From contig CAVOFT010000001.1 of assembly GCA_963695095.1 (NCBI GenBank), forward strand, positions 1-64,000: a stretch of DNA of 64,000 nt, read 5' to 3'. Below the pieces are notes generated by a model that had not been told where the DNA came from, made no database searches, and saw nothing but the letters and a program-made list of their open reading frames with translations. Position 1 is the stretch's first letter. Each line of letters starts with the position of its first letter. The stretch is from an uncultured bacterium. Its GTDB lineage: Bacteria > Krumholzibacteriota > Krumholzibacteriia > JACNKJ01. Below, piece by piece: positions 1 to 64,000 of the stretch. Both the position numbers and the translations under genes were made by a program.

Positions 1-500
1 GCAGCCGGCACCGGCGCAGGAGCGGTCGGTGTGGCCGACGCCGACGAGCCGGACGGGCGGGGCTGTGCCGGTCCTGCGACCGTCACGCGCAGCATGGGCC
101 TGGCGGTCAACTGCACCGGCGCCGCCACCACGGCGTCGGCGAGGGGGGCCGGCCGACACGTGCACCGTCGACCCCCGGTTCGCTCGCGGCGGGAATCCGG
201 TGGATCACCACCTGCACCGGCGCGCCGCGCAGGCGTCATTGCCGGCGTCGCCGGCTGTGTCGGTGACGGAGCATCGGCCCCGGTCGTCGCGCTGTCGAGA
301 CCCAACAGGGTCACGATGCCCAGCATGGCCGTCGCACCGAGACCCGCTGCCAGGATCCGGCCACCTCGAGCGGCGTGGCGACCACGACTCGGCGTCGCCG
401 CCACCGAGGGTGCCCGATCTCGCCGCGCACGGATCTGAGCGACACGATCGAGTTGTGCCGCGCTCGCCGACGAGGCGTCGTGCTCGGTCGGCTCAATCAT
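1..500 (-). CDS. Hypothetical membrane-anchored Pro/Ala-rich protein, frameshifted, runs off window start
   Basis: ATG overlaps the stop of the upstream gene (ATGATTGA on minus strand at ~500). A hydrophobic stretch RILAAGLGATAMLGIVTLLGL followed by a P/A/T-rich tail is readable after a frame change. Confidence 0.4.
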   Translation of the reverse strand, partial: MIEPTEHDASSASAAQLDRVAQIRARRDRAPSVAATPSRGRHAARGGRILAAGLGATAMLGIVTLLGLDSATTGADAPSPTQPATPAMTPARRAGAGGDPPDSRRERTGGRRCTCRPAPLADAVVAAPVQLTARPMLRVTVAGPAQPRPSGSSASATPTAPAPVPA

Positions 501-1165
501 CGTGCGCACCGCCCTCGTCCTCGTCGTGATCGTCCTCGTACTCGTCGCGGTGGTCATCGTCGTGGTCATCGTCGTCGTGATCGACGGCCGAGACGGGCGT
601 CTGCTCGACGGACACGGTCCCGGACGAGCGCGATGACCCAGCCGCCAGAGCCGGGGCCTGCACGACCTGGACGATCGGCTGATCGACGCCCGCCGTGATC
701 GTTCCGTCGGCACCGAGGGCGGCAGCGAACACGTAGGTCACATCACCGGAGGTGAAGGTGACCTCGAGTTCGTTCCCCGATGGCTGCACTGCAGTCCAGG
801 CCCAGCCATCGGCGACCGTGACACCATCGAGCAGCACCCCCGTCGCTGTCGGCTCGACCGTGACGGTGCCCGCCGTCTCGACCGCGAACACCTGCGACAG
901 GTCCTGCGGCGCCGTCTGGGGCGCCACGGGAAGGGTCGTCGCCACGATCGGGTCCTCGATGTACACATCGATGACCTGCGGCCCGAAGGCTCCCGGCAGG
1001 GCGTCGACCGGCGTCGTCACGACCACCGTGGCCGACGACGAATCGCCCGCTTGCTGGTCGTTGCCCGACTGCAGCATGCCGAGGTTGGCCGCCCGCGGCG
1101 GTGGTGCCGGTCAGCACCACACCTGCGACCGCCGCTGCGGTGATGAGCGATGTCCTTCGATTCAC
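493..1165 (-). CDS. Secreted protein with His/Asp-rich acidic C-terminal tail (one frameshift near 1095)
   Basis: Signal-like N-terminus VNRRTSLITAAAVAGVVLTGTTAA (ORF 743..1177) continues as AANLGMLQSGNDQ in ORF 493..1077. C-terminus is DHDDDDHDDDHRDEYEDDHDEDEGGAHDD. Confidence 0.65.
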
Positions 1166-1323
1166 GTTGGGTTCCACCTTTCGGATGCGATCGGCTCACG
1201 ACGAGCCGACCTCGTGGAACCCAACGTACGGATCGCCTCCCCAACGCCCGGACAGCGCAGGGCAATCAGATGGCAAGGATCGAAGACACTGCGACCGCAT
1301 CGAGCAGCGCCGGGCAGCTCGCC

Positions 1324-2037
1324 TCAATCATCGTCATCGTCATCGTCGTACTCGCCGTCGCCGATCGCGCCGTCGCCGTCGGAGAGACCCGGCGTGGCCC
1401 GCAGGCCGGCGATGAGTTCGGCGATCTCGGCGTCGCTCAGGTTCGCCTGCGAGTGCAGGCCGAACAACGTGTAGTACGCCGGTGGCATCGATCCGTCCAC
1501 GATGACCTCGATCGTTTCGTCGGCGTCGCCCGGGTCGGTGGCGAACTCGGAGTAGTTGACCTTGTCGCGACCCTCTCCGACGTGATCCGTGATGGCCCAC
1601 GAAATCGGCGCGACGTTCGAGTACCAGGGCCACTCGACCTCGTTGCTGTGGCATCCGTAGCAGGCGTTGACCATCAGCTCACGAGTTCGGGGGGAGGACC
1701 ACTCCGGCTCGCCCGACGATGGCGGGTTGGCATGGTCGCGTCCGTAGGGGATCAGCTGGATCACGCCGAAGGTTGCACAGCCGGCGACGAGGAACAGCGG
1801 GAGCAGACGACCGAGGCCCATCTCGACGCCATCGGCGCTCGACCGTTGCCTCCAGATCGTCAAGGCGAACGCGACGACCAGGGTTCCACCGACGATCAGC
1901 GCCGTGTACCACGGTGCCAGGCCGATCAACGCGCCGCCGACGAACGCGATTCCAGCGACCGCGACCGCCAGGAGTGACCAGATCCCCCACTGACGCCGCC
2001 GTGAGCGCGGGTGCGATGGTTCCGAGGTGTTCGACAT
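1324..2037 (-). CDS. Membrane-anchored haem-binding domain protein (Haem_bd-like c-type cytochrome)
   Basis: Three TM helices, then NACYGCHSNE (CxxCH), WPWYSNVAPISW and GSMPP..Y..H typical of Haem_bd; poly-Asp tail. Confidence 0.85.
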   Translation of the reverse strand: MSNTSEPSHPRSRRRQWGIWSLLAVAVAGIAFVGGALIGLAPWYTALIVGGTLVVAFALTIWRQRSSADGVEMGLGRLLPLFLVAGCATFGVIQLIPYGRDHANPPSSGEPEWSSPRTRELMVNACYGCHSNEVEWPWYSNVAPISWAITDHVGEGRDKVNYSEFATDPGDADETIEVIVDGSMPPAYYTLFGLHSQANLSDAEIAELIAGLRATPGLSDGDGAIGDGEYDDDDDDD

Positions 2038-2085
2038 GTGAACAGCCTGCGCTCGGCCGTGCCGTGGAGGGAAGGGTCGAACGGC

Positions 2086-2773
2086 TCAGACCACGGCCCC
2101 GAACGCGGAGCCGATCAACGCGGTGACGACCATGGCCAGCGCACCCCAGAACGTCACACGAACGGCCGCTGCGACCATCGGCGCACCGCCGGCGCTCGCC
2201 CCGACTGCACCCAAGGCGGCGAGGAAGACGAGTGCAGTGATCGCGACGAGGGCGATCTGTGCCGTCCCTGCTGCGAGCGCAGCGGCGAGCAAGGGCAGCG
2301 CGGCACCCACTGCGAACGTCGCCGCCGATGTGACGGCTGCTTGCACCGGACGTGCAGCCATCGTGTCGGAGATCCCCAACTCCTCGCGCGTGGGTCCCGA
2401 GCGCATCATGAGCCGTCAGTCCTTCGGCGACTTGCCGGGCGAGGTCGGCATCCAGTCCTCGGGCCTCGTACATCGAGCTCAGCTCGTCGAGTTCTCGTTC
2501 GGGTTCGTCGCGCAACTCGGTCCGCTCGCGTTCGATGTCGGCGGCCTCCGTGTCGGCCTGCGAACTCACCGACACGTACTCCCCCGCCGCCATCGACATC
2601 GCGCCGGCGACCAGCCCGGCCATGCCCGCCACGAGCACCTCGCTGCGCGATGCGCCGGACGCAGCCACGCCGATGATCAGGCTCGCCGTCGACACGATCC
2701 CGTCGTTGGCGCCGAGCACCGCTGCACGCAACCAACCGATCCGATGGGTGCGATGAACCTCGCTGTGCGACAT
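2086..2773 (-). CDS. VIT1/CCC1 family Fe/Mn transporter (frameshift near 2390)
   Basis: WLRAAVLGANDGIVSTASL and AGAMSMAAGEYVSVSSQ motifs; C-terminal half REELGIS..ARPVQAA is in ORF 2086..2409. Confidence 0.9.
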
Positions 2774-3069
2774 GACGGCTGACCTCCGCTGACAAACGTG
2801 TGCTGGATCCGGGGCGCAACGCGCCGGGGCACCGCAACACTACGCAGCGCTGGCCGACGTCGTCCTCCGAACGGTGCGGGACCTTCTTCCCTTCACGCCG
2901 CCGTGACGTCATCGGATGATTGGAACATGAGCCATGACGCGGTCAGCGGTCAGGTCGGCTCGATCGCGGTCGACGCGCGGGTGGGCCACGAGGGCACCCG
3001 CATTCGCTGACCACGACCACCGTCCCCGACGTCGGGATCGACAGCGAGCGACGACGCGCAGCTGCGCCC

Positions 3070-5380
3070 TCACCGCTCGGAGGGCACATCGAGGGTGATG
3101 CTCGTCAGCAGCTCCTCCTCCTGCGCGAAGTGCAGCCGGAGGATCGCGTCGAGCGAATAGAGGATCCGGCGTGCCTCGCTGCGATCCTCGTCGGCGAAGC
3201 CGTCGATCGATGCATCGTCGACGAGCCGATCGAGTAGCGAGGCAAGATGGAAGATCTCGCGGTGGGTGCGGCTCATCGATGCGAGCGGGTCGTTTCCGCC
3301 GAGCCGTTCGGCGACCCCGGGGTAGATCTGCGACTCGTCTTCGCGCTCGTGTGGCAGGACATCTTCGGAGACCCGCGCGCCACGTCGCGGAACGATGCGA
3401 GCGCGGTCGCTTCATCGGTGGAGTCCAGGATTCCGGCGACAGAGCGGAGATCCTCGAGCACGAGCATCAGTGGTCCGTGTCCCTCTGCGAGCTGACGGCT
3501 CCACGACTCGGGCACCGACCCGGTGTGCCGAAGCGACCGAGGTGGGCGGAGCGCGCGCAGCGCCGTCCCGATCGCCAACACGTCGATCACCTCCTGGACG
3601 AGCGGCGCCACCGACGGGTGCGAGCAGCCCGACGGCAGCGGCGCCCATCCCGATCACCGACAGGCCCATACCGAGCAGCACGCTCTGGCGGGCGATCGAC
3701 CGCGCCCGCTTGGCGATCACGACACCAACCGCCAACCGGTCGAGCCGATCGACGATCAGCACCACATCGGCGGCCTCCGACGATGCCGTCGCACCTCGGG
3801 CGCCCATCGCCACGCCGAGATCGGCTGCGGCCAGCGCCGGCGCATCGTTGACACCGTCACCGACCATGACGGTGACCCCGGGCCGTTCCGACGACTCGGC
3901 GCGCACCACCTCGAGTTTCTCGGCCGGAGTCCGATCGGCGACGACCTGATCGATCCCCAACGACACCCCGATCGGTTCGGCCACCTCCAGCCGGTCGCCG
4001 GTCACCATCACCACCCGATCCACGCCCGAGCGCCGCAGCGCCCGCAACGCCGCAGCGCTGTCGGCGCGCAACTCGTCGGTGAACAGGATCAACCCGACCG
4101 GTTCGTCGTCGACGATCACGACCGTTGCGCTGCAGCCCTCGCGCCGAGCCCGACGCTCGGCGGTCACCAGCCACGGCGGTCGTTCCTCGGCGTCGATCGC
4201 CGTGAGCGCACCGACCCACACCTCGTGACCCCGGACCGTTCCGCCGACACCGCTCCCCGGCTGCTCGACCACGTCCCGTCGGCTCGACGAGCGCCAGGCC
4301 TCGATCCCGGGCCTCGCGGACCAGCATCGCGGCCAACACGTGCGGCGACGCTTGTTCCACCGACGCCGCGAGAGCGAGCACGTCGGCCGCCTCGCTGCCG
4401 GGCGAGGTCGCCACGGCGACGACGTACGCCCGGCCGGCAGTCAGCGTGCCCGTCTTGTCCAGCAGCACCGTGCGTGTCTGCCCCATCGCCTCCAACGCCG
4501 CCCCGTCCTTGACGACCACGCCGTTGCGGGCGGCGCACGCAATCCCCGACACCACCGCCACCGGTGCGGCCAGCACCAGCGGGCAGGGTGTGGCGACCAC
4601 CAGCACGGCGAGCATCCGCGTCGAGTCGCCCGTCAGCAGCCACGTGCCGCCCGCGATCAAGAACACCGCGGGGACGAACATCACGGCGTACCGGTCGGCC
4701 AGGCGTACGAACGGTGCCCGGCCGACGCCCGCGGACTGCACGAGCTTCACGATCCCCGCGTACGAACTCTCCGACGCCGACGCCGACGCCGACATTCGGA
4801 ACGCTCCTCCGGCGTTCAGCGATCCGCTGCGTGCCAACTCGCCCACCTCACGCTGCACCGACTGGGCCTCGCCGGTGAGCACCGACTCGTCCAGCACCGC
4901 CGACTCGAGCACGGTGCCGTCGACCGGCACGACCTCTCCGGGCTTGACGAGCAGCACCTCATCCGGCGCCACCTCGTCGACCGGCACGGTCTCGAACGAA
5001 CCATCCACCAACCGGTGGGCGACCTTCGGCGCCAGTGACAACAACTCCGACAGCGACCGCTCTGCCCGACGATGAGCGTATTGCTCGAGCGCGTCGCCCG
5101 ACGCCACCATCAACGCCAGGATCACCCCGGCGAGTGCCTCCCCCATCACCATTGCTGCCACCAGGGCGACCAGTGCCACGACGTCGACGGCGACGCGTCC
5201 TTCACGCAGCCGGGCAACCGTGAGCACCACCAGATCCACCACGACGACGCCCGACGCCACCGACCAGACCGCGACGGCAAGTTCATCGGCGCCGGCCATC
5301 CAGCCGAGCGCACCCACCACCAGCGCGACGGCCACCAGGGGCAGCAACGCGCGGCGTCCAGCCGCCAGGGCAGTGGTCAC
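3070..5380 (-). CDS. Heavy-metal P1B-type ATPase, P1B-5-like, with C-terminal hemerythrin domain (several frameshifts)
   Basis: LTGE, VVATPCPL, DKTGTLT, MVTGD, GDGVNDAPAL and QEVID motifs spread over ORFs 3857..5380, 3412..4272 and 3273..3611. Tail THREIFHL...LRLHFAQEEELL fits hemerythrin (ORF 3070..3276). Confidence 0.88.
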
Positions 5381-5474
5381 GGGACCAGCCTCACCGGTCG
5401 CGCTGGCGCCGGCAAGAGCCCATGGTCACCGAGCGACCCCGTGGTGGGCCTGTGGAGCTCTTGGGAATAGTGAT

Positions 5475-5830
5475 GTGCGTGTCGATGCGGTGGCGACCGA
5501 CGACACAATGGTGCGTTCAGTGATCATGGTGGTCGACACCGCCCAGGCGGTCGCGATCGGTCTCGGTCTCCTGCTTGCGATCCGGGTGTTGAATTCCGGC
5601 GGGCACGGACAGGCCTTCACTGCGGACAACGTCCGGCGGATGACGTCGATCGGACGGCTCGCGCTCGCCTTTCTTGCCGTATCGGTCGTCGAAGTGGCCA
5701 CGACGTTGTGGGCACAGGAGCGTCTCGGTACGGGTTCATGGTTCTCCCAGGTGTCGTTCGTGTCGGGCATCGCTGCGTTGGCGGTGTTCGCACTTGCCCA
5801 GGTGTGGAGCCGCGGCGACGTACCGCGCAC
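5475..5830 (+). pseudogene. DUF2975-like membrane protein fragment
   Basis: GQAFTADNVRRMTSIG and AVFALAQVWSRG are DUF2975-like; no clear start, and the usual C-terminus is replaced by the promoter of the next gene. Confidence 0.55.
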
Positions 5831-5844
5831 CGAACCGAACCAGC

Positions 5845-5864
5845 GCGTTGCGTATATGCTACGC
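5845..5864 (+). promoter_or_regulatory. Near-palindromic operator overlapping -10 (TATGCT) of the leaderless HTH-MNT gene
   Basis: GCGTTGCGTATATGCTACGC matches its reverse complement at 16 of 20 positions; TATGCT at 5855-5860 lies 6 nt before ATG 5867. Confidence 0.55.
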
Positions 5865-5866
5865 CC

Positions 5867-6358
5867 ATGGTTGACGCAGCACTGCTGGTCCGCTCCGCAC
5901 GAGAGCGAGCCCACATGTCCGCTCGCGACCTGGCCGCTGCATCAGGTGTCTCGGCATCGACGGTGACCCGGATCGAGCGTGGCGAGGTCAATCCGACCGT
6001 CGTGATGCTCGAGCGGCTCCTGCAGGCATCGGGAAACCAGCTCGACGTGGTCGTCTCACCGCGCCCACTGCGGCCGACGCTGGCCGAGTTGCGCTCCCAC
6101 CGGAGCACGATCATCGGCATCGTCGAGTCGTTCGGCGGCAGCAACGTGCGCGTGTTCGGATCGGTCGCACGCGGCGACACCCACGACGACTCCGACATCG
6201 ACGTGCTGATCGACGTCCCAGCCGGCACTGGCCTGATCACCATCGAGCGCATCGCCGAGGCAATCGAAGCAGCCGTGCCGTGGCGAGTCGATGTCGTGAC
6301 CAGTGGCGCCGCGAGCGGCCGGATGGCACACATCCTCGATGAAGCAGTTGAGCTGTGA
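5867..6358 (+). CDS. XRE-type HTH fused to minimal nucleotidyltransferase (MntA-like antitoxin)
   Basis: N-terminal HTH (SARDLAAASGVSASTVTRIERG) and C-terminal VFGSVARGD..DSDIDVLID (GSx10DxD). Confidence 0.88.
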   Translation: MVDAALLVRSARERAHMSARDLAAASGVSASTVTRIERGEVNPTVVMLERLLQASGNQLDVVVSPRPLRPTLAELRSHRSTIIGIVESFGGSNVRVFGSVARGDTHDDSDIDVLIDVPAGTGLITIERIAEAIEAAVPWRVDVVTSGAASGRMAHILDEAVEL

Positions 6359-6451
6359 ACGACGATCGACGACCTGGAACACGACCTGCCTCACCTCGAA
6401 CAGCAAATCCGCCAGCACCTCGACGACGCAACACTCGGAGACGCTGACTGA
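6355..6451 (+). pseudogene. Internally deleted HEPN/DUF86 (HepT-like) toxin remnant
   Basis: GTG overlaps the MNT stop (GTGA) and reads VNDDR; an out-of-frame DLEHDLPHLEQQIRQHL follows, resembling the DUF86 C-terminal helix. No RxxxxH core. Confidence 0.5.
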
Positions 6452-6512
6452 TTCGGCCGTCTGAGGCGCCCACGACCCCAGCTGCTGCAGCCCCCTGGTC
6501 GCAAGCCTGTTC

Positions 6513-6546
6513 TCCGGACGTTCGTGGAGTTCGGCGAACGTCCGGA
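6513..6546. repeat. 12-bp perfect inverted repeat
   Basis: TCCGGACGTTCG (6513-6524) / CGAACGTCCGGA (6535-6546). Confidence 0.85.
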
Positions 6547-6555
6547 AACGGACTT

Positions 6556-6573
6556 GTGGAGCTAAAGGGAATC
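6556..6573 (-). other. tRNA-Ala 3'-end-like fragment (putative attR core)
   Basis: Minus strand reads GATTCCCTTTAGCTCCAC, like the T-loop 3' half plus acceptor stem of tRNA-Ala; no tRNA body upstream. Confidence 0.55.
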
Positions 6574-6641
6574 CGCACTCCATGTGGCACGAACACGATC
6601 ACAGCAGGTCAGAGCACATTTCTCGTCGCTCCGTCTCGAAT

Positions 6642-6665
6642 GGTGGAGTAACCGGTGGAGTAACC
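6642..6665. repeat. Tandem 12-bp direct repeat, possible integrase arm-type sites
   Basis: GGTGGAGTAACC x2, about 70 bp from the putative att core. Confidence 0.65.
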
Positions 6666-6799
6666 CGCTTCACCCGAAGCTCGCCGATCCGTCTTTGACT
6701 GCCTGCCTGACCAGGCGCTGTGTAAGGTCCTGCCCGTTCGAAGCTCGACGTTCATCGCGTCCGATCCGGCGTGCAGGCGTCGGCGGGTTCGGCGGGCTC

Positions 6800-6920
6800 G
6801 CGAATGCCTGGCGTCACGCTTGGATCGATATGCCCGGGATTATCTCGCGTCACGGTTGGGCCGCAGTCGCACGCGGGATCTCGGTTCGGATGCGTGATTT
6901 CGAGTGTCCGTTATCGGGCG
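6800..6920 (+). repeat. Cassette-boundary repeat unit A (two copies of motif 1 plus motif 2)
   Basis: GCGAATGCCTGGCGTCACGCTTGGATC (6800-6826); GGGATTATCTCGCGTCACGGTTGGGCC (6836-6862); GATTTCGAGTGTCCGTTATCGGGCG from 6896. Confidence 0.7.
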
Positions 6921-6972
6921 GCGCGTCGACGTGTCGTTCCGGACCGAAATTGTGCTCAGACCCTGAACGGAC

Positions 6973-7755
6973 TTGAGGCAAGATGATCGCGTGCTGCAGT
7001 CCGATCTCGAACGCGTCAGACTCCTCTGGCGAGACCTGACTGACGCGCCCGACGGCTTCGCCCAGAACGGATTGACGATCACCGGGTCCGATACTCATCG
7101 AGCATCTCCGCCAGGATGGACCGGAATCGTCGAGTTGCAGGGGGACGTGGTTGTCGCATGCTCCGCGAACGAAGTCGAGTGGGTTCGGAGGGCACTCACG
7201 GACGTGCGCCCCGATCGGCTGATCGAGCCAGGGCTCGTGGATGAACTCCTTCACCCAACAGACACCCTCGGCCCAGCCCTGCTGTTCTACGGGCGAATCT
7301 CGACGCAACGACTACCGGTACCCAGACGCGTCATTGGACCCATTGACATCGCCGACCCTCACGTGCGCGCCGTGCTCGAAGCAGCATCGCAAGCTGAACG
7401 CGATGAGACAGGCTTTGACGAAACCAGCTCAGGCGCATACCTCGCGTTTGGCGACGACGGCGGCCCGGCATCGGTGTGCGGATGGACTCAGTGGCCGCAC
7501 CGCATTGCCCATTTGAGTTCTCTGACCGCCACGCCCTATCGACGGAGCGGGTGCGGCCAGGCCGCAGCTGCGAAAGCACTCGAGGCAGCCTGCGACCGCG
7601 GTCTCCTGCCGCAATGGCGAGCCGCATCCTGGAACGCTGCATCCATCGCACTCGCACGTCGCCTCGGGCTCGTACTGGTCGGGCACCAGTACAGCGTCAC
7701 CTTCGATCACAACCAGACCGACAGCCAACACGCCGACTCGACCGAAGACATGTAG
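6973..7755 (+). CDS. GNAT family N-acetyltransferase (start may be GTG 6991)
   Basis: LTATPYRRSGCGQAAA acetyl-CoA motif; PQWRAASWNAASIALARRLG. Confidence 0.85.
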   Translation: MRQDDRVLQSDLERVRLLWRDLTDAPDGFAQNGLTITGSDTHRASPPGWTGIVELQGDVVVACSANEVEWVRRALTDVRPDRLIEPGLVDELLHPTDTLGPALLFYGRISTQRLPVPRRVIGPIDIADPHVRAVLEAASQAERDETGFDETSSGAYLAFGDDGGPASVCGWTQWPHRIAHLSSLTATPYRRSGCGQAAAAKALEAACDRGLLPQWRAASWNAASIALARRLGLVLVGHQYSVTFDHNQTDSQHADSTEDM

Positions 7756-7779
7756 TGCGCTGCCTGGGTGCTTCTGGCG

Positions 7780-7863
7780 GTGAAAGCGCGGCGCCACGTC
7801 TGGGCCGCGATGCGGCACTCGCTGACTGCGATCCGGCGGGATTCCGAGCGGGGCGATGTCGGG
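7780..7863 (+). repeat. Cassette-boundary repeat unit B
   Basis: GTGAAAGCGCGGCGCCACGTCTGGGCC (7780-7806), then GCGATGCGGC; GATTCCGAGCGGGGCGATGTCGGG from 7840. Confidence 0.75.
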
Positions 7864-7893
7864 TGCCTCGGAGTGGCCTGCTCGCCAAGGTGA

Positions 7894-8361
7894 TCAGAGC
7901 CTGAGCGCGTGAGCGACGCTTCGAGGAGCGAACCCAGATCGTTCATACAGGCGCCGGGCGTTTGCATTCTCGGAGTAGCTGTCAACATGCACCTCGACGC
8001 AGCCGTGGTCGCGTGCCCAGTCGATGAACGCCTCGGTGAGTCGTCGTCCGACGCCCGCTCCGCGTGTGTCGCTACGCACGTACATGCTTCGCAGCACGCC
8101 GAAGGTCACCGGCTGACGCGTCGGACTGGACTGTTCCATGTATCCCGCGACATGGCCGACAACTTTGCCGTCGAGTCGAGCAACCAGCACGACTGAGTTG
8201 TCGTCGGCGAGCAGCCGCTGGAAGTCGGCTGCTGCCTCTCGCGCTGGCCATGTCACGTCGGCGTGTGGATCATGCACGCCGGCGTCCTCGGCGAAGAGCA
8301 GCGCTTCGAGTTCGACGAGCGATTCGACGTCACCATGGTTCGCGATCTCCACACTCGTCAT
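7894..8361 (-). CDS. GNAT family N-acetyltransferase
   Basis: MYVRSDTRGAGVGRRL; NENARRLYERSGF-like ending (SENANARRLYERSGF); ATG 8361 preceded by TACGGT 7 nt upstream. Confidence 0.9.
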   Translation of the reverse strand: MTSVEIANHGDVESLVELEALLFAEDAGVHDPHADVTWPAREAAADFQRLLADDNSVVLVARLDGKVVGHVAGYMEQSSPTRQPVTFGVLRSMYVRSDTRGAGVGRRLTEAFIDWARDHGCVEVHVDSYSENANARRLYERSGFAPRSVAHALRL

Positions 8362-8480
8362 CGAGCCGACCGTAGCGAAGGGCGTCAAAGAGCAGTGCCC
8401 CGATTTCTGTTCAGGCGGCGACCCAACTCCGAAACCGGGTCATCCACGCGCACCGTTTGGCTCGATCTACGATCGCCACC

Positions 8481-8969
8481 ATGGTCTCGTTCGAGCCACT
8501 CGCCATCGACGAAGCGAACGCGTTCCTCGGTGAGAGCATCCGAGAGTTCGTCTCCGAACGTGTCCCAGCAGACCACGTCGACGCCGGCGTCGAGAAGATG
8601 CGCAAAGAACTGGGCCAGCGACTCCTGCCCCACGGGATTCTGACGAGCGGCCACCGCTTCGAGGCCATCATCAGCAACGGCGAGGGTGTCGGCCGGGTCT
8701 GGTTCGGCCCACTGAAGGACGACGAATCCGACCTGTACATCTGCGACATCAGCATCGCCGCGGAGCGCCGACGTGAAGGTCATGCTCGGGCCGCCGTCGA
8801 AAGGATCCTCGACCATGCCAGATCGAATCACTTCGCACGAGTCGGCCTCACCGTCACCCAAGCCAATACCGACGCCATCGATCTCTACGAATCACTTCGG
8901 TTCGTCACCACCCGAAGCGACGTAATCGACCGCGAAATGTGGGTTGTGGTCAGCCCGCTACTCACGTAG
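8481..8969 (+). CDS. GNAT family N-acetyltransferase
   Basis: ISIAAERRREGHARAA; ANTDAIDLYESLRF; TACGAT 7 nt before the ATG. Confidence 0.88.
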   Translation: MVSFEPLAIDEANAFLGESIREFVSERVPADHVDAGVEKMRKELGQRLLPHGILTSGHRFEAIISNGEGVGRVWFGPLKDDESDLYICDISIAAERRREGHARAAVERILDHARSNHFARVGLTVTQANTDAIDLYESLRFVTTRSDVIDREMWVVVSPLLT

Positions 8970-8987
8970 CCGGCCGCTCCAGAAGCC

Positions 8988-9072
8988 GGGAATATGCGGC
9001 GTCACGCTTGGGCCAAAGCCGCACACCTCCTCGCCAGAGTCGGCCGGATTTTGGAGTGCGCGTCATGCGCGG
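8988..9072 (+). repeat. Cassette-boundary repeat unit C
   Basis: GGGAATATGCGGCGTCACGCTTGGGCC (8988-9014); GATTTTGGAGTGCGCGTCATGCGCGG from 9047. Confidence 0.8.
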
Positions 9073-9174
9073 TCGCCCGGCCTCGCTGTCTGCCCACTCC
9101 TGACGGTTGATCGGTACGCGGTCTGGGCCGATCGGCGTGGCTGTGCCCCGCTCGGTGTTCAGTACCGTTGCCGC

Positions 9175-9699
9175 GTGGCGCTCGAGATCCGCACCCCGGA
9201 GGTCGGCGACGCACACGAACTTGGTCGCATGCACGTACGGGCTTGGCAGGCCGCCTACGCCGGCGGGCTCATGCCGGATGAGTACCTCGACTCGCTTTCC
9301 GAGACGGACCGCGCGTCGATGTGGCGTTCCAGCCTGGAGAACCCTCCTCGAGCCAGAGCCGCACGACTTGTGGCGGCTGTCGACGACGAGGTCGTCGGCT
9401 TCGCGCTCGTTGGCCCAGCCGACAGCGATCCGGACGCGGAGGTCGGGGAGCTGTACGCGATGAATGTCGACCCGGATCATTGGGGTACGGGAACGGGTGC
9501 GGCTCTGCTCGACGCTGCCGTGGCCGCGCTTCAGGCGAGCGGGTTCGGGTCCGCAGTGCTGTGGGTCCACCCCGACAACCAACGAGCGCGCTCGTTCTAC
9601 GCCAAGCGCGGATGGATCGACGACGGTGTTGACCGCCAGCAGGAGGTGCTCGGCGTCGAGGTCCCTGAGACCCGCCTCTCGCTTGCCCTCGCTTCCTGA
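9175..9699 (+). CDS. GNAT family N-acetyltransferase
   Basis: HVRAWQAAY, VDPDHWGTGTGAALL, DNQRARSFYAKRGW; GTG 9175 preceded by TACCGT. Confidence 0.9.
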   Translation: MALEIRTPEVGDAHELGRMHVRAWQAAYAGGLMPDEYLDSLSETDRASMWRSSLENPPRARAARLVAAVDDEVVGFALVGPADSDPDAEVGELYAMNVDPDHWGTGTGAALLDAAVAALQASGFGSAVLWVHPDNQRARSFYAKRGWIDDGVDRQQEVLGVEVPETRLSLALAS

Positions 9700-9743
9700 C
9701 TCGCCGAGCGGCTTGCGCACGCCGCAGGGCGCACCGAAAGAAT

Positions 9744-9768
9744 TGATTCCGCGTGGTCCAAGTGTTCG
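9744..9768 (+). repeat. Partial boundary repeat (motif 2 only)
   Basis: TGATTCCGCGTGGTCCAAGTGTTCG resembles TGATTCTGCGTGACGAAGTGTGCG of units D and E. Confidence 0.5.
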
Positions 9769-9805
9769 ACCGGATCGCCGACCGACGGGGTGCGAGGATG
9801 CAGCC

Positions 9806-10552
9806 GTGGACGAGCGGGTGTTCGACGGTGGATCGGAGAACCACGGAGCGGTGGTGCGAGTCGGCAATACCGTTCGGCGCCCACGTGGTGCCGGCTGCGA
9901 GGTCGTCGAAGCGCTGTTGGAGCACCTCGAGCGGTTGGGATTCGAGGGATCACCACGGTTTCTTGGGATCGATCAGCAGGGCCGCCAGATTCTCGAGTAC
10001 CTCGATGGGTCAGCGCACCGCTCACCGCCGTGGCAACACGACGATGCCGCCAACGCTGTCGAACTCGGCCGGTTGGCGTCGTGGCTGCGCCGCCTGCACG
10101 ATGCCACAGCCGGCTTCGCCCCTCCGGTCGGAGCGCGACCGCGGCGAGCGTTGCCGCTGCTTGGCGACGTGTGGACGCATGGCGATGTTGGCTACTCGAA
10201 CGTGGTGTATCGACACCGGCAGTTGGTCGGGTTGATCGACTGGGAGTTCGCGGCGCCGTCGCATCGCTGCTGTGACCCCGCGGCTCTGCTTGCGGTGTCG
10301 GTTCGCGGGCCGCGCCCCGACGTGAACGACAACAGTCGTCGAGCAGCTGCAACCCGGCTCGCTGCCACTGCGATCGCAGCGGGCTATGGCATGACCGACG
10401 ATGAAGTCCAGGCGCTGCCGGAGATGGCGGCGACGATCCTTGACGACGCACGAGCCTTCCAAGGGGAGTCGATGAGCGATGAAGATCGTCATCGGTCAGC
10501 GTGGCGATCTCGATGGCTACGAGACAACACCGAGTACCTCGTAGGACCCTGA
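9806..10552 (+). CDS. Aminoglycoside phosphotransferase/kinase (APH) family protein
   Basis: VVRVGNTVRRP, THGDVGYSNVVY (Brenner-like), LIDWEFAAP. Confidence 0.88.
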   Translation: MDERVFDGGSENHGAVVRVGNTVRRPRGAGCEVVEALLEHLERLGFEGSPRFLGIDQQGRQILEYLDGSAHRSPPWQHDDAANAVELGRLASWLRRLHDATAGFAPPVGARPRRALPLLGDVWTHGDVGYSNVVYRHRQLVGLIDWEFAAPSHRCCDPAALLAVSVRGPRPDVNDNSRRAAATRLAATAIAAGYGMTDDEVQALPEMAATILDDARAFQGESMSDEDRHRSAWRSRWLRDNTEYLVGP

Positions 10553-10588
10553 GCAACGATCCGCAAGCAGCGATGCTGACGGGCACTC

Positions 10589-10669
10589 GTGAATATGCGG
10601 CGCCGCATCAGGGCCGGAGTGCGGCGACTGTTGACGCCGTGTCGTGATTCTGCGTGACGAAGTGTGCGG
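10589..10669 (+). repeat. Cassette-boundary repeat unit D
   Basis: GTGAATATGCGGCGCCGCATCAGGGCC (10589-10615); TCGTGATTCTGCGTGACGAAGTGTGCGG (10642-10669), identical to unit E. Confidence 0.85.
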
Positions 10670-10690
10670 TCGGTCGTACAGTCGCTTCCA

Positions 10691-11080
10691 ATGTCTCAGG
10701 CTGCGAGTCCCGACCAGGAACAGCGAGAGAGGCAGGTGCGCCTGATGATCATCATCGGGCTCGCGGCGGTAGTCGTGCTCGGTGGTCTGGCTGTGTCGAT
10801 CATCGGGAGTCGCCAGGTCAGCGACAAGGCCGACGATCTGCGTCAAGCTGCGAGTACCGCCATCGTCAATCCAGACCTCATTGCGATCACTGCGTACGCG
10901 ACGGACTCCGATCCGGTGTCGGAAGCACTGGGCTCCGATCGGGTCATCTCTCTTCAACAGCAGACAAGCGGACGCTGGTGCGTCGAGACTGGGGTCTCAG
11001 CCTTGCTCAGTTCGGAGACCGTGTTCTTCGTGATCGACGACGACGGCCGTTTCATCGAGACGCCCGACTGTCACCGGTAG
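10691..11080 (+). CDS. Hypothetical single-pass membrane protein
   Basis: TM segment LMIIIGLAAVVVLGGLAVSIIG; two Cys in the external domain; TACAGT 8 nt before the ATG. Confidence 0.7.
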   Translation: MSQAASPDQEQRERQVRLMIIIGLAAVVVLGGLAVSIIGSRQVSDKADDLRQAASTAIVNPDLIAITAYATDSDPVSEALGSDRVISLQQQTSGRWCVETGVSALLSSETVFFVIDDDGRFIETPDCHR

Positions 11081-11089
11081 CTGTTCGCA

Positions 11090-11176
11090 GTGAACAAAGT
11101 GTGACGTCACGCTTGGGCCGCGATGCGGCGGCGACCGCTGGCTCCAGATCGTGATTCTGCGTGACGAAGTGTGCGG
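11090..11176 (+). repeat. Cassette-boundary repeat unit E
   Basis: GTGAACAAAGTGTGACGTCACGCTTGGGCCGCGATGCGGC; TCGTGATTCTGCGTGACGAAGTGTGCGG (11149-11176). Confidence 0.85.
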
Positions 11177-11252
11177 CCGCCGTGCAGATCCGCCCGCTAC
11201 CTCAGGTTGTGGCGCCGGGCCGAAGTTGCGGCACGAAGATTGTCCGGTTCGC

Positions 11253-11280
11253 TGCAACCGAAATGTGTCTTGCTGCGTGT
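11253..11280 (+). promoter_or_regulatory. ECF-type promoter (TGCAACC...CGTGT)
   Basis: AAC-containing -35 and CGT-containing -10 at ~16 nt spacing directly upstream of an ECF sigma gene. Confidence 0.55.
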
Positions 11281-11288
11281 GTGATGGT

Positions 11289-11828
11289 GTGGTCTCGGAG
11301 GTTGTATTGAGTTCCAGGGTCGAGAATGAGGAAGACGATCGACTCGGGCTGGACGCGATCGTTGAGGCGGAGTACACGTCGATGCTGGCGATCGGGGTGG
11401 CATTGCTGCGTGATCCCGACGACGCCGCCGAGTTGGCCCAAGAGACGATGCTTCGCCTTCGGGAGCACTGGGCGGAGGTCGCCGACTTCGATCGCCCCGG
11501 GGCATGGTGCCGGCGTGTTGCGTTGAACCTCGCGACTGACATGTTGCGTGACCGGCAACGGCGGCGGCGTCTGGCCGATCGCCTCGCCGTGGCGGCCGCC
11601 GCAGATCCCAGCAACTCGTCGACCCAGCGGTATTGGGACGAGCGGTTCTGGGCCCATGTGGCCAACTTGTCAGAGCGGCCACGTAACGCCGTGGTGCTGC
11701 ACTACGTGCACGACCTGTCAGTCGTGGAGATCGCTGACACCCTGGACGCGCCGGTCGGCACGATCAAGTCAGACCTGTCGCGGGCCCGAACGCAGTTGCG
11801 GTCGATGATGGAACAGGAGACGCCGTGA
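11289..11828 (+). CDS. ECF RNA polymerase sigma factor (SigE-like)
   Basis: AAELAQETMLR, GAWCRRVALNLATD (region 2); DLSVVEIADTLDAPVGTIKSDLSRAR (region 4). Start uncertain. Confidence 0.9.
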   Translation: MVSEVVLSSRVENEEDDRLGLDAIVEAEYTSMLAIGVALLRDPDDAAELAQETMLRLREHWAEVADFDRPGAWCRRVALNLATDMLRDRQRRRRLADRLAVAAAADPSNSSTQRYWDERFWAHVANLSERPRNAVVLHYVHDLSVVEIADTLDAPVGTIKSDLSRARTQLRSMMEQETP

Positions 11829-13334
11829 CCGACGAATTCGAACAACGCGCACGCGCTGCCGGGCGACGCGTCAACGACCAAGCAGCCGCACTCGCCGACC
11901 ACAGCCGCGACCGGCATCCGGCATCGGTGACGTCGGCACGGTCGCGTTGGTTGGCTCTCGCAGCTGCGTTGCTGGTGGTGGCCGGAACAGCGTCGCTCGT
12001 GCTTGTGGCCTCCAACCGCGATGCGCAAGCTCCGGCAAACACCGCATCGACGACCAACACCAGCCCACCGCCAAATGCCAGCACCTCGACTCCCGAGAGC
12101 ACCACGGCGCTGGCGGACACCACAACGACGATCGCGCCCTCACCGGGGGCGGTGCCCGAGGACTTGCCGCTCGTGGCGTTCGAGGAAAGCGCCTGCCAGG
12201 CCCAGAGCATCGAATGGACGGAACCTGACGGACCATTCATCTGGAAGGCGTTCGCTCGCGGTATCGCCGAGGGTTCACCAGTTCAAGTGATCGCGGATCC
12301 GTCCGAGGGCGCGGCCGGACCGTTCGCCGTTGTTCTGCGCGACTACGCACCCACCCGCACCGCCGGCACCGCAGACGGCCACAGAAATCGACGGGAATCA
12401 GGTTTTCGTGAGCGTCTACGATGCACTGGACGGTTCCGGTGACATCGGCAACGGCGAGGCCGTCTGGAACCTGCCTGATGGATCGCAGGGCTACCTCCGT
12501 TCCCGCGGCCTGGACCGCGCCGACATCGAATCGATCGTCGCCAACCTCCGCCCACGGCCATCCGATCATCCGATTGCCGGCTTCGACTACGACACGAGCG
12601 AAACGCAGCCCGCACGGCTCGCCCTCGTCGCCGAGGAGACCACCGACACCCTGTCGTCATCGCGTTACTCGATCACCTGTCGCGCCACGAACGGCCTCGA
12701 CGTCCGCGTCGCAGTCATCGCCGACCAAGGCGTCGCTCCCTACGCCCTCGCGATCGACCGGCATCGTCCCGCGTGGATTGTTCGAGCCGACGGGGCCGTC
12801 TACATCGGCGGAATCGAAGCCCGCAACGCCCACGGCTCCCCGGACCCGCCAGCAGACGCGCTCACCACAATTTCTCCCGAACGATGGCAGCAACTCCGAC
12901 AGCAACCGGATTCGGGACCCCACACTCAAGCTGGCGGCGAAACGACGGCATCCTCGCAACCTGCTGACGCATCCGTTTCCCCACCACCGCCTCGAACATT
13001 CATCGACGAGCAAGGCCTGCGATGTGTGGAGTACGAAACGTCGACGGCGAACAGAGCGGCCAGCGGCGTCTGCTTCGACGACTCACACGACGACTTGGGT
13101 ATCCGGACGGTGGAAGCCGGGGATCACTATCCGAAGGCGACGATCATCGGTGGAACCGACAACGCCGATGCGGTTCGCGTCGTCATCGCGAGCGTCAGCA
13201 ACGAACAAGCTGTCAGCTTGACCGTCGTGGAGGGATGGCCGGAGCGGATCTTCGCCGTAGACCTTCCCGCCGGTGACGTCGAAATTCGACTGGAAGCCGC
13301 CGATGGACGTGTCTTGTCATCGACCTGGGCGTAG
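11825..13334 (+). CDS. Putative anti-sigma membrane protein with large extracytoplasmic domain (frameshift near 12370)
   Basis: GTGA overlap with the sigma gene; TM WLALAAALLVVAGTASLVLV; T/P-rich linker; continues in ORF 12330..13334. Confidence 0.65.
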
Positions 13335-13389
13335 CACCGGCAGGACGTCATTTCCTGAAGAGACTTCATCCCCCAAGGACTGCACCAAC

Positions 13390-13504
13390 GTGAAAGTGCC
13401 GTGCTCGGCTTGGTTGCACCGGTGAAAGTGCAGCGCCCGGCTTGGGCCTGTGCAGTGCACCCTGCCCGATCTGGATCGGATTATCGTGTGCGACTTCTGA
13501 GCGG
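13390..13504 (+). repeat. Cassette-boundary repeat unit F (two copies of motif 1 plus motif 2)
   Basis: GTGAAAGTGCCGTGCTCGGCTTGGTTG (13390-13416); GTGAAAGTGCAGCGCCCGGCTTGGGCC (13422-13448); GATTATCGTGTGCGACTTCTGAGCGG from 13479. Confidence 0.75.
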
Positions 13505-13584
13505 TTCTTCCAGCCTCGCTTGACGTCGTGCCCGCAGTGCCGGAGGTGTCGCCGCGGTGATCACTCATTCGTGCGATATGGCCT

Positions 13585-14031
13585 CTACGGGTTCGTGAAC
13601 GTGGTGCAGGCGAGCACGGATCCCCCGACGAGCTTCGAGCAGAGTTCGTAGCTGCCAGCCGCAATGTCGCCGAGGTCGAACGTGCCTGTCGCACCCGAAA
13701 GCTCACCCATCGGGACGGCCACCTCCGTCTCCTCGTCGGAATACGGAAAGAACTGTCCGATTGCCCCGTCGTCATTTGCCGTGACGAACATGCCGACTGG
13801 CTCTGCGACGCCGACCGGGGCAAGCGTTGCCATCATCGACCGAGTTTCGTCGATGGACGAGTAGTCGACGACGAGTAATCCGTCGATCATCTCCGATGGA
13901 ACCTCCAATGCTGGCGATCCACCGGCATCGGTTGTCGAAGGCAACGCCTCCCCTTGGCCACCGTCTCCAGAACCGCATGCCGCAGTAAGGAGCAGAGCGA
14001 CCATCAGGGCTGTGATTCTCCCAATACCCAA
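13585..14031 (-). CDS. Hypothetical lipoprotein
   Basis: Lipobox LTAAC after a hydrophobic signal; C-terminal Ig-like strand with two Cys. Confidence 0.7.
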   Translation of the reverse strand: MGIGRITALMVALLLTAACGSGDGGQGEALPSTTDAGGSPALEVPSEMIDGLLVVDYSSIDETRSMMATLAPVGVAEPVGMFVTANDDGAIGQFFPYSDEETEVAVPMGELSGATGTFDLGDIAAGSYELCSKLVGGSVLACTTFTNP

Positions 14032-14288
14032 CGGACGGTAGCCGCAGAGACTTCGCCTTCGCCGTCGGCTGCGCTACACCTACGGCTCCGAGGGCGGCGG
14101 CTACCCGGAGTGGACTCTGTACAGCGAAGTGCGATTGTTGATCGATCGACGCAACGTCGAGTACCAGAGACAGGAACTCAGACCGGCGCCGGGTGCGGCG
14201 CCAAGCGATGCGGCCGTGGTCGCCAGCACCACATCGTGGCTCGGCGATGTCTGACCTTGCCGACGGCCGAGCGGGTACAGTTTGCGAG

Positions 14289-14474
14289 ATGGACGTCGAT
14301 CGGATTTGGTCAGCCGCTGAACTCGAGGCGCTGACCCCCGACGAACGCGCTGCGACGATCCGAGCCGGATTCGTTACTGACGCCGACGACGTCCCGGCCG
14401 CGCTCGTCGACCGGGCCCGGCAGAAGGTTGATGCTCGCATCGCCGCCACCGAGGGTCGCCACACCCGCCAGTGA
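14289..14474 (+). CDS. Small protein, putative antitoxin
   Basis: 61 aa, leaderless (TACAGT 7 nt upstream), GTGA overlap with the next gene. Confidence 0.6.
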   Translation: MDVDRIWSAAELEALTPDERAATIRAGFVTDADDVPAALVDRARQKVDARIAATEGRHTRQ

Positions 14475-14779
14475 CCCGGCGCACGGTTCGCGTCGACCAG
14501 CAGTTCTTCACCGAACTCGACGCTCAGCTCGGCGAGACACGCGGACCCAACGGAGAGCCGTCAGCGAGCGACTTCTTGTTGATCGAACTTCCGACGATCG
14601 CCGAAACGTTCGGCGAACGCTTCGACGAGCTGCTCCGGCTCTACCCCGAGCGAGACGACTACCGGTACCTCGTCGCCGGAGGCCGCCTCGTCTACGCAGT
14701 CGTCGTCGTCGGACAACTGATCAACGAAGACACGATCTCGCTGTTCGGCATCGAGATCGACCTGCACGGACCTCGATAG
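14471..14779 (+). CDS. Small protein, possibly RelE/ParE-fold toxin
   Basis: 102 aa; N-terminal RTVRVDQQFFTELD and C-terminal YRYLV..RLVY beta-rich pattern. Confidence 0.5.
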   Translation: MTRRTVRVDQQFFTELDAQLGETRGPNGEPSASDFLLIELPTIAETFGERFDELLRLYPERDDYRYLVAGGRLVYAVVVVGQLINEDTISLFGIEIDLHGPR

Positions 14780-14902
14780 CCGCCCGATAATCACCTGCCG
14801 GAACTCGTCCTGAGGCGCCACAGATGCCGGCGAAGTGTTGGACCTCCGGCCCGATCGGGCCACCGCATAATCACTGGTTTGCGGGTGCGAGCTGGCGTGC
14901 TC

Positions 14903-16961
14903 TCAGAAGTCGATTTCGATTCCGATCGACGACCGGGTCGGTGTCGACAGCGTCGGCGGTTGGAGTTCGAGTCCTCGTCGCTGCGCCCACTGGGTGAGCG
15001 GTGCGGCCAGCTGGCTGATGCCCGGTCGGTCGTCGTGGTCAGCGAACGCGGCGGCGATCTCGACCAGCGCAGTGTTGTCGAGGTTGCGGCCGTTGGCCCA
15101 GTGCTTCCATTGGTCGAGGGCCCGGCAGAGGCGCCCGGCGTCTCGGGCAACGCCTTCGAGGTCGTTGAATTGGTCGAACATCCGCCGGGTCGAGTCCATG
15201 CGGCGGTGATCGTCGATGACGTTGTGGAGCTCGTTGACCCGGCGCCGTGTCGGTGCCGCGAGCTCCTCGGCCCGGTTGAGTCGATCCGTCGCGACAGCGA
15301 GGACGTCGCCGGCAGTCTCGACGTCGCGGCGAGCCGATCGGCGATGTACTCGACCGGCACGCCGCAGTTCATCTTGGGCCTTGCGCAACTCCGACTGTGC
15401 TTGGTTCACGATGCGTTCGGCGGTGGCGACCTGCTCGGCGAACGGCGCGTGTGCCTCCTGGGCCGTCGGCAGCTCCTGACGGGCCAACGCAACTCGTTCT
15501 CGGGCGGCGACGCGCTCGGTGTTGCGTTCGTCGAGCCGTTGCTGTGCGATGCGCCGACCTTCTTCGGCCTCGTCGCGAATCTGGTCGAACCAGTCAGGTA
15601 TCCGGACCCGCCGCTGCGGCACGCTGGCGGGGACGGTCGCTGCCAGGTTGCGGCGTTGGGCCGTGGCGGGGATGTCGGCGCGGTCGGAGAACAGGACTGC
15701 TTCGAGCACGGCTCGTGCTTCGGCGAGGTCGTGGGTGTTGGTGACGACCAGGGCGAGGTTCTCGCGTTGACCGCGGGTCATTGCCATGTACAGGCCGCGT
15801 CTCGTCGTCGCGTTGGTTGCAAGGGTGAGGCTCCGTTCCGAGGTGTCGCCTTGTGCGCCGGGTTCAGTGGTGGCGTAGGCGAGTTGCAGTGTGCTGGCAG
15901 ACGTAGTCACGCGGCAGGGTGATCGTGCCGTGTCCGTCGAGTCGGGTCACGGTCACATCGCCCTCCTCAACGGTGTCGGTGGCGGTGACGGTCCAGCGTT
16001 CACGATTCCGCATCGGCTCCCCCACCGAGGTGCGCAGACGGCGTTCGTTGCGGCACGCGTCGCCACCACGTCACCAACCATCACCCACGCATCGTCGACC
16101 TGGGCGAGCGTCGCTGCGTCGAGTTCGCCGGTGTCGAGTCGGCGTTGCTGGATGTGGTCGTTGATCACGTTGACGTGTTCGGTGCGGGTCGTGATGATCG
16201 ACAACGACTCCCCCTCGCTCCGGCACTGCTGCCAGAGGTCGCCGATCGTGTCGAGATGCTCGGCGAACGTGCCCGCCCGGATCCGGCCGTGCGCTGCGTA
16301 GGTGTCGAGTGCGGACGGGTTCCCGCGTCGCAACTCCAGCGACGCAGCCGCTTCCCACCGGTTGCTGAACCGGTGGAGATGCTCCAGCTCGACGGTCCGG
16401 CCGGTGTCGCACAACTCGAGGAACATGCCGCCCCGCCCCACCGCTTGGAGCTGGTGTGGATCACCGATCAGGGCGAGTCGCCACTGACGTTGTTCGGCGT
16501 GGGTGACGAGGCGCGAGAGATCGGAGGTGTTCAACATGCCGGCCTCGTCGACGATCACCGTCATACCCGGCCCTGCATCCCAGAAGGAGTCGTTGCTGTC
16601 TGGTCGATCGAGTTCGTAGAGGAGCTTGGCAACCGTGTCCGCGACCATGCCGGTCTCGGTTTGCAGGACACGGGCCGCCTTCGCCGTGGGTGCCAACCCC
16701 ATCACCGGCCGCTGCTGTCGGTGGAGGTCGGACACGGCGGCTTGCAGCATGCGGGTCTTGCCCGCCCCCGCCGGCCCCACCACCAACACCAACCGATCGT
16801 GTCCGGCAACCGCGGCCGCGGACGTGTACTGGCCGTCATCCAACGCGACATCGGTGATCGTGGTCGATGGTGTCGGGTTGTTGGCTTGGGCGTCGAGCGC
16901 CCAGGTGAGGATGTGTTCTTCTTGGGTGAGGATGTGCTCGCTCGTGGCCTGGTTCGTGACC
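14903..16961 (-). CDS. MobF/TrwC-like conjugative relaxase-helicase, C-terminal part (5' truncated at the junction; frameshifts near 16055 and 15915)
   Basis: TSEHILTQEE, Walker A GPAGAGKT, IVDEAGML, LIGDPHQLQAV, LAYATT..AQG.T, GLYMAMTRG, then a coiled-coil tail ending SIGIEIDF. Confidence 0.82.
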
Positions 16962-18929
16962 CAGGCGCGCAAGGCCATCCGCATCGACTGGCTCGAGGAC
17001 CTCGTCGCCCTCACCACCCAGGACGGCTGGCTGCAGATCGTCGCTGCCGGCGACCCGGCCGCGCCGATCGCCGCCGCGAGCCTGGTCGGCTTCGGCACGG
17101 CGGCGGATCCCCTGCTCCAGCGCCGCGGCAGCGATCGCTACTGCTTCGTCGCCGGCAGCACCGGCCTCAAGTGCCTGGACCTGGCCGATCCCGCGGCGCC
17201 CGTCCTGCGCGGCACGCTTAACAGCATGACCGGCAGCCCCCGCGGCCTGGCCGCTCGTGGCGACACGCTCTTCGTGCTGGCCGCCGGCTACGGCGTCCAT
17301 GCCGTGGCCACGGGCAACGTGAACGCGCTGGCCCTGCTCGACAGTGAGCCGCTCGCCGCCTCCCAGCTCCTCGACATCGCCGTCGACGGCCCGCGCCTGG
17401 CAGTGGCCGCGCAGGCGAGCGGCGTCTTCCTGCTCGACGCCGCCGACGCCGGCAACCCCGTTCCCGTCACCCAGCTCCTCGTCGATCTGGGCGGGGGCCC
17501 CCTCGCCGTCAAGGGCGTGCGCATCGCGGGCAGCCTGCTCTTCTGCGCCGTGGACGAGACGGGGCTCGTCGTCTACGACATCGACAATCTCGCCTCGCCC
17601 CAGCTCCTGGGCACGGATGGCGGCGACTGGTACAGCTTCGAGGGCCTCGCCCTGGACGGCGATCGCGCCTACCTCAACACCTGGGACGGCTCCTTCGCCG
17701 GCGTGCAGATCTTCGACCTGGGGACGCCGGCGGCTCCGCCGTGGCTGGGATCGACCCCCGCCTTCGACTACTGCCGCAATGTCGATGTCCGCAGCGATCC
17801 GATCGAGGGCACCTTGGTCTTCACCGCCACCGGGCACCAGGGCGTCTTCGCCCACGAGCTGATCGGCGAGGATCTCGTCCAGCGCGGCCAGCTGCCCGTG
17901 CTCAACACCTGGGCGGTCGCGGCCCGCGGCAGCGCGGTCTACATCGCGGCGGCCAATCGCGGCCTCGTCATCGGCGACTTCAGCGATCTGGACGCGCCGG
18001 TGGAGCTGGGCAGCCTCAATCTCGGCCTCTGCCGCGATGTCAAGCTGAGCGGGAACGTGGCCTTCGTCGGCGTCTACGGGCTCGGCCTGGCTGCCGTCGA
18101 CATCAGCGACCCGACCCAGCCGCAGTTGCTCGATCAGGTCAGCGGCGGCTATCAGACCGTGGGCCTGGCGATCAACGGTTCGGTGGTGGCCACCGCCGAC
18201 CGCGCCGCCGGCGTCAATCTGTGGGACGTCGGCGATCCCACGGACATTCGCTTCCTGGGCACGGTCGGCACGGGCGGCAGCAATGCCACCGACGTGGCCT
18301 TTCGCCTGGGCGACAACCTGCTCTACGCTGCCGCCGGCTCCTTGCGGGTGATCGACATCAGCAACCTCCTGGCCCCCTTCGAGCTGGCCAGTGTCAGCGC
18401 CGCGGTGCAGGGCCTGGAGCTCGGGCCCGACGGCTTCCTCTACGTCGCCCGCAACGGCGCGGGCGTGAGCGCCTTCGATCTGAGCAATCCCGCCCTGCCC
18501 GCCCTGGTCGCGAACTACGACACCGCGGACAATGCGCTGGCCGTGGCGACGGCGCCGGGCCTGGCCTTCGTCGCCGACAATTCGGCCCTGATCGCCTTCC
18601 GCACGGGCGACGCCACGGCAGCGCCGGCGACGCCGCTGCCGGCGGCTCTCGCCCTGGCTGCCTATCCGAATCCCTTCAATCCGCGCACGGAGCTGGCCTT
18701 CAGCCTGCCCGGCGCGGGGGACCTGCGCGTGGAGGTCTTCGATCTCGGTGGCCGCCGCGTCGCCCGGATTGCCGCCGGCCCGCAAGCGGCCGGCGAGCAG
18801 CGCCTGCGCTGGGACGGCAAGGACGATGCAGGCCGCGCCCTGCCCAGCGGCGTCTACCTGGCGCGCATCGAGTTCACGGGCGCTGCGGCCAGCGCCACCG
18901 GCACGAGCAAGTTGGTTCTCATTCGCTGA
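16962..18929 (+). CDS. LVIVD-repeat exoprotein with FlgD Ig-like C-terminal domain (5' truncated)
   Basis: Repeated GL.vvD.SdP..P.l units; YPNPFNPRT...WDGKDDAGRALPSGVY...KLVLIR. Confidence 0.85.
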   Translation, partial: QARKAIRIDWLEDLVALTTQDGWLQIVAAGDPAAPIAAASLVGFGTAADPLLQRRGSDRYCFVAGSTGLKCLDLADPAAPVLRGTLNSMTGSPRGLAARGDTLFVLAAGYGVHAVATGNVNALALLDSEPLAASQLLDIAVDGPRLAVAAQASGVFLLDAADAGNPVPVTQLLVDLGGGPLAVKGVRIAGSLLFCAVDETGLVVYDIDNLASPQLLGTDGGDWYSFEGLALDGDRAYLNTWDGSFAGVQIFDLGTPAAPPWLGSTPAFDYCRNVDVRSDPIEGTLVFTATGHQGVFAHELIGEDLVQRGQLPVLNTWAVAARGSAVYIAAANRGLVIGDFSDLDAPVELGSLNLGLCRDVKLSGNVAFVGVYGLGLAAVDISDPTQPQLLDQVSGGYQTVGLAINGSVVATADRAAGVNLWDVGDPTDIRFLGTVGTGGSNATDVAFRLGDNLLYAAAGSLRVIDISNLLAPFELASVSAAVQGLELGPDGFLYVARNGAGVSAFDLSNPALPALVANYDTADNALAVATAPGLAFVADNSALIAFRTGDATAAPATPLPAALALAAYPNPFNPRTELAFSLPGAGDLRVEVFDLGGRRVARIAAGPQAAGEQRLRWDGKDDAGRALPSGVYLARIEFTGAAASATGTSKLVLIR

Positions 18930-18977
18930 GCAAAGAAACCGTTCGAGAGAAACTCCTCGGGAGAGAGGTAAGACACC

Positions 18978-21230
18978 ATGGCAATGCTTGACAAATCCTA
19001 CTGGCGAGGCGGGTTGCTGCTGCTGCTGATGCTCGGCGCCGCCTCCGTGCCGGCCCTCGAGCTCGACTACCTCGACAGCGACCTGTGGACCCGCGATCGC
19101 GACTGCGAGGCGCGCGGCGACACGCTGCTGGTGGCGCTCGAGTACGGCCTGCAGATCTGGGATCTCGGCGATTCCGCCCAGCCCCAGCTTCTCAGTGATC
19201 TGTACCTGGACGGCCGCCGCGCTCACAGCGTCGAAAGCGATGGAGATCTGGCCGCGGTCACCACGCGCGCGGGGTCCCTCATTCTCGTCGATATCAGTGA
19301 TCTGGGCGCGCCGGCCGTGCTGGGCAGCGTGGACTTGACGCTCGGCGAGAGTCCGGACGTGGCGCTGGTCCGCCGCGACGGCACGCTCTTCGCCTACACC
19401 GCCGGCAAGGCCGCCCGCGGCCTGCGCCTCTACGACCTCACGAACCCCGCGCAGCCCCTGCTGCGCGGCACCATGCTCGCCTCGGGCCTGCATAGCCTGG
19501 CCGTGCTGGACGAGACCGTGTTCGTGCTGTCCCAGGGCGGCCACCTGCGCAGTGCGGACGTCAGCAATGCCGACCTGCCCGTCCTGCTGGATCAGCTCGA
19601 TCTGGTCGCTTCGACCTTCTACAACATCACCGCCGAGGGCAACGTGGCCGTCGTGGCCGCCGATGGCATGGGCTTCTACGTCATCGACATCACGAACCCC
19701 GCGGATCTCGTCGTGATCGCCCAGGTGTCGCCCACGGTGAACACCGTCTATCACGACCTCTGGACGAAGGAAGCCATTCTCCACGAAGGACTGCTCTACG
19801 TGGTGACGGATCAGGCCGGGCCCCTGGTCTACGACATGGCGAATCCCGCCGACCCGCAGCTGATCGGCTACGACTCCATCCTCGACAGCGGCCTGCCCGC
19901 CCCCTACGGCGAGTTCTACGACGGCGACCTCGCCCCGGATAGCAACCGCCTCTACCTCTGCCACTGGGATCTGGATACCCCCGGCGCGCTGATCTTCGAC
20001 GTCGCCGGCCCGGAGCCGCTCTACGTGGGCCGCACCGAGTCCAACGACTTCGCGCGCTTCGCGGCGATCGCCGGCGACATGTTCTACGGCTGCAACGGCG
20101 AGGCCGGCCTCTTCGGGCTCCAGCTGATCGCGGGCCAGCTCGTGCGGCAGGGCAATCTCCTGCTGCCCGCCCTCTGGGGCGCGGAGACGCACGGCGACCT
20201 GGTCTACGCCGCCTCCACGGAGTACGGCCTCGTGATCACGGACTGGAGCACTCCCAGCAATCCGGGGATCCTGGGCAGTCTCGACGTCGGCCAGGCCCGC
20301 GGCGTGATCGTCCGGGACAACGTGGCCTTCGTGGCCGCCTACACCCAGGGCTTCAACACCGTGGATGTCAGCAACCCTGCCCTTCCCGTGCTCCTGGACC
20401 AGGCGAACCCGCCCGGCATCGTCGCCTCGGTGCGCCTCGCCGTGCTGGACTCCATTGCGGCGGTGGCCGACCTCCAGGGCGGCGTCAATTTCTGGGATGT
20501 GAGCGACCCCGCCGATCTCCAGTGGCTGGGCAACTACGACGTCATACAGAAGTGCGTTGACGTGAAGCTCTACGAACCCCTCGATGCCATCGGGATCCAC
20601 GCCTACGTGGCCACGGATGGTGACAGCATCCACGTGCTGCACATCACGGATCCCGCCCAGCCCGAACTGGTCACCAAGTTCGGACCGAAGAAGCCTACGG
20701 GACTCGAGCTGAACGGCTCGCGGCTGCTCGTGGCTGCGGAAGGTCTGGTCGGTGCGCCGGGCGGCATCTTCGCCTACGAGCTCACGGACCGCCAGCGGCC
20801 CGACCCGCTCTTTCACTACTACACGACGGGCACCGCGCGGGGTGTGGCCAGCGAAAACGGGTACGTGCTGGTGGCCGACGACTCGGCGCTCACCCTGCTG
20901 ACGATGGGCCAGACCCCGGCCGGCGAGACGCCGCTGGCGGGCGGACCCCGCCTGGACGCCTGGCCGAATCCCTTCAACCCGCGCACGGATCTGCGCTTCA
21001 GCCTCAGCGCGGACGCGGCGGGCTCCCTCGATGTCTTCGACATCAGCGGACGGCACCTGCGCACCCTGGCCGAGGGCAACTTCAGCGCCGGCCAGCACCA
21101 GTTCGTCTGGGATGGCCGGGATGGCGACGGTCGCGCCCTCGCCAGCGGGGTGTATTTCGCCCGCCTGGCCGCCTTCACGGAGGACGGGGGCTCCCTGGCC
21201 GCCACCCGCAAGCTGGTCTTGCTCCGCTAG
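18978..21230 (+). CDS. LVIVD-repeat exoprotein with FlgD Ig-like C-terminal domain
   Basis: Signal peptide, LVIVD-type repeats, WPNPFNPRT...WDGRDGDGRALASGVY...KLVLLR. Confidence 0.9.
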   Translation: MAMLDKSYWRGGLLLLLMLGAASVPALELDYLDSDLWTRDRDCEARGDTLLVALEYGLQIWDLGDSAQPQLLSDLYLDGRRAHSVESDGDLAAVTTRAGSLILVDISDLGAPAVLGSVDLTLGESPDVALVRRDGTLFAYTAGKAARGLRLYDLTNPAQPLLRGTMLASGLHSLAVLDETVFVLSQGGHLRSADVSNADLPVLLDQLDLVASTFYNITAEGNVAVVAADGMGFYVIDITNPADLVVIAQVSPTVNTVYHDLWTKEAILHEGLLYVVTDQAGPLVYDMANPADPQLIGYDSILDSGLPAPYGEFYDGDLAPDSNRLYLCHWDLDTPGALIFDVAGPEPLYVGRTESNDFARFAAIAGDMFYGCNGEAGLFGLQLIAGQLVRQGNLLLPALWGAETHGDLVYAASTEYGLVITDWSTPSNPGILGSLDVGQARGVIVRDNVAFVAAYTQGFNTVDVSNPALPVLLDQANPPGIVASVRLAVLDSIAAVADLQGGVNFWDVSDPADLQWLGNYDVIQKCVDVKLYEPLDAIGIHAYVATDGDSIHVLHITDPAQPELVTKFGPKKPTGLELNGSRLLVAAEGLVGAPGGIFAYELTDRQRPDPLFHYYTTGTARGVASENGYVLVADDSALTLLTMGQTPAGETPLAGGPRLDAWPNPFNPRTDLRFSLSADAAGSLDVFDISGRHLRTLAEGNFSAGQHQFVWDGRDGDGRALASGVYFARLAAFTEDGGSLAATRKLVLLR

Positions 21231-21260
21231 TCCCGCAATCGCGAGCAGCGCCTCTGCAAT

Positions 21261-21295
21261 GAATGCCCCGGCCGGACGGCCGGGGCATTCCCTTT
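21261..21295 (+). terminator. Intrinsic terminator-like hairpin
   Basis: GAATGCCCCGGCC / GGCCGGGGCATTC stem followed by CCTTT. Confidence 0.7.
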
Positions 21296-21377
21296 GCGGT
21301 AGCGCGCCGACGTGGCATATTGGTTGCAGCCCCTTGTTCGCAGCGATCCACACCTCGAAGCGCCATCGGGAGCCCTC

Positions 21378-23868
21378 ATGCGACAGCTTCTCGTCCTCGC
21401 GCTAGCCCTGTTCTCCCTCACGGGGCCTGCCCTTGCCGCGCCGACTCTGGACTTCATGGACAGCGGTCAGTGGACATTCAACGAAGACGTTGCGGTCCAG
21501 GGCACGCGCATCGCGACCACGCTGGCCTACGGCGTGCAGATCTGGGAGCTGGAGGATCCGGCCAATCCCGTGCTGCTCGGGGACTACTACATGGACGGCC
21601 TGCGCGGTCGGGCCGTGGCCTGGGAAGGCGATCTCGTCGTCGCCAGCACGAGGGCGACCAATCGCCTCTATCTGATCGACGTGAGCAACCCGAGGCAGCC
21701 GGCGCGCATCGATCGCCTCTCCGGGACCGGCGACAACGCCGACATCGCGCTCGTGCGCGACGGCGCCACGCGCTGGTGCTACCTCGCGGGCAACGCCCAG
21801 AACGACTTCCAGATCCACGACCTCACGAATCCGGCCGCCGCGGTTCTGCATGGCGGCCTCAACCTCGCGGGGCCACCCAACGCGCTCGCGGTGCTGGGCG
21901 ATATCGTCCTCATCTCGGCGCGCTCGGTGGGCCTCTACGCGGTGAACGTGAGCAACCCCGACGCGCCCCTGCTCGTGGACACCGAGGTCGTGACCGGCTT
22001 TCATGTCGGCGTGGCGGCGGACGGCAGCCGCGCCGCCATTGCCTCGGGCGCCGCGGGCTTCACGCTCTTCGACGTGAGCAATCCGGCCAACCCGGTGCGG
22101 CACGCCACCGTGATTCCCGCCGCCGGCACCTGGAGCAATCTCAGCGTGAGCGAGGTGGTCGTTCACGGCACGATGCTCTGGGCGATCTGCCAGGACGTCG
22201 GCGCGATCGCCTACGACATCAGCGATCTGGATGCGCCCGTGCTCACGGGCTACGATCCCCGGCTGGATATCACGCCGCCGGCGCCGCCCTACTACGTGTT
22301 CAACGAGGGCGTCTGGGCCGATGATCGCCTCTACCTGACCGAGTGGAACGGCTTCACGCCGGGCACGGTCGTCCTGGACGCCACCTCGAGCACGATGGCC
22401 TACCTCGGCCGCTCGCTCGGCTTCGACTACGTGCGCGACGTGGACGAGGACGCGGGCTTCATCTACGGCTGCACGGGCCAGATGGGCATCTTCGCGCACG
22501 AGCACCAGTCGCCCAACCAGCTCGTGCCGCGCGGTCAGCTGCATGTCGTCGAGAGCTGGGGCGTGCAGGCGCACGGCACGACGGTGTACGTGGCCTCGAC
22601 CACGGACGGCATCGTCGTGGGCGACTTCAGCGACCCGGACAACCCCGTGCGCCACGGCGAGCTGGACGTGGGCCAGGCCCGCCAGCTCACGGTCGAGGAC
22701 GGCGTGGCCTATGTGGCCGCCTTCACCCAGGGCTTCCACACCGTGGACGTCAGCGACTGGGATCATCTCGTCGAGCTGGACGCCGTGACGCGCACTGGCA
22801 TGCAATCGGTGAACATCGACAAGGTGGGCGACCTCGTCGTCACGTCCGATCGCGTCGACGGCATGAACCTGTGGAACGTGGCCGACCCCGCGAACATCCA
22901 GCACATCGCCAACTGGCCGACGCCGAATCAGGCCCTGGACGTGGTGCTCAGCCCCGATGGCGCCTACGCCTATCTCGTCGTCAACAGCGTCGGCGTGCAG
23001 GTGCTGGACGTGAATCCGCCCACGAACCCGGCGCTGCTCACCACCTTCGGCGAGGGCCTGGGCGCGACGGGGGTGGTCCTCGAGGACGGCTACCTGCACG
23101 TGAGCTTCGGCACCAATGGCGTGAAGAGCTACGACCAGGCGGCGAGCCCCGCGGCCCCGCTGCTGATGGCCAGCCTCGACACGGCGCACAGCTCCTGGAG
23201 CCTCTGCGCGCGCACGCTGGCGGGCGAGCGCTACGTCTACGTGGCCGACTACTCGGCGATCGTCGTCCTGCGCTTCGACACGGACACGCCGGTGGCGGTG
23301 AGCAGCTTCGCGCTGGCCTGGACCGGCGCGGGCGTGCAGGTGGACTGGCGGCTCGACGAGTCCACGGCAGCCGAGAACCTGCGCCTCGTCGCCGCGCCGG
23401 CGGCAGGCGGGGCCGAGGCGGAGGTCGACTTCGCGGCGCTGGGCGCCGGCGGTCAGGCCTGGCAGGGCTTCGATTCGCGCGCGGCGCTGAGCCGCGGGCG
23501 GCGAGTGGCGTTACACGCTCTATGGCCGCGATCCTGGCGCCGGCTGGGAGCTGCTGCGCAGCGCGACCATCCGGCTCGAGGGCGCGCCCCTGGCGACGGT
23601 CGCCCTGCGCGCCTACCCGAACCCCTTCAATCCGAGCACGCGCCTGGACTTCGAGCTGCCGGCGGCGAGCCCCGCGCGCCTGGCGGTCTACGACGTGGCC
23701 GGCCGCCGCCTCGCCCTGCTCCACGACGGGCCGCTCCCCGCCGGCCCGGCCAGCTTCGCCTGGGACGGCCACGACACCGAGGGGCGTGCGCTGGCCAGCG
23801 GCATCTACCTGGCGCGGCTCGAGCTGGCGGGTCTGACCCGCCAGGTCAAGCTGGTGATGTTGCGGTAG
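21378..23868 (+). CDS. LVIVD-repeat exoprotein with FlgD Ig-like C-terminal domain (frameshift near 23495)
   Basis: MRQLLVLALALFSLTGPALA signal and LVIVD repeats; YPNPFNPST...WDGHD.EGRALASGIY...KLVMLR* readable in the shifted frame ending TAG 23868. Confidence 0.88.
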
Positions 23869-23891
23869 CGCGCGGCGCCGGCAGCGCGCCC

Positions 23892-23937
23892 GTCACCCGC
23901 CCCGGCGGGGCGGATCCGCCCCCGGGGGCGGGTTGAC
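23892..23937. terminator. GC-rich hairpin between convergent genes
   Basis: GTCACCCGCCCC...GGGGCGGGTTGAC imperfect inverted repeat centred on GGATCC. Confidence 0.55.
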
Positions 23938-23960
23938 GACCCTAAGTCCGAAAAATCGGT

Positions 23961-24100
23961 CTTTCCGGCCTTTTCCACAGGCGCGGCGCCGACGCGTCCG
24001 GGCTGCCGGTCCCGCGGGCCCGCGCTGGGGGCGGGAAAGCGGGGATTTACACCGGCTTTCCCCGGGTCTTCCGCAGGCTCTCCACAGGGTTATCCACAGG
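23961..24100. promoter_or_regulatory. DnaA-box cluster
   Basis: TTTTCCACA (23971-23979), CTCTCCACA (24078-24086), perfect TTATCCACA (24090-24098), plus degenerate TCTTCCGCA (24067) and CTTTCCCCG (24056) at 11-12 bp phasing. Confidence 0.65.
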
Positions 24101-24171
24101 CTGATCAGGTCCGAATGCAAGAGCGCCCGCGCGGGCAGCGCGGGCGCTTGCCAAACCGATTCGAGCCGCCC

Positions 24172-25218
24172 CTAGCGCAGCTTGAACTGATCGGCGCGGC
24201 ACTCCTTGATCATCGCCGCCAGCAGGTCGATCGAGGCCTGCACGTCCTTGGGGTGGATCATCTCGATCACCGAGTGCACGTAGCGCGTGGGCACGCTGAT
24301 GCAGCCCGCCGCGGCGCCCTTCTTGCCCGCGCGCTGGATGCCCGCCGTGTCCGTGCCGCCGCTGGGCAGCACTTCCATCTGCCAGGGGATCTTCTTCGTC
24401 TCGCAGAGCGTGCGCATCCAGTCGACCAGCTTCCAGTTCGGCACCACCGAGCCGTCGTAGGCCTTGATCGCCGTGCCCTTGCCCATCTCGCTGATCGCCT
24501 GGCTCTTGTCGGTGAAGGGCACGTCGCAGGCCAGCGTGACGTCGAGGGCCACGCCCACATCCGGGTCGATGGCGTGCGCCGCCACCATCGCCCCGCGAAT
24601 GCCGATCTCCTCCTGCACCGTGCCGACGGCGTAGAGGTCCATCTTGCCGCGCTTGGCCTTCTTGAAGGCCTCGATCATGACGAACACGCCGATGCGGTCG
24701 TCGAAGCTCTTGCCGTTGTAGACCTCCCCCATCCGGATCACCGTGCGCTCGCGCGTGACCACGTCGCCCACGCGCACGAGCTTCTTCACCTTCTCCGCGG
24801 GCAGGCCGAGATCGATGAAGAAGTCCTCCAGGCGCGGCGGCTTGCGCCGGTCGTCCTCGCTCATGATGTGGATGGGCTTGCTGCCCATCACGCCGATCAG
24901 GTCCTTGCGCCCGTGGACGATCACCCGCTGCGCGGTGAGCGTCTTGGGATCGAAGCCGCCCAGGGGCACGAAGGTGAGGAAGCCCCGATCGTCGATGTAC
25001 TTCACCATGAAGCTGATCTCGTCCATGTGGCCGGCGATCATGAAGCGGCCGCTGGTCGTGCCCTTCTTCATCGCGATCACGTTGCCCAGGGCGTCCACCT
25101 CGATCTTGTCGGCGAGCGGCTTCAGCTCGCGGATGACGATCTCGCGGATCTTCTCCTCGTGACCGGGGGCGCCGGGGGTCTCGCAAAGCTCCTTGAGCAG
25201 GGCGAAGTTGATGGGCAT
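24172..25218 (-). CDS. M42 family metallo-aminopeptidase
   Basis: AGHMDEI, KSFDDRIG, VQEEIG, ALDVT, GGTD, RYVHS motifs. Confidence 0.93.
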   Translation of the reverse strand: MPINFALLKELCETPGAPGHEEKIREIVIRELKPLADKIEVDALGNVIAMKKGTTSGRFMIAGHMDEISFMVKYIDDRGFLTFVPLGGFDPKTLTAQRVIVHGRKDLIGVMGSKPIHIMSEDDRRKPPRLEDFFIDLGLPAEKVKKLVRVGDVVTRERTVIRMGEVYNGKSFDDRIGVFVMIEAFKKAKRGKMDLYAVGTVQEEIGIRGAMVAAHAIDPDVGVALDVTLACDVPFTDKSQAISEMGKGTAIKAYDGSVVPNWKLVDWMRTLCETKKIPWQMEVLPSGGTDTAGIQRAGKKGAAAGCISVPTRYVHSVIEMIHPKDVQASIDLLAAMIKECRADQFKLR

Positions 25219-25327
25219 CGCTTACCTCGCGGGAATCAGGGGGTGGAATAGCCAAAGCGGCGCGGCGAGTGTACGGCAGCGGGGCGAGGCGAGACAAGCG
25301 GGGATCGGCAGCGGCGCCGGCGCGAGG

Positions 25328-27275
25328 CTAGCCCCCGTGGGCTTCGAGCTCCACCGACCAGCGCGCCCAGCGCTCCTCGCGCCGCTCGAGGGCAGCCACC
25401 AGTTCCTGGTGCCGGGCCGTCAGGCGCATGATCTCCTCGCGGTCCAGCGCGTGGCTGCCGGCCAGTGCCGTCTCCACTTCGGACTTCTCGGCGGTCGCCT
25501 GCGCGATGCTCGCTTCGAGGGCGCTCAACTCGCGCCGGCGCTGGGCCAGGCGGTTCTTGCTCCAGGGGGCGGGACCCTTGACCGCGGCCGCCTCCGGAGG
25601 CGAACTCGCCCCGCGGCCGCCGTTGCCCGCGGGCTGCGCGCGGACGGGCCCAGCGGCGACCGGCGGCGAGGCCGCCTCGCGCCCGCGAGCCAGGAACTCC
25701 TTCCAGGGGCCGGGGAAGTCCGTCGCCGCGCCATCCTTCACCTCGATCACGCGCTCGACGAGGCCCTCCAGAAAGGTCCGGTCGTGGCTGATGACGAGCA
25801 GGGTGCCCGAGTAGGCGCGCAGGGCCACCTCGAGGGACTCCGTGGCCGGAATGTCCAGGTGGTTGGTGGGCTCGTCGAGGATGAGGAAGTTGTGCCGCTG
25901 GTAGACCAGCTTCAGCAGGCTCAGGCGATTGCGCTCGCCGCCGCTGAGCATGGCGACGGTCTTGTCGAGGTCGTCCGCGAAGAAGCCGAAGCGGGCCAGC
26001 TGGCTGCGGCATTCGCCCTCGCTCATCGTCGGGTCCAGCGTGCGGAACTCGGCCTCCACCGTGTGCGCGTCGCTGACCAGGTCCAGGTGCTGATCGAAGA
26101 AGCCGAGGTCGATGTCCTTGCCCAGGCGCACGGCGCCCGCATCCGGCGGCAGCTTGCCCATCAGGATGCGCACCAGGGTGGTCTTGCCGGCGCCGTTGGC
26201 GCCGACCAGGCCGATCTTCTCGCCGCGGCTGATCTGCAGGTCCAGCCCCGCGAAGAGGCGCTTCTCGCCGAAGGCCTTGGCCAGGCCCTCGGCCACCAGC
26301 ACCGTGTTGCCGCCGCGCCGCGCCGGGCTGAGCCGCAGGCGCAGGGTGCGCTCCTCGCTGGGGCGCTCCAGGCGGTCCATCTTCTCCAGGCGCTTGCGCC
26401 GGCTCTGCGCCTGCTTGGTCTTCTGGCCGACGATGTTGCGGCGGATGTACTCCTCGCTCCTGGCGATCTCCTCCTGCTGGCGCTCGTAGGCGAGGAGGGC
26501 CAGGCGGTCGCGCTCGGCCCGCTCCTGCTCGAAGAAGGCGTAGCCGCCGCTGTAGCGCGTGAGCTGGGCGTCCCTGAGATGAAAGGTGATCGTGCACAGG
26601 CGATTCAGGAAACTGCGGTCGTGGCTCACCACCAGCAGGGCGCTGTGCTGATTCGCCAGATGCTCCTCGAGCCACTCGATGGCGGCGAGATCGAGATGAT
26701 TGGTCGGCTCGTCGAGCAGCAGCAGGTCCGCGCCCTGCAGCAGCACGGAGGCCAGGGCCGCCACGCGCTGCTCGCCGCCCGAGAGCCTGGCCACCGGCCG
26801 CTCGAAGTCGGCAGTGGGAAAACCCAGGCCCGGAGAGCGTGGCCGCCACGCGCTGGTCGAGATCGTAGCCGCCCAGGGTCTCGAAGTCGTGCTGGAGGGC
26901 GGCGTAGCGCAGGGCCGCCGCGTCGTGCTCCGGGCCCGCCGGCAGGGCCTCCAGCTTGGCCAAGGCCTCGTGGCAGCGCTCATCGAGGGCCACGAGTTCG
27001 CGGCACTCCCCCCGCACGGCGGCGAAGAGGGACAGCCCGCCCGCCAGCGCGCGATCCTGGGCGAGATGGGCGATGCGCAGGCGCCGCCCCTTCTCCACGC
27101 TCCCGCGGTCGGGCCGCAGCGCCCCGCTGATGATGCTGAACAGCGTGGACTTGCCGGTGCCGTTGCGGCCCACGATGGCGGCGCGCTGGCCGGGCTCCAG
27201 GGCCAGGTCCGCGCCGCGCAGGATGGGCAGACGGCCGTAGTCGAAGTCGATTCCGCTGAGGCTGATCAAGGGCAT
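25328..27275 (-). CDS. ABC-F family ATP-binding protein (Uup/YheS-like; frameshift near 26830)
   Basis: Two NBDs (GRNGTGKST; GANGAGKTT), LSGGE x2, LDEPTNHLD x2, C-terminal coiled coil, no TM segments. Confidence 0.92.
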
Positions 27276-27394
27276 GGGGGGCAATGTAACAAGGCCCGGC
27301 GCCCCTGTCATGGCCCCGGCGGGCCCGGCGCCGGCCCGCAGGCGGGCTCCGGCCGGCGCTTGTCGGCCTTGTCGGGCCCGTGTATCCTGGCTCC

Positions 27395-28114
27395 ATGCTG
27401 CTGCCGCTCAGCGACATCAACCCCACGCAGCGCCGGCCCTGGGTGACCTACGGCCTCGTGGCGGCCAACCTCGTCGCCTACGTCCTGCAGATGGGCTACG
27501 GCCTGGAGGCCTCCGCCTGGAACTGGGGGCTGATTCCCCTGCGCCTGCTCGGCGGCGACGCGCCCATTCCCGTGCCCGGCCACGGGCCGCTGCTCATCGG
27601 CAGCCCGCCGGCGCTCACGATCCTCACCTCGATGTTCATGCACGGCGGCTTGCTGCACCTGGGCGGCAACATGCTCTACCTGTGGATCTTCGGCAACAAC
27701 GTCGAGGACCGCCTCGGCCACCTGCGCTTTCTCGTCTTCTATCTCGCCGGCGGCGTGCTGGCCACCTTGAGCCATGTCGCCGTCAGCCAGGGCTCGGCCC
27801 TGCCCCTGGTCGGCGCCAGCGGCGCCGTGGCGGCAGTGCTCGGCGCCTACTGGCGCCTCTTCCCCCGCGCGCGCGTGCGCTGCCTGCTCTTCCTGTTCAT
27901 CCTCGTGCAGTTCGTGGAGCTGCCGGCCGCCCTCGTGCTCGGCCTGTGGATCCTCCTCCAGGTGATCAACGGCGTGCTGGGCCTGGGCGTGGGCGGGGGC
28001 GGCGTGGCCTGGTTCGCCCACATCGGCGGGTTCCTGGCGGGACTGCTGCTGCTCTTCGCGCTCGGCGCACGCCGGCGCCGGCCACAACTCGTCGTTCAGC
28101 GCTGGGACGACTGA
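27395..28114 (+). CDS. Rhomboid family intramembrane serine protease
   Basis: SMFMHGGLLHLGGNML, VGASGAV, WFAHIGGF. Confidence 0.93.
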   Translation: MLLPLSDINPTQRRPWVTYGLVAANLVAYVLQMGYGLEASAWNWGLIPLRLLGGDAPIPVPGHGPLLIGSPPALTILTSMFMHGGLLHLGGNMLYLWIFGNNVEDRLGHLRFLVFYLAGGVLATLSHVAVSQGSALPLVGASGAVAAVLGAYWRLFPRARVRCLLFLFILVQFVELPAALVLGLWILLQVINGVLGLGVGGGGVAWFAHIGGFLAGLLLLFALGARRRRPQLVVQRWDD

Positions 28115-28201
28115 GCCCGCCGCGATCCCCCTTGGCCTCAGGCGCGGCGAGTGGCACAATGCGCCCCGCCATCCCATCCAGTCCTTGCAAGGAGCCACTC
28201 C

Positions 28202-29587
28202 GTGTCCGACGCCCTGCGCTTCGAGATCTTCTCCGCCAGCGATTCCCCCGGCGGCGCCGCCCTGCCCTGGACGGACGACCTGCCCCGCCTCGCCACCCGC
28301 GCCCTCGCCGCGCGCCGCACCCTGCTCGCGCGCGAGTGCCCCGGCGCCGACTTCCTCGGCTGGCTGGACCTGCCCGTCCAGGCCGAGGACTGGCGCGGCG
28401 AGCTGGAGTCGCTCGCTCGTCGCCTGCGCGGCGAGATCAAGCACCTCGTCGTCTGCGGCATCGGCGGCAGCTATCTCGGCGCGCGGGCGCTGCTGGAAGC
28501 CTTCGGCGAGCCGGGCCCGACGGGGGGGATCATCCTGCGCGGCGCCCGCGGGCGCGCCCTCGGCCCCGAAGTGCACTTCGCCGGTGAGCAACTGGGCGGC
28601 CAGGCCATCGCCGGACTCCTGCGCCGGCTGCGGCGCAAGCCCTTCGCGGTCAACGTCATCAGCAAGAGCGGCACCACGCTCGAGACGGCCCTCGCCTTTC
28701 GCCTCCTGCGCGAGCTGCTCGGCCAGCAGCATGGCGAGGCCGCCGACCGCTACATCATCGCCACCACGGATCCCGCCGGCGGCGCCCTGCGCGCGCTGGC
28801 GACCGCGCGCGGCTGGCAGAGCTTCCCGATTCCGCCCGACGTCGGTGGGCGCTTCAGCGTGCTCAGTCCCGTGGGGCTCTTGCCGCTGGCCGTGGCGGGC
28901 CTGGACATCAAGGCCCTGCTCGCCGGCGCCCGGCGCGGCCGCGCGCGCTTCCTGGCCGGCGACATCGCGGCCGGCGATCCGGGCGCCGTGGACGTGCTGC
29001 TCGCCAACCCCGCACTGCACTACGCCGTGCTGAGACGGCACCTCTACGCGGGCGGCAAGAGCGTGGAACTGCTCGCCGTCTTCGAGCCCGCGCTCGCGCG
29101 GGTCGGCGACTGGTGGGCGCAGCTCTTCGGCGAAAGCGAGGGCAAGGGCGGCAAGGGCCTCTTCCCGGCGCGCGCGGCCTACAGCACGGATCTGCACAGC
29201 CTCGGCCAGTACGTGCAGGAAGGTCCGCGCCATCTGGTGGAGACCTTCATCGCCGTGGAGACGCCGCCCGCGGGGCCCCTGGTGCCGCGCCTCGGCGGCG
29301 CCGATGGCCAGGAAGACGACGGCGACGGCCTGGCCGCCCTCGCCGGCCGGCCCCTGGCGGACATCAACGCCGCCGCCGAGCTGGGCACGATGATCGCCCA
29401 CGACGCGGGCGGCGTGCCCGTGCTGCGCATCATCCTGCCCCGCCTGGATGCCGACAGCCTGGGCGAGCTGGTCTACTTCTTCGAGGCCGCCTGCGCGGTG
29501 AGCGCGCTCCTGCTGGGCGTGAACCCCTTCGATCAGCCGGGCGTGGAGGCCTACAAACGCGAGATGCGGACCCTTTTGGCGCGCTAG
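28202..29587 (+). CDS. pgi: Glucose-6-phosphate isomerase
   Basis: GIGGSYLG, ISKSGTTLET, VGGRFSVLS, QLFGESEGK, DLHSLGQY, NPFDQPGVEAYK; RBS AAGGAG. Confidence 0.95.
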   Translation: MSDALRFEIFSASDSPGGAALPWTDDLPRLATRALAARRTLLARECPGADFLGWLDLPVQAEDWRGELESLARRLRGEIKHLVVCGIGGSYLGARALLEAFGEPGPTGGIILRGARGRALGPEVHFAGEQLGGQAIAGLLRRLRRKPFAVNVISKSGTTLETALAFRLLRELLGQQHGEAADRYIIATTDPAGGALRALATARGWQSFPIPPDVGGRFSVLSPVGLLPLAVAGLDIKALLAGARRGRARFLAGDIAAGDPGAVDVLLANPALHYAVLRRHLYAGGKSVELLAVFEPALARVGDWWAQLFGESEGKGGKGLFPARAAYSTDLHSLGQYVQEGPRHLVETFIAVETPPAGPLVPRLGGADGQEDDGDGLAALAGRPLADINAAAELGTMIAHDAGGVPVLRIILPRLDADSLGELVYFFEAACAVSALLLGVNPFDQPGVEAYKREMRTLLAR

Positions 29588-29696
29588 CGGCCGCGCCGAA
29601 GGAAGCGGATCTTGCACGGTGCCGGTGGGGGCGTGCTAGGGTAGCCCTGCGGGCGCTTCGGCCCCGTCGTTTCGCCCCCTTGTCCGGAGGGTCTCC

Positions 29697-32145
29697 ATGC
29701 TGACTCCGCGGATCGCGCGCAGGCTCTGCGTTCTCATGCTTGCCCTGGCTTTCTCGATCCCGGGCCGGGCGGCGGCCGCCCTCGAGGTCTGGGCGACGGG
29801 TGACTCGGAGAAGCTCTTCCAGGACGCCGCCTACGAGGCGAGCAACTTCTTCTGGGAGGGCAGCTCGCAGACGGTTCAGCTCCACGCGGCCCGCAACGAG
29901 GTCGTCGCCTTCCAGATCGCCCTGCGCTCGAGCGAAGCGCTCGCCGCCGTCGACCTGGCGCTCACGGGCGACTTCACGGGCGCCGGCGGCAGCATCCCGG
30001 CCGCGAATCTGGACTTCTACCTGGAGTACTACGCCGACATCGAGATCGCGGGGAACGACTACCCCGGCGACTACGGCTTCGACGAGATCTGGCCCGACGC
30101 CCTGATCCCCTTCCGCGATCCCTACGAGAGCAACGCGGGCGACCTGGCCGCTCCCTTCGCGATCGAGGCGGGAATCACGGAAGTCGTCTGGGTCGACTGC
30201 TTCGTGCCCCCGGGCACCCTGGCGGGCGAGTATGCGGCCACCCTCCGGGTCAGCGTGGGCGGCAGCGTCGTCGAGTCGATCGCGCTCCAGCTCAAGGTCT
30301 GGGACTTCGCGCTGCCGGCGCAGAACCACCTGTGGCACTACGGCCTGCTCACCTCGCGCTGGGGCGACGGCGAGGGCGTGGCCCTGCGCGATCTGCCCGA
30401 TAGCTGGCCCATCCTCAAGAACTACCTCATCGACGGTCGCAAGCACCGCCTCTGCTGGGACGACACCTACTGGCCCTGCCCCAGCTTCGACGCGCAAGGG
30501 CCACCTGACGGCGATGGACTGGACGGAGTTCGACCTCTACGAGGGCCAGCGCCTCAGCGCCAGCCTCTTCACCGAGGGCCCCATGGCCGGCGCTCCCTAC
30601 GAGGTGGCGCGGATGACCTGGCCGGCAGGCGGCAGCTATCCGCCGGGCTGCCCGAACATCTTCTTCCCGCCGGACCCGGACCCGGTGGGCAATCCGGTCT
30701 ACGAGAACACGATTCGCGAGTACATCGAGGAGTACGTGCGGCACTTCGCCGGCAAGGGCTGGCAGATGCCGCTCTTGCTCTACGGCTACGACGAGGTCGG
30801 CAGCGCCGAGTACCACCAGTGGTGGGCGACGCTCGTGGAGCAGGCGAACCAGAACCTCATCGACGAGGGTGTCATCGCGGAGCCGCGCGTGCTGTACATG
30901 TACGTGCGCGCCTCGACCCAGTCGGCCATGATCGGCTATGCGGACCTGTGGGCCGTGCGCGCCAGCGGCTACAACGTGGAGTTCGGCCGGGCCCGGCAGG
31001 CCGAGGGCAACAAGATGATCTTCTACCACTGGTCCGAGCCGCGCGTGGGCCACCACACGATCAACACCTACGGCTTCTCGATGCGCACGAAGCCGCTGAT
31101 CGCCTGGAAGTACCGCATCGACGGCATCTACGCCGAGTGGTCCGCCACGAACTGGCAGTACGTGAGCCAGGTCTACAACGGCAGGGCCAGCGACTACTAC
31201 GACACGCGCTGGGGCAACGGCGTGCTTTACTACCCCGGCCATCGGATTTCCCAGGCCGGCTATCCCGTGGAGATCAGCGGCCCGGTGCCCTCTATCCGGC
31301 TCAAGGCCCTGCGCCGGGGCATGCAGGACTACGAGTACGCCTGGCTGCTGGACAGCCTGGGCGGTGATCCCGATGCGCTGATCGACGCGGTGATCGTGAA
31401 TGCGCTCAATCACGCGCCCTGCAGCGACTGCCTGGGCGACTGGAGCCATGAGCCCAACGACTGGTACCAGCTGCGCTGGGACCTGGCGGCGGCCATCGAT
31501 TCCACCTCGCCCGTGCAGCTGCCGCGCATCACCGTGTCCCCCGAATCCCTGGCCTACAGCCTGCCCCAGAACGAGACGCGGCTGGATTCCCTGCGCATCC
31601 GGAACACGGGCGGTGCCAACCTGTCCTGGTCGGCCTCGGCGGCGCTGAATGGCGGCGGGCCACTGCCCTGGCTGCGCTTCCGCGATCCCGCGCTCGGCTT
31701 GCTCGCTCCCGGCGAGTGGAGCTATCTCGTCTTCACCGTGGATCCGCAGGGCCTGCCGCTGGGCGCACAACAGGCGCGGATCGCCGTCGACAGCAACGAC
31801 CCCATCGAACCGCGCGTGGAGATTCCCCTCAGCTTGAGCGTGATCGATCCCGCGGAGGGTGGCGGGGCGCCGGCGCTGGGGCAGAACCACCCGAACCCCT
31901 TCTCGCCGGGCACCACCATCAACTTCAGCCTGAAGCGGGCCGAGCGGATCGAGCTGGAGATCTTCGACGGCCAGGGTCGCCTGGTGCGCCGCCTGCTGGC
32001 CGGCGAATCCATGCTCGCCGGCCCGCACGAGATCGCCTGGGACGGGCGGGACTCGACCGGAACGGCGCTGGCCAGCGGCATCTACCTCTGCACGCTGCGC
32101 ACGGCCGAGGAGACCCTCACCCGCAAGATGCTGATGCTCCGCTGA
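29697..32145 (+). CDS. Secreted DUF4091/GH123-like glycoside hydrolase domain protein with FlgD-type C-terminal domain (frameshift near 30495)
   Basis: [63 protein letters not shown]...RKMLMLR. Confidence 0.8.
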
Positions 32146-32163
32146 GCCGCCGCGCGCGGCGCC

Positions 32164-32942
32164 CTAGGACCGGTCGCCGCTGATCAGGCCCTTGAGCAGG
32201 TTGCCGCCGAGACCCGCTACGCCTCGCGACTCGCCGCGGCCGCCGCCGGGCGCCAGGCTGCTGGCCTTGATGATGCGGTCGGCCAGGCGGCTGAAGGGCA
32301 GGGTCTGCAGGTAGACCTTGCCCGGGCCCTTGAGCAGGGCGAAGAAGAGGCCCTCGCCGCCGAAGAGCACGTTCTTGAAGCCCCCGATGAACTGGATGTC
32401 GTAGTCCACGCTCTCCTGGAAGGCGACCAGGCAGCCCGTGTCCACGCGCAGGGTCTCGCCCACGCTGAGCTGGCGCTCGAGCACGGTGCCCCCCGCGTGC
32501 ACGAAGGCGAGGCCGTCGCCCTGCAAGTCGCTGCAGGATGAAGCCCTCGCCGCCGAAGAGCCCCGCGCCCAGGCGCTTGCTGAAGGCGATGGAGATGTCG
32601 ATGCCGTAGGCGCTGCACAGGTAGCCGTCGCGCTGGCAGAGCCAGGTGCCGGTCTGGCCCAGGTCGAGGGCGATGATCTTGCCCGGGATAGGGCGCCGCA
32701 AAGGCGGCGTCGCGCCGCTGGCGACCCTTGTTCTCGAAGGTGGTGATGAAGAAGCTCTCGCCCACGATGGCGCGCTTGAGGCCCTTGAGCATGCCGCCCT
32801 CGGTGGAGGTGTCCATGCTGAGGTCGTCTTCGAGGTAGAGCATCGCCCCCGCCTCGGCATGCACGGCCTCGCCGGGGTCGAGGGTCACGATGAGGGCCTG
32901 CATGTCGTCGCCCTTGATGGTGTAGTCGATGACGTGAGCCAT
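32164..32942 (-). CDS. TIGR00266/AIM24 family protein (frameshifts near 32690 and 32530)
   Basis: [63 protein letters not shown]. Confidence 0.92.
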
Positions 32943-32968
32943 GGTCTCTCCTTGATGCGGCGCGCGGA

Positions 32969-34138
32969 CTAGCGGAAGGCCTGCTCGCCGGTGATGGTCT
33001 GGCCGAGGATGAGGGTGTGCACTTCGTGGGTGCCCTCGTAGGTGATCACGCTCTCCAGGTTGCACAGGTGCCGGCCCGCCTGGTATTCGAGGCTGATGCC
33101 GCTGGCGCCCAGGATCTGCCGGCACTGGCGGGCCACGGCCAGGGCCAGCGCGCAGTTGTCGCGCTTGGCAAGACTGATCATGGCCGGCGAGATCTGGCCC
33201 GCGTCCTTGAGCTGGGCCAGGCGCTCCACGAGCAGGCGGCCCTTGATGACGCCGGCCAGCATGTCGGCGAGCTGGGCCTGGATGAGCTGCCGCGTCGCGA
33301 TCGGCCGGCCGAAGGTGACGCGCGCCGCCGCGAAGGCGGCGGCCTCCTCGAGGCAGGCCATCGCCGCCCCCAGCGTGCCCCAGGCGATGCCGTAGCGCGC
33401 CTGGTTGAGGCAGGAGAGCGGCGCGCCCAGGCCCTCGGCATCCGGCAGGCGCGCGCTGTCCGGCACGCGCACCTCGTCCAGGTTCAGCTCCGAGGTGTCA
33501 CTGGCGCGCAGGCTCATCTTGCCGCGCATCTGGGATGCCGAGAAGCCGGGCGTCCCCTTCTCCACCAGAAAGCCGCGCACGCCATCCTCGGCCTGCGCCC
33601 AGACCACGGCCACATCGGCCAGGCTGCCGTTGGTGATCCACATCTTGTTGCCATGCAGCACCCAGCCGTCACCCTCGCGGCGAGCACGCGTGCGCATGGC
33701 GCCGGGATCCGAGCCGCCGTCGGGCTCGGTGAGGCCGAAGCAGCCGATGGCGCTGCCCGCGGCCAGCGCGGGCAGCCAGCGCGCCTTCTGCGCCTCGGAG
33801 CCATAGCGGTGGATGGGGTACATCACCAGGCCGCTCTGCACGGAGGCGAAGCTGCGCAGGCCGCTGTCGCCGGCCTCGAGCTCGAGCATCATCAGGCCGT
33901 AGGCGCGGTTGCCCAGGCCAGGCAGCCCGAAGCCCGTGAGCGTGGCGCCGAAGAGGCCCAGCGCGCCCATGGCGGGAATGAGATCGCGCGGGAACTCGCC
34001 CTTCTCCCAGAGCTCGGCCAGGCGCGGCCGCGCTTCCTTCTGCACGAAGCTGCGTACGGTCTGGCGGATGAGGCGCTCCTCGTCGCTGAGCGTCGCATCG
34101 AGCTGGTAGAGATCGAGCCAGGCGCTGTCGGCGGACAT
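32969..34138 (-). CDS. gcdH: Acyl-CoA dehydrogenase, glutaryl-CoA dehydrogenase-like
   Basis: [54 protein letters not shown]. Confidence 0.85.
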
Positions 34139-34233
34139 GGGGCCTCCCGGGTGGCGGATCGCTCCATATTAAGCAGACGGCGGGGGCCACCGCCAGGGGC
34201 CCGCGGCTGTAGGCGCTCGCCGGCGCGCTGCCG

Positions 34234-35130
34234 TCAGGCGAACAGCTCGCCCTGGTCGCGCGGGGTCCTGGGTGGGGATGCCGGCGGCAGCGGCGGCGGG
34301 GCCGGCTCGCCGAGGGCGGCGAGCAGCTCGCGGGCGGAAGCGGGCCCGTGACCCGCATAGTGGTTGTTGAAGTAGCCGTAGATCTCCTGCAGGCGCCCGC
34401 GCAGCGTCTCGATCCACTCCGCCCAGCGGCGGATCTCCTCGCCGCGCTCCACGCGCACGCGGTCGAAGACGTTCAGGCTGCGATCGCCGATCCAGCGCAG
34501 GTAGGCGAAGTCCGTCGTGATCGGCCGCTCGGGCGGGTTCAAGGGGCCCACGCCCGCTGCCCAGGCCACGCCCCGCTCGGCCAGCAGCGCCAGGGTCTCC
34601 TCGCCGTACCAGCCGGGGTGCCGGAACTCAACGGCATAGCGGGCGCTCTCCGGCAGGGCCTCCAGGAAGCGCGCCAGGACCGGCAGGCGCTCGGGTTCGA
34701 AGCGGGGCGGAAATTGCAGGAGCAGGGGACCGCGCTTGTCGCCCAGCAGGCCCATGCGCTCGATGAAGGCCTGGGCCAGCTCATCGCGCTCCAGGCCGCC
34801 GGCCTGGTGGGTGATCTCGCGCGGGAACTTCGCGCTGAAGACGAAGCCGGGCGGGCTGCGCAGGGCCCAGTTCTCGACGACCCTGGCCCGGGGCAGGGCG
34901 TAGAAGGTGGCGTCGATCTCCACGGTGCGGAAGACGCGGCCATAGTGGGCGAGGTAGTCGGCGGCCGGCGTGCCGGGCGGGTAGAAGACCCCCTGCCAGT
35001 CCTTGTAGCTCCAGCCGCTGGTGCCCACGAAGAGCCGGGCGGCGGGGGCAGCCGGCGGCCGCAGCGCGCGCAGGGCCTCCTCTTCGTCCTGGAAGGGCTC
35101 GTCTCGCCAATCGCCGCGCTCACTGGACAT
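34234..35130 (-). CDS. DUF72 domain protein
   Basis: VGTSGWSYKDW.G.FYP, VEIDATFY, KFPREITH, LLQFPP, VEFRH, YFNNHYAGH. Confidence 0.93.
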   Translation of the reverse strand: MSSERGDWRDEPFQDEEEALRALRPPAAPAARLFVGTSGWSYKDWQGVFYPPGTPAADYLAHYGRVFRTVEIDATFYALPRARVVENWALRSPPGFVFSAKFPREITHQAGGLERDELAQAFIERMGLLGDKRGPLLLQFPPRFEPERLPVLARFLEALPESARYAVEFRHPGWYGEETLALLAERGVAWAAGVGPLNPPERPITTDFAYLRWIGDRSLNVFDRVRVERGEEIRRWAEWIETLRGRLQEIYGYFNNHYAGHGPASARELLAALGEPAPPPLPPASPPRTPRDQGELFA

Positions 35131-35239
35131 GGGAGGAGCATAGCGGGCGGCCGCGCCGCGGGACAAGGGCTCCCCTTTGCCTTGCGCCAGGGGGCCCCCA
35201 CCTCTAAGATCTGCGAATCGCCCGAGCCGGAGGTCCTCC

Positions 35240-35827
35240 ATGCGGCTGCCCGCCATCGCAGCCCTGCTTGTCCTGTGCGCCGGCGCAGCCAGGGCAGATG
35301 TCATCGTGGAGACCGGCAGCGGCCAGGAATTCCGCACACGGATCACGCAGCGCGGCCCGGGCGGCGGCCAGACGGTGGAACTGCGCGCGACGGGCACGGC
35401 CCTGCACAAGAAACGCTGGCGCAAGCTCTACGCCGCCTGCTTCTACATCCGAGCGGATGTCCGGCCGGGCGAGGACCCCTTCGCCAGCTTCATCAGCGGC
35501 GATTACGACAAGCTGCTCGTCCTGCGCATCCTGCGCGCCATGGAGGCGGAGCGCCTGGCCCGTGCTTGCGGCGATCGCATGCGCGAGCTCCTGCCGAAAG
35601 CGCAGGAGCCGGCCTTGGCCGCCTTCTTGGCTCTCTTCGCGGGCTCCCTGGTCGCCGGCCAGGAACTGAGCTTCAGCGCGGCCCCGGCGCAGGGGCTCGA
35701 GGTCTATCGCGATGGCCGCCTCCTGGGCGGCGTGGCGGAAGAGACACTGATTGCGGCTTTCTGGGCCGCATGGTTCGGCGAGCATCCCATCGACGAGGAT
35801 CTGAAGCAGGGGCTCGCCGGCTTCTAG
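35240..35827 (+). CDS. Secreted chalcone-isomerase-like protein
   Basis: Signal peptide; L..TG...K...KLYAACFY; AFWAAWFGEHPIDEDLKQGL. Confidence 0.7.
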   Translation: MRLPAIAALLVLCAGAARADVIVETGSGQEFRTRITQRGPGGGQTVELRATGTALHKKRWRKLYAACFYIRADVRPGEDPFASFISGDYDKLLVLRILRAMEAERLARACGDRMRELLPKAQEPALAAFLALFAGSLVAGQELSFSAAPAQGLEVYRDGRLLGGVAEETLIAAFWAAWFGEHPIDEDLKQGLAGF

Positions 35828-35883
35828 GCGGCGGCCGGTCGCGGCGGGCCCCGGTCGCGCCGGGGTCGAACAACGGACACAGG

Positions 35884-37317
35884 ATGTCGAACGCGCAGCG
35901 GGTCACCCGGAACATTCTCGCCGTGCTCGGCAGCGAGCTGCTGGCGCGCCTCGTCGGCCTGGTGCTCACCCTCTACGTGGCCCGCGGCCTGGGCGTGGAT
36001 CGCCTGGGCCAGCTCGCCTTCCTGATCAGCTTCATGACCCTGGCCTCGGTGCTCGCCGACCTCGGCATCAGCCGCATGGTGACGCGCAACCTGGCCCGGG
36101 ATCGCCAAGCCGCCGCCCTCCTCGCGCCGGCGGCCTTCCGCGCCAAGCTGGTTCTGGTCCTGGTCATGGCGACGATCCTGGCCCTGGCCTCGCCCTTCCT
36201 GGGCAAGGGCCCCGAACTGGCGCGCTTCTTCCTGGTCTTCCTGGGCTGGCTGGTCCTGGACGGCCTCAATGCCACCCTGCGCGCGCTCTTCGCCGCCCGC
36301 GAGGAACTGGCCACGGTGGCCCTGCTGCGCGCCGTCGAAAAGTTGCTCCTCATCGCCCTCTTCGGGCTGCTCTTCGCCTTCCCCCTGGGCGAGCGGCGCT
36401 TCCTCGGCCTCTTGATCCTCTTTCCCGCCGCCTCCGGAGGGTCCCTCTTGCTGGCGCTCGCCCTCATCCGTCGGCGCGGCATTCGCCTATTCGCCGGCGG
36501 CGGTCCGGGCTGGCGCCGCATCCTCGCCCTGAGCTGGCCCTTCGCCGGCAGCGTGATCATGGCCAACATCACCCTGCACTCGGACCGCGTGCTGCTCAGC
36601 TACATCAAGGACGACACGGCCACCGGCCTCTACGATGCCGCCAACCGCATCTTCTTCACCCTCTTCGCCCTGCAGGCCATGATGGCCGACGTCTTCTTCC
36701 CCACGCTGACGCGCCTCTTCACGGAGGACCGCGCCCGCTATGCGCGCTTCGCCGAGCGCGCAGCGCGCCTGCTCTTCGGCCTCGCCCTGCCCCTGGCCGC
36801 GGGCACCTTGCTGCTGGCCGGACCTGGCCTGCGCCTGGTCTTCGGCGAGGACTTCGCCGGCGCGACCACGAGCCTGCAGTTGCTGGCGCCCGCCCTCGTT
36901 CTGCGCGCCGGGCACGCGCTCTGGGGCAGCCTCCTCCTTGCGGGGGACCGCGAGCGGCACTTCCTTGCCGCCCTGGGGGCCGGGGCCGGCCTCAACGTGC
37001 TGCTCAACCTGACCCTGATTCCGCGCTGGAGCCTGGACGGAGCCGCCCTCGCCACCTTGCTCAGCGAGGTCCTCGTGCTGGCCCTGATGGCCCACTGGGC
37101 GCGGCCGCTGGCGCGCTTGCCCTGGCGCCTGCCCTTCCTCCGCGCGCTGGGCGCCGCCGCGGGCATGGCCCTCCTGCTCGCGCTGCTGCCCGTGCGCAAC
37201 CTGGCCCTGGGGCTGCCCCTCGGTCTGGCCGCCTACGGCCTGTTCTTCACCCTGCTGCGCGGCTGGCGCCGCGAGGATCTCGAGCTACTGAGGCGGACGG
37301 AAGCGAGGGCGAGCTGA
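35884..37317 (+). CDS. Polysaccharide flippase (Wzx/RfbX family)
   Basis: Many TM helices; ARGLG...G, DLGIS, DRVLL, GLYDAANR, NL.LIPRWSLDGAALAT. Confidence 0.88.
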   Translation: MSNAQRVTRNILAVLGSELLARLVGLVLTLYVARGLGVDRLGQLAFLISFMTLASVLADLGISRMVTRNLARDRQAAALLAPAAFRAKLVLVLVMATILALASPFLGKGPELARFFLVFLGWLVLDGLNATLRALFAAREELATVALLRAVEKLLLIALFGLLFAFPLGERRFLGLLILFPAASGGSLLLALALIRRRGIRLFAGGGPGWRRILALSWPFAGSVIMANITLHSDRVLLSYIKDDTATGLYDAANRIFFTLFALQAMMADVFFPTLTRLFTEDRARYARFAERAARLLFGLALPLAAGTLLLAGPGLRLVFGEDFAGATTSLQLLAPALVLRAGHALWGSLLLAGDRERHFLAALGAGAGLNVLLNLTLIPRWSLDGAALATLLSEVLVLALMAHWARPLARLPWRLPFLRALGAAAGMALLLALLPVRNLALGLPLGLAAYGLFFTLLRGWRREDLELLRRTEARAS

Positions 37318-38537
37318 TGCGCATCTGCATCCACGGGTCTTACGGAACGGGCAACCGGGGGGACAGTGTCATTCTCTCCCAGCTCCTGCTGCTCCTGGCC
37401 GAGGAGCTGCCGGGCGCCGAGGTCACCCTGCTCTGCCGGGACGAGCAGCGCGTCGCGCTCTATCTCCAGAGCGCGCATCCGCAGCTCGACCTGCGCGTGA
37501 CACCCCTGCATGCCTCCTTTCGCCGCCGCCCCCTGGGCGTGCTGAAGGCCTGCCTGCGCTGCGATCTCTTCATCCTGGGCGGCGGCGGCCTGCTGTGGGG
37601 CGGCGCGCCCGGTAACCTCGCCTACTGGCTGACGCGCGCGCGGCTCGCCCGCCTGGCCGGCGCCCGGCTGGTCTTCTACCTGCCGGGCATCTACGCCGTC
37701 CGCGGCCGGGCGGCTCATCGCTTGCTGGGCCGCATGGCCCGCGCCGCCGATTTTCTCTCCGCCCGCGATCTGGAAGGCGTCGAGCAACTGTGCAGCTGTG
37801 GCGTGCCGAGCGCGCAGATCCACCTGGGCGCCGATCCGGCCTTCCTCCTGCCGCCGCCGGCCCCGGCGGCGATCGCCGATTTGCTGGACGCCTTGGAGCT
37901 GCGCGGGCGGCGCCTGGTCGGTCTCTCGGCACGGGACTGGCGGCAGCGTCTCTCGGCGGGGATCTTCGCCAACTTCGTACGCAGCCTGCTGGAAGATGAG
38001 AGCATCACCCTGCTCTTCTTCGTGATGAAGACCGGCGGCCGCCTGGGTGAGACCGACACCGATGACATCACCGTGGTTCGCCGCCTGCTCGGCACCCTGC
38101 CCGCGGCCATGCAGCAGCGCGTCGTCATCGTGGACGACCGCTACGACAACGACGAGATGATCGCCCTCATGGCCGCCTGCCACTATCTCGTGGCGATGCG
38201 CCTGCACGCGCTCATCTTCGCGAGCATCGCCGGCACGCCTTTCGGCGCCCTCGCCTACGACGACAAGATCCGCGCCTACATGGCCATGCTGGGCCGCCAG
38301 GAACTGCTCCTGGGCATGGACGAAGTGGCGGATCCCGAACGCCTGCAGACCATCACGACCCTGCTGTCCGCCGAGCGGGACCGCTGGCCCGCGGGTCCGG
38401 TGCCGGAGATCAGCCTCGCCGCCGCCAGCCTCGCCGCCCGGGCCGACACCGTGCATCGGGCCTTCGCCGAGGCCCTGCGCGCCTGGTACCCCGAGGCCGC
38501 CGCGGCGGGCCGAGCCGGAGGTCGCCGCCAGCCGTGA
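37317..38537 (+). CDS. Polysaccharide pyruvyl transferase family protein (CsaB/WcaK-like)
   Basis: GSYGTGNRGD, ILGGGGLL, SARD, ADPAF, AMRLHALIFA. Confidence 0.9.
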   Translation: MRICIHGSYGTGNRGDSVILSQLLLLLAEELPGAEVTLLCRDEQRVALYLQSAHPQLDLRVTPLHASFRRRPLGVLKACLRCDLFILGGGGLLWGGAPGNLAYWLTRARLARLAGARLVFYLPGIYAVRGRAAHRLLGRMARAADFLSARDLEGVEQLCSCGVPSAQIHLGADPAFLLPPPAPAAIADLLDALELRGRRLVGLSARDWRQRLSAGIFANFVRSLLEDESITLLFFVMKTGGRLGETDTDDITVVRRLLGTLPAAMQQRVVIVDDRYDNDEMIALMAACHYLVAMRLHALIFASIAGTPFGALAYDDKIRAYMAMLGRQELLLGMDEVADPERLQTITTLLSAERDRWPAGPVPEISLAAASLAARADTVHRAFAEALRAWYPEAAAAGRAGGRRQP

Positions 38538-39676
38538 GCCGGGACCTCGTCTACTTCTCCCCCATTCCCTGGCATGGGCTCTACCAGCGCCCCCAGCACA
38601 TGGCGCGGGCGTTGGCGGCGGGGCGCCGCGTGCTCTTCGTCGAGCCGCGCACCCTGCATGCACCGCCCCCGCCGGCCGATGGCCTCGGCGGCGACGCACC
38701 GCAACTCGCCTTCCTCGCGCTCCCGGTCTTGCCCATCAACGCGCGGCAGCCGCTGCTGCGCGCCGCGGCGCGAGCGGGCGCGCAGTTCGCCCTCCTGCGC
38801 GACGGCCTCGCGCGCCGCCAGGGCCTGCTGCTGCGCGGCAAGCTCGCGTCCCTGGGTTTCGCCTCGCCCACCCTGCTCTTCGGCCACCCCGAGTTCGCCG
38901 CCCTGCGCGAGATCCTGCCCGGCGCGCCGCTGGCCTACGATCACATGGACGATGTGCTCGCCTTCGGCCGACCCAGCGCGGCGCGGCGGCGGGAGTTCGG
39001 CGCCCTCGTCCGGGAGGCCACGCTGCTCAGCGCCACGGCCCAGCGCCTGGCCGAGCAGCTGCGCGCACTGGGCGGGCGGGAACCGCTGCTCGTGGGCAAC
39101 GGCGTCGAGTTCGCGCGCTTCGCCCTGCCGGCGCCGCCGCCCGCGCCCCCGGCGCTGGCCGCCCTGCCGCATCCGCGCTGCCTCTACGTGGGCAGCGTGG
39201 CCGAGTGGTTCGACTTCGATCTCCTGCATGCGGTGGCCCGCGCCCTGCCGGCGGCGAGCTTTCCCGTGATCGGCCCGCTGCGACCCGCCCTCGCGGCGCG
39301 CCTGCGCGAGGCGCCGCCCAACTGCGTCTACCTGGGCGCGCGGCCCTATGCCGAGCTGCCCGCCTGGCTCCTCAACGCCGATGTGGGCCTGATCCCCTTC
39401 CAGCGCACGCAGCTCACGGCCGGTGTCGATCCCGTGAAGCTCTACGAGTACCTGGCGGCCGGCCTGCCCGTGGTCGCCACGCCCTTCTCCGCCGAGCTGG
39501 CGGCAGCGGCGGCGGCCGGGGGCGTCAGCTTGGCCGCGGACCCGGGGGCCTTTGCCGCCGCCCTCAGCGCCCAGCTTGCCGATCCGCCGGCTGCGGAGCG
39601 CCTGCGTGCCCTCGCCGAACCCCGGCGCTGGGAGCGGGCGCTGGCGCCCCTGGTCAACGCGCTGGAGGCAATCTAG
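38534..39676 (+). CDS. Glycosyltransferase (GT4-like)
   Basis: YQRPQHMA, YDHMDD, VGNGV, YVGSVAEWFD, DPVKLYEYLAAGLPVV. Confidence 0.9.
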   Translation: MSRDLVYFSPIPWHGLYQRPQHMARALAAGRRVLFVEPRTLHAPPPPADGLGGDAPQLAFLALPVLPINARQPLLRAAARAGAQFALLRDGLARRQGLLLRGKLASLGFASPTLLFGHPEFAALREILPGAPLAYDHMDDVLAFGRPSAARRREFGALVREATLLSATAQRLAEQLRALGGREPLLVGNGVEFARFALPAPPPAPPALAALPHPRCLYVGSVAEWFDFDLLHAVARALPAASFPVIGPLRPALAARLREAPPNCVYLGARPYAELPAWLLNADVGLIPFQRTQLTAGVDPVKLYEYLAAGLPVVATPFSAELAAAAAAGGVSLAADPGAFAAALSAQLADPPAAERLRALAEPRRWERALAPLVNALEAI

Positions 39677-39749
39677 CCCGGACTGCCGCGAAATCGCCTC
39701 CCCCCGTGTCGGAGCCCGACAGCCGGACCACGACGAGGGTGGAGGACCC

Positions 39750-40358
39750 ATGAAGGCCATCGCAATGGACAAACTGGACTGGCAGCGGCTCGGCGAAAGC
39801 CCCGCGGGGGTGGATGCGCTCCGGCAGCGCTTCCCCGGCCTGATGCGCGAGACCCGGGACTCCCTCTACGCTACCCTCCACCGCATCGTCAGGAACGACG
39901 AGGACGCCGAGGATCTCCTGCAGGACACCTACCTGCGGGCCCTCTCCCGCCTGGACAGCTATCGCGGCGAGGGCTGCCCCGAGGCCTGGCTGCGCCGCAT
40001 CGCGGTGCGCCTGGCCCTGAACCACCTGCGGGGGCGCAAGCTGCGGCGCATGCTGCCCTGGCCCCTGCCGCGCGCCGATGGCGGCGCGCCGGTGGAGACC
40101 GCCGCCGGGGCCGAACGGCGGCCGGGCCCCGACGCCCAGGCACGCGACAGTCAGCGCCGCCGGCGCCTGGAGGGCCTGCTGGCCCAGCACCCGGCCAAGG
40201 CGCAGGCGGCCTTCGCGCTGCGCCACCTGGAAGACAGACCCTACACGGAGATCGCCGCGCTGATCGGGGCCAGTGAAGCCACGGCGCGCAGCCTGGTCTC
40301 CCGCACCGTCTCCCGCCTCGAGCGGGAGATTCGCGAGCGAGGTTGGAGCGATGACTGA
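39750..40358 (+). CDS. ECF RNA polymerase sigma factor
   Basis: DAEDLLQDTYLRA, WLRRIAVRLALNHLR, YTEIAALIG; RBS GGAGG. Confidence 0.9.
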   Translation: MKAIAMDKLDWQRLGESPAGVDALRQRFPGLMRETRDSLYATLHRIVRNDEDAEDLLQDTYLRALSRLDSYRGEGCPEAWLRRIAVRLALNHLRGRKLRRMLPWPLPRADGGAPVETAAGAERRPGPDAQARDSQRRRRLEGLLAQHPAKAQAAFALRHLEDRPYTEIAALIGASEATARSLVSRTVSRLEREIRERGWSDD

Positions 40359-40782
40359 ACACGATCGACTGCGCAAACTGCTGGAGCCGGAGGCGCCGCG
40401 CCTGAGCAGCGCCGCGGCCTTCCGCCTCGAATCCCGTGTGGAGTCGGCCCTGGCCGGCGCCGCGCCGCGGCGGGCGCCCCGCTGGTCCTTTGTGGCCGTG
40501 CCCGCTCTTCTGGCCCTGCTCGCCCTCGTCTGGCTGCGGCCCTGGCAGGGTGAAGCCCCTGCCCCCACGGCAGGAGGATATGTCCTCCTGAGCGAGGAGG
40601 AGTACTTGAGCGCGCTCGCCGAGTACGAGGCGAGCGGCGGGAATCTGGACTCGGTTCTCACGACCGCGGACAGCACTGACGACGCCGTCACGTTCGACCA
40701 TAGCAACTGGAGCGATGAGGACTGGAGGCTCTTCCAGAGCGAACTGGAGAACTTTCAACTGACTGACATTGGAGGCATGTGA
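40351..40782 (+). CDS. Putative single-TM anti-sigma factor
   Basis: Overlaps the sigma stop; TM WSFVAVPALLALLALVW; acidic external domain. Confidence 0.65.
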   Translation: MTEHDRLRKLLEPEAPRLSSAAAFRLESRVESALAGAAPRRAPRWSFVAVPALLALLALVWLRPWQGEAPAPTAGGYVLLSEEEYLSALAEYEASGGNLDSVLTTADSTDDAVTFDHSNWSDEDWRLFQSELENFQLTDIGGM

Positions 40783-41384
40783 TGAAACGAAGCACTCTCA
40801 GCCTGACCCTGGCTGCACTCCTGCTGGCCGTGGCGGCCACGGCCATGGCGCAACCGGCTCCCTGCCGCGCCGACGAGCGCCCCTGGCGCGGCAAGCAGAA
40901 CCCCCGCGAGATGACAGAGGCCTTCCGCCTCTACAAGATGACCGAGTACCTCGAGCTCTCCGAAGAGCAGACGGCCAAGCTCTTCCCGCGCATGGCGGCC
41001 GTCCGCAAGGCGCAGCAGGAGGGCATGGACAAGGTGCGCGAGAAGATGAAGGAGCTGCGCCAGCTCGTGAAGAAGGAGGACTGGGCCAAGGGCGCCAAGC
41101 TGGCGGAGGAAATCCATGCGATGCGCGGCGAGCAGATGCGCAAGCACCACGAGGCGATGGGCGATCTCATGAAGCTGCTCACCGTCGAGCAGCGCGCCAA
41201 GTTCGCTCTCTTCGACCAGCGCTTCCAGGGCCACTTGCAGCGCGTGGGCGAGCGAATGCACGCCCGGCACCCGGGGGCCAGGGACATGCGCGGCATGCGC
41301 GACGGCATGGGCCCGCACGGCCGCACTTCCCTCGGCGATGACATGGACGACGATGGGGACGACGGCCCCGATGACGACGACTAG
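40779..41384 (+). CDS. Periplasmic Spy/CpxP-like helical protein
   Basis: Signal peptide; LELSEEQ and LLTVEQRAK (LTxxQ-type) motifs; Met-rich with acidic tail. Confidence 0.7.
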   Translation: MMKRSTLSLTLAALLLAVAATAMAQPAPCRADERPWRGKQNPREMTEAFRLYKMTEYLELSEEQTAKLFPRMAAVRKAQQEGMDKVREKMKELRQLVKKEDWAKGAKLAEEIHAMRGEQMRKHHEAMGDLMKLLTVEQRAKFALFDQRFQGHLQRVGERMHARHPGARDMRGMRDGMGPHGRTSLGDDMDDDGDDGPDDDD

Positions 41385-41410
41385 ATGCTCTTTCCGGCTG
41401 ATTTCCCCCG

Positions 41411-41440
41411 CCCCCTCCCGTCCGCGGGAGGGGGTTTTTT
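41411..41440 (+). terminator. Rho-independent terminator
   Basis: CCCCCTCCCG-tccg-CGGGAGGGGG followed by TTTTTT. Confidence 0.9.
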
Positions 41441-41530
41441 CGCCTGCTGCCGCGGGTCCGCGCTGGACTCGCCTGGCCCGCAGCGGCGCCGCTGTGCTAG
41501 GCTCCCCGCCTGTCCACCGCGGAGGGCCGC

Positions 41531-41886
41531 ATGCGCTTCTTCAGCCCGCCCGATCCCTTTCGCCGCGCGGCCATGGGGGAAAGCACCTTTCACCCCCTGG
41601 GCCGGCTCGGCCCGGCCTATGTCGTCGCCGAAGAATCCCTGCGGCGGCGCCTGGCCACGGCCGCGCGCCTGCACTGGCTGGGCAACCTGGCCTGTCTCGG
41701 CTTCTTCCTTATCTGGCTGGCCAGCTATCGCGGCCCTGATCCGCTCATGTATGTCGCCCCGCCCCTGCTCGCCTTCGCCCTTGTCTGGCTGACCTACCGC
41801 CTGCGCCTGCGTGGGCTGCTGCGCGATGTCCCCCTGGCCTCCGATCGCCGGCAGGCCGGCGACGCACCCCCTCCCGGAGAGCGCCC

Positions 41887-41890
<4 letters not shown>
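41531..41890 (+). CDS. Hypothetical two-TM membrane protein
   Basis: Two hydrophobic segments; GTGA overlap with the ABC gene. Confidence 0.6.
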
Positions 41891-42816
<926 letters not shown>

Positions 42817-42818
42817 CC

Positions 42819-44054
42819 GTGGGCGCGCTCTGGAACCACATCCGCAAGGACCTCATTCGCCACCGCCGCGAGCCGCTCACCTTTCTCATCTGGCTGGGCA
42901 TTCCGCTCCTCATCGGCGCCCTCTTCACCCTGCTCTTCGGCAGCGACGAGGGCCCGCAGCCCTCGGCCCGCCTGCTCGTCGTCGACGAGGACCAGAGCCT
43001 CGTCAGCGGCCTGCTCGTGCGCGCCCTCAGCGAGGAGAACACCCGTGGTTTCATTCGCGCCGAGACGATCGTGGCCGAGGAGGGCCGCCGCTTGATGGCC
43101 GACGGCAAGGCCAGCGCCATGCTCACCCTGCCCAAGGGATTTTCCGCCGCCATCCTGCGCGAAGAGCCGCTGACCCTTCCCCTGCTCATCAATCCGGCCG
43201 AGCGCATTCGGCCCCTCCTCGTCAGGGAAGCGCTCGGCGTCCTCGTCGACGGCCACTTCTACCTGCACCGGCTGGTGGGCGAGGACCTGCGCTGGCTCGC
43301 CGGCCTGGAGCGGCCGCCCACGGACCTCGAGATCGCCGCCTTCAGCGGCCGCCTGCGCGCCCACTACGCGCGCCTGCAGGGCTCGATCAGTCCCCTCCTG
43401 ATCAGGGTGGCGAGCGAGCCGCCGCCCGCCGGCGGCCCGCCCGCCCCCGTGCAGTCCACGGCCCTGCTCTTCGTGCCCGGCCTCATCTTCATGGCCCTGC
43501 TCTTCATGGCCCAGGGCCTGGCCCGCGAATTCTGGGAAGAGGAGGGCCAGCACACCCTGCACCGCGCACTGATCACCCCCGGCGGCGCCTGGCCCTTCCT
43601 GCTCGGCAAGCTCCTGACGGCCTGGCTGCTCATGCTGGCGGTCGGCGCCATCTCCCTGTTGCTGGCCCTTCTCGTCTACGATCTGCCCCTGCGCGTCTTC
43701 CCGCCCGGCCTGCTCTGGTCGAGCATCGCCGGCGCCGGGCTGATGGCGGCCTTCACCCTGCTCTCCCTGGCCATGCCCAGCGCGCGGGCGGCGAACATGG
43801 TGGGGGTGGCCCTCGTCTTTCCGCTGATGATGCTCGGCGGCAGCTTCTTCCCCTTCGAGGCGATGCCGCCCTGGATGGTGCTCATCGGCAGCCTGACGCC
43901 CAACGGCTGGGCCCTGCAGGGCCTCAAGGCCATCCTCGAGGGTTCGTTCGCGCCGGCGGCGCTGGCCGGCGGCCTCCTCGCCATGCTCGCCGTCACGGCC
44001 GGGCTCACCCTGCTCAACACCCGGCGCCTGCGCGCCCGCTTCGGAAAGAGCTGA
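42819..44054 (+). CDS. ABC-2 exporter permease
   Basis: N-terminal TM, external domain, five C-terminal TMs; LGGSFFP, LTPNGWA. Confidence 0.88.
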   Translation: MGALWNHIRKDLIRHRREPLTFLIWLGIPLLIGALFTLLFGSDEGPQPSARLLVVDEDQSLVSGLLVRALSEENTRGFIRAETIVAEEGRRLMADGKASAMLTLPKGFSAAILREEPLTLPLLINPAERIRPLLVREALGVLVDGHFYLHRLVGEDLRWLAGLERPPTDLEIAAFSGRLRAHYARLQGSISPLLIRVASEPPPAGGPPAPVQSTALLFVPGLIFMALLFMAQGLAREFWEEEGQHTLHRALITPGGAWPFLLGKLLTAWLLMLAVGAISLLLALLVYDLPLRVFPPGLLWSSIAGAGLMAAFTLLSLAMPSARAANMVGVALVFPLMMLGGSFFPFEAMPPWMVLIGSLTPNGWALQGLKAILEGSFAPAALAGGLLAMLAVTAGLTLLNTRRLRARFGKS

Positions 44055-44056
44055 GC

Positions 44057-45197
44057 ATGCTGCGCCAGGCGCTCTACGTCGCTCGCAAGGATCTCAAGTT
44101 CCTCTTCCGCGCCCGGGAGACCTGGCTCTGGGCCTTCCTCATGCCCATCGTCTTCTTCTACTTCATCGGCACAGTCATGGGCGGCGGCAGCGGCGGCGGC
44201 AGCGGCAAGAGTCGCCTGGCCGTCTGGCGCGAGGCCGATGCCGGCCACCTGGCCGATCAGCTGGAGCTGCGCCTCATCGAGCAGGACTTCCTGATCCTGC
44301 ACCCGGCCGACGCCGACAGCTTCGCGGCCCTGCCGAGCCGCCTGCGCTTGCCCGCGGCCTTCAGCGATTCGCTGCTGGCCGGACGGCCGGTAACCCTGCT
44401 CCACGGCGACGACGGCGACGCCGAGGCGCGCGCCTATCGCCGCCTGCGCGTCTCGCGCGCGGCCTACGGCCTGCTCGCGGACCTCATCGTGACGGGCGAG
44501 GCCGGCGCCGCGCCCGACAGCGCCGGGCTCGCCGCCCTGGCCGCCATGCCGCGGGCGCTCAGCGTGCAGGTGGAGTCGGCCGGTGAGCGGATCGTGCCTC
44601 CCAGCGGCTTCGAGCAGGCGGTGCCGGGCATCATGGTGATGTTCACCGTGCTCATCCTCGGCACCAGCGGCGCCATCCTGCTCGTCATCGAGAGGCGGCA
44701 GGGCCTGCTGAGGCGACTGGCCTACGCGCCGCTTTCGCGCGGCAGCGTCGTGCTCGGCAAGTGGCTGGGCAAGCTGGCCCTCGGCCTCATCCAGATCGCC
44801 TTCGCCATCGCTGGCCGGCACCCTGCTCTTCAAGGTGCACTGGGGCGGGCAGCTGCCCGCCGTGCTCCTGCTCATGCTGAGCTACGCGGCCTTGATGGCC
44901 TCCCTCGGCATGCTGCTGGGCAGCAAGAGCCGCAGCGAGGGCCAGGCAGCCGTGCTGGGCGTCCTCTCCGCCAATCTGCTCGGCGCCCTGGGCGGCTGCT
45001 GGTGGCCCATCGAGATCACGCCGCCCTTCATGCAGAAGCTCGCGCTCTGCCTGCCCACCGGCTGGGCGATGGACGCCCTGCACAAGCTGATCAGCTTCGG
45101 CCGCGGACCGGAGAGCGTGCTGCCCCACATCGTGGGCATGGGCCTGCTCGCCACCCTGCTGCTGGCGCTCGCCGCACGCGTCTTCCGCTACGACTAG
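44057..45197 (+). CDS. ABC-2 exporter permease (frameshift near 44815)
   Basis: VPGIMVMF, IERRQGLLRRL, LGGCWWPIE, LPTGWAMD. Confidence 0.88.
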
Positions 45198-45937
45198 CCT
45201 GCCCCGCGCAGGAAGCCCGTGAGCACGGCTAGGGTCTCCTCGCTTCCCGTCCCCGCGAGGAAGCCGTAGTGGTCTGGCGATTCCAGGCAGGCATAGCGGG
45301 CACCCGGCAGCAGGGCCGCGGTCCGGCGCTGGAGCCCGGGCGGCGTCGAGCGATCCCCCTCGCCCGCCACCACGAGGCTCGCGAACCGTGGAACGGCGGC
45401 GAAGCGCACGCGGCTGGCGCCGCTGGAATCGAGCCAGGGCAGGGCGACGCTGCGGATCAAGCGCCGGCGCTCGGTCACGAGCTGGGCGTGGACGCGGCGG
45501 CGCAGGGTCTCGTCCTGGCGGTTCATGAAGAGGGTGGCATGGCGCGCTGCCGGCGGCTGCGCCCTGCCGCCGCCGAGCATCAGCGGCAGGAAGAACGCCG
45601 CGTTCGCAGCGCTGATCGCGCTCGATCCCGCCGGCGGAGCCGCGCCGAGCAGGGCCAGCTTGCGCAGCCAGGGGCACGCGGCGAGGCGCGCGGCAGCGAG
45701 CAGGCAGATCAGGCCGCCCAGCGAATGGCCGACGAGCGCCAGCTCCTCGCCGCCGGCTCCCACGGCCGCGGCCTCCGCACAGACGAAGTCCACATGCTCC
45801 GCCAGGCCGGCGCGACTCGTTCCCCGCCCCGGCAGCTCCAGCCCGCGCGCGGCCAGCCCCGCGCCGCGCAGGCTTTCCACCAGCTGCCCGGTGTGCCAGG
45901 ACGTGCAGAACATCCCATGCAGGACGAGGACGCGCAT
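45194..45937 (-). CDS. Alpha/beta hydrolase
   Basis: LHG, GHSLGG nucleophile elbow, GEGDRST, C-terminal His. Confidence 0.85.
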   Translation of the reverse strand: MRVLVLHGMFCTSWHTGQLVESLRGAGLAARGLELPGRGTSRAGLAEHVDFVCAEAAAVGAGGEELALVGHSLGGLICLLAAARLAACPWLRKLALLGAAPPAGSSAISAANAAFFLPLMLGGGRAQPPAARHATLFMNRQDETLRRRVHAQLVTERRRLIRSVALPWLDSSGASRVRFAAVPRFASLVVAGEGDRSTPPGLQRRTAALLPGARYACLESPDHYGFLAGTGSEETLAVLTGFLRGAG

Positions 45938-45968
45938 CAGTATCGCCCCGCTTCGGAGCGAGGGCGGT

Positions 45969-47312
45969 TCATATCTCGGCGCTGGCAGCGCTTGGCGCGG
46001 GAGCGGCGGTAGCCGGCAGCTCGACATCGGGCAAGTCCGTCTCGACGTGGCGCAGGGAGCGATTGAGATAGGCCAGCGCGGAGATCAGCGAGGTGAAGAG
46101 CCCCGACAGCAAGAACATGAGACCGATGCCGCGGCCGGGCCCCGTGCCCAGCAGGTGGCCCAGCTTGCCGGCCAGCGCACCGCCCTCGAGGAGCAAGGGC
46201 ACGAAGAGACGGTCGGCCAGCGGCCCCGAGATCAGGTAGGCCAGCGGCGCCGCCGCCATCGCCACCATGCCCCGCGTCGCGAAGACGCGGCCCTGGAGTC
46301 CCGCCGGCACCTTGCGCTGCCAGATCACCTGGCTCGATCCATTGACGATGGGCGCGCAGAACATGACGAGGAAGAAGCCCGCCGTGACCAGGGCCGTGCT
46401 GGGCCTCAGGCCCACGAGCGCGACCCCCAGGCCGAGCAGGATGAGGAAGCCGAGGACGCCGTGGATCTTGCGCCGCGGCCCGCCCCAGATGCTGAGCAGG
46501 AGGCTGCCGGCCAGCATGCCCAGGCCGGCCACGGAAAGCGTGCCGCCCAGGCGCGCCGCATCCGTGAAGCTGAGCAGCATGGGCACGGCCAGAGCGTTGA
46601 CCATGCCGAGCAGGAAGTTGAGGGCGGCGAAGAGCAGCAGCATGTCGCGCAGGCCGCGGCGCTCGGCGATGGCCGCCCACCCGGCGCGCGCTTCGCGCCA
46701 GAATCCAGGGCGGGCGCTGCCGGCCGCATCGGCGGCCGGTCGGGGAATGCGCACGGCAAGCAGGCTGGCCATGGCAACCAGGAAGCTGGCCAGGTCGATG
46801 AGCAGCACGCCGGTGACGCCGATCGCCAGCATCAACACGCCGGCCAGGAGCGGCGCCAGGATGCTCGCCGCCGCCTGGGCCATCTGGGCCAGTCCGCTGG
46901 CGCGGGCGTAGTGCGCGCGCGGCACGAGCAGGGTCACCGAGGCCTGCCAGGCCGGACCCTGGAAGGCGCCCAGGCTGGCGCCGAGCGCGCTGGCGACGAG
47001 AATGTGCCAGAGCGCCAGCGCCCCGCGCCAGTAGAGCAGGGCCAGCGCCGCCGTGCCCAGGGCGGCGCCGAGATCGCTGAGGATCATCACGCGGCGGCGA
47101 TCCCAGCGGTCCACCAGCACACCGGCCAGCGGCGAGACGAGCACCGCCGGCAAGGTGGCAGCGAGCGCGATCATCGCGAACTGGGTGGCCGAGCCGGTCT
47201 TCTGGTAGACCCAGACGCCGAGCGCGAAGCCGCTGAGGCCCGATCCCAGCATGGACAGGGCCTGCCCCGCCCAGATGACGAAGAAGCCGCGCATCCCGGA
47301 CTGGCGCAGCAT
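45969..47312 (-). CDS. MFS transporter (MefA/DHA3-like)
   Basis: WAGQALSMLGS, AGVLVDRWDRRRVMILSD, QGRVFA; about 12 TMs. Confidence 0.9.
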   Translation of the reverse strand: MLRQSGMRGFFVIWAGQALSMLGSGLSGFALGVWVYQKTGSATQFAMIALAATLPAVLVSPLAGVLVDRWDRRRVMILSDLGAALGTAALALLYWRGALALWHILVASALGASLGAFQGPAWQASVTLLVPRAHYARASGLAQMAQAAASILAPLLAGVLMLAIGVTGVLLIDLASFLVAMASLLAVRIPRPAADAAGSARPGFWREARAGWAAIAERRGLRDMLLLFAALNFLLGMVNALAVPMLLSFTDAARLGGTLSVAGLGMLAGSLLLSIWGGPRRKIHGVLGFLILLGLGVALVGLRPSTALVTAGFFLVMFCAPIVNGSSQVIWQRKVPAGLQGRVFATRGMVAMAAAPLAYLISGPLADRLFVPLLLEGGALAGKLGHLLGTGPGRGIGLMFLLSGLFTSLISALAYLNRSLRHVETDLPDVELPATAAPAPSAASAEI

Positions 47313-49367
47313 CTAGCGCAGCCAGATGCCGCTGAGCTCGAAGCGGCGCGCGGACTCGGGCTCCCAGAGAAAGAGGCTCAGCTCACGGATGGATGTGGTG
47401 TCCAGCACCTCATGCGGAATGGGAATGCGCAGATCGCGCAGCTCCCCGGGCGCGCAATGGATTTCCCAGGTCCAGCTGCTGGGATTGAGGATGCCGTCGC
47501 CCAGCTTGAGGTTGAGGCGCACGGGTTCGCCCTCGACGAGCCGCACGCGCACGCGCAGCTCGCGATAGGCGCTCCAGTCGGCGGGGGAGGCCAGGCGCCA
47601 GAGCTTGTGCTTGCCGGCATCGAGCGTGAAGGCGTAGAGGCCGTCGCCGGCAACGTCGCGTCCCGCCTTGCTGTTGCGCGCGCCGTGCCAGCCCTTGCCC
47701 GGCTGCTCCAGGTTGGTGACGGCGCGCTCGCTGCCGCTCCGCTCGGCGCCGAGGGCGGCCAGCGTCTGGAGCGCGCTCGCGGCCCTGGTCGCGTCGCCGG
47801 CCAGGGCCCAGCCCGCGGCCTGGCGCCAGGCGAGCAGGAAGCGCGGATCGCGTTCCCACTCCAGGCCTCCCCGCACGGGGAGACCCGCAAGCACCTGCCG
47901 CGCCAGCGGGTCCTGGGAGCCGCGCAGCAGGACGGCGTAGTCCACGTCGTCGAAGCCGTCGCGCAGCATCTTGAGACGGATGGAGGGCAGCGGTCCCTCG
48001 GGCCCGGGATAATAGAGGCTGCCGTTGCCGTTCTGGCGCGGGTAGACCATGGGGTCCCGCCAGGGATCGACGGTCCAGTAGTTGACGCACCAGAAGAGGA
48101 AGCCGCCGTAGCCGGCCGTCCAGACCGCCAGCGGCGATACGCGCGCCTCGATGCCGTCGACGTCCAGATGCAGGGCCGGCACGTCGCTGCCCGCATTGCC
48201 CGCGGTGTAGACCCAGAGATCGCCCGGCTGCCGTCGCTCGTCCTTGCTACGACGGCCGATCTCACGGGCGTGCATCTGCGCATCGCCGAGGCGGGGGCAC
48301 CAGATATCGACGTCCGGGTAGCCGTCGGCGGGCAGCATCGTGATGAGGTTCTTCAGATCGGGGGCCGCCCGGTGCACCATGCCCGTCAGCTCGGCCACCT
48401 CGGCGTAGCTCTCGTCGACGAGGTAGGTGTAGAAGCGGTCCAGCCAGCCCTTCTCGCGCAGATGATCGGCAAGGGCCCGCCAGTGCCCCTCGCTGTAGGC
48501 ATTCAGCTTGCGCGGGCCCTCGAGACCGAAGTGGGTCTGCCCGCGGGCCATCGCCCACTCGATCTTGGCATCCCAGGCGCTGAAGTCGGCGCGACGGAGC
48601 TGGCCGTCGTCACCGAGGGCGAGCTCGGGGCGGGTATGGACCTCATCGCCCCCCACATGCGTGGGCATGATCCGGTGCGCGAGCATGTCCTCGTGGTAGC
48701 GGCGGATCATGGCTTCCGCCGCGCTCGTGCCCCGCTCGAGCTTGTGCTGCTCGTAGAGATAGCGCACGCGCAGGAGGAAGGAGCTGGGCAGGCTGGGCGC
48801 GAGGGGCAGCTCGAAGTCCCAGATCTCGACCGCCAAGGGCAGGGTTTCGGCCCAGCCGGAGGCGCTGAGCTCGATGCTGCCCTGCCAGCGGCCGGCCTTG
48901 GCCGTGCGCGGCGCCTGGAGTTCGATCCAGATCGGCTGGGCGCGCCCCGCGGGCAGATCCACGCTGGCGGCCGCGAGCAGGGGATCCGGCCACTCGCCGA
49001 CGCGCAGAGTGCCGTAGTAGGGCTTCTTCGTGGTGACATAGCCGACGAAGTCGCAGCGAAGCGTGCCCGGCGCCCAGCGTTCGCCGGAGGCGTGCGTGAA
49101 CTCGCCACTCGCCACCCTCAGTCCCCTGAGCCCGCCGGCCGGGGCCAGCACGAGGAGCTGGATGGCCTCGCTCTCGCCGCGGGCGGCCGAGATCACAGGC
49201 TCGCTCTCATATTGCACGAGGAAACTCGGCAGGGGTGCGGCCGGCAGGGGCTTGGCCAGCGGACTCAGGAACCAGTGCGCGGGCTCGGCCGCCCGGGCCG
49301 GGCTCAGCGCGGCAGCGATCAGGCAGAGCGTAAGGGTCGACAGCGGCAGCGGACTCCGCATCGTCAT
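47313..49367 (-). CDS. Secreted DUF4091/GH123-like glycoside hydrolase domain protein
   Basis: AARGESEAIQL, WPDPLL, VEIWDFELP, YLVDE, GNGSLYYPG, PSIRLKMLRDGFDDVDY; CBM-like C-terminus. Confidence 0.82.
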   Translation of the reverse strand: MTMRSPLPLSTLTLCLIAAALSPARAAEPAHWFLSPLAKPLPAAPLPSFLVQYESEPVISAARGESEAIQLLVLAPAGGLRGLRVASGEFTHASGERWAPGTLRCDFVGYVTTKKPYYGTLRVGEWPDPLLAAASVDLPAGRAQPIWIELQAPRTAKAGRWQGSIELSASGWAETLPLAVEIWDFELPLAPSLPSSFLLRVRYLYEQHKLERGTSAAEAMIRRYHEDMLAHRIMPTHVGGDEVHTRPELALGDDGQLRRADFSAWDAKIEWAMARGQTHFGLEGPRKLNAYSEGHWRALADHLREKGWLDRFYTYLVDESYAEVAELTGMVHRAAPDLKNLITMLPADGYPDVDIWCPRLGDAQMHAREIGRRSKDERRQPGDLWVYTAGNAGSDVPALHLDVDGIEARVSPLAVWTAGYGGFLFWCVNYWTVDPWRDPMVYPRQNGNGSLYYPGPEGPLPSIRLKMLRDGFDDVDYAVLLRGSQDPLARQVLAGLPVRGGLEWERDPRFLLAWRQAAGWALAGDATRAASALQTLAALGAERSGSERAVTNLEQPGKGWHGARNSKAGRDVAGDGLYAFTLDAGKHKLWRLASPADWSAYRELRVRVRLVEGEPVRLNLKLGDGILNPSSWTWEIHCAPGELRDLRIPIPHEVLDTTSIRELSLFLWEPESARRFELSGIWLR

Positions 49368-49413
49368 GCGTGCTTCCTCTCTTGGCCAGCGGGGGCCCGC
49401 CGGTCGCTTCCCG

Positions 49414-49443
49414 TTGGCGCCGCGGCGCGAACGTTGCTATACT
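49414..49443 (+). promoter_or_regulatory. Sigma70 promoter with extended -10
   Basis: TTGGCG (49414-49419), 18 nt, TGcTATACT (-10 at 49438-49443). Confidence 0.65.
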
Positions 49444-49449
49444 TCTTCT

Positions 49450-49595
49450 GTCTCGAGTCCGGCGACGCTATCGGGAAATCCAACCCCGCTCCAAGCGCCT
49501 GTGGACGCTCGCAGTCAGCCGGCCCGAGATCTGGATCCTACCAGCGGGTCCACTTACCAGTGGAGAGAAATCCATCGTGACGCTGGAGGGTTTGC
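49450..49595 (+). ncRNA. ssrS: Probable 6S RNA
   Basis: Long rod with central bubble: TCCGGCG/CGCTGGA, ACG/CGT and GGA/TCC closing stem; bubble AATCCAACCCCG / GAAA; CTCCA/TGGAG and GTGGAC/GTCCAC apical stem. Has its own promoter and terminator and no credible ORF. Confidence 0.7.
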
Positions 49596-49624
49596 GAGGG
49601 GCCTCACTTGGCCCCTCTCTTTTT
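49596..49624 (+). terminator. Rho-independent terminator
   Basis: GAGGGGCC-tcactt-GGCCCCTC followed by TCTTTTT. Confidence 0.85.
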
Positions 49625-49653
49625 GATTGCCCTGCCGTGCCGGCCGTCGGCGG

Positions 49654-51127
49654 TCAGGCGCCGGCAAGCGCGGCCAGAGAAGCCCGCGCCTTGTGTCGGG
49701 CCTCCTCCCACTCCGCCTCCGGGTCGCTGTCGTAGACCACGGCGCCGCCTGCTCCCACCAGGGCTTGCCCGCCAACGATCTGGATCCCCCGGATGACGAT
49801 GCTCAGGTCGAGGCTGCCGTCGAAGCCGAGATAGCCCTGACAGCCTGAATACCAGCCGCGCACGCAGGGCTCGAGCCCTTCGAGGATCTGCAGCGCGGCG
49901 ATCTTCGGCGCGCCGGTCATCGAGCCGCCGGGAAAGGCGCTGGCGAGGAGATCGCAGCGGTCCTGCCCCGGCGCCAGCTCGCCCTCGATCGTGGAGACCA
50001 TCTGGAAGACGGCCGGGTGCGTTTCGATCGCGCAGAGCTCGCTCACATGCACCGAGCCCGGGATGCAGACGCGGTGCAGGTCGTTGCGCAGGAGATCCAC
50101 GATCATGATGTTCTCGGCGCGGTCCTTGGCGCTCGCGGCCAGCTCCGCGCGGAGCAGGGCATCCTCGGCATCATCCCGCCCCCGCGGGCGGGTGCCCTTG
50201 ATCGGCCGCGCCTCGACCCGGCCGCTCGGGCGTGACACGCAGGAAGCGCTCGGGGCTGGCGCCGACAAGAACGCCTTCGGGGTGGCGAAAGAAGCTGGCA
50301 TAGGGCGCGGGGTTCATCGCGCGCAGGCGGCGGTAGAGGGCCACCGGGTCCCCCGCGAAGGGCGCGGCGAAGCGGGTGGTGAGGCAGAGCTCGTAGGCCT
50401 CGCCGTCGAGGATGGCCTCCCGGCAGCGGGCCACCGCGGCCAGGTAGGCCCGATGCTCGAGCGAGGCGATGGGCTCCCGATCGACAGCTGCGGGCTCCGC
50501 GGCCGCTGCCCGGGCCGGCGGGTCCCCGTGCGGCGCTGCCTGCACCTCGAGCAAGGCTTGCACTTCCTCCGCAAGCAGGGCGGCGCGGGCGCGAGATTCG
50601 CGCCGAGCCGCGGCCTCACTTGGCCCGCGCGCGGTGGCGAGGGCGTAGGCCTCGCCGCTCTCGCGGTCCACCGCCAGCAGCCGCTCGTGGAAGTAGAGCG
50701 CGATGTCCGGCAAGCCGAGATCGTCCTCCGCAAGCGGATGCAGGGGCAGGAGCCGCCGGCCGAGTTCATGGGCGAAGAGTCCCAGCGCTCCGCCATGAAT
50801 GGGCAGCGCCGGATCGCTGTCGACGCGGGGAAAGGCGGCGAGGGTGCGGCGCAGGGCGGCGAGAGGTGGCTCGCGCCACGCGTGACTCACGCCGCGGCTG
50901 TGCCAGTGAAAGCGATTGGCGCCGGCCCGACTCACGAAGCGGGCCGTCGGGTGGCTGGCGAGCAGGGACCAGCGGCCGGGCGGCCCTGCGCTCTCGAGCA
51001 GGGTCAGGGCGCCGCCGCCCGCGCGCTCCATCAGATGGCCGAGAGCGGCCGGATCCAGGCGGCGATCCAGGCGCAGGCTGGCCGCGGTAGCACGATCGGT
51101 TGCGGGCGCAGGTGGGCGGGGAATCAT
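49654..51127 (-). CDS. pabB: Aminodeoxychorismate synthase component I (frameshift near 50230)
   Basis: LLES, GEAYELCLT, NPAPYAS, ASPERFL, PIKGTRPR, KDRAENIMIVDLLRNDL, FPGGSMTGAPK. Confidence 0.88.
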
Positions 51128-51174
51128 GACCTGGGTCTATCACCTTTGCCGAGATCGAGGCCAGAGGCAGGGAG

Positions 51175-51205
51175 AAAAGGGGGCGGGTCCGGGACCCGCC
51201 CCCCT
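51175..51205 (-). terminator. Rho-independent terminator (minus strand)
   Basis: GGGGGCGGGTCC / GGACCCGCCCCC stem with AAAA on the plus-strand 5' side. Confidence 0.75.
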
Positions 51206-51269
51206 GCGTCGCTCTCTCTCGTCTCGATACTACCCAGCAGGAGGGAATCGCACCGGGTTCGGGAATCGC

Positions 51270-51368
51270 CTAGATGGCATGCTCGATGAGCCAGAAGAGG
51301 ATCGTGAAGACCGAAGCGACCAAACTGAAGATTGCTCGCAGGAGGCCGCCAACGAATCCAAGTACCAT
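51270..51368 (-). CDS. 32-aa hydrophobic small protein
   Basis: MVLGFVGGLLRAIFSLVASVFTILFWLIEHAI with RBS GGAGG 7 nt upstream and a terminator downstream. Confidence 0.55.
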   Translation of the reverse strand: MVLGFVGGLLRAIFSLVASVFTILFWLIEHAI

Positions 51369-51507
51369 CTTCCGTCCTCCGGATGTGGGCTCTACGGGTC
51401 GGACAGGATTGAGTTCCCCAGGGTTGCGGCTCGAGGCGAGTTTTACCGGATTTACAAGTGTGCCGCCGACGATTGCATAAATGATGATCTTCCCTGCGAC
51501 CGCTCGC

Positions 51508-52299
51508 TCATTCGTTGGGCGGCGGCCCCTCGCCCAGGCGGGCCAGGCCGCTCCGGAAGGCCTGCTGGACAGCGGCCGCATCCGGGCGCAGTTCCTCGCC
51601 CTGCACTCGGGCGAGGCCGGCCAGGGCCTCGTGGTCGCCCTGGGCGGCGAAGAAGGCCTGGGCCTCCTGGATGAGGAGATTTCGGGACGGATAGGCGGGA
51701 AATTCGAGGGCCCGGCGGTAGGCGGGCCCGGCCTCGCTCGGCCGGCCCAGGTCCCGAAGGCAGCGGGCCTGGAGATGGTGCCATTCGGCGTAACGGCTCA
51801 GGCCGGGGCGGGCCTCGCCGAGATGCTCCAGGGCACGGGCGCTGCGACCGTCGAGCAGGGCCACCATGGCGGCGAGATACTGCAGCCCCTCGTCGTCGGG
51901 GCTCTGCCGGAGGGCGGGTTCCAGCGCCTCCCAGGCCCGCGCGCCCTGGCGCGCGCCCAGCAGGCTCAGGGTGCGGGCGACCGCTTCCCCGTTGGCTCGC
52001 CGCGGGTGGTTGTAGGCCATCCAGAAGACGATCATGCCGACCAGCCCGAGGACTGATGCCATGCGCACCGACACCAGCCAGAGCAGGAAGGCCGCCCCGA
52101 GCAGGATGAAGAAGAGGCAGCCCCAGGGCGTCCGCCCGCTGGGGACGAGCAGGCCGATCGGCCAGCTCTCCGGCGGTCCGGCCTCGGTGAGCGTCAGCGG
52201 CACGCCATCTGGCCCGCCGCTGACGGGTGGCATCGCGGCCAGGGGTCGGCGCAGGAGGCCGGGGGCAATCGGGCGGGCGCGGGGCGCGCGGCCTGCCAC
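51508..52299 (-). CDS. Membrane protein with TPR-like repeats
   Basis: Two TMs, then helical repeats (ARCLRDLGRPSEAGPAYRRALE). Confidence 0.65.
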   Translation of the reverse strand: MAGRAPRARPIAPGLLRRPLAAMPPVSGGPDGVPLTLTEAGPPESWPIGLLVPSGRTPWGCLFFILLGAAFLLWLVSVRMASVLGLVGMIVFWMAYNHPRRANGEAVARTLSLLGARQGARAWEALEPALRQSPDDEGLQYLAAMVALLDGRSARALEHLGEARPGLSRYAEWHHLQARCLRDLGRPSEAGPAYRRALEFPAYPSRNLLIQEAQAFFAAQGDHEALAGLARVQGEELRPDAAAVQQAFRSGLARLGEGPPPNE

Positions 52300-52301
52300 C
52301 G

Positions 52302-52706
52302 CTACCAGTCCAGGGGCAGCAGGCGGGGAACGCGGCCGCGGACAAGGAAGGTGAGGAGCAGGGTGAGGCCGGCCAGTCCGTACCAGACAGAGCGCGGGGC
52401 CTGGAAAACCCCCGCCAGCTGGCGGCCGGAGAGCGCCCGGGGCAATTCGAGGCGGAGCGAGAAATCCACGCCGGCCATGGCGAGCAGGGCGACGGCGGTG
52501 GCGACGGCCAGAGGCAGCGCGATATAGAGGGCGAGTCGCCAGTAATCGTTCAAACGCGAGAGGGGTCGGGCCGGCGCCGGCGCCGGGTAGCGGGCGAGCA
52601 GAGCGGCGCGCCAGGCGCTCGGGTGAGCGGAGGCCACGGCCGGCGCGCCGGCGTAGAGGCGCTCGTCGGCCAGGTGTTCACGCAGGTTGCGCAGATCCTC
52701 AGGCAT
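52302..52706 (-). CDS. Putative anti-sigma membrane protein
   Basis: Overlaps the sigma stop; two TM segments. Confidence 0.6.
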   Translation of the reverse strand: MPEDLRNLREHLADERLYAGAPAVASAHPSAWRAALLARYPAPAPARPLSRLNDYWRLALYIALPLAVATAVALLAMAGVDFSLRLELPRALSGRQLAGVFQAPRSVWYGLAGLTLLLTFLVRGRVPRLLPLDW

Positions 52707-53250
52707 CGCACTCCAGCTCCCCGCGCAGTCGATGAAGGGCGCGATGGATGCGGGTCTTCACCGAGCCCAGCGGCATCTCCAGTCTATCGGCCACCTCGTT
52801 CAGCTTCAAGTCCTCAAGGTAGCGCAGGGCGAGGATCTCCCGGTCGCGGGGGTCGAGCAGGGCAAGGGCCCGGGCCACCTGGGCCGCGCTCTCGCGGCGG
52901 GCGAGCAGGCGCTCCGGATCGAACTCCGCGGCTGCCGGCAGGGCCGCGGCGGCCTCCAGCGGCGCCTCGCGGCCGGCCAGGCGCTTCTGCTTTTCGAGGT
53001 GGCGCAGCGCCTCCCGGTAGGTGATGCGGTAGAGCCAGGTGGAGAGCCGGCTCTCGCCTCGAAAGCGCGGAAGGGCGCCCAGCGCGCGGTCGAAAACGCG
53101 ATAGAGCACGGCGTCCTCCTCGGCCCGCAAGCGGCGGAGCTGGGCGCGCACGGTGGGCTCCCAGTCGTCGAGAAAGCGGCTGGCCCGCCGGCGGTCCAGG
53201 GGTAGATAGTGGGCAGCCAGCTCGCGGGCCTCGAGTTGTCCGTCGCTCAC
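52699..53250 (-). CDS. ECF RNA polymerase sigma factor (start GTG 53250 or ATG 53298)
   Basis: FRGESRLSTWLYRI; LDPRDREILALRY.EDL..NEVA..L..PLGSVKTRIHRA. Confidence 0.9.
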   Translation of the reverse strand: MSDGQLEARELAAHYLPLDRRRASRFLDDWEPTVRAQLRRLRAEEDAVLYRVFDRALGALPRFRGESRLSTWLYRITYREALRHLEKQKRLAGREAPLEAAAALPAAAEFDPERLLARRESAAQVARALALLDPRDREILALRYLEDLKLNEVADRLEMPLGSVKTRIHRALHRLRGELECDA

Positions 53251-53284
53251 GGCGGCCGCCCCTTCGGAATCCTCATCTGTGGGG

Positions 53285-53360
53285 TTGGACCGGCCCATGG
53301 CAAGAGAGTTTCACCCCAGCGGGCCGGCGGCGAAACCCTTTTTCCGGGGGTCGGGTCAAA
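53285..53360. promoter_or_regulatory. Back-to-back ECF-type promoters
   Basis: Minus strand GAAACT-16 nt-GTCCAA (53312-53285); plus strand GAAACC-17 nt-GTCAAA (53332-53360). Confidence 0.6.
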
Positions 53361-53389
53361 GCGGGCGGACCAACGAGGAGCACCCCACC

Positions 53390-53860
53390 ATGCACATCGC
53401 GGAGGCAATCATGCAGAGCCTGTTCGGTTTCGCGTTCCTTGCCAGTACGGACGAGATCATCATCCCCATCCTGGCGATCGGCATGTCCCTGTCCATCCCC
53501 ATCATCGTCATCATCGTGGACTACTTCCAGAAGCGCACCAAGGCGCGCATCATCGAGAAGGCGATCGAGAAGGGCGTGCCCATCGAGAACCTGGCCGTGG
53601 ACGAGCCCCGCCGCAACCGCATGCCCTATCGCAGCGGCATGGTGATGGTGGCCGTCGGCATCGGCCTCGCGATCTTCGGCTTCGCCATCGGCGCCGCCAT
53701 GCGGCAGGGTGGCGAAGCGGATTACTACATCCCGCGGGCCGTCTTTGGCGGCAGCGGCGCCCTTGTGCTTCTGATCGGTGTCGCCCTGCTCGTCAACGAC
53801 AAGATGAACTACCAGCGCTTCTTCAACGGCAACGGCAAGGGCGAGCGGAAGGACGACTAG
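53390..53860 (+). CDS. DUF6249-like membrane protein
   Basis: TM followed by RIIEKAIEKGVPIE, then GMVMVAVGIGL and LLIGVALLV; RBS GAGGAG. Confidence 0.75.
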   Translation: MHIAEAIMQSLFGFAFLASTDEIIIPILAIGMSLSIPIIVIIVDYFQKRTKARIIEKAIEKGVPIENLAVDEPRRNRMPYRSGMVMVAVGIGLAIFGFAIGAAMRQGGEADYYIPRAVFGGSGALVLLIGVALLVNDKMNYQRFFNGNGKGERKDD

Positions 53861-53905
53861 TCAACGGCTCACGGCTGGTCTCGATGTGCTCGTTCGCTGA
53901 GCGCT

Positions 53906-54880
53906 TCAGCGGGCGGGTACGAATTTTTGAATGCGCGCGTTGAGCGCGTCGGCGACGAAGATGGCGCCGTCGGGTGCGACCGCCACGCTGAAGGGCAGGC
54001 TGAACTCCCCCGCCAGATTCCCCCAGTGTCCCCAGGCACCGAGGTAGACGCCCCCGCGGTCGAAGATCTGGACCCGGTTGTTGCCCTCGGCGACGAAGAG
54101 CTGGTCTTCACCGTCGAAGGCGAGTCCTTGCGGGAAGTTGAACTCGCCCTCGCCGGCACCCACGCCGCCGAAGGTGAAGCGGCAGTCCCCAGTCGCACTG
54201 AACACCTGCACGCGGTGATTGCCGCAGTCGGCCGCGTAGACGTCTCCCAGCGAAGACACCGCCACGCCGGTGACGCGGTTGAACTGCCCCACTGCAGCGC
54301 CGCTGTCGCCCCAGGCGCGCACGAAACCGCCGATGGGATCGAACTGCTGGATGCGGTGGTTGTAGGTGTCGGCCACGTAGACCTTGTTGTCCCCGGTGAC
54401 GACGATGCCTTCCGGCGCCGCGAACTCGCCCTCGCCCGTGCCGCGGCTGCCCCACTTCGCCTGGAAGACACCCTCGGGCGAGAAGCGCTGCACGCGGTGG
54501 TTCCAGGTCTCGGTGACGAACACCGCACCGGTGGGCCCGATCGAGATACCCACGGGGCCACTCAGCTGACCGTCGCCGACGCCCGGACTCCCCCACTTGG
54601 CGACGAAGTTGCCGTTCGCATCGAACTTCTGTATCCGCCCGTTGCCCCAGTCCGCCACGTACACGAAGCCATCGGCGTCGACAGCCACGCCCGCTCCTGT
54701 CGGTCCGTTGAAGAAGACGAACTGTCCATCCGCCGAGCCCGGACTGCCCCAGGCGATAACAAACTCGTAGGGCGGGGCCGGCGGCACCGGGTCGGGTTCA
54801 TCGGGGCTCGAGTCGGCGCAGCCCAGCTGCGCGAGCAGCAGGGCGGCCAGCGTGATCAGCCCATCGCCGACTCCCCTCAC
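53906..54880 (-). CDS. NHL-repeat beta-propeller lipoprotein
   Basis: Lipobox QLGC; six repeats WG..G.G.GQF..P.G.AV...G.VYVAD..NHRIQ.F. Confidence 0.92.
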   Translation of the reverse strand: MRGVGDGLITLAALLLAQLGCADSSPDEPDPVPPAPPYEFVIAWGSPGSADGQFVFFNGPTGAGVAVDADGFVYVADWGNGRIQKFDANGNFVAKWGSPGVGDGQLSGPVGISIGPTGAVFVTETWNHRVQRFSPEGVFQAKWGSRGTGEGEFAAPEGIVVTGDNKVYVADTYNHRIQQFDPIGGFVRAWGDSGAAVGQFNRVTGVAVSSLGDVYAADCGNHRVQVFSATGDCRFTFGGVGAGEGEFNFPQGLAFDGEDQLFVAEGNNRVQIFDRGGVYLGAWGHWGNLAGEFSLPFSVAVAPDGAIFVADALNARIQKFVPAR

Positions 54881-54910
54881 ACCCTACCCTCCCCTGCGGC
54901 GGTGACGGCT

Positions 54911-55403
54911 CTACTTCGCGTCCGTCGCGAAGGAGAAGTGCATCTGGACGATCACCCAGCGCCCCTCGCGCTTCGCGAGCACACCCGTCCAGCGCGCGTT
55001 CTCCCAGTTGGCGGGCCTGCCCTGCCAGGTGTTGTAGTCGTCCAGGCGCGCATGATACCAGGCCGTATCGCCCGCGGGCGACAGGCTGATGTACAGGTCC
55101 CTCAGCGCGAAGCCGACCGCCTTGAAATCCTCGTGCATGAAGAAGCCTTCGGTGAGCTCGCTGAAGGCGGCGAAGCCGGCGATGTTGCCCCGGTCGCTGG
55201 GGCTGAAGTAGAAAAGCGATTCGTCCTGCGCGAAGCACTGGTAGAGTCGCGCCTTGTCCTTGGTCACTGCCCAGCCGATGCTGTCTTCGATGACCTGCTT
55301 GATCCGGGCCGTCTCGGCTTCGATATTCACGGCTGGTTTCACGGTGGCGCAGCCTCCCAGTCCCCAGCAGGATGAATCCCGCCAGGACCGCTCTCCAGTG
55401 CAT
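54911..55403 (-). CDS. NTF2/SnoaL-like lipoprotein (frameshift near 55345)
   Basis: MHWRAVLAGFILLG joins GGCATVKP in another frame; GDTAWY, RWTGVLAKREGRWVIVQMHFS. Confidence 0.8.
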
Positions 55404-55458
55404 TCCTCTCCCCATCCCATACCCCCTTGATGTTTCCATCCACGCCAATGCCGCTGCC

Positions 55459-56505
55459 TCAATCGCCGACAGGGGCGGGCTCGCCGCCCGGCGCCAGAAT
55501 CCTGTCGATGGCCGCATCGAGCTGCTGCGGGAAATCCTCCGGGTACCAGTGCCCCATGTTGGGCGTGATGACAAGCTCGCCGTCGAGCCCCAGCCCCTGC
55601 CAGCGCTCCGCCAAGCTGCGCTGCGCGTCGAGCCGGTTATCCAGCTCGCTCGTCAGCAGCGTACCGCGGAGGCCGCGCTTCGCCGCAGCGGCGATCTCCT
55701 CGTCCGTGATCGAGGTCGGCACCTCGGGGCAGAGCGCCACGAAGCCGCAGGCGGGCAGGATACCATGGAAGGCGGCCAGCAGCGAGGCGTAGCCACCCGA
55801 GGAGAACCCGCCAACGAGCAGGTGGTCGGCGTCGATCCGGTAGCTGGCGACCGCCTGCGCATAGGCGGACTCCAGGTCCCGGCGGGTCTGCGCCTCATCG
55901 TGCCAGTGGAAGCCCCGCATGTTGGCGACCTGCGAGGACTGCACGTAGAGGATGATGTGATCCGCCTGCAGCGCCGGCGACGTCCAGTTCGGCTTGAAGG
56001 CCGCCAGGTCCTCGCCTCCGCCGTGCAGCGCCACGAACAGGGGATAGGCCCGGGCCGCGTCGTAGTCGGCGGGCAGGACCACCTCCATCTTCATCGTGGC
56101 CTGGCTCTGCGCCTCCTCGAGGCGCGCGAGGTTCTGCTGCCAGAAGTCCGCGAAGCGCTCGTGCGCCTTGAGTGGGGCCAGCATCTCGTCCTCGAAATCC
56201 CAGCGGCCATAGAAGACCCCCCGCCGGAGCCCATCTTCGAGCGCCTCGATGCCTCCTCCGGGATCCCCGGCCAGTCCGCGCAGGATCGCCAGGTTGTAGG
56301 TGTTCGCCAGGATGTGGTCGGGATAGCGGTCGAGAGCGCGCTCCAGCAGCGCGGCGCCCTCCGCGTACTTCTGCTGCTGGTAGAGCTCGCCGAGGTAGGC
56401 GCGCATTTCCTGGTAGCTGCCCTGCTCGCGCGGGTCTTGCGCGAGGGCGGCGAGGGGCAACAGGATGGCGATCAGGATCGTGAGCACGTTGAGGCGGCGA
56501 TTCAT
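55459..56505 (-). CDS. Secreted TPR + alpha/beta-hydrolase (esterase-like) protein
   Basis: Signal peptide; TPR-like N-terminus; LPADYD...YPLFVALHG, GGFSSGG, GHWYP. Confidence 0.78.
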   Translation of the reverse strand: MNRRLNVLTILIAILLPLAALAQDPREQGSYQEMRAYLGELYQQQKYAEGAALLERALDRYPDHILANTYNLAILRGLAGDPGGGIEALEDGLRRGVFYGRWDFEDEMLAPLKAHERFADFWQQNLARLEEAQSQATMKMEVVLPADYDAARAYPLFVALHGGGEDLAAFKPNWTSPALQADHIILYVQSSQVANMRGFHWHDEAQTRRDLESAYAQAVASYRIDADHLLVGGFSSGGYASLLAAFHGILPACGFVALCPEVPTSITDEEIAAAAKRGLRGTLLTSELDNRLDAQRSLAERWQGLGLDGELVITPNMGHWYPEDFPQQLDAAIDRILAPGGEPAPVGD

Positions 56506-56691
56506 GGCGACTCCTCCGAGTTTGGCCTTGTTTGGCCTCGTGGACGATCGCGCATTGCAGGTCCGCGGGCAAGCCCAAGCCGGATCGCTTCGGCGCGTCC
56601 GGCGTTGTGATCGGGGTCCGCTATCCCTTATGATGGTGGGGTATCTCATTCGCGCCCTGCGCGCCGGGGCGCTCGACCCGGAGGCGACACC

Positions 56692-58260
56692 ATGGCCGCT
56701 GCCATCCGCGCGGGCATCCTGCTGCTAGCACTCGGAGCGGCCTGGCCCGCACTGGCCGACGACTTCGCGGCCCCCTGCGAGATCTCCGCTGACGGTCGCC
56801 AGCGCGCCGAGGCGGCGGAGTGGATCGGCACCGAGCAGACGGGGTCGCGCTCGCGCGATGTGCCCTACGCCGGCACCCCGGACTGGCAGAACAGCCTGCG
56901 CATGCAGGTGGGCGGCCTGCAGGTGGCCGACGTGAACGGCGACGGGCTCATGGATGTCGTCGTGGGCTGCTACCAGTCGAACAGCTACCCGCCATATCCC
57001 GACTGGTACAACATGATCTACTTCAACATCGGTGGCGAACTGGAGGCGGAGCCCTCCTGGATCTCCGCCGACGAGGTCTCGACGGGCGACATCCAGGTGG
57101 CCCGGATCAACGCGGACGCCTACCCGGACGTCTTCGCCGCCAACGGCGGCGCCGCCATGTCGGCCTCGGTCATCTACTGGGGCGGCCCGAGCGGGCCCGC
57201 GACCACGCCGGGCTGGTACAGCGCCGAGCCGGGCGCGGCCTGGAACAACTACGCCCTGCCCTTCGACATCGACCACGACGGCGACATGGATGTCATCACG
57301 GCCAACCAGGGCAACTCGCCCGAATCGCCCTCGCGGCCGATGTACGCCTTCATCAACGCGGCCGGCGTGCTGCCGACCGTCCCCGGCTGGCAGTCGGCCG
57401 AGTGGATGCTCTCGAACTTCCTGGCCGTGGCCGACCTGGACGGCGACGGCTGGGAGGACCTCGCCGTGTCCAAGTGGGCGAACTACGCGAGCGGGATCTA
57501 CCCCAATGCCGGCGGCATGCTGGCCACGGTGCCCAGCTGGACCACGGGCGACACCGATACGGACAAGGGCGTGGCCTGGGCCGACGTGGACGGCAACGGC
57601 TGGCCCGACCTCGCGCTCGGCCACGATCCCACGCAGCTTTGGAGCAACACGAACGGCACGCTGACACTGACCTGGACCTCGGCGGCCAGCTACTTCGGCC
57701 ACAGCGACCTCCTCTTCTGCGACGTTGACCGCGACGGGGACCCGGATCTGGTCGAGGACCACTTCTCCAACGGGCAGGTGCACATCTACCTGAACCGGGA
57801 GGGCCAGCTCGATGCCGCCCCCACCTGGACCTACGATTCGCCTTCGGTGGGCACGGCCATCGCTCTTGGCGACATCAACGGCGACCAGTGGCCGGACCTC
57901 GTCGTGGGCAACTCGGGCGAACCCTGCGTGAAGGTGTTCTACGCGCAACCGACGACGGCGGTCGGCGCCGCCCCGGCGGGCTTCGCGCGCCTCTTGCCCT
58001 GCCGGCCCAATCCCTTCAATCCCGCCACGGCGATTGTCTTCGAGCTGGAGCTGGACGCGCCGCGCGTCGAGCTGGCCATCTTCGACACCGCGGGACGGCG
58101 AGTCGCCGGCCTGCTCGATGGGCCGGCGAGCGCGGGTCGCCACGAGCTGCGCTGGGACGGCCGCGATGACGCAGGCCGGGCCCTGGAATCCGGCGTCTAT
58201 CTCTGCCGCCTGCGCGCGGGACGACAGGTCGAGGCGCGGAAGCTGACCTTGCTGAAGTAA
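56692..58260 (+). CDS. FG-GAP/VCBS-repeat exoprotein with FlgD-type C-terminal domain
   Basis: Seven DxxGDGxxD-type Ca-binding repeats; RPNPFNPAT...WDGRDDAGRALESGVY...KLTLLK. Confidence 0.9.
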   Translation: MAAAIRAGILLLALGAAWPALADDFAAPCEISADGRQRAEAAEWIGTEQTGSRSRDVPYAGTPDWQNSLRMQVGGLQVADVNGDGLMDVVVGCYQSNSYPPYPDWYNMIYFNIGGELEAEPSWISADEVSTGDIQVARINADAYPDVFAANGGAAMSASVIYWGGPSGPATTPGWYSAEPGAAWNNYALPFDIDHDGDMDVITANQGNSPESPSRPMYAFINAAGVLPTVPGWQSAEWMLSNFLAVADLDGDGWEDLAVSKWANYASGIYPNAGGMLATVPSWTTGDTDTDKGVAWADVDGNGWPDLALGHDPTQLWSNTNGTLTLTWTSAASYFGHSDLLFCDVDRDGDPDLVEDHFSNGQVHIYLNREGQLDAAPTWTYDSPSVGTAIALGDINGDQWPDLVVGNSGEPCVKVFYAQPTTAVGAAPAGFARLLPCRPNPFNPATAIVFELELDAPRVELAIFDTAGRRVAGLLDGPASAGRHELRWDGRDDAGRALESGVYLCRLRAGRQVEARKLTLLK

Positions 58261-58323
58261 TCGGGGAGGCCGGTTCGCCGAGAGCCGGGAATGGACTGAT
58301 CATGTGACGGGGAGGTGCAGGGC

Positions 58324-59952
58324 ATGGATAGGGGCAGGACATTCGGCATCCGATTCGATTGGCGGCGCTTGATCGCGCTGGCCGCAATGGCGGCTCTGCT
58401 GGGGCTGGACTGCAGCAGCGACAGCGGTACCAGTGCGGGCGATGGCGACGGGCTCATCGGACCCGCCGGCGGCACGGTGGCTGGCAGCGGCGGCGCATCG
58501 GTCGTGATTCCCGCGGGAGCGCTCGCCGTCGAGACCGCAATCAGCGCTGCGGGCCTGGCCGATATTGCCGCCCTGCCCGAGAGCGCGCTGCCCTTCCTGC
58601 CCTTCCTGGGCGGAGCGCAGTTCGGACCCGAGGGCACGGAGTTCGCGCTGCCCGTGACCATCAGCTTCCCCCTCGATCCCCCGCTGCCGCCGGGCACAGC
58701 GGTGAACCTGCTCGTCTGGGACAGCGTCGCGAGCGCCTGGGTGGACGAGGGCTTCGCCGCCACGCTCGCCGCCGACGGCGCCTCCCTCAGCGCCCAGGTC
58801 ACGCACTTCTCCCTCTTTGGCTGCGTGGGCGACGTCTTCGACGCCTTCCACGCCGCCTTCGGCGACGGCTCCACGGCGGATGCCGCCTTCGCGAGCTACG
58901 TGAGCTGGTTCAAGGCCAACGTGACGGATGTGGGGCGCAAGGGTCTCTATCGCGAGGACTGCCACGAGGTGAAGGGGTTGCGCATCGGCCTGGCCTACGA
59001 CGTGGCCTATCTCCCCGACGGCCCGCACTATCAGGGCATTCCCTACATCATGGAAGGCGAGGTGACCGAGCTGCAGGTGACCTTTCATCTGGACTTCGAG
59101 CGGGTGCTGGCCGGCGTGGAGGACTTCAACTACGCCCTCGAGGTGTTCGTCTTCCTCGAGTGCTGCGCGGCCGAGGTGGAGGTGAGCGCCGAGCCGGCCA
59201 GCATCGGCACCGGCGAGACGAGCCAGATCAGCGCCCGGGTGATGTGCGACACGGATGCCATGGCCGGCCAGGTGGTCGACTTTGAGGCCCTGGGCGGTCT
59301 GGGCGAACTCAACCCCGCCGCCGCTACCGTGAATGCCGCCGGCACTGCCAGCAGCACCTTCACCGCGGGGGACGACGAGGGCACCGAGTCCGTGCGCGCC
59401 TCGCTGACGACTTGCGGCGGCGCGGAGACGCCCGACGGCGCCGCGCAGATCGAGATCGGCGGCGACTGGACGGCGGACCTGGACATCGCCTGGGTCCAGG
59501 ACATCGGCGATCCTCCGCTGCTCCAGTTCGCCGACGACATGAGCATGCACCTGAACCTCACGATCGCGGAGGGCGTGATCTCCGGCACGGGCACCGGCAC
59601 GCACGGCATCTCCGTGAGCACGGACGGCGACTGCTGGCAGAGCTCGCTGTCCGCTCCCGGCTTCAGCGTGGTGGTGACGGGCGCCGTGGTCGGCGGGACC
59701 CTGGAATTCGCGGCCATCGCCTACAGCATCCCGCTCGATCTCGTCATCACCTGCCAGCAGGGTGACGATCAGATCGATTATCCCTTCCCGATCTACGGCT
59801 TGCTGGAGTCGGCGCTGATCGCGCAGTACATCTCCGTGGAGCTGCCCTGGGAGAACGGCGCCACGGACTCGGGCTCGGGCAGCGACCCGGCGGGCGGCGA
59901 CATCCCGCTCACCTGGAGCTGGACCTGCACCCTGTCGGGGCCCTCGCGCTGA
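58324..59952 (+). CDS. Putative lipoprotein with ZU5-like and invasin-type Ig-like domains
   Basis: Signal ending LGLDC; IGPAGGTV..VIPAGAL..FGPEGTEFALPVTI..VTHFS; V.VSAEPASI...S.ISARV Ig-like segment. Confidence 0.65.
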   Translation: MDRGRTFGIRFDWRRLIALAAMAALLGLDCSSDSGTSAGDGDGLIGPAGGTVAGSGGASVVIPAGALAVETAISAAGLADIAALPESALPFLPFLGGAQFGPEGTEFALPVTISFPLDPPLPPGTAVNLLVWDSVASAWVDEGFAATLAADGASLSAQVTHFSLFGCVGDVFDAFHAAFGDGSTADAAFASYVSWFKANVTDVGRKGLYREDCHEVKGLRIGLAYDVAYLPDGPHYQGIPYIMEGEVTELQVTFHLDFERVLAGVEDFNYALEVFVFLECCAAEVEVSAEPASIGTGETSQISARVMCDTDAMAGQVVDFEALGGLGELNPAAATVNAAGTASSTFTAGDDEGTESVRASLTTCGGAETPDGAAQIEIGGDWTADLDIAWVQDIGDPPLLQFADDMSMHLNLTIAEGVISGTGTGTHGISVSTDGDCWQSSLSAPGFSVVVTGAVVGGTLEFAAIAYSIPLDLVITCQQGDDQIDYPFPIYGLLESALIAQYISVELPWENGATDSGSGSDPAGGDIPLTWSWTCTLSGPSR

Positions 59953-60025
59953 GCGCGGCTCCTGGAGTGCGGTGAAGGCGCTCTGCCGCTCGCACCGGCA
60001 GGCGGCCGGGGAGATCGGGGAGCGG

Positions 60026-61402
60026 CTAGGGGCCCTCGAGCCAGCGGCCGGCCTCGGTGTCGGCACCGCCCTCGACTCCCTGGGCTCCGGCGGCCGCAGC
60101 CTCCAGGTCTTCCAGGCGCAGGCCCTTGAGCGCTGCTTGATCCGCCGCGGGGTAGCACCACATGTGCATGGGATAGGTGTTGCGCAGGGCGCGGATGCTG
60201 GGGCTCGCGTCGTCGATCTCGACGATGCCGCCGTCGCGGCTGCGGATGAGGATGCCGCTGGAGCCCAGGCGGCTCGGGTCGTAGCGCTGGTAGAAGATGT
60301 CCGTGGCGTCCTCGAAGAGGAAGCGGTAGCCCACCTCATCACCGTACTTGGCCGCCATCAGGGCATGGGCGCCCTCGCGCAGGGCGCGGAACTCGGGCGT
60401 TTCCGCCTGCTCGTAGAAGATGCGCACCTTGTAGAGATCGCGCTCCATGATCCGCCGGCAGAGATCCGAGAGCAGCGGATCGGGCTCGCTCATCCACTGC
60501 TTCATGAGCACGGTCATCTCGGCGTCGTCGAGGGAGAGATAGTCGGCCAGGGCCATCTCCTCATCGCCGAGCAGGATGCGAATGAAGGGGTGCTCCGCCG
60601 GCGCGTGGGCGAGGCCACCGCGGCGGGCCAGCTCGCGGGCGCGGCGGATGAGCGCCTTCAGCATGGCCTCGGCGCACCAGACCGTCTTGTGGAAGTAGAC
60701 CTGTCGGTACATGTGGTAGCGCGCCAGCAGGTAGGCCTCCGTGGGATGAAAGCCCTTCACGCCGACGAGCACGGTGTCGAGATCCTCGTCGCGATGCACC
60801 TCGAGGCCGAGGATCAGCCGCTCCAGATCGAAGACGCCGTACTTGACGCCCGTCATCGTGCTGTCGCGCAGGAGATAGTCGAGGCGGTCGGCGTCCACCT
60901 GGCCGGCGATCACGCGGCCGAGGAAGCGCTTCGGGTAGCGGTGCTCGAAGATGGCGGCCACCTGCGCGGGCAAGGCCGGATCGTGGGCCGCGAGCAGGCG
61001 GTTCACGGCCGTCGCCGGGTCCATGATGATGCGCCGCGTCCAGTCCTCGTGGCTGACGCCGAGCACCATCTCGGAGACGTGGCTGAAGGGGCCGTGCCCG
61101 GTGTCGTGCAGCAGCGCCGTCACCCGGGTGGCAAGGCGCTCCTCGGGCGTGATCTCGGCGGTCTTGGCGAGCTGGTCGAGGATGCGTCCGGTCAGGTGCA
61201 TGACGCCGATGCTGTGGGCGAAGCGGCTGTGCTCGGCGCCCTGGTAGACCAGGTTGGTCAGCCCGAGCTGGCGGATGCGGCGCAGGCGCTGGAACTCGGG
61301 CGTCTGCACGAGCGCCCAGATCAGGCGGTCGGCGGGATCGCCGGTGTCCAGGCTGATGATCCCGTGGATGGTGTCCCTGAGGAAGATCTCGCGTCCGGCC
61401 AT
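60026..61402 (-). CDS. HD-domain phosphohydrolase (YwfO/SAMHD1-like dNTPase family)
   Basis: RDTIHG, FQRLRRIRQLG, HSRFAHSIG, LLHDTGHGPFSH, DADRLDYLLRDS, MYRQVYFHK. Confidence 0.93.
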   Translation of the reverse strand: MAGREIFLRDTIHGIISLDTGDPADRLIWALVQTPEFQRLRRIRQLGLTNLVYQGAEHSRFAHSIGVMHLTGRILDQLAKTAEITPEERLATRVTALLHDTGHGPFSHVSEMVLGVSHEDWTRRIIMDPATAVNRLLAAHDPALPAQVAAIFEHRYPKRFLGRVIAGQVDADRLDYLLRDSTMTGVKYGVFDLERLILGLEVHRDEDLDTVLVGVKGFHPTEAYLLARYHMYRQVYFHKTVWCAEAMLKALIRRARELARRGGLAHAPAEHPFIRILLGDEEMALADYLSLDDAEMTVLMKQWMSEPDPLLSDLCRRIMERDLYKVRIFYEQAETPEFRALREGAHALMAAKYGDEVGYRFLFEDATDIFYQRYDPSRLGSSGILIRSRDGGIVEIDDASPSIRALRNTYPMHMWCYPAADQAALKGLRLEDLEAAAAGAQGVEGGADTEAGRWLEGP

Positions 61403-61459
61403 GGGGCGAACTTAGGGATGCGCCTCGATCGCGTCAATGGGGCCGGAGCGGGGCCCGGC

Positions 61460-61488
61460 TTGACGGGAATTCCGAAATTCGTTAAAAT
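61460..61488 (+). promoter_or_regulatory. Sigma70 promoter of aceBA with a palindrome in the spacer
   Basis: TTGACG-17 nt-TAAAAT; GAATT-ccga-AATTC (61467-61480) between the boxes; ATG 7 nt after -10. Confidence 0.75.
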
Positions 61489-61495
61489 CAACGAC

Positions 61496-63403
61496 ATGAA
61501 CAACAATTCGGGCCCTGCACTCCTGGAATTCCGCCCCGGCGTGCGCGAGGCCTACCCGGACGTCTACAGCCCGGAGGCCCTGGCCGCCCTCGAGGCCCTG
61601 GCCGCTGCCGGCTTCGAGGCGGAGCGGCGACAGCTCATGGCCGAGCGCCTCGCTCGGCGGGCGGAGCGCGCCCGGCGGCGCGAGCCGATCGGCTTCCTGG
61701 ACCCGACCGCCCGGATCCCCGGTACGGCCCTCAGCGTGGCCCAGGCCCGCGCCGGCGACTTCGCGGGCGGCGAGATCCCCGCCGACCTGGCCCGCCAGTG
61801 GATCCAGGGCACCGGCCCCGGCGCGCGGCCGCGCGCGACCGTGGCCCAGGGCATCCGCAACGTGGCCTACGCCCTGCTCTCGGGCGCCGACGGCTGGATG
61901 TTCGACGGCGAGGACGCCCTCGGCCAGCTCGGCACCATGTCGCTCGACAACCAGCGCAACCTGCGCCTGGCTCTCGCGCGCGACACGCTCTTCATGCACA
62001 GCGCCGAGGTCGTGGCGGCCGAGATGAACGCCTGGGCCGAGGCCTTCTTCGGCCGGCCCATCGTCACGAACTGGGAGCGGCAACTCGACTTCACCACGGT
62101 GATCTTCCGCGCCCGCGGCCTGCACCTGGACGACCGCCACCTTCGCCTCGCCGACGGCAGCGGCTTCTCGGCCTCGATCGTCGACGCCGCGCTCTACATT
62201 GCCGCCAATCACAAGCGCCTGCGCGCGGCGGGCGCCTCGCTCGTGCTCTACCTGCCCAAGATCCAGACGGCCGCCGAGGCTGCGCTCTGGCACCGCCTGC
62301 TCGCGGCGCTCGAGGCCGCGCTCGGCCTGCCGGAAAGCTCGATCCGCACCTATGTGCTCGTCGAGCAGCTCGAGGCCAGCTTCCAGCTCATGGAGATCCG
62401 GGCGGCGCTGGCGCCGCGCTTCGTCGGCTTCAACACCGGCCGCTGGGACTACATCAACAGCGTGGCCGACGCCCTGGCCTGGGACGAGGGCTTTCTCGAT
62501 CCGAACATCGACGCGATCACGATGACCTACGGCTACATGCGCAACTACGAGGACCGCGTGCGCCGGGCCGTGAACACGCCCGACCGCGCCGGGCGCTACG
62601 CCCTCTGGCAGGGCGGCATGGAGCCGAACATCCCGGTGGGCTCGCCCGCCGGGGTCGAGGCCGGCATGGCGCGCGCCATGGCCGGCGCCGAGCGCGAGCA
62701 GGCGGCCGGCGCGAGCGGCAAATGGGTGGCGCACTGGAAGATGGTCCACATCGTGCGGCCGGTCTGGGAGCGGGCGGGCGCCGACAACCAGCTCGGCCGC
62801 CCCTTCCCGCCGCTCGGCTACGGCGCGGCGGATGCGGCGGCGCTCACGCGCCTGGACCCGGCCCCGCGCACGCTGCGCGGCGCCCGGGACCTGATCAGCG
62901 TCGCCCTGCAGTACGGCAATGCCTTCGGCCAGGGCTTCCAGGCCGCCGCGCTCAAGCCCGCCGACTTCTTCGGCAACGACGACGTGCTCTACCTGATGGA
63001 GGACATGGCCACGGGCGAGATCCGCGTGAGCATCCTCTGGGAGTGGCTGCACAAGGGAGCGACCTTCACGGAGCCGGACCCGGCGGCCGGCGTGGCGGCG
63101 GGGGATCCCTTCACCCCCGCGCTCTTCGCCCGCTTGCTCGAGGAGGAGTACGCCAAGCTGCTGGCCGCCGACAATCGCGACGTGCACGCGGTCTCCAAGA
63201 CCACGACCCTGCCCATCGCCAAGCAGATCGTCTTCCGCGCGGTGAGCGATCCGCGCAAGGCGCCCTGGTGCATCGATCTGCTGAACTTGAATCTCGACAA
63301 CGAGGATCTCGCCGAGGCCACGGCGCGCATTGCGCGCTACCTGGACACCCTCGGCCGCGAGGGAGCGCGCCTGACCGCCACTCCCAGCTTCACCGCACTC
63401 TGA
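61496..63403 (+). CDS. aceB: Malate synthase
   Basis: [47 protein letters not shown]; adjacent to isocitrate lyase. Confidence 0.9.
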
Positions 63404-63426
63404 GACCCCAAGACCGAGGATACGAC

Positions 63427-64000
63427 ATGCAGGACTTCGACGCTCACGTCGCCGAGATCGCGGCCTGGTTCGCCTCGCCCCGCTTCGCGGGCATCACCCG
63501 TCTCTACGATGCCTGCGACGTCGCCGAGCAGCGCGGAACGATTCCGCACGACTACACCGTCGCCCGCCTCGCGGCGGAGGCCTTCTTCGCGCGCCTGCGC
63601 GAGCTCTTCGGCCGGCGGCAGGCCATCACCACCTTCGGCCCCTACTCGCCGGGCCAGGCGGTGGCGATGAAGCGCCTGGGCATCGAGGCCATCTACCTGG
63701 GCGGCTGGGCCACTTCGGCCAAGGGTTCCCACGATGAGGATCCCGGGGCGGACCTCGCCAGCTATCCCCTCGGCCGCGTGCCGGACGAGGCGGCGCCCAT
63801 CGTGCGCGCCCTGCTCGCCGCCGACAGGAACCAGCGCTTCGCCTGGGCGCGCCTGACGCCCGCAGCAGCGCACGGCGGCAGCGCAGGTGGATTTCCGACC
63901 CTTCATCATCGCCGACGCCGACACCGGCCACGGCGGCGACGCCCACGTGCGCAACCTGATCCGCCGCTTCGTGGAGGTCGGCGTGCCCGGCTACCACATC
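63427..64000 (+). CDS. aceA: Isocitrate lyase, Icl2-like N-terminus (partial; frameshift near 63865; not in the ORF track)
   Basis: Manual translation: [27 protein letters not shown]...[36 protein letters not shown]...[41 protein letters not shown]. Confidence 0.92.

Follow-up and report, generated by a model that had tools for sequence, protein, structure and literature searches.

Are the repeats that separate a series of small genes in the window (the whole stretch of 64,000 nucleotides analysed) the edges of mobile gene cassettes, or do they have some other origin? Integrons are the textbook route by which bacteria gather single genes and reorder them, and a preliminary description of this DNA had proposed that the repeats are recombination sites of a gene-capture system. 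We consider it likely that the units are sequence-defined site-specific recombination sites bounding mobile cassettes, and the locus is best read as working like an integron with unrelated DNA sites. A literature search found no paper describing such arrays.

The locus is built on six bipartite units of ~100 nt each, lying on one strand between 6826 and 13504, all of them where they had been reported (Table 1). Each comprises motif 1, a spacer and motif 2, the last starting 31–34 nt past GGGCC as described before. Two extra copies of motif 1 (A′ and F′) stand besides the units, and the perfect 28-mer common to units D and E is real. So is the motif-2 copy at 9744; by eye this is preceded by a decayed core (GGCTTGCGC) at 9712–9720, and is thus a degenerate unit from which the first half of motif 1 is missing. 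The earlier statement that all units share one strand does not hold, since the follow-up added a seventh, divergent unit (G) on the minus strand. Unit G begins 25 nt past the stop codon of the neighbouring 335-aa ORF, and nearly the same sequence as its left part (50 nt) is present 3′ of an integrase gene in two other genomes. Pfam supports the cargo as first read for four GNAT acetyltransferases, one APH-type phosphotransferase and the ECF sigma factor, and gives no family for the 138-aa protein or for the ORFs after the sigma gene. One gene is reversed among cassettes 1–5, gene direction being largely that of the units.

Table 1. Features of the array, in positions of the window
Feature	Position	Strand	Basis and details
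A′, extra motif-1 copy, mutated core (CTTGGATC)	6797–6823	+	model E 0.019
Unit A	6826–6925	+	motif 1 6836–6862, GGGCC 6858–6862, spacer, motif 2 6894–6921; 53.7 bits
GNAT acetyltransferase 1, cassette gene	6973–7755	+	PF12746, PF00583
Unit B	7764–7877	+	motif 1 7780–7806, GGGCC 7802–7806, motif 2 7838–7864; 58.3 bits
GNAT 2, cassette gene, opposite to units	7894–8388	-	PF00583, 5.6e-20
GNAT3 module: gene (~8482–8969) and motif 1 of unit C	8463–9021	+	Pfam; identity to Ilumatobacteraceae MAG
Unit C	8984–9084	+	motif 1 8988–9014, GGGCC 9010–9014, motif 2 ~9045–9072; 49.7 bits
GNAT 4, cassette gene	9175–9699	+	Pfam; start inferred by eye from reading frame
Degenerate unit: decayed core, spacer, motif 2 at 9744	9712–9768	+	by eye; no model match at E ≤ 0.1
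APH-type phosphotransferase, cassette gene	9807–10552	+	PF01636; start uncertain
Unit D	10584–10675	+	motif 1 10589–10615, GGGCC 10611–10615, motif 2 10644–10669; 53.3 bits
Membrane-protein module: motif 2 of D, 138-aa gene (10693–11080), motif 1 of E	10644–11130	+	identity to G044 locus
Unit E	11096–11187	+	motif 1 11090–11119, GGGCC 11115–11119, motif 2 11151–11176; 64.7 bits
Cassette genes for ECF sigma factor (to 11828) and unknown protein in two frames (11825–12442, 12330–13334)	11310–13334	+	Pfam for sigma
F′, extra motif-1 copy, mutated core (CTTGGTTG)	13390–13416	+	sequence reading
Unit F	13415–13504	+	motif 1 13422–13448, GGGCC 13444–13448, motif 2 13477–13504; 32.9 bits
Module, in another Ilumatobacteraceae MAG beside plus-strand unit	14246–14832	+	sequence identity, 87.8%
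Unit G, divergent subtype	14780–14878	-	motif 1 14874–14848, motif 2 14794–14780; 26 bits, E 1.8e-6
335-aa ORF upstream of unit G	14903–15910	-	no family match
TraA-type relaxase fragment, helicase part only	15953–17098	-	~70% DNA identity to gene beside G042 array

That motif 1 is shared is borne out by its counts: the GCGGCGYCACGCTTGGGCC pattern (≤3 mismatches) has 4 matches against 0.36 expected, and none of 100 shuffles reaches 4. In the 3.64-Mb genome as a whole, a profile built from the six units finds every one of them at E values from 1e-13 to 4e-17, the only other matches being a partial copy at 6797–6832 and a weak one on the minus strand at 14835–14877. A profile of 80 units from many genomes finds the same seven places only (E ≤ 1); all seven host copies therefore lie within 8 kb, with none elsewhere in the genome. 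GGGCC is kept in 72 of 78 distinct units and is followed by G in 72 of the 78. Many units are without the first half of motif 1, starting at model positions 31–42, and motif 1, spacer and motif 2 each come in subtypes that assort independently of one another (permutation p 0.87, 0.69 and 0.24). Half-site-like strings (ATTATG/TTATCGG), arranged as direct repeats, can be seen by eye in motifs 1 and 2. No Rfam covariance model matches at E ≤ 1 (5000–16000, both strands), and no plasmid record matches the units.

A pattern scan of the genomes of 185,579 species gave 115 loci, and full bipartite units in that scan came only from Acidimicrobiia-type MAGs. Five Ilumatobacteraceae/Acidimicrobiaceae genomes have 43, 30, 17, 50 and 136 unit matches. 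In these carriers the units form many same-strand arrays, often adjoining tRNA genes (tRNA-Gly, -Arg, -Met, -Gln/Glu and -Pro); in the donor-type genomes 68 of 71 neighbouring pairs of units lie on one strand, at a median spacing of 1418 nt. The tRNA-linked islands hold small cargo modules between direct repeats, with an integrase at one end. The genes of 12 donor-type arrays, called by a crude GC3 rule, face either way while the units hold one strand. The cargo is of accessory type (GNAT, APH, ECF sigma, methyltransferases, hydrolases, PIN, SUKH and beta-lactamase), and sigma cassettes homologous to that of the window are present in two of the donor-type arrays. On the best explanation, the system is that of a narrow group of Ilumatobacteraceae-type Acidimicrobiia, whose tRNA-linked genomic islands it fills.

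Modules are exchanged at the core of the units. Eleven pairs of loci have a common module in differing contexts, and identity switches on or off at TTGGGCC|G. The 93 junctions include 8 pairs with ≥60 nt in common leftward of GGGCC, idiosyncratic motif-1 bases included, and with rightward identity of only 1, 1, 1, 1, 5, 7, 11 and 16 nt; in 3 further pairs ≥240 nt are common rightward and only 9–25 nt leftward. Where motif 1 is atypical (e.g. GTGATTCCCGGGCACTCGGATAGGGCC) every odd base is identical within the pair, and identity ends 1 nt past GGGCC. The left half of a unit and its right half travel with different neighbour genes. The GNAT3 module of the window is 93.5% identical to a locus of an Ilumatobacteraceae MAG, identity ending ~7 nt past GGGCC, and the membrane-protein module matches a locus of genome G044, in another array there, at 89.7% identity. 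The GNAT3 and membrane-protein cassettes occur in different arrays of another genome; this variation in gene content, together with the switches of identity, supports the proposal of a gene-capture system. None of the outcomes that the preliminary description had named as refuting it was observed. Conservation of TTGGGCCG limits the placement of breakpoints to ~7 nt. Some module copies have a common sequence from motif 2 onward only, with a different spacer, so that either the spacer turns over quickly or a second exchange point exists. In the divergent G-type unit identity breaks ~16–22 nt past the core, not at it.

The same data might be explained by ordinary homologous recombination, the units being conserved intergenic insulators or regulatory regions between which cassettes are shuffled. 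The lengths of motif 1 (~28–45 nt) and motif 2 (~27 nt) would suffice for short homology, boundaries are of two kinds, one at the core and one where motif 2 starts, and conservation of TTGGGCCG alone would shift apparent breakpoints to the end of motif 1. We regard this as unlikely, because the partner units of the pairs with atypical motif 1 share a core of 5–7 nt only, which is too short for RecA-type exchange, and because the strand bias and the exact IS110 insertions described below fit a defined site better. Nor do the identity switches find an explanation if the units are promoter or operator repeats of a regulon, for example that of the array's own ECF sigma factor. Motif 1 starts with GGAAT/TGAAA-like bases, which we take to resemble ECF −35 boxes, and four units of the window precede plus-strand genes; units B and F, however, sit between convergent genes, and the flanking genes of donor-type arrays face either way, making this the least probable of the explanations considered.

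One IS110-family element marks the point where identity switches: it has three full copies, each in a different unit, and all lie exactly at the junction of GGGCC with the spacer. In receiving a DEDD-transposase insertion sequence always at one exact point, these units are like the targets of IS1111-attC elements and of REP-targeting IS110/IS1111 members, but the target here is a new site family. Passages in PMC11187229 describe IS110/IS1111 elements that target REP sequences, and the units could accordingly be selfish non-autonomous REP- or MITE-like repeats that copy themselves into intergenic gaps. They are intergenic and their number in carriers is high (up to 136). This origin is nevertheless highly improbable: no hairpin or dyad is conserved on either strand of the 78 units, single units fold no better than shuffles, in many of them motif 1 is missing its first half, and halves with different neighbour genes cannot result from whole units inserting themselves. 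Units are moreover clustered rather than single, in the carriers and in the one 8-kb stretch of the host.

If the units are recombination sites, are they those of integrons? Sites of attC type carry imperfect inverted repeats (R″-L″ … L′-R′) through which one strand forms a hairpin, and the crossover core of integrons has the consensus GTTRRRY. The claim that the units lack such ends needs qualification, as NTTGGGC fits where N is G (19 of 78 units); the inverse core RYYYAAC was not seen in the units, and there is no hairpin. Folds of the six units on both strands are no better than those of shuffles (z −0.97 to +1.29), and RNAalifold on the six gives only a local stem of 7 pairs with no covariation. 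Alignment folding of the 78 units with DNA parameters finds no structure on either strand and no long-range mutual information. Identity with attC was therefore rejected, in agreement with the preliminary description, there being neither a conserved hairpin nor an accompanying integron integrase. A Xer/dif-like site (28 bp expected, with two inverted arms of 11 bp and a 6-bp centre) was also rejected, as the 78-unit alignment has no conserved inverted repeat.

Other systems are similar in part. CIMEs and the tycheposon arrays of Prochlorococcus arise by tandem accretion of integrase-less elements at att sites; they share small cargo modules, direct repeats, tRNA-linked islands and an integrase at one end. 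Att repeats of the tRNA-fragment kind, which copy the 3′ end of the target tRNA gene, were rejected here, since ARAGORN finds no tRNA or tRNA fragment in the island of the window and one unit family adjoins five tRNA species. The pdif modules of Acinetobacter plasmids (XerC/D sites flanking resistance genes) and the rAID-1 arrays of Bacteroidales are also gene modules bounded by short non-attC recombination sites, but the present units have no conserved 11-6-11 dyad, are direct repeats and not inverted pairs, and no conserved recombinase gene heads their arrays. The closest likeness is to integron arrays, both sedentary chromosomal ones and CALINs, in which attC sites cluster without an integrase. 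These too have one- to few-gene cassettes between same-strand sites of ~60–140 nt, exchange at a short conserved core, lineage-specific site sequences, accessory cargo including acetyltransferases and phosphotransferases, and arrays with no integrase nearby; specialised IS110/IS1111-type elements enter their sites, according to passages in PMC4889954 and PMC11187229. The differences are that our units are defined by sequence, with no conserved hairpin or R″/R′ inverted repeat, that the crossover is about one third into the unit and not at the site end, that cassette genes face either way, that a genome has many arrays, for the most part in tRNA-linked islands, and that no IntI-type integrase was found in the host or among the array-linked integrases tested. 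A passage in Cury et al. 2016 states that the Actinobacteria genomes searched there held no complete integron (PMC4889954).

The exchange would be performed by a dedicated site-specific recombinase, most likely of the tyrosine type. Integrases beside the arrays are diverse (25–39% identity), with no recombinase co-occurring consistently, and six array-linked integrases from donor-type genomes score 0–74 bits against a TIGR02249 cut-off of 265. Three candidate recombinases were checked across carriers and all failed. On the boldest reading the enzyme may instead be an RNA-guided recombinase of the DEDD (IS110) type that acts on pairs of units, because DEDD genes are present in 5/5 carriers and the insertion sequence examined cuts exactly at the cassette crossover.

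In the mechanism that we propose each unit would be a double-stranded site of ~110 bp, in which motif 1 ends in TTGGGCC and is separated from motif 2 by ~30 nt of variable spacer, and exchange would occur at or within the near-invariant core. Starting at the G past one core, a cassette would run to the next core and contain the spacer, motif 2, between one and four genes facing either way, and motif 1, so that the repeats are probably the edges of swappable gene cassettes. Circular intermediates would exist, although neither a circular cassette nor an empty site was observed, and their repeated insertion at resident units would build same-strand arrays. Taken as a whole, we lean towards an Acidimicrobiia gene-capture system that evolved independently of and in parallel to integrons. 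It would have unstructured ~110 bp sites with the crossover at TTGGGCC, dozens of arrays in a genome and site-specific IS110 parasites of its own, and could export arrays across phyla. If this is true, the integron-like solution arose more than once, and the system would account for much of the flexible gene content of a lineage common in soil, sediment and water. The unit model would be a searchable marker for accessory genes in metagenomes (acetyltransferase, phosphotransferase, beta-lactamase), and a new recombinase-and-site pair would be on offer once the enzyme is known.

The array had been assigned to an actinobacterial mobile element. The element is indeed of Acidimicrobiia type, but the host encodes Omp85 proteins and is thus a diderm of another lineage, not an actinobacterium. 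The island has a GC content of 0.62–0.67 and GC3 of ~0.7, compared with 0.705 and ~0.9 for the host, and was not found in the 40 relatives searched; from 16960 on the DNA matches a same-genus relative at 74%. The best reading is a horizontally acquired island, and the window's copy indicates that such arrays can enter unrelated diderm bacteria. A piece of five to seven cassettes would have reached this host, probably on a conjugative element of which the relaxase fragment alone is left. As had been stated for the window, no recombinase was found in the island, and the host's only two Phage_integrase genes are ~1.9 Mb away; as nothing in the host points to the cognate enzyme, the array is probably inactive there. 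It is improbable that the first 17 kb of the contig are an assembly chimera, although the window begins at contig base 1, the left flank (1–5400) is without synteny to relatives, and no public run has >20% of the sampled words. VIT1 in that flank (2290–2743) matches a same-genus relative at 72%, so that host-like DNA lies on both sides of the array, and a chimera would alter its residence only, not its nature. In other samples, near-identical contigs cover the array only in part: one run tiles 7074–10614, with one piece ending within the core of unit D, and another covers 11139–13865.

The units of the window are bipartite repeats of ~100–110 nt, in which motif 1, ending in the core TTGGGCC, is followed by a spacer of ~30 nt and then by motif 2. 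Units A to F, all on the plus strand, were each found where the preliminary description had placed them. The motif-1 pattern with up to three mismatches occurs four times, against 0.36 expected, and none of 100 shuffles reached this number. Searched against the whole 3.64-Mb host genome, a profile of the six units finds each of them with E values of 1e-13 to 4e-17, and beyond them only a partial copy and a weak minus-strand match at 14835–14877. The latter belongs to a seventh, divergent unit (G). With a profile of 80 units from a range of genomes, the host genome likewise gives no match at E ≤ 1 outside these seven places. The copy at 9744 is a unit without the first half of motif 1. Of the cargo described earlier, Pfam confirms the four GNATs, the APH and the ECF sigma factor; the 138-aa protein and the ORFs following the sigma gene have no Pfam family. 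The three frame-split genes (listed with other features in the table) are pseudogenes unless the splits are indel errors of a long-read assembly. The tandem repeat that precedes the array may serve as a protein-binding site.

Features of the window and of loci (L-numbers) from other genomes
Feature	Location	Strand	Remarks
VIT1 transporter gene	window, 1679–2773		split between reading frames
P-type ATPase gene	window, 3412–5380		split between reading frames (pieces 3857–5380, 3412–4272)
Compositional island	window, ~5400 to 16960		
XRE/MNT-like ORF	window, 5708–6358		single ORF fusing an XRE-type helix-turn-helix to a nucleotidyltransferase (MNT-like) domain
60-nt stretch	window, 6513–6573		11-bp inverted repeat (CCGGACGTTCG ... 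CGAACGTCCGG)
Tandem repeat	window, 6642–6665		perfect, GGTGGAGTAACC twice, ~130 nt upstream of the first motif-1 copy
Partial unit copy	window, 6797–6832		
ORF after the ECF sigma gene	window, 11825–13334		split between reading frames
Unit G	window, 14780–14878	-	divergent subtype (G-type)
TraA-type relaxase, fragment	window, 15953–17098	-	at the island's end
LVIVD-repeat proteins	window, 16626–23936		three tandem paralogous genes; FlgD-Ig-like C-terminal domains
3.5-kb duplication with GNAT3 cassette	L135, 1–3563; L136, 5–3567		99.9% identity; starts of two contigs of one MAG
396-aa integrase	L133, 8627–9817; L135, 3620–4810	-	98% identity, against ~80% in surrounding DNA
Xer-like recombinase	L120, 6718–7761		inside one array
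Second ~100-nt repeat	L037, 9–96, 1819–1921, 4269–4367; L049, 557–655, 2835–2932		cassette-like spacing

The cassettes of the window recur elsewhere among different neighbours. For example, the GNAT3 gene with motif 1 of unit C has 93.5% identity to a locus of G044 (one of five Ilumatobacteraceae/Acidimicrobiaceae genomes rich in units, here termed carriers), while the membrane-protein gene with motif 2 of unit D and motif 1 of unit E has 89.7% identity to a different G044 array. The segment 14246–14832 is 87.8% identical to a third MAG. The point of exchange was located by comparing all pairs among 93 GGGCC junctions (GGGCC|G), with the exclusion from the counts of two pairs identical on both sides through a 3.5-kb duplication. 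Eight pairs match over at least 60 nt leftward of GGGCC, including odd bases of motif 1, and their likeness on the right stops after 1, 1, 1, 1, 5, 7, 11 and 16 nt. Three further pairs match over at least 240 nt rightward and just 9–25 nt leftward, the differences coming as close as 6–7 nt to the junction. These switches of identity place the exchange inside or just after TTGGGCC. Conservation within the unit is highest at the core, with GGGCC in 72 of 78 units and the following G likewise in 72 of 78. Where motif 1 is atypical, the partners have the core alone in common, which argues against ordinary homologous recombination. In the duplication itself, identity stops within the spacer of an inverted G-type unit.

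A single IS110-family element, present as three full copies in the loci compared (L121, L032 and L132), independently points to the same spot as the cassette crossover. In all three copies the left end lies directly after GGGCC and the right end directly before the spacer and motif 2. PMC11187229 describes elements related to this IS family that target attC sites or REP sequences.

Motif 1, spacer and motif 2 each have subtypes, and these combine independently of one another. Many units start only at model positions 31–42 and so have no first half of motif 1, which would follow if incomplete sites are sometimes used for cassette insertion. Together with the 9744 copy these properties are consistent with exchange at the core. 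Two observations are at odds with a single crossover point: of a module present in three copies, one copy shows likeness only beginning at motif 2 and carries another spacer, and in the G-type unit the break lies ~16–22 nt past the core. Since module identity switches at the core, the earlier reading of the units as exchange sites of a gene-capture system is supported.

The units do not fold as attC sites do. No Rfam family matched at E ≤ 1, and no single unit folds better than shuffled sequence on either strand. The six-unit alignment gives just a short local stem without covariation, and 78 distinct units have neither a consensus structure on either strand nor long-range mutual information. 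Some spacers appear by eye to have a dyad around the core, but the 78 units do not conserve it. The units are therefore not attC-like hairpins, REP-like palindromes or dif-like dyads, and the initial statement that they are not attC sites agrees with the absence of attC-like folding in any unit or in the consensus. A distant blastn search of the plasmid collection with 6800–14790 gave no match, and the degenerate motif-1 pattern found 0 loci among viral contigs.

In its arrangement the array works like an integron cassette array without an integrase (CALIN). It departs from integrons in having no folded attC site, no IntI integrase and no consistent orientation of the cassette genes; NTTGGGC fits the GTTRRRY crossover core in 19 of 78 units. 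Tandem accretion elements share the setting of tRNA islands, but here the repeats are not tRNA fragments. In their passage on Actinobacteria, Cury et al. 2016 (PMC4889954) report no complete integron in the genomes searched. A literature search, with subscription journals outside its reach, found no description of the units or of integron-like arrays in Acidimicrobiia. The finding is real; site-specific cassette arrays as such are already known, and its novelty in kind is limited. It merits follow-up for its sites, its lineage, the many arrays in a single genome and the enzyme that is missing.

A survey of one genome per species (185,579 species) with the degenerate motif-1 pattern gave 115 loci, mostly chance matches in unrelated taxa. 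Full bipartite units were found only in MAG loci labelled Ilumatobacteraceae, Acidimicrobiaceae, Acidimicrobiales or ‘Actinomycetes bacterium’. A sequence-only covariance model built from 28 units has at least 43, 30, 17, 50 and 136 matches in the five carriers, scoring being capped at 150 candidates per genome. The matches cluster in arrays, with many clusters per genome. Neighbouring units less than 6 kb apart lie on the same strand in 68 of 71 pairs and are spaced by 266–5707 nt (median 1418), and the flanking genes have either orientation in crude gene calls. The cargo of the carriers includes GNATs, APH, ECF sigma factors, methyltransferases, hydrolases, NUDIX, PIN, SUKH, one beta-lactamase and many family-less proteins; no protein without a known family recurs in the arrays, only integrases and ECF sigma factors. 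A tRNA gene lies near 7 of the 12 arrays examined, several with an integrase beside it. The unit family is patchy. Sampling detected it in at least 1 of 120 further genomes from the class and in at least 2 of 40 from the taxonomic family, both counts being floors set by strict filters and few scored candidates. The second repeat, unrelated to the units and found in MAGs that also carry them, may be another site family.

Integrases adjoin arrays, but none is consistent among the carriers and three candidates failed on co-occurrence. The array-linked integrases have only 25–39% mutual identity, lie next to tRNA genes and were rejected as the cassette enzyme; none attains the integron-integrase cut-off. 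The 396-aa integrase, whose family lies close to three arrays and has 98% identity between two species, is an island integrase that some carriers lack. A G-type unit directly follows its stop codon. The Xer-like recombinase was not found in carrier G041 and has a 61% match in a unit-free genome, and neither non-Xer recombinase of G043, the smallest carrier, has an ortholog common to all other carriers. A related recombinase family, in which two genomes have a full unit 33 nt past the stop codon, is no more than a lead. Serine recombinases were found in three of the five carriers. Tyrosine recombinases and IS110-type genes occur in all five, which says little because both families are common.

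The island that holds the array has a GC content of 0.62–0.67, against 0.705 genome-wide, and a third-position GC of ~0.7 versus ~0.9 in the adjoining genes. It was not found in the 40 relatives searched, including two same-genus genomes. From 16960 onward the sequence has a 74% match to a same-genus relative and the left flank, in part, a 72% match to another, although an empty-site search of relatives found no left-flank synteny. The only two Phage_integrase genes of the host lie ~1.9 Mb from the island. Seven matches in the host are to the Omp85 family, found among control genomes only in diderms; the host is therefore not an actinobacterium, contrary to the actinobacterial setting proposed in the preliminary description. 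The array in this window is most likely a fossil import. The C-terminal part of the LVIVD proteins has dozens of matching places in each relative genome.

No public sequencing run held more than 0.20 of the words sampled from 8000–17999. Contigs of four runs were aligned to the region. In one run, contigs with 0–7 differing letters (13 in one overlapping piece) tile 7074–10614, the last piece stopping inside the core of unit D; in another, contigs with 1–3 differing letters tile 11139–13865. This shows that parts of the array occur elsewhere at near identity, and the uncovered stretches (for example, 10642–14113 in X2 and 7170–8037 in X1) are not evidence of absence. Contig joints from 6863 or 9025 to 11096/11150, with sides of <30 nt, probably derive from units of other organisms. 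Near-identical pieces of the XRE/MNT-like ORF are common in three of the four runs. Contigs from two other samples contain the 60-nt stretch with the inverted repeat and diverge to its left and right, leaving loose ends at 6513 and 6573.
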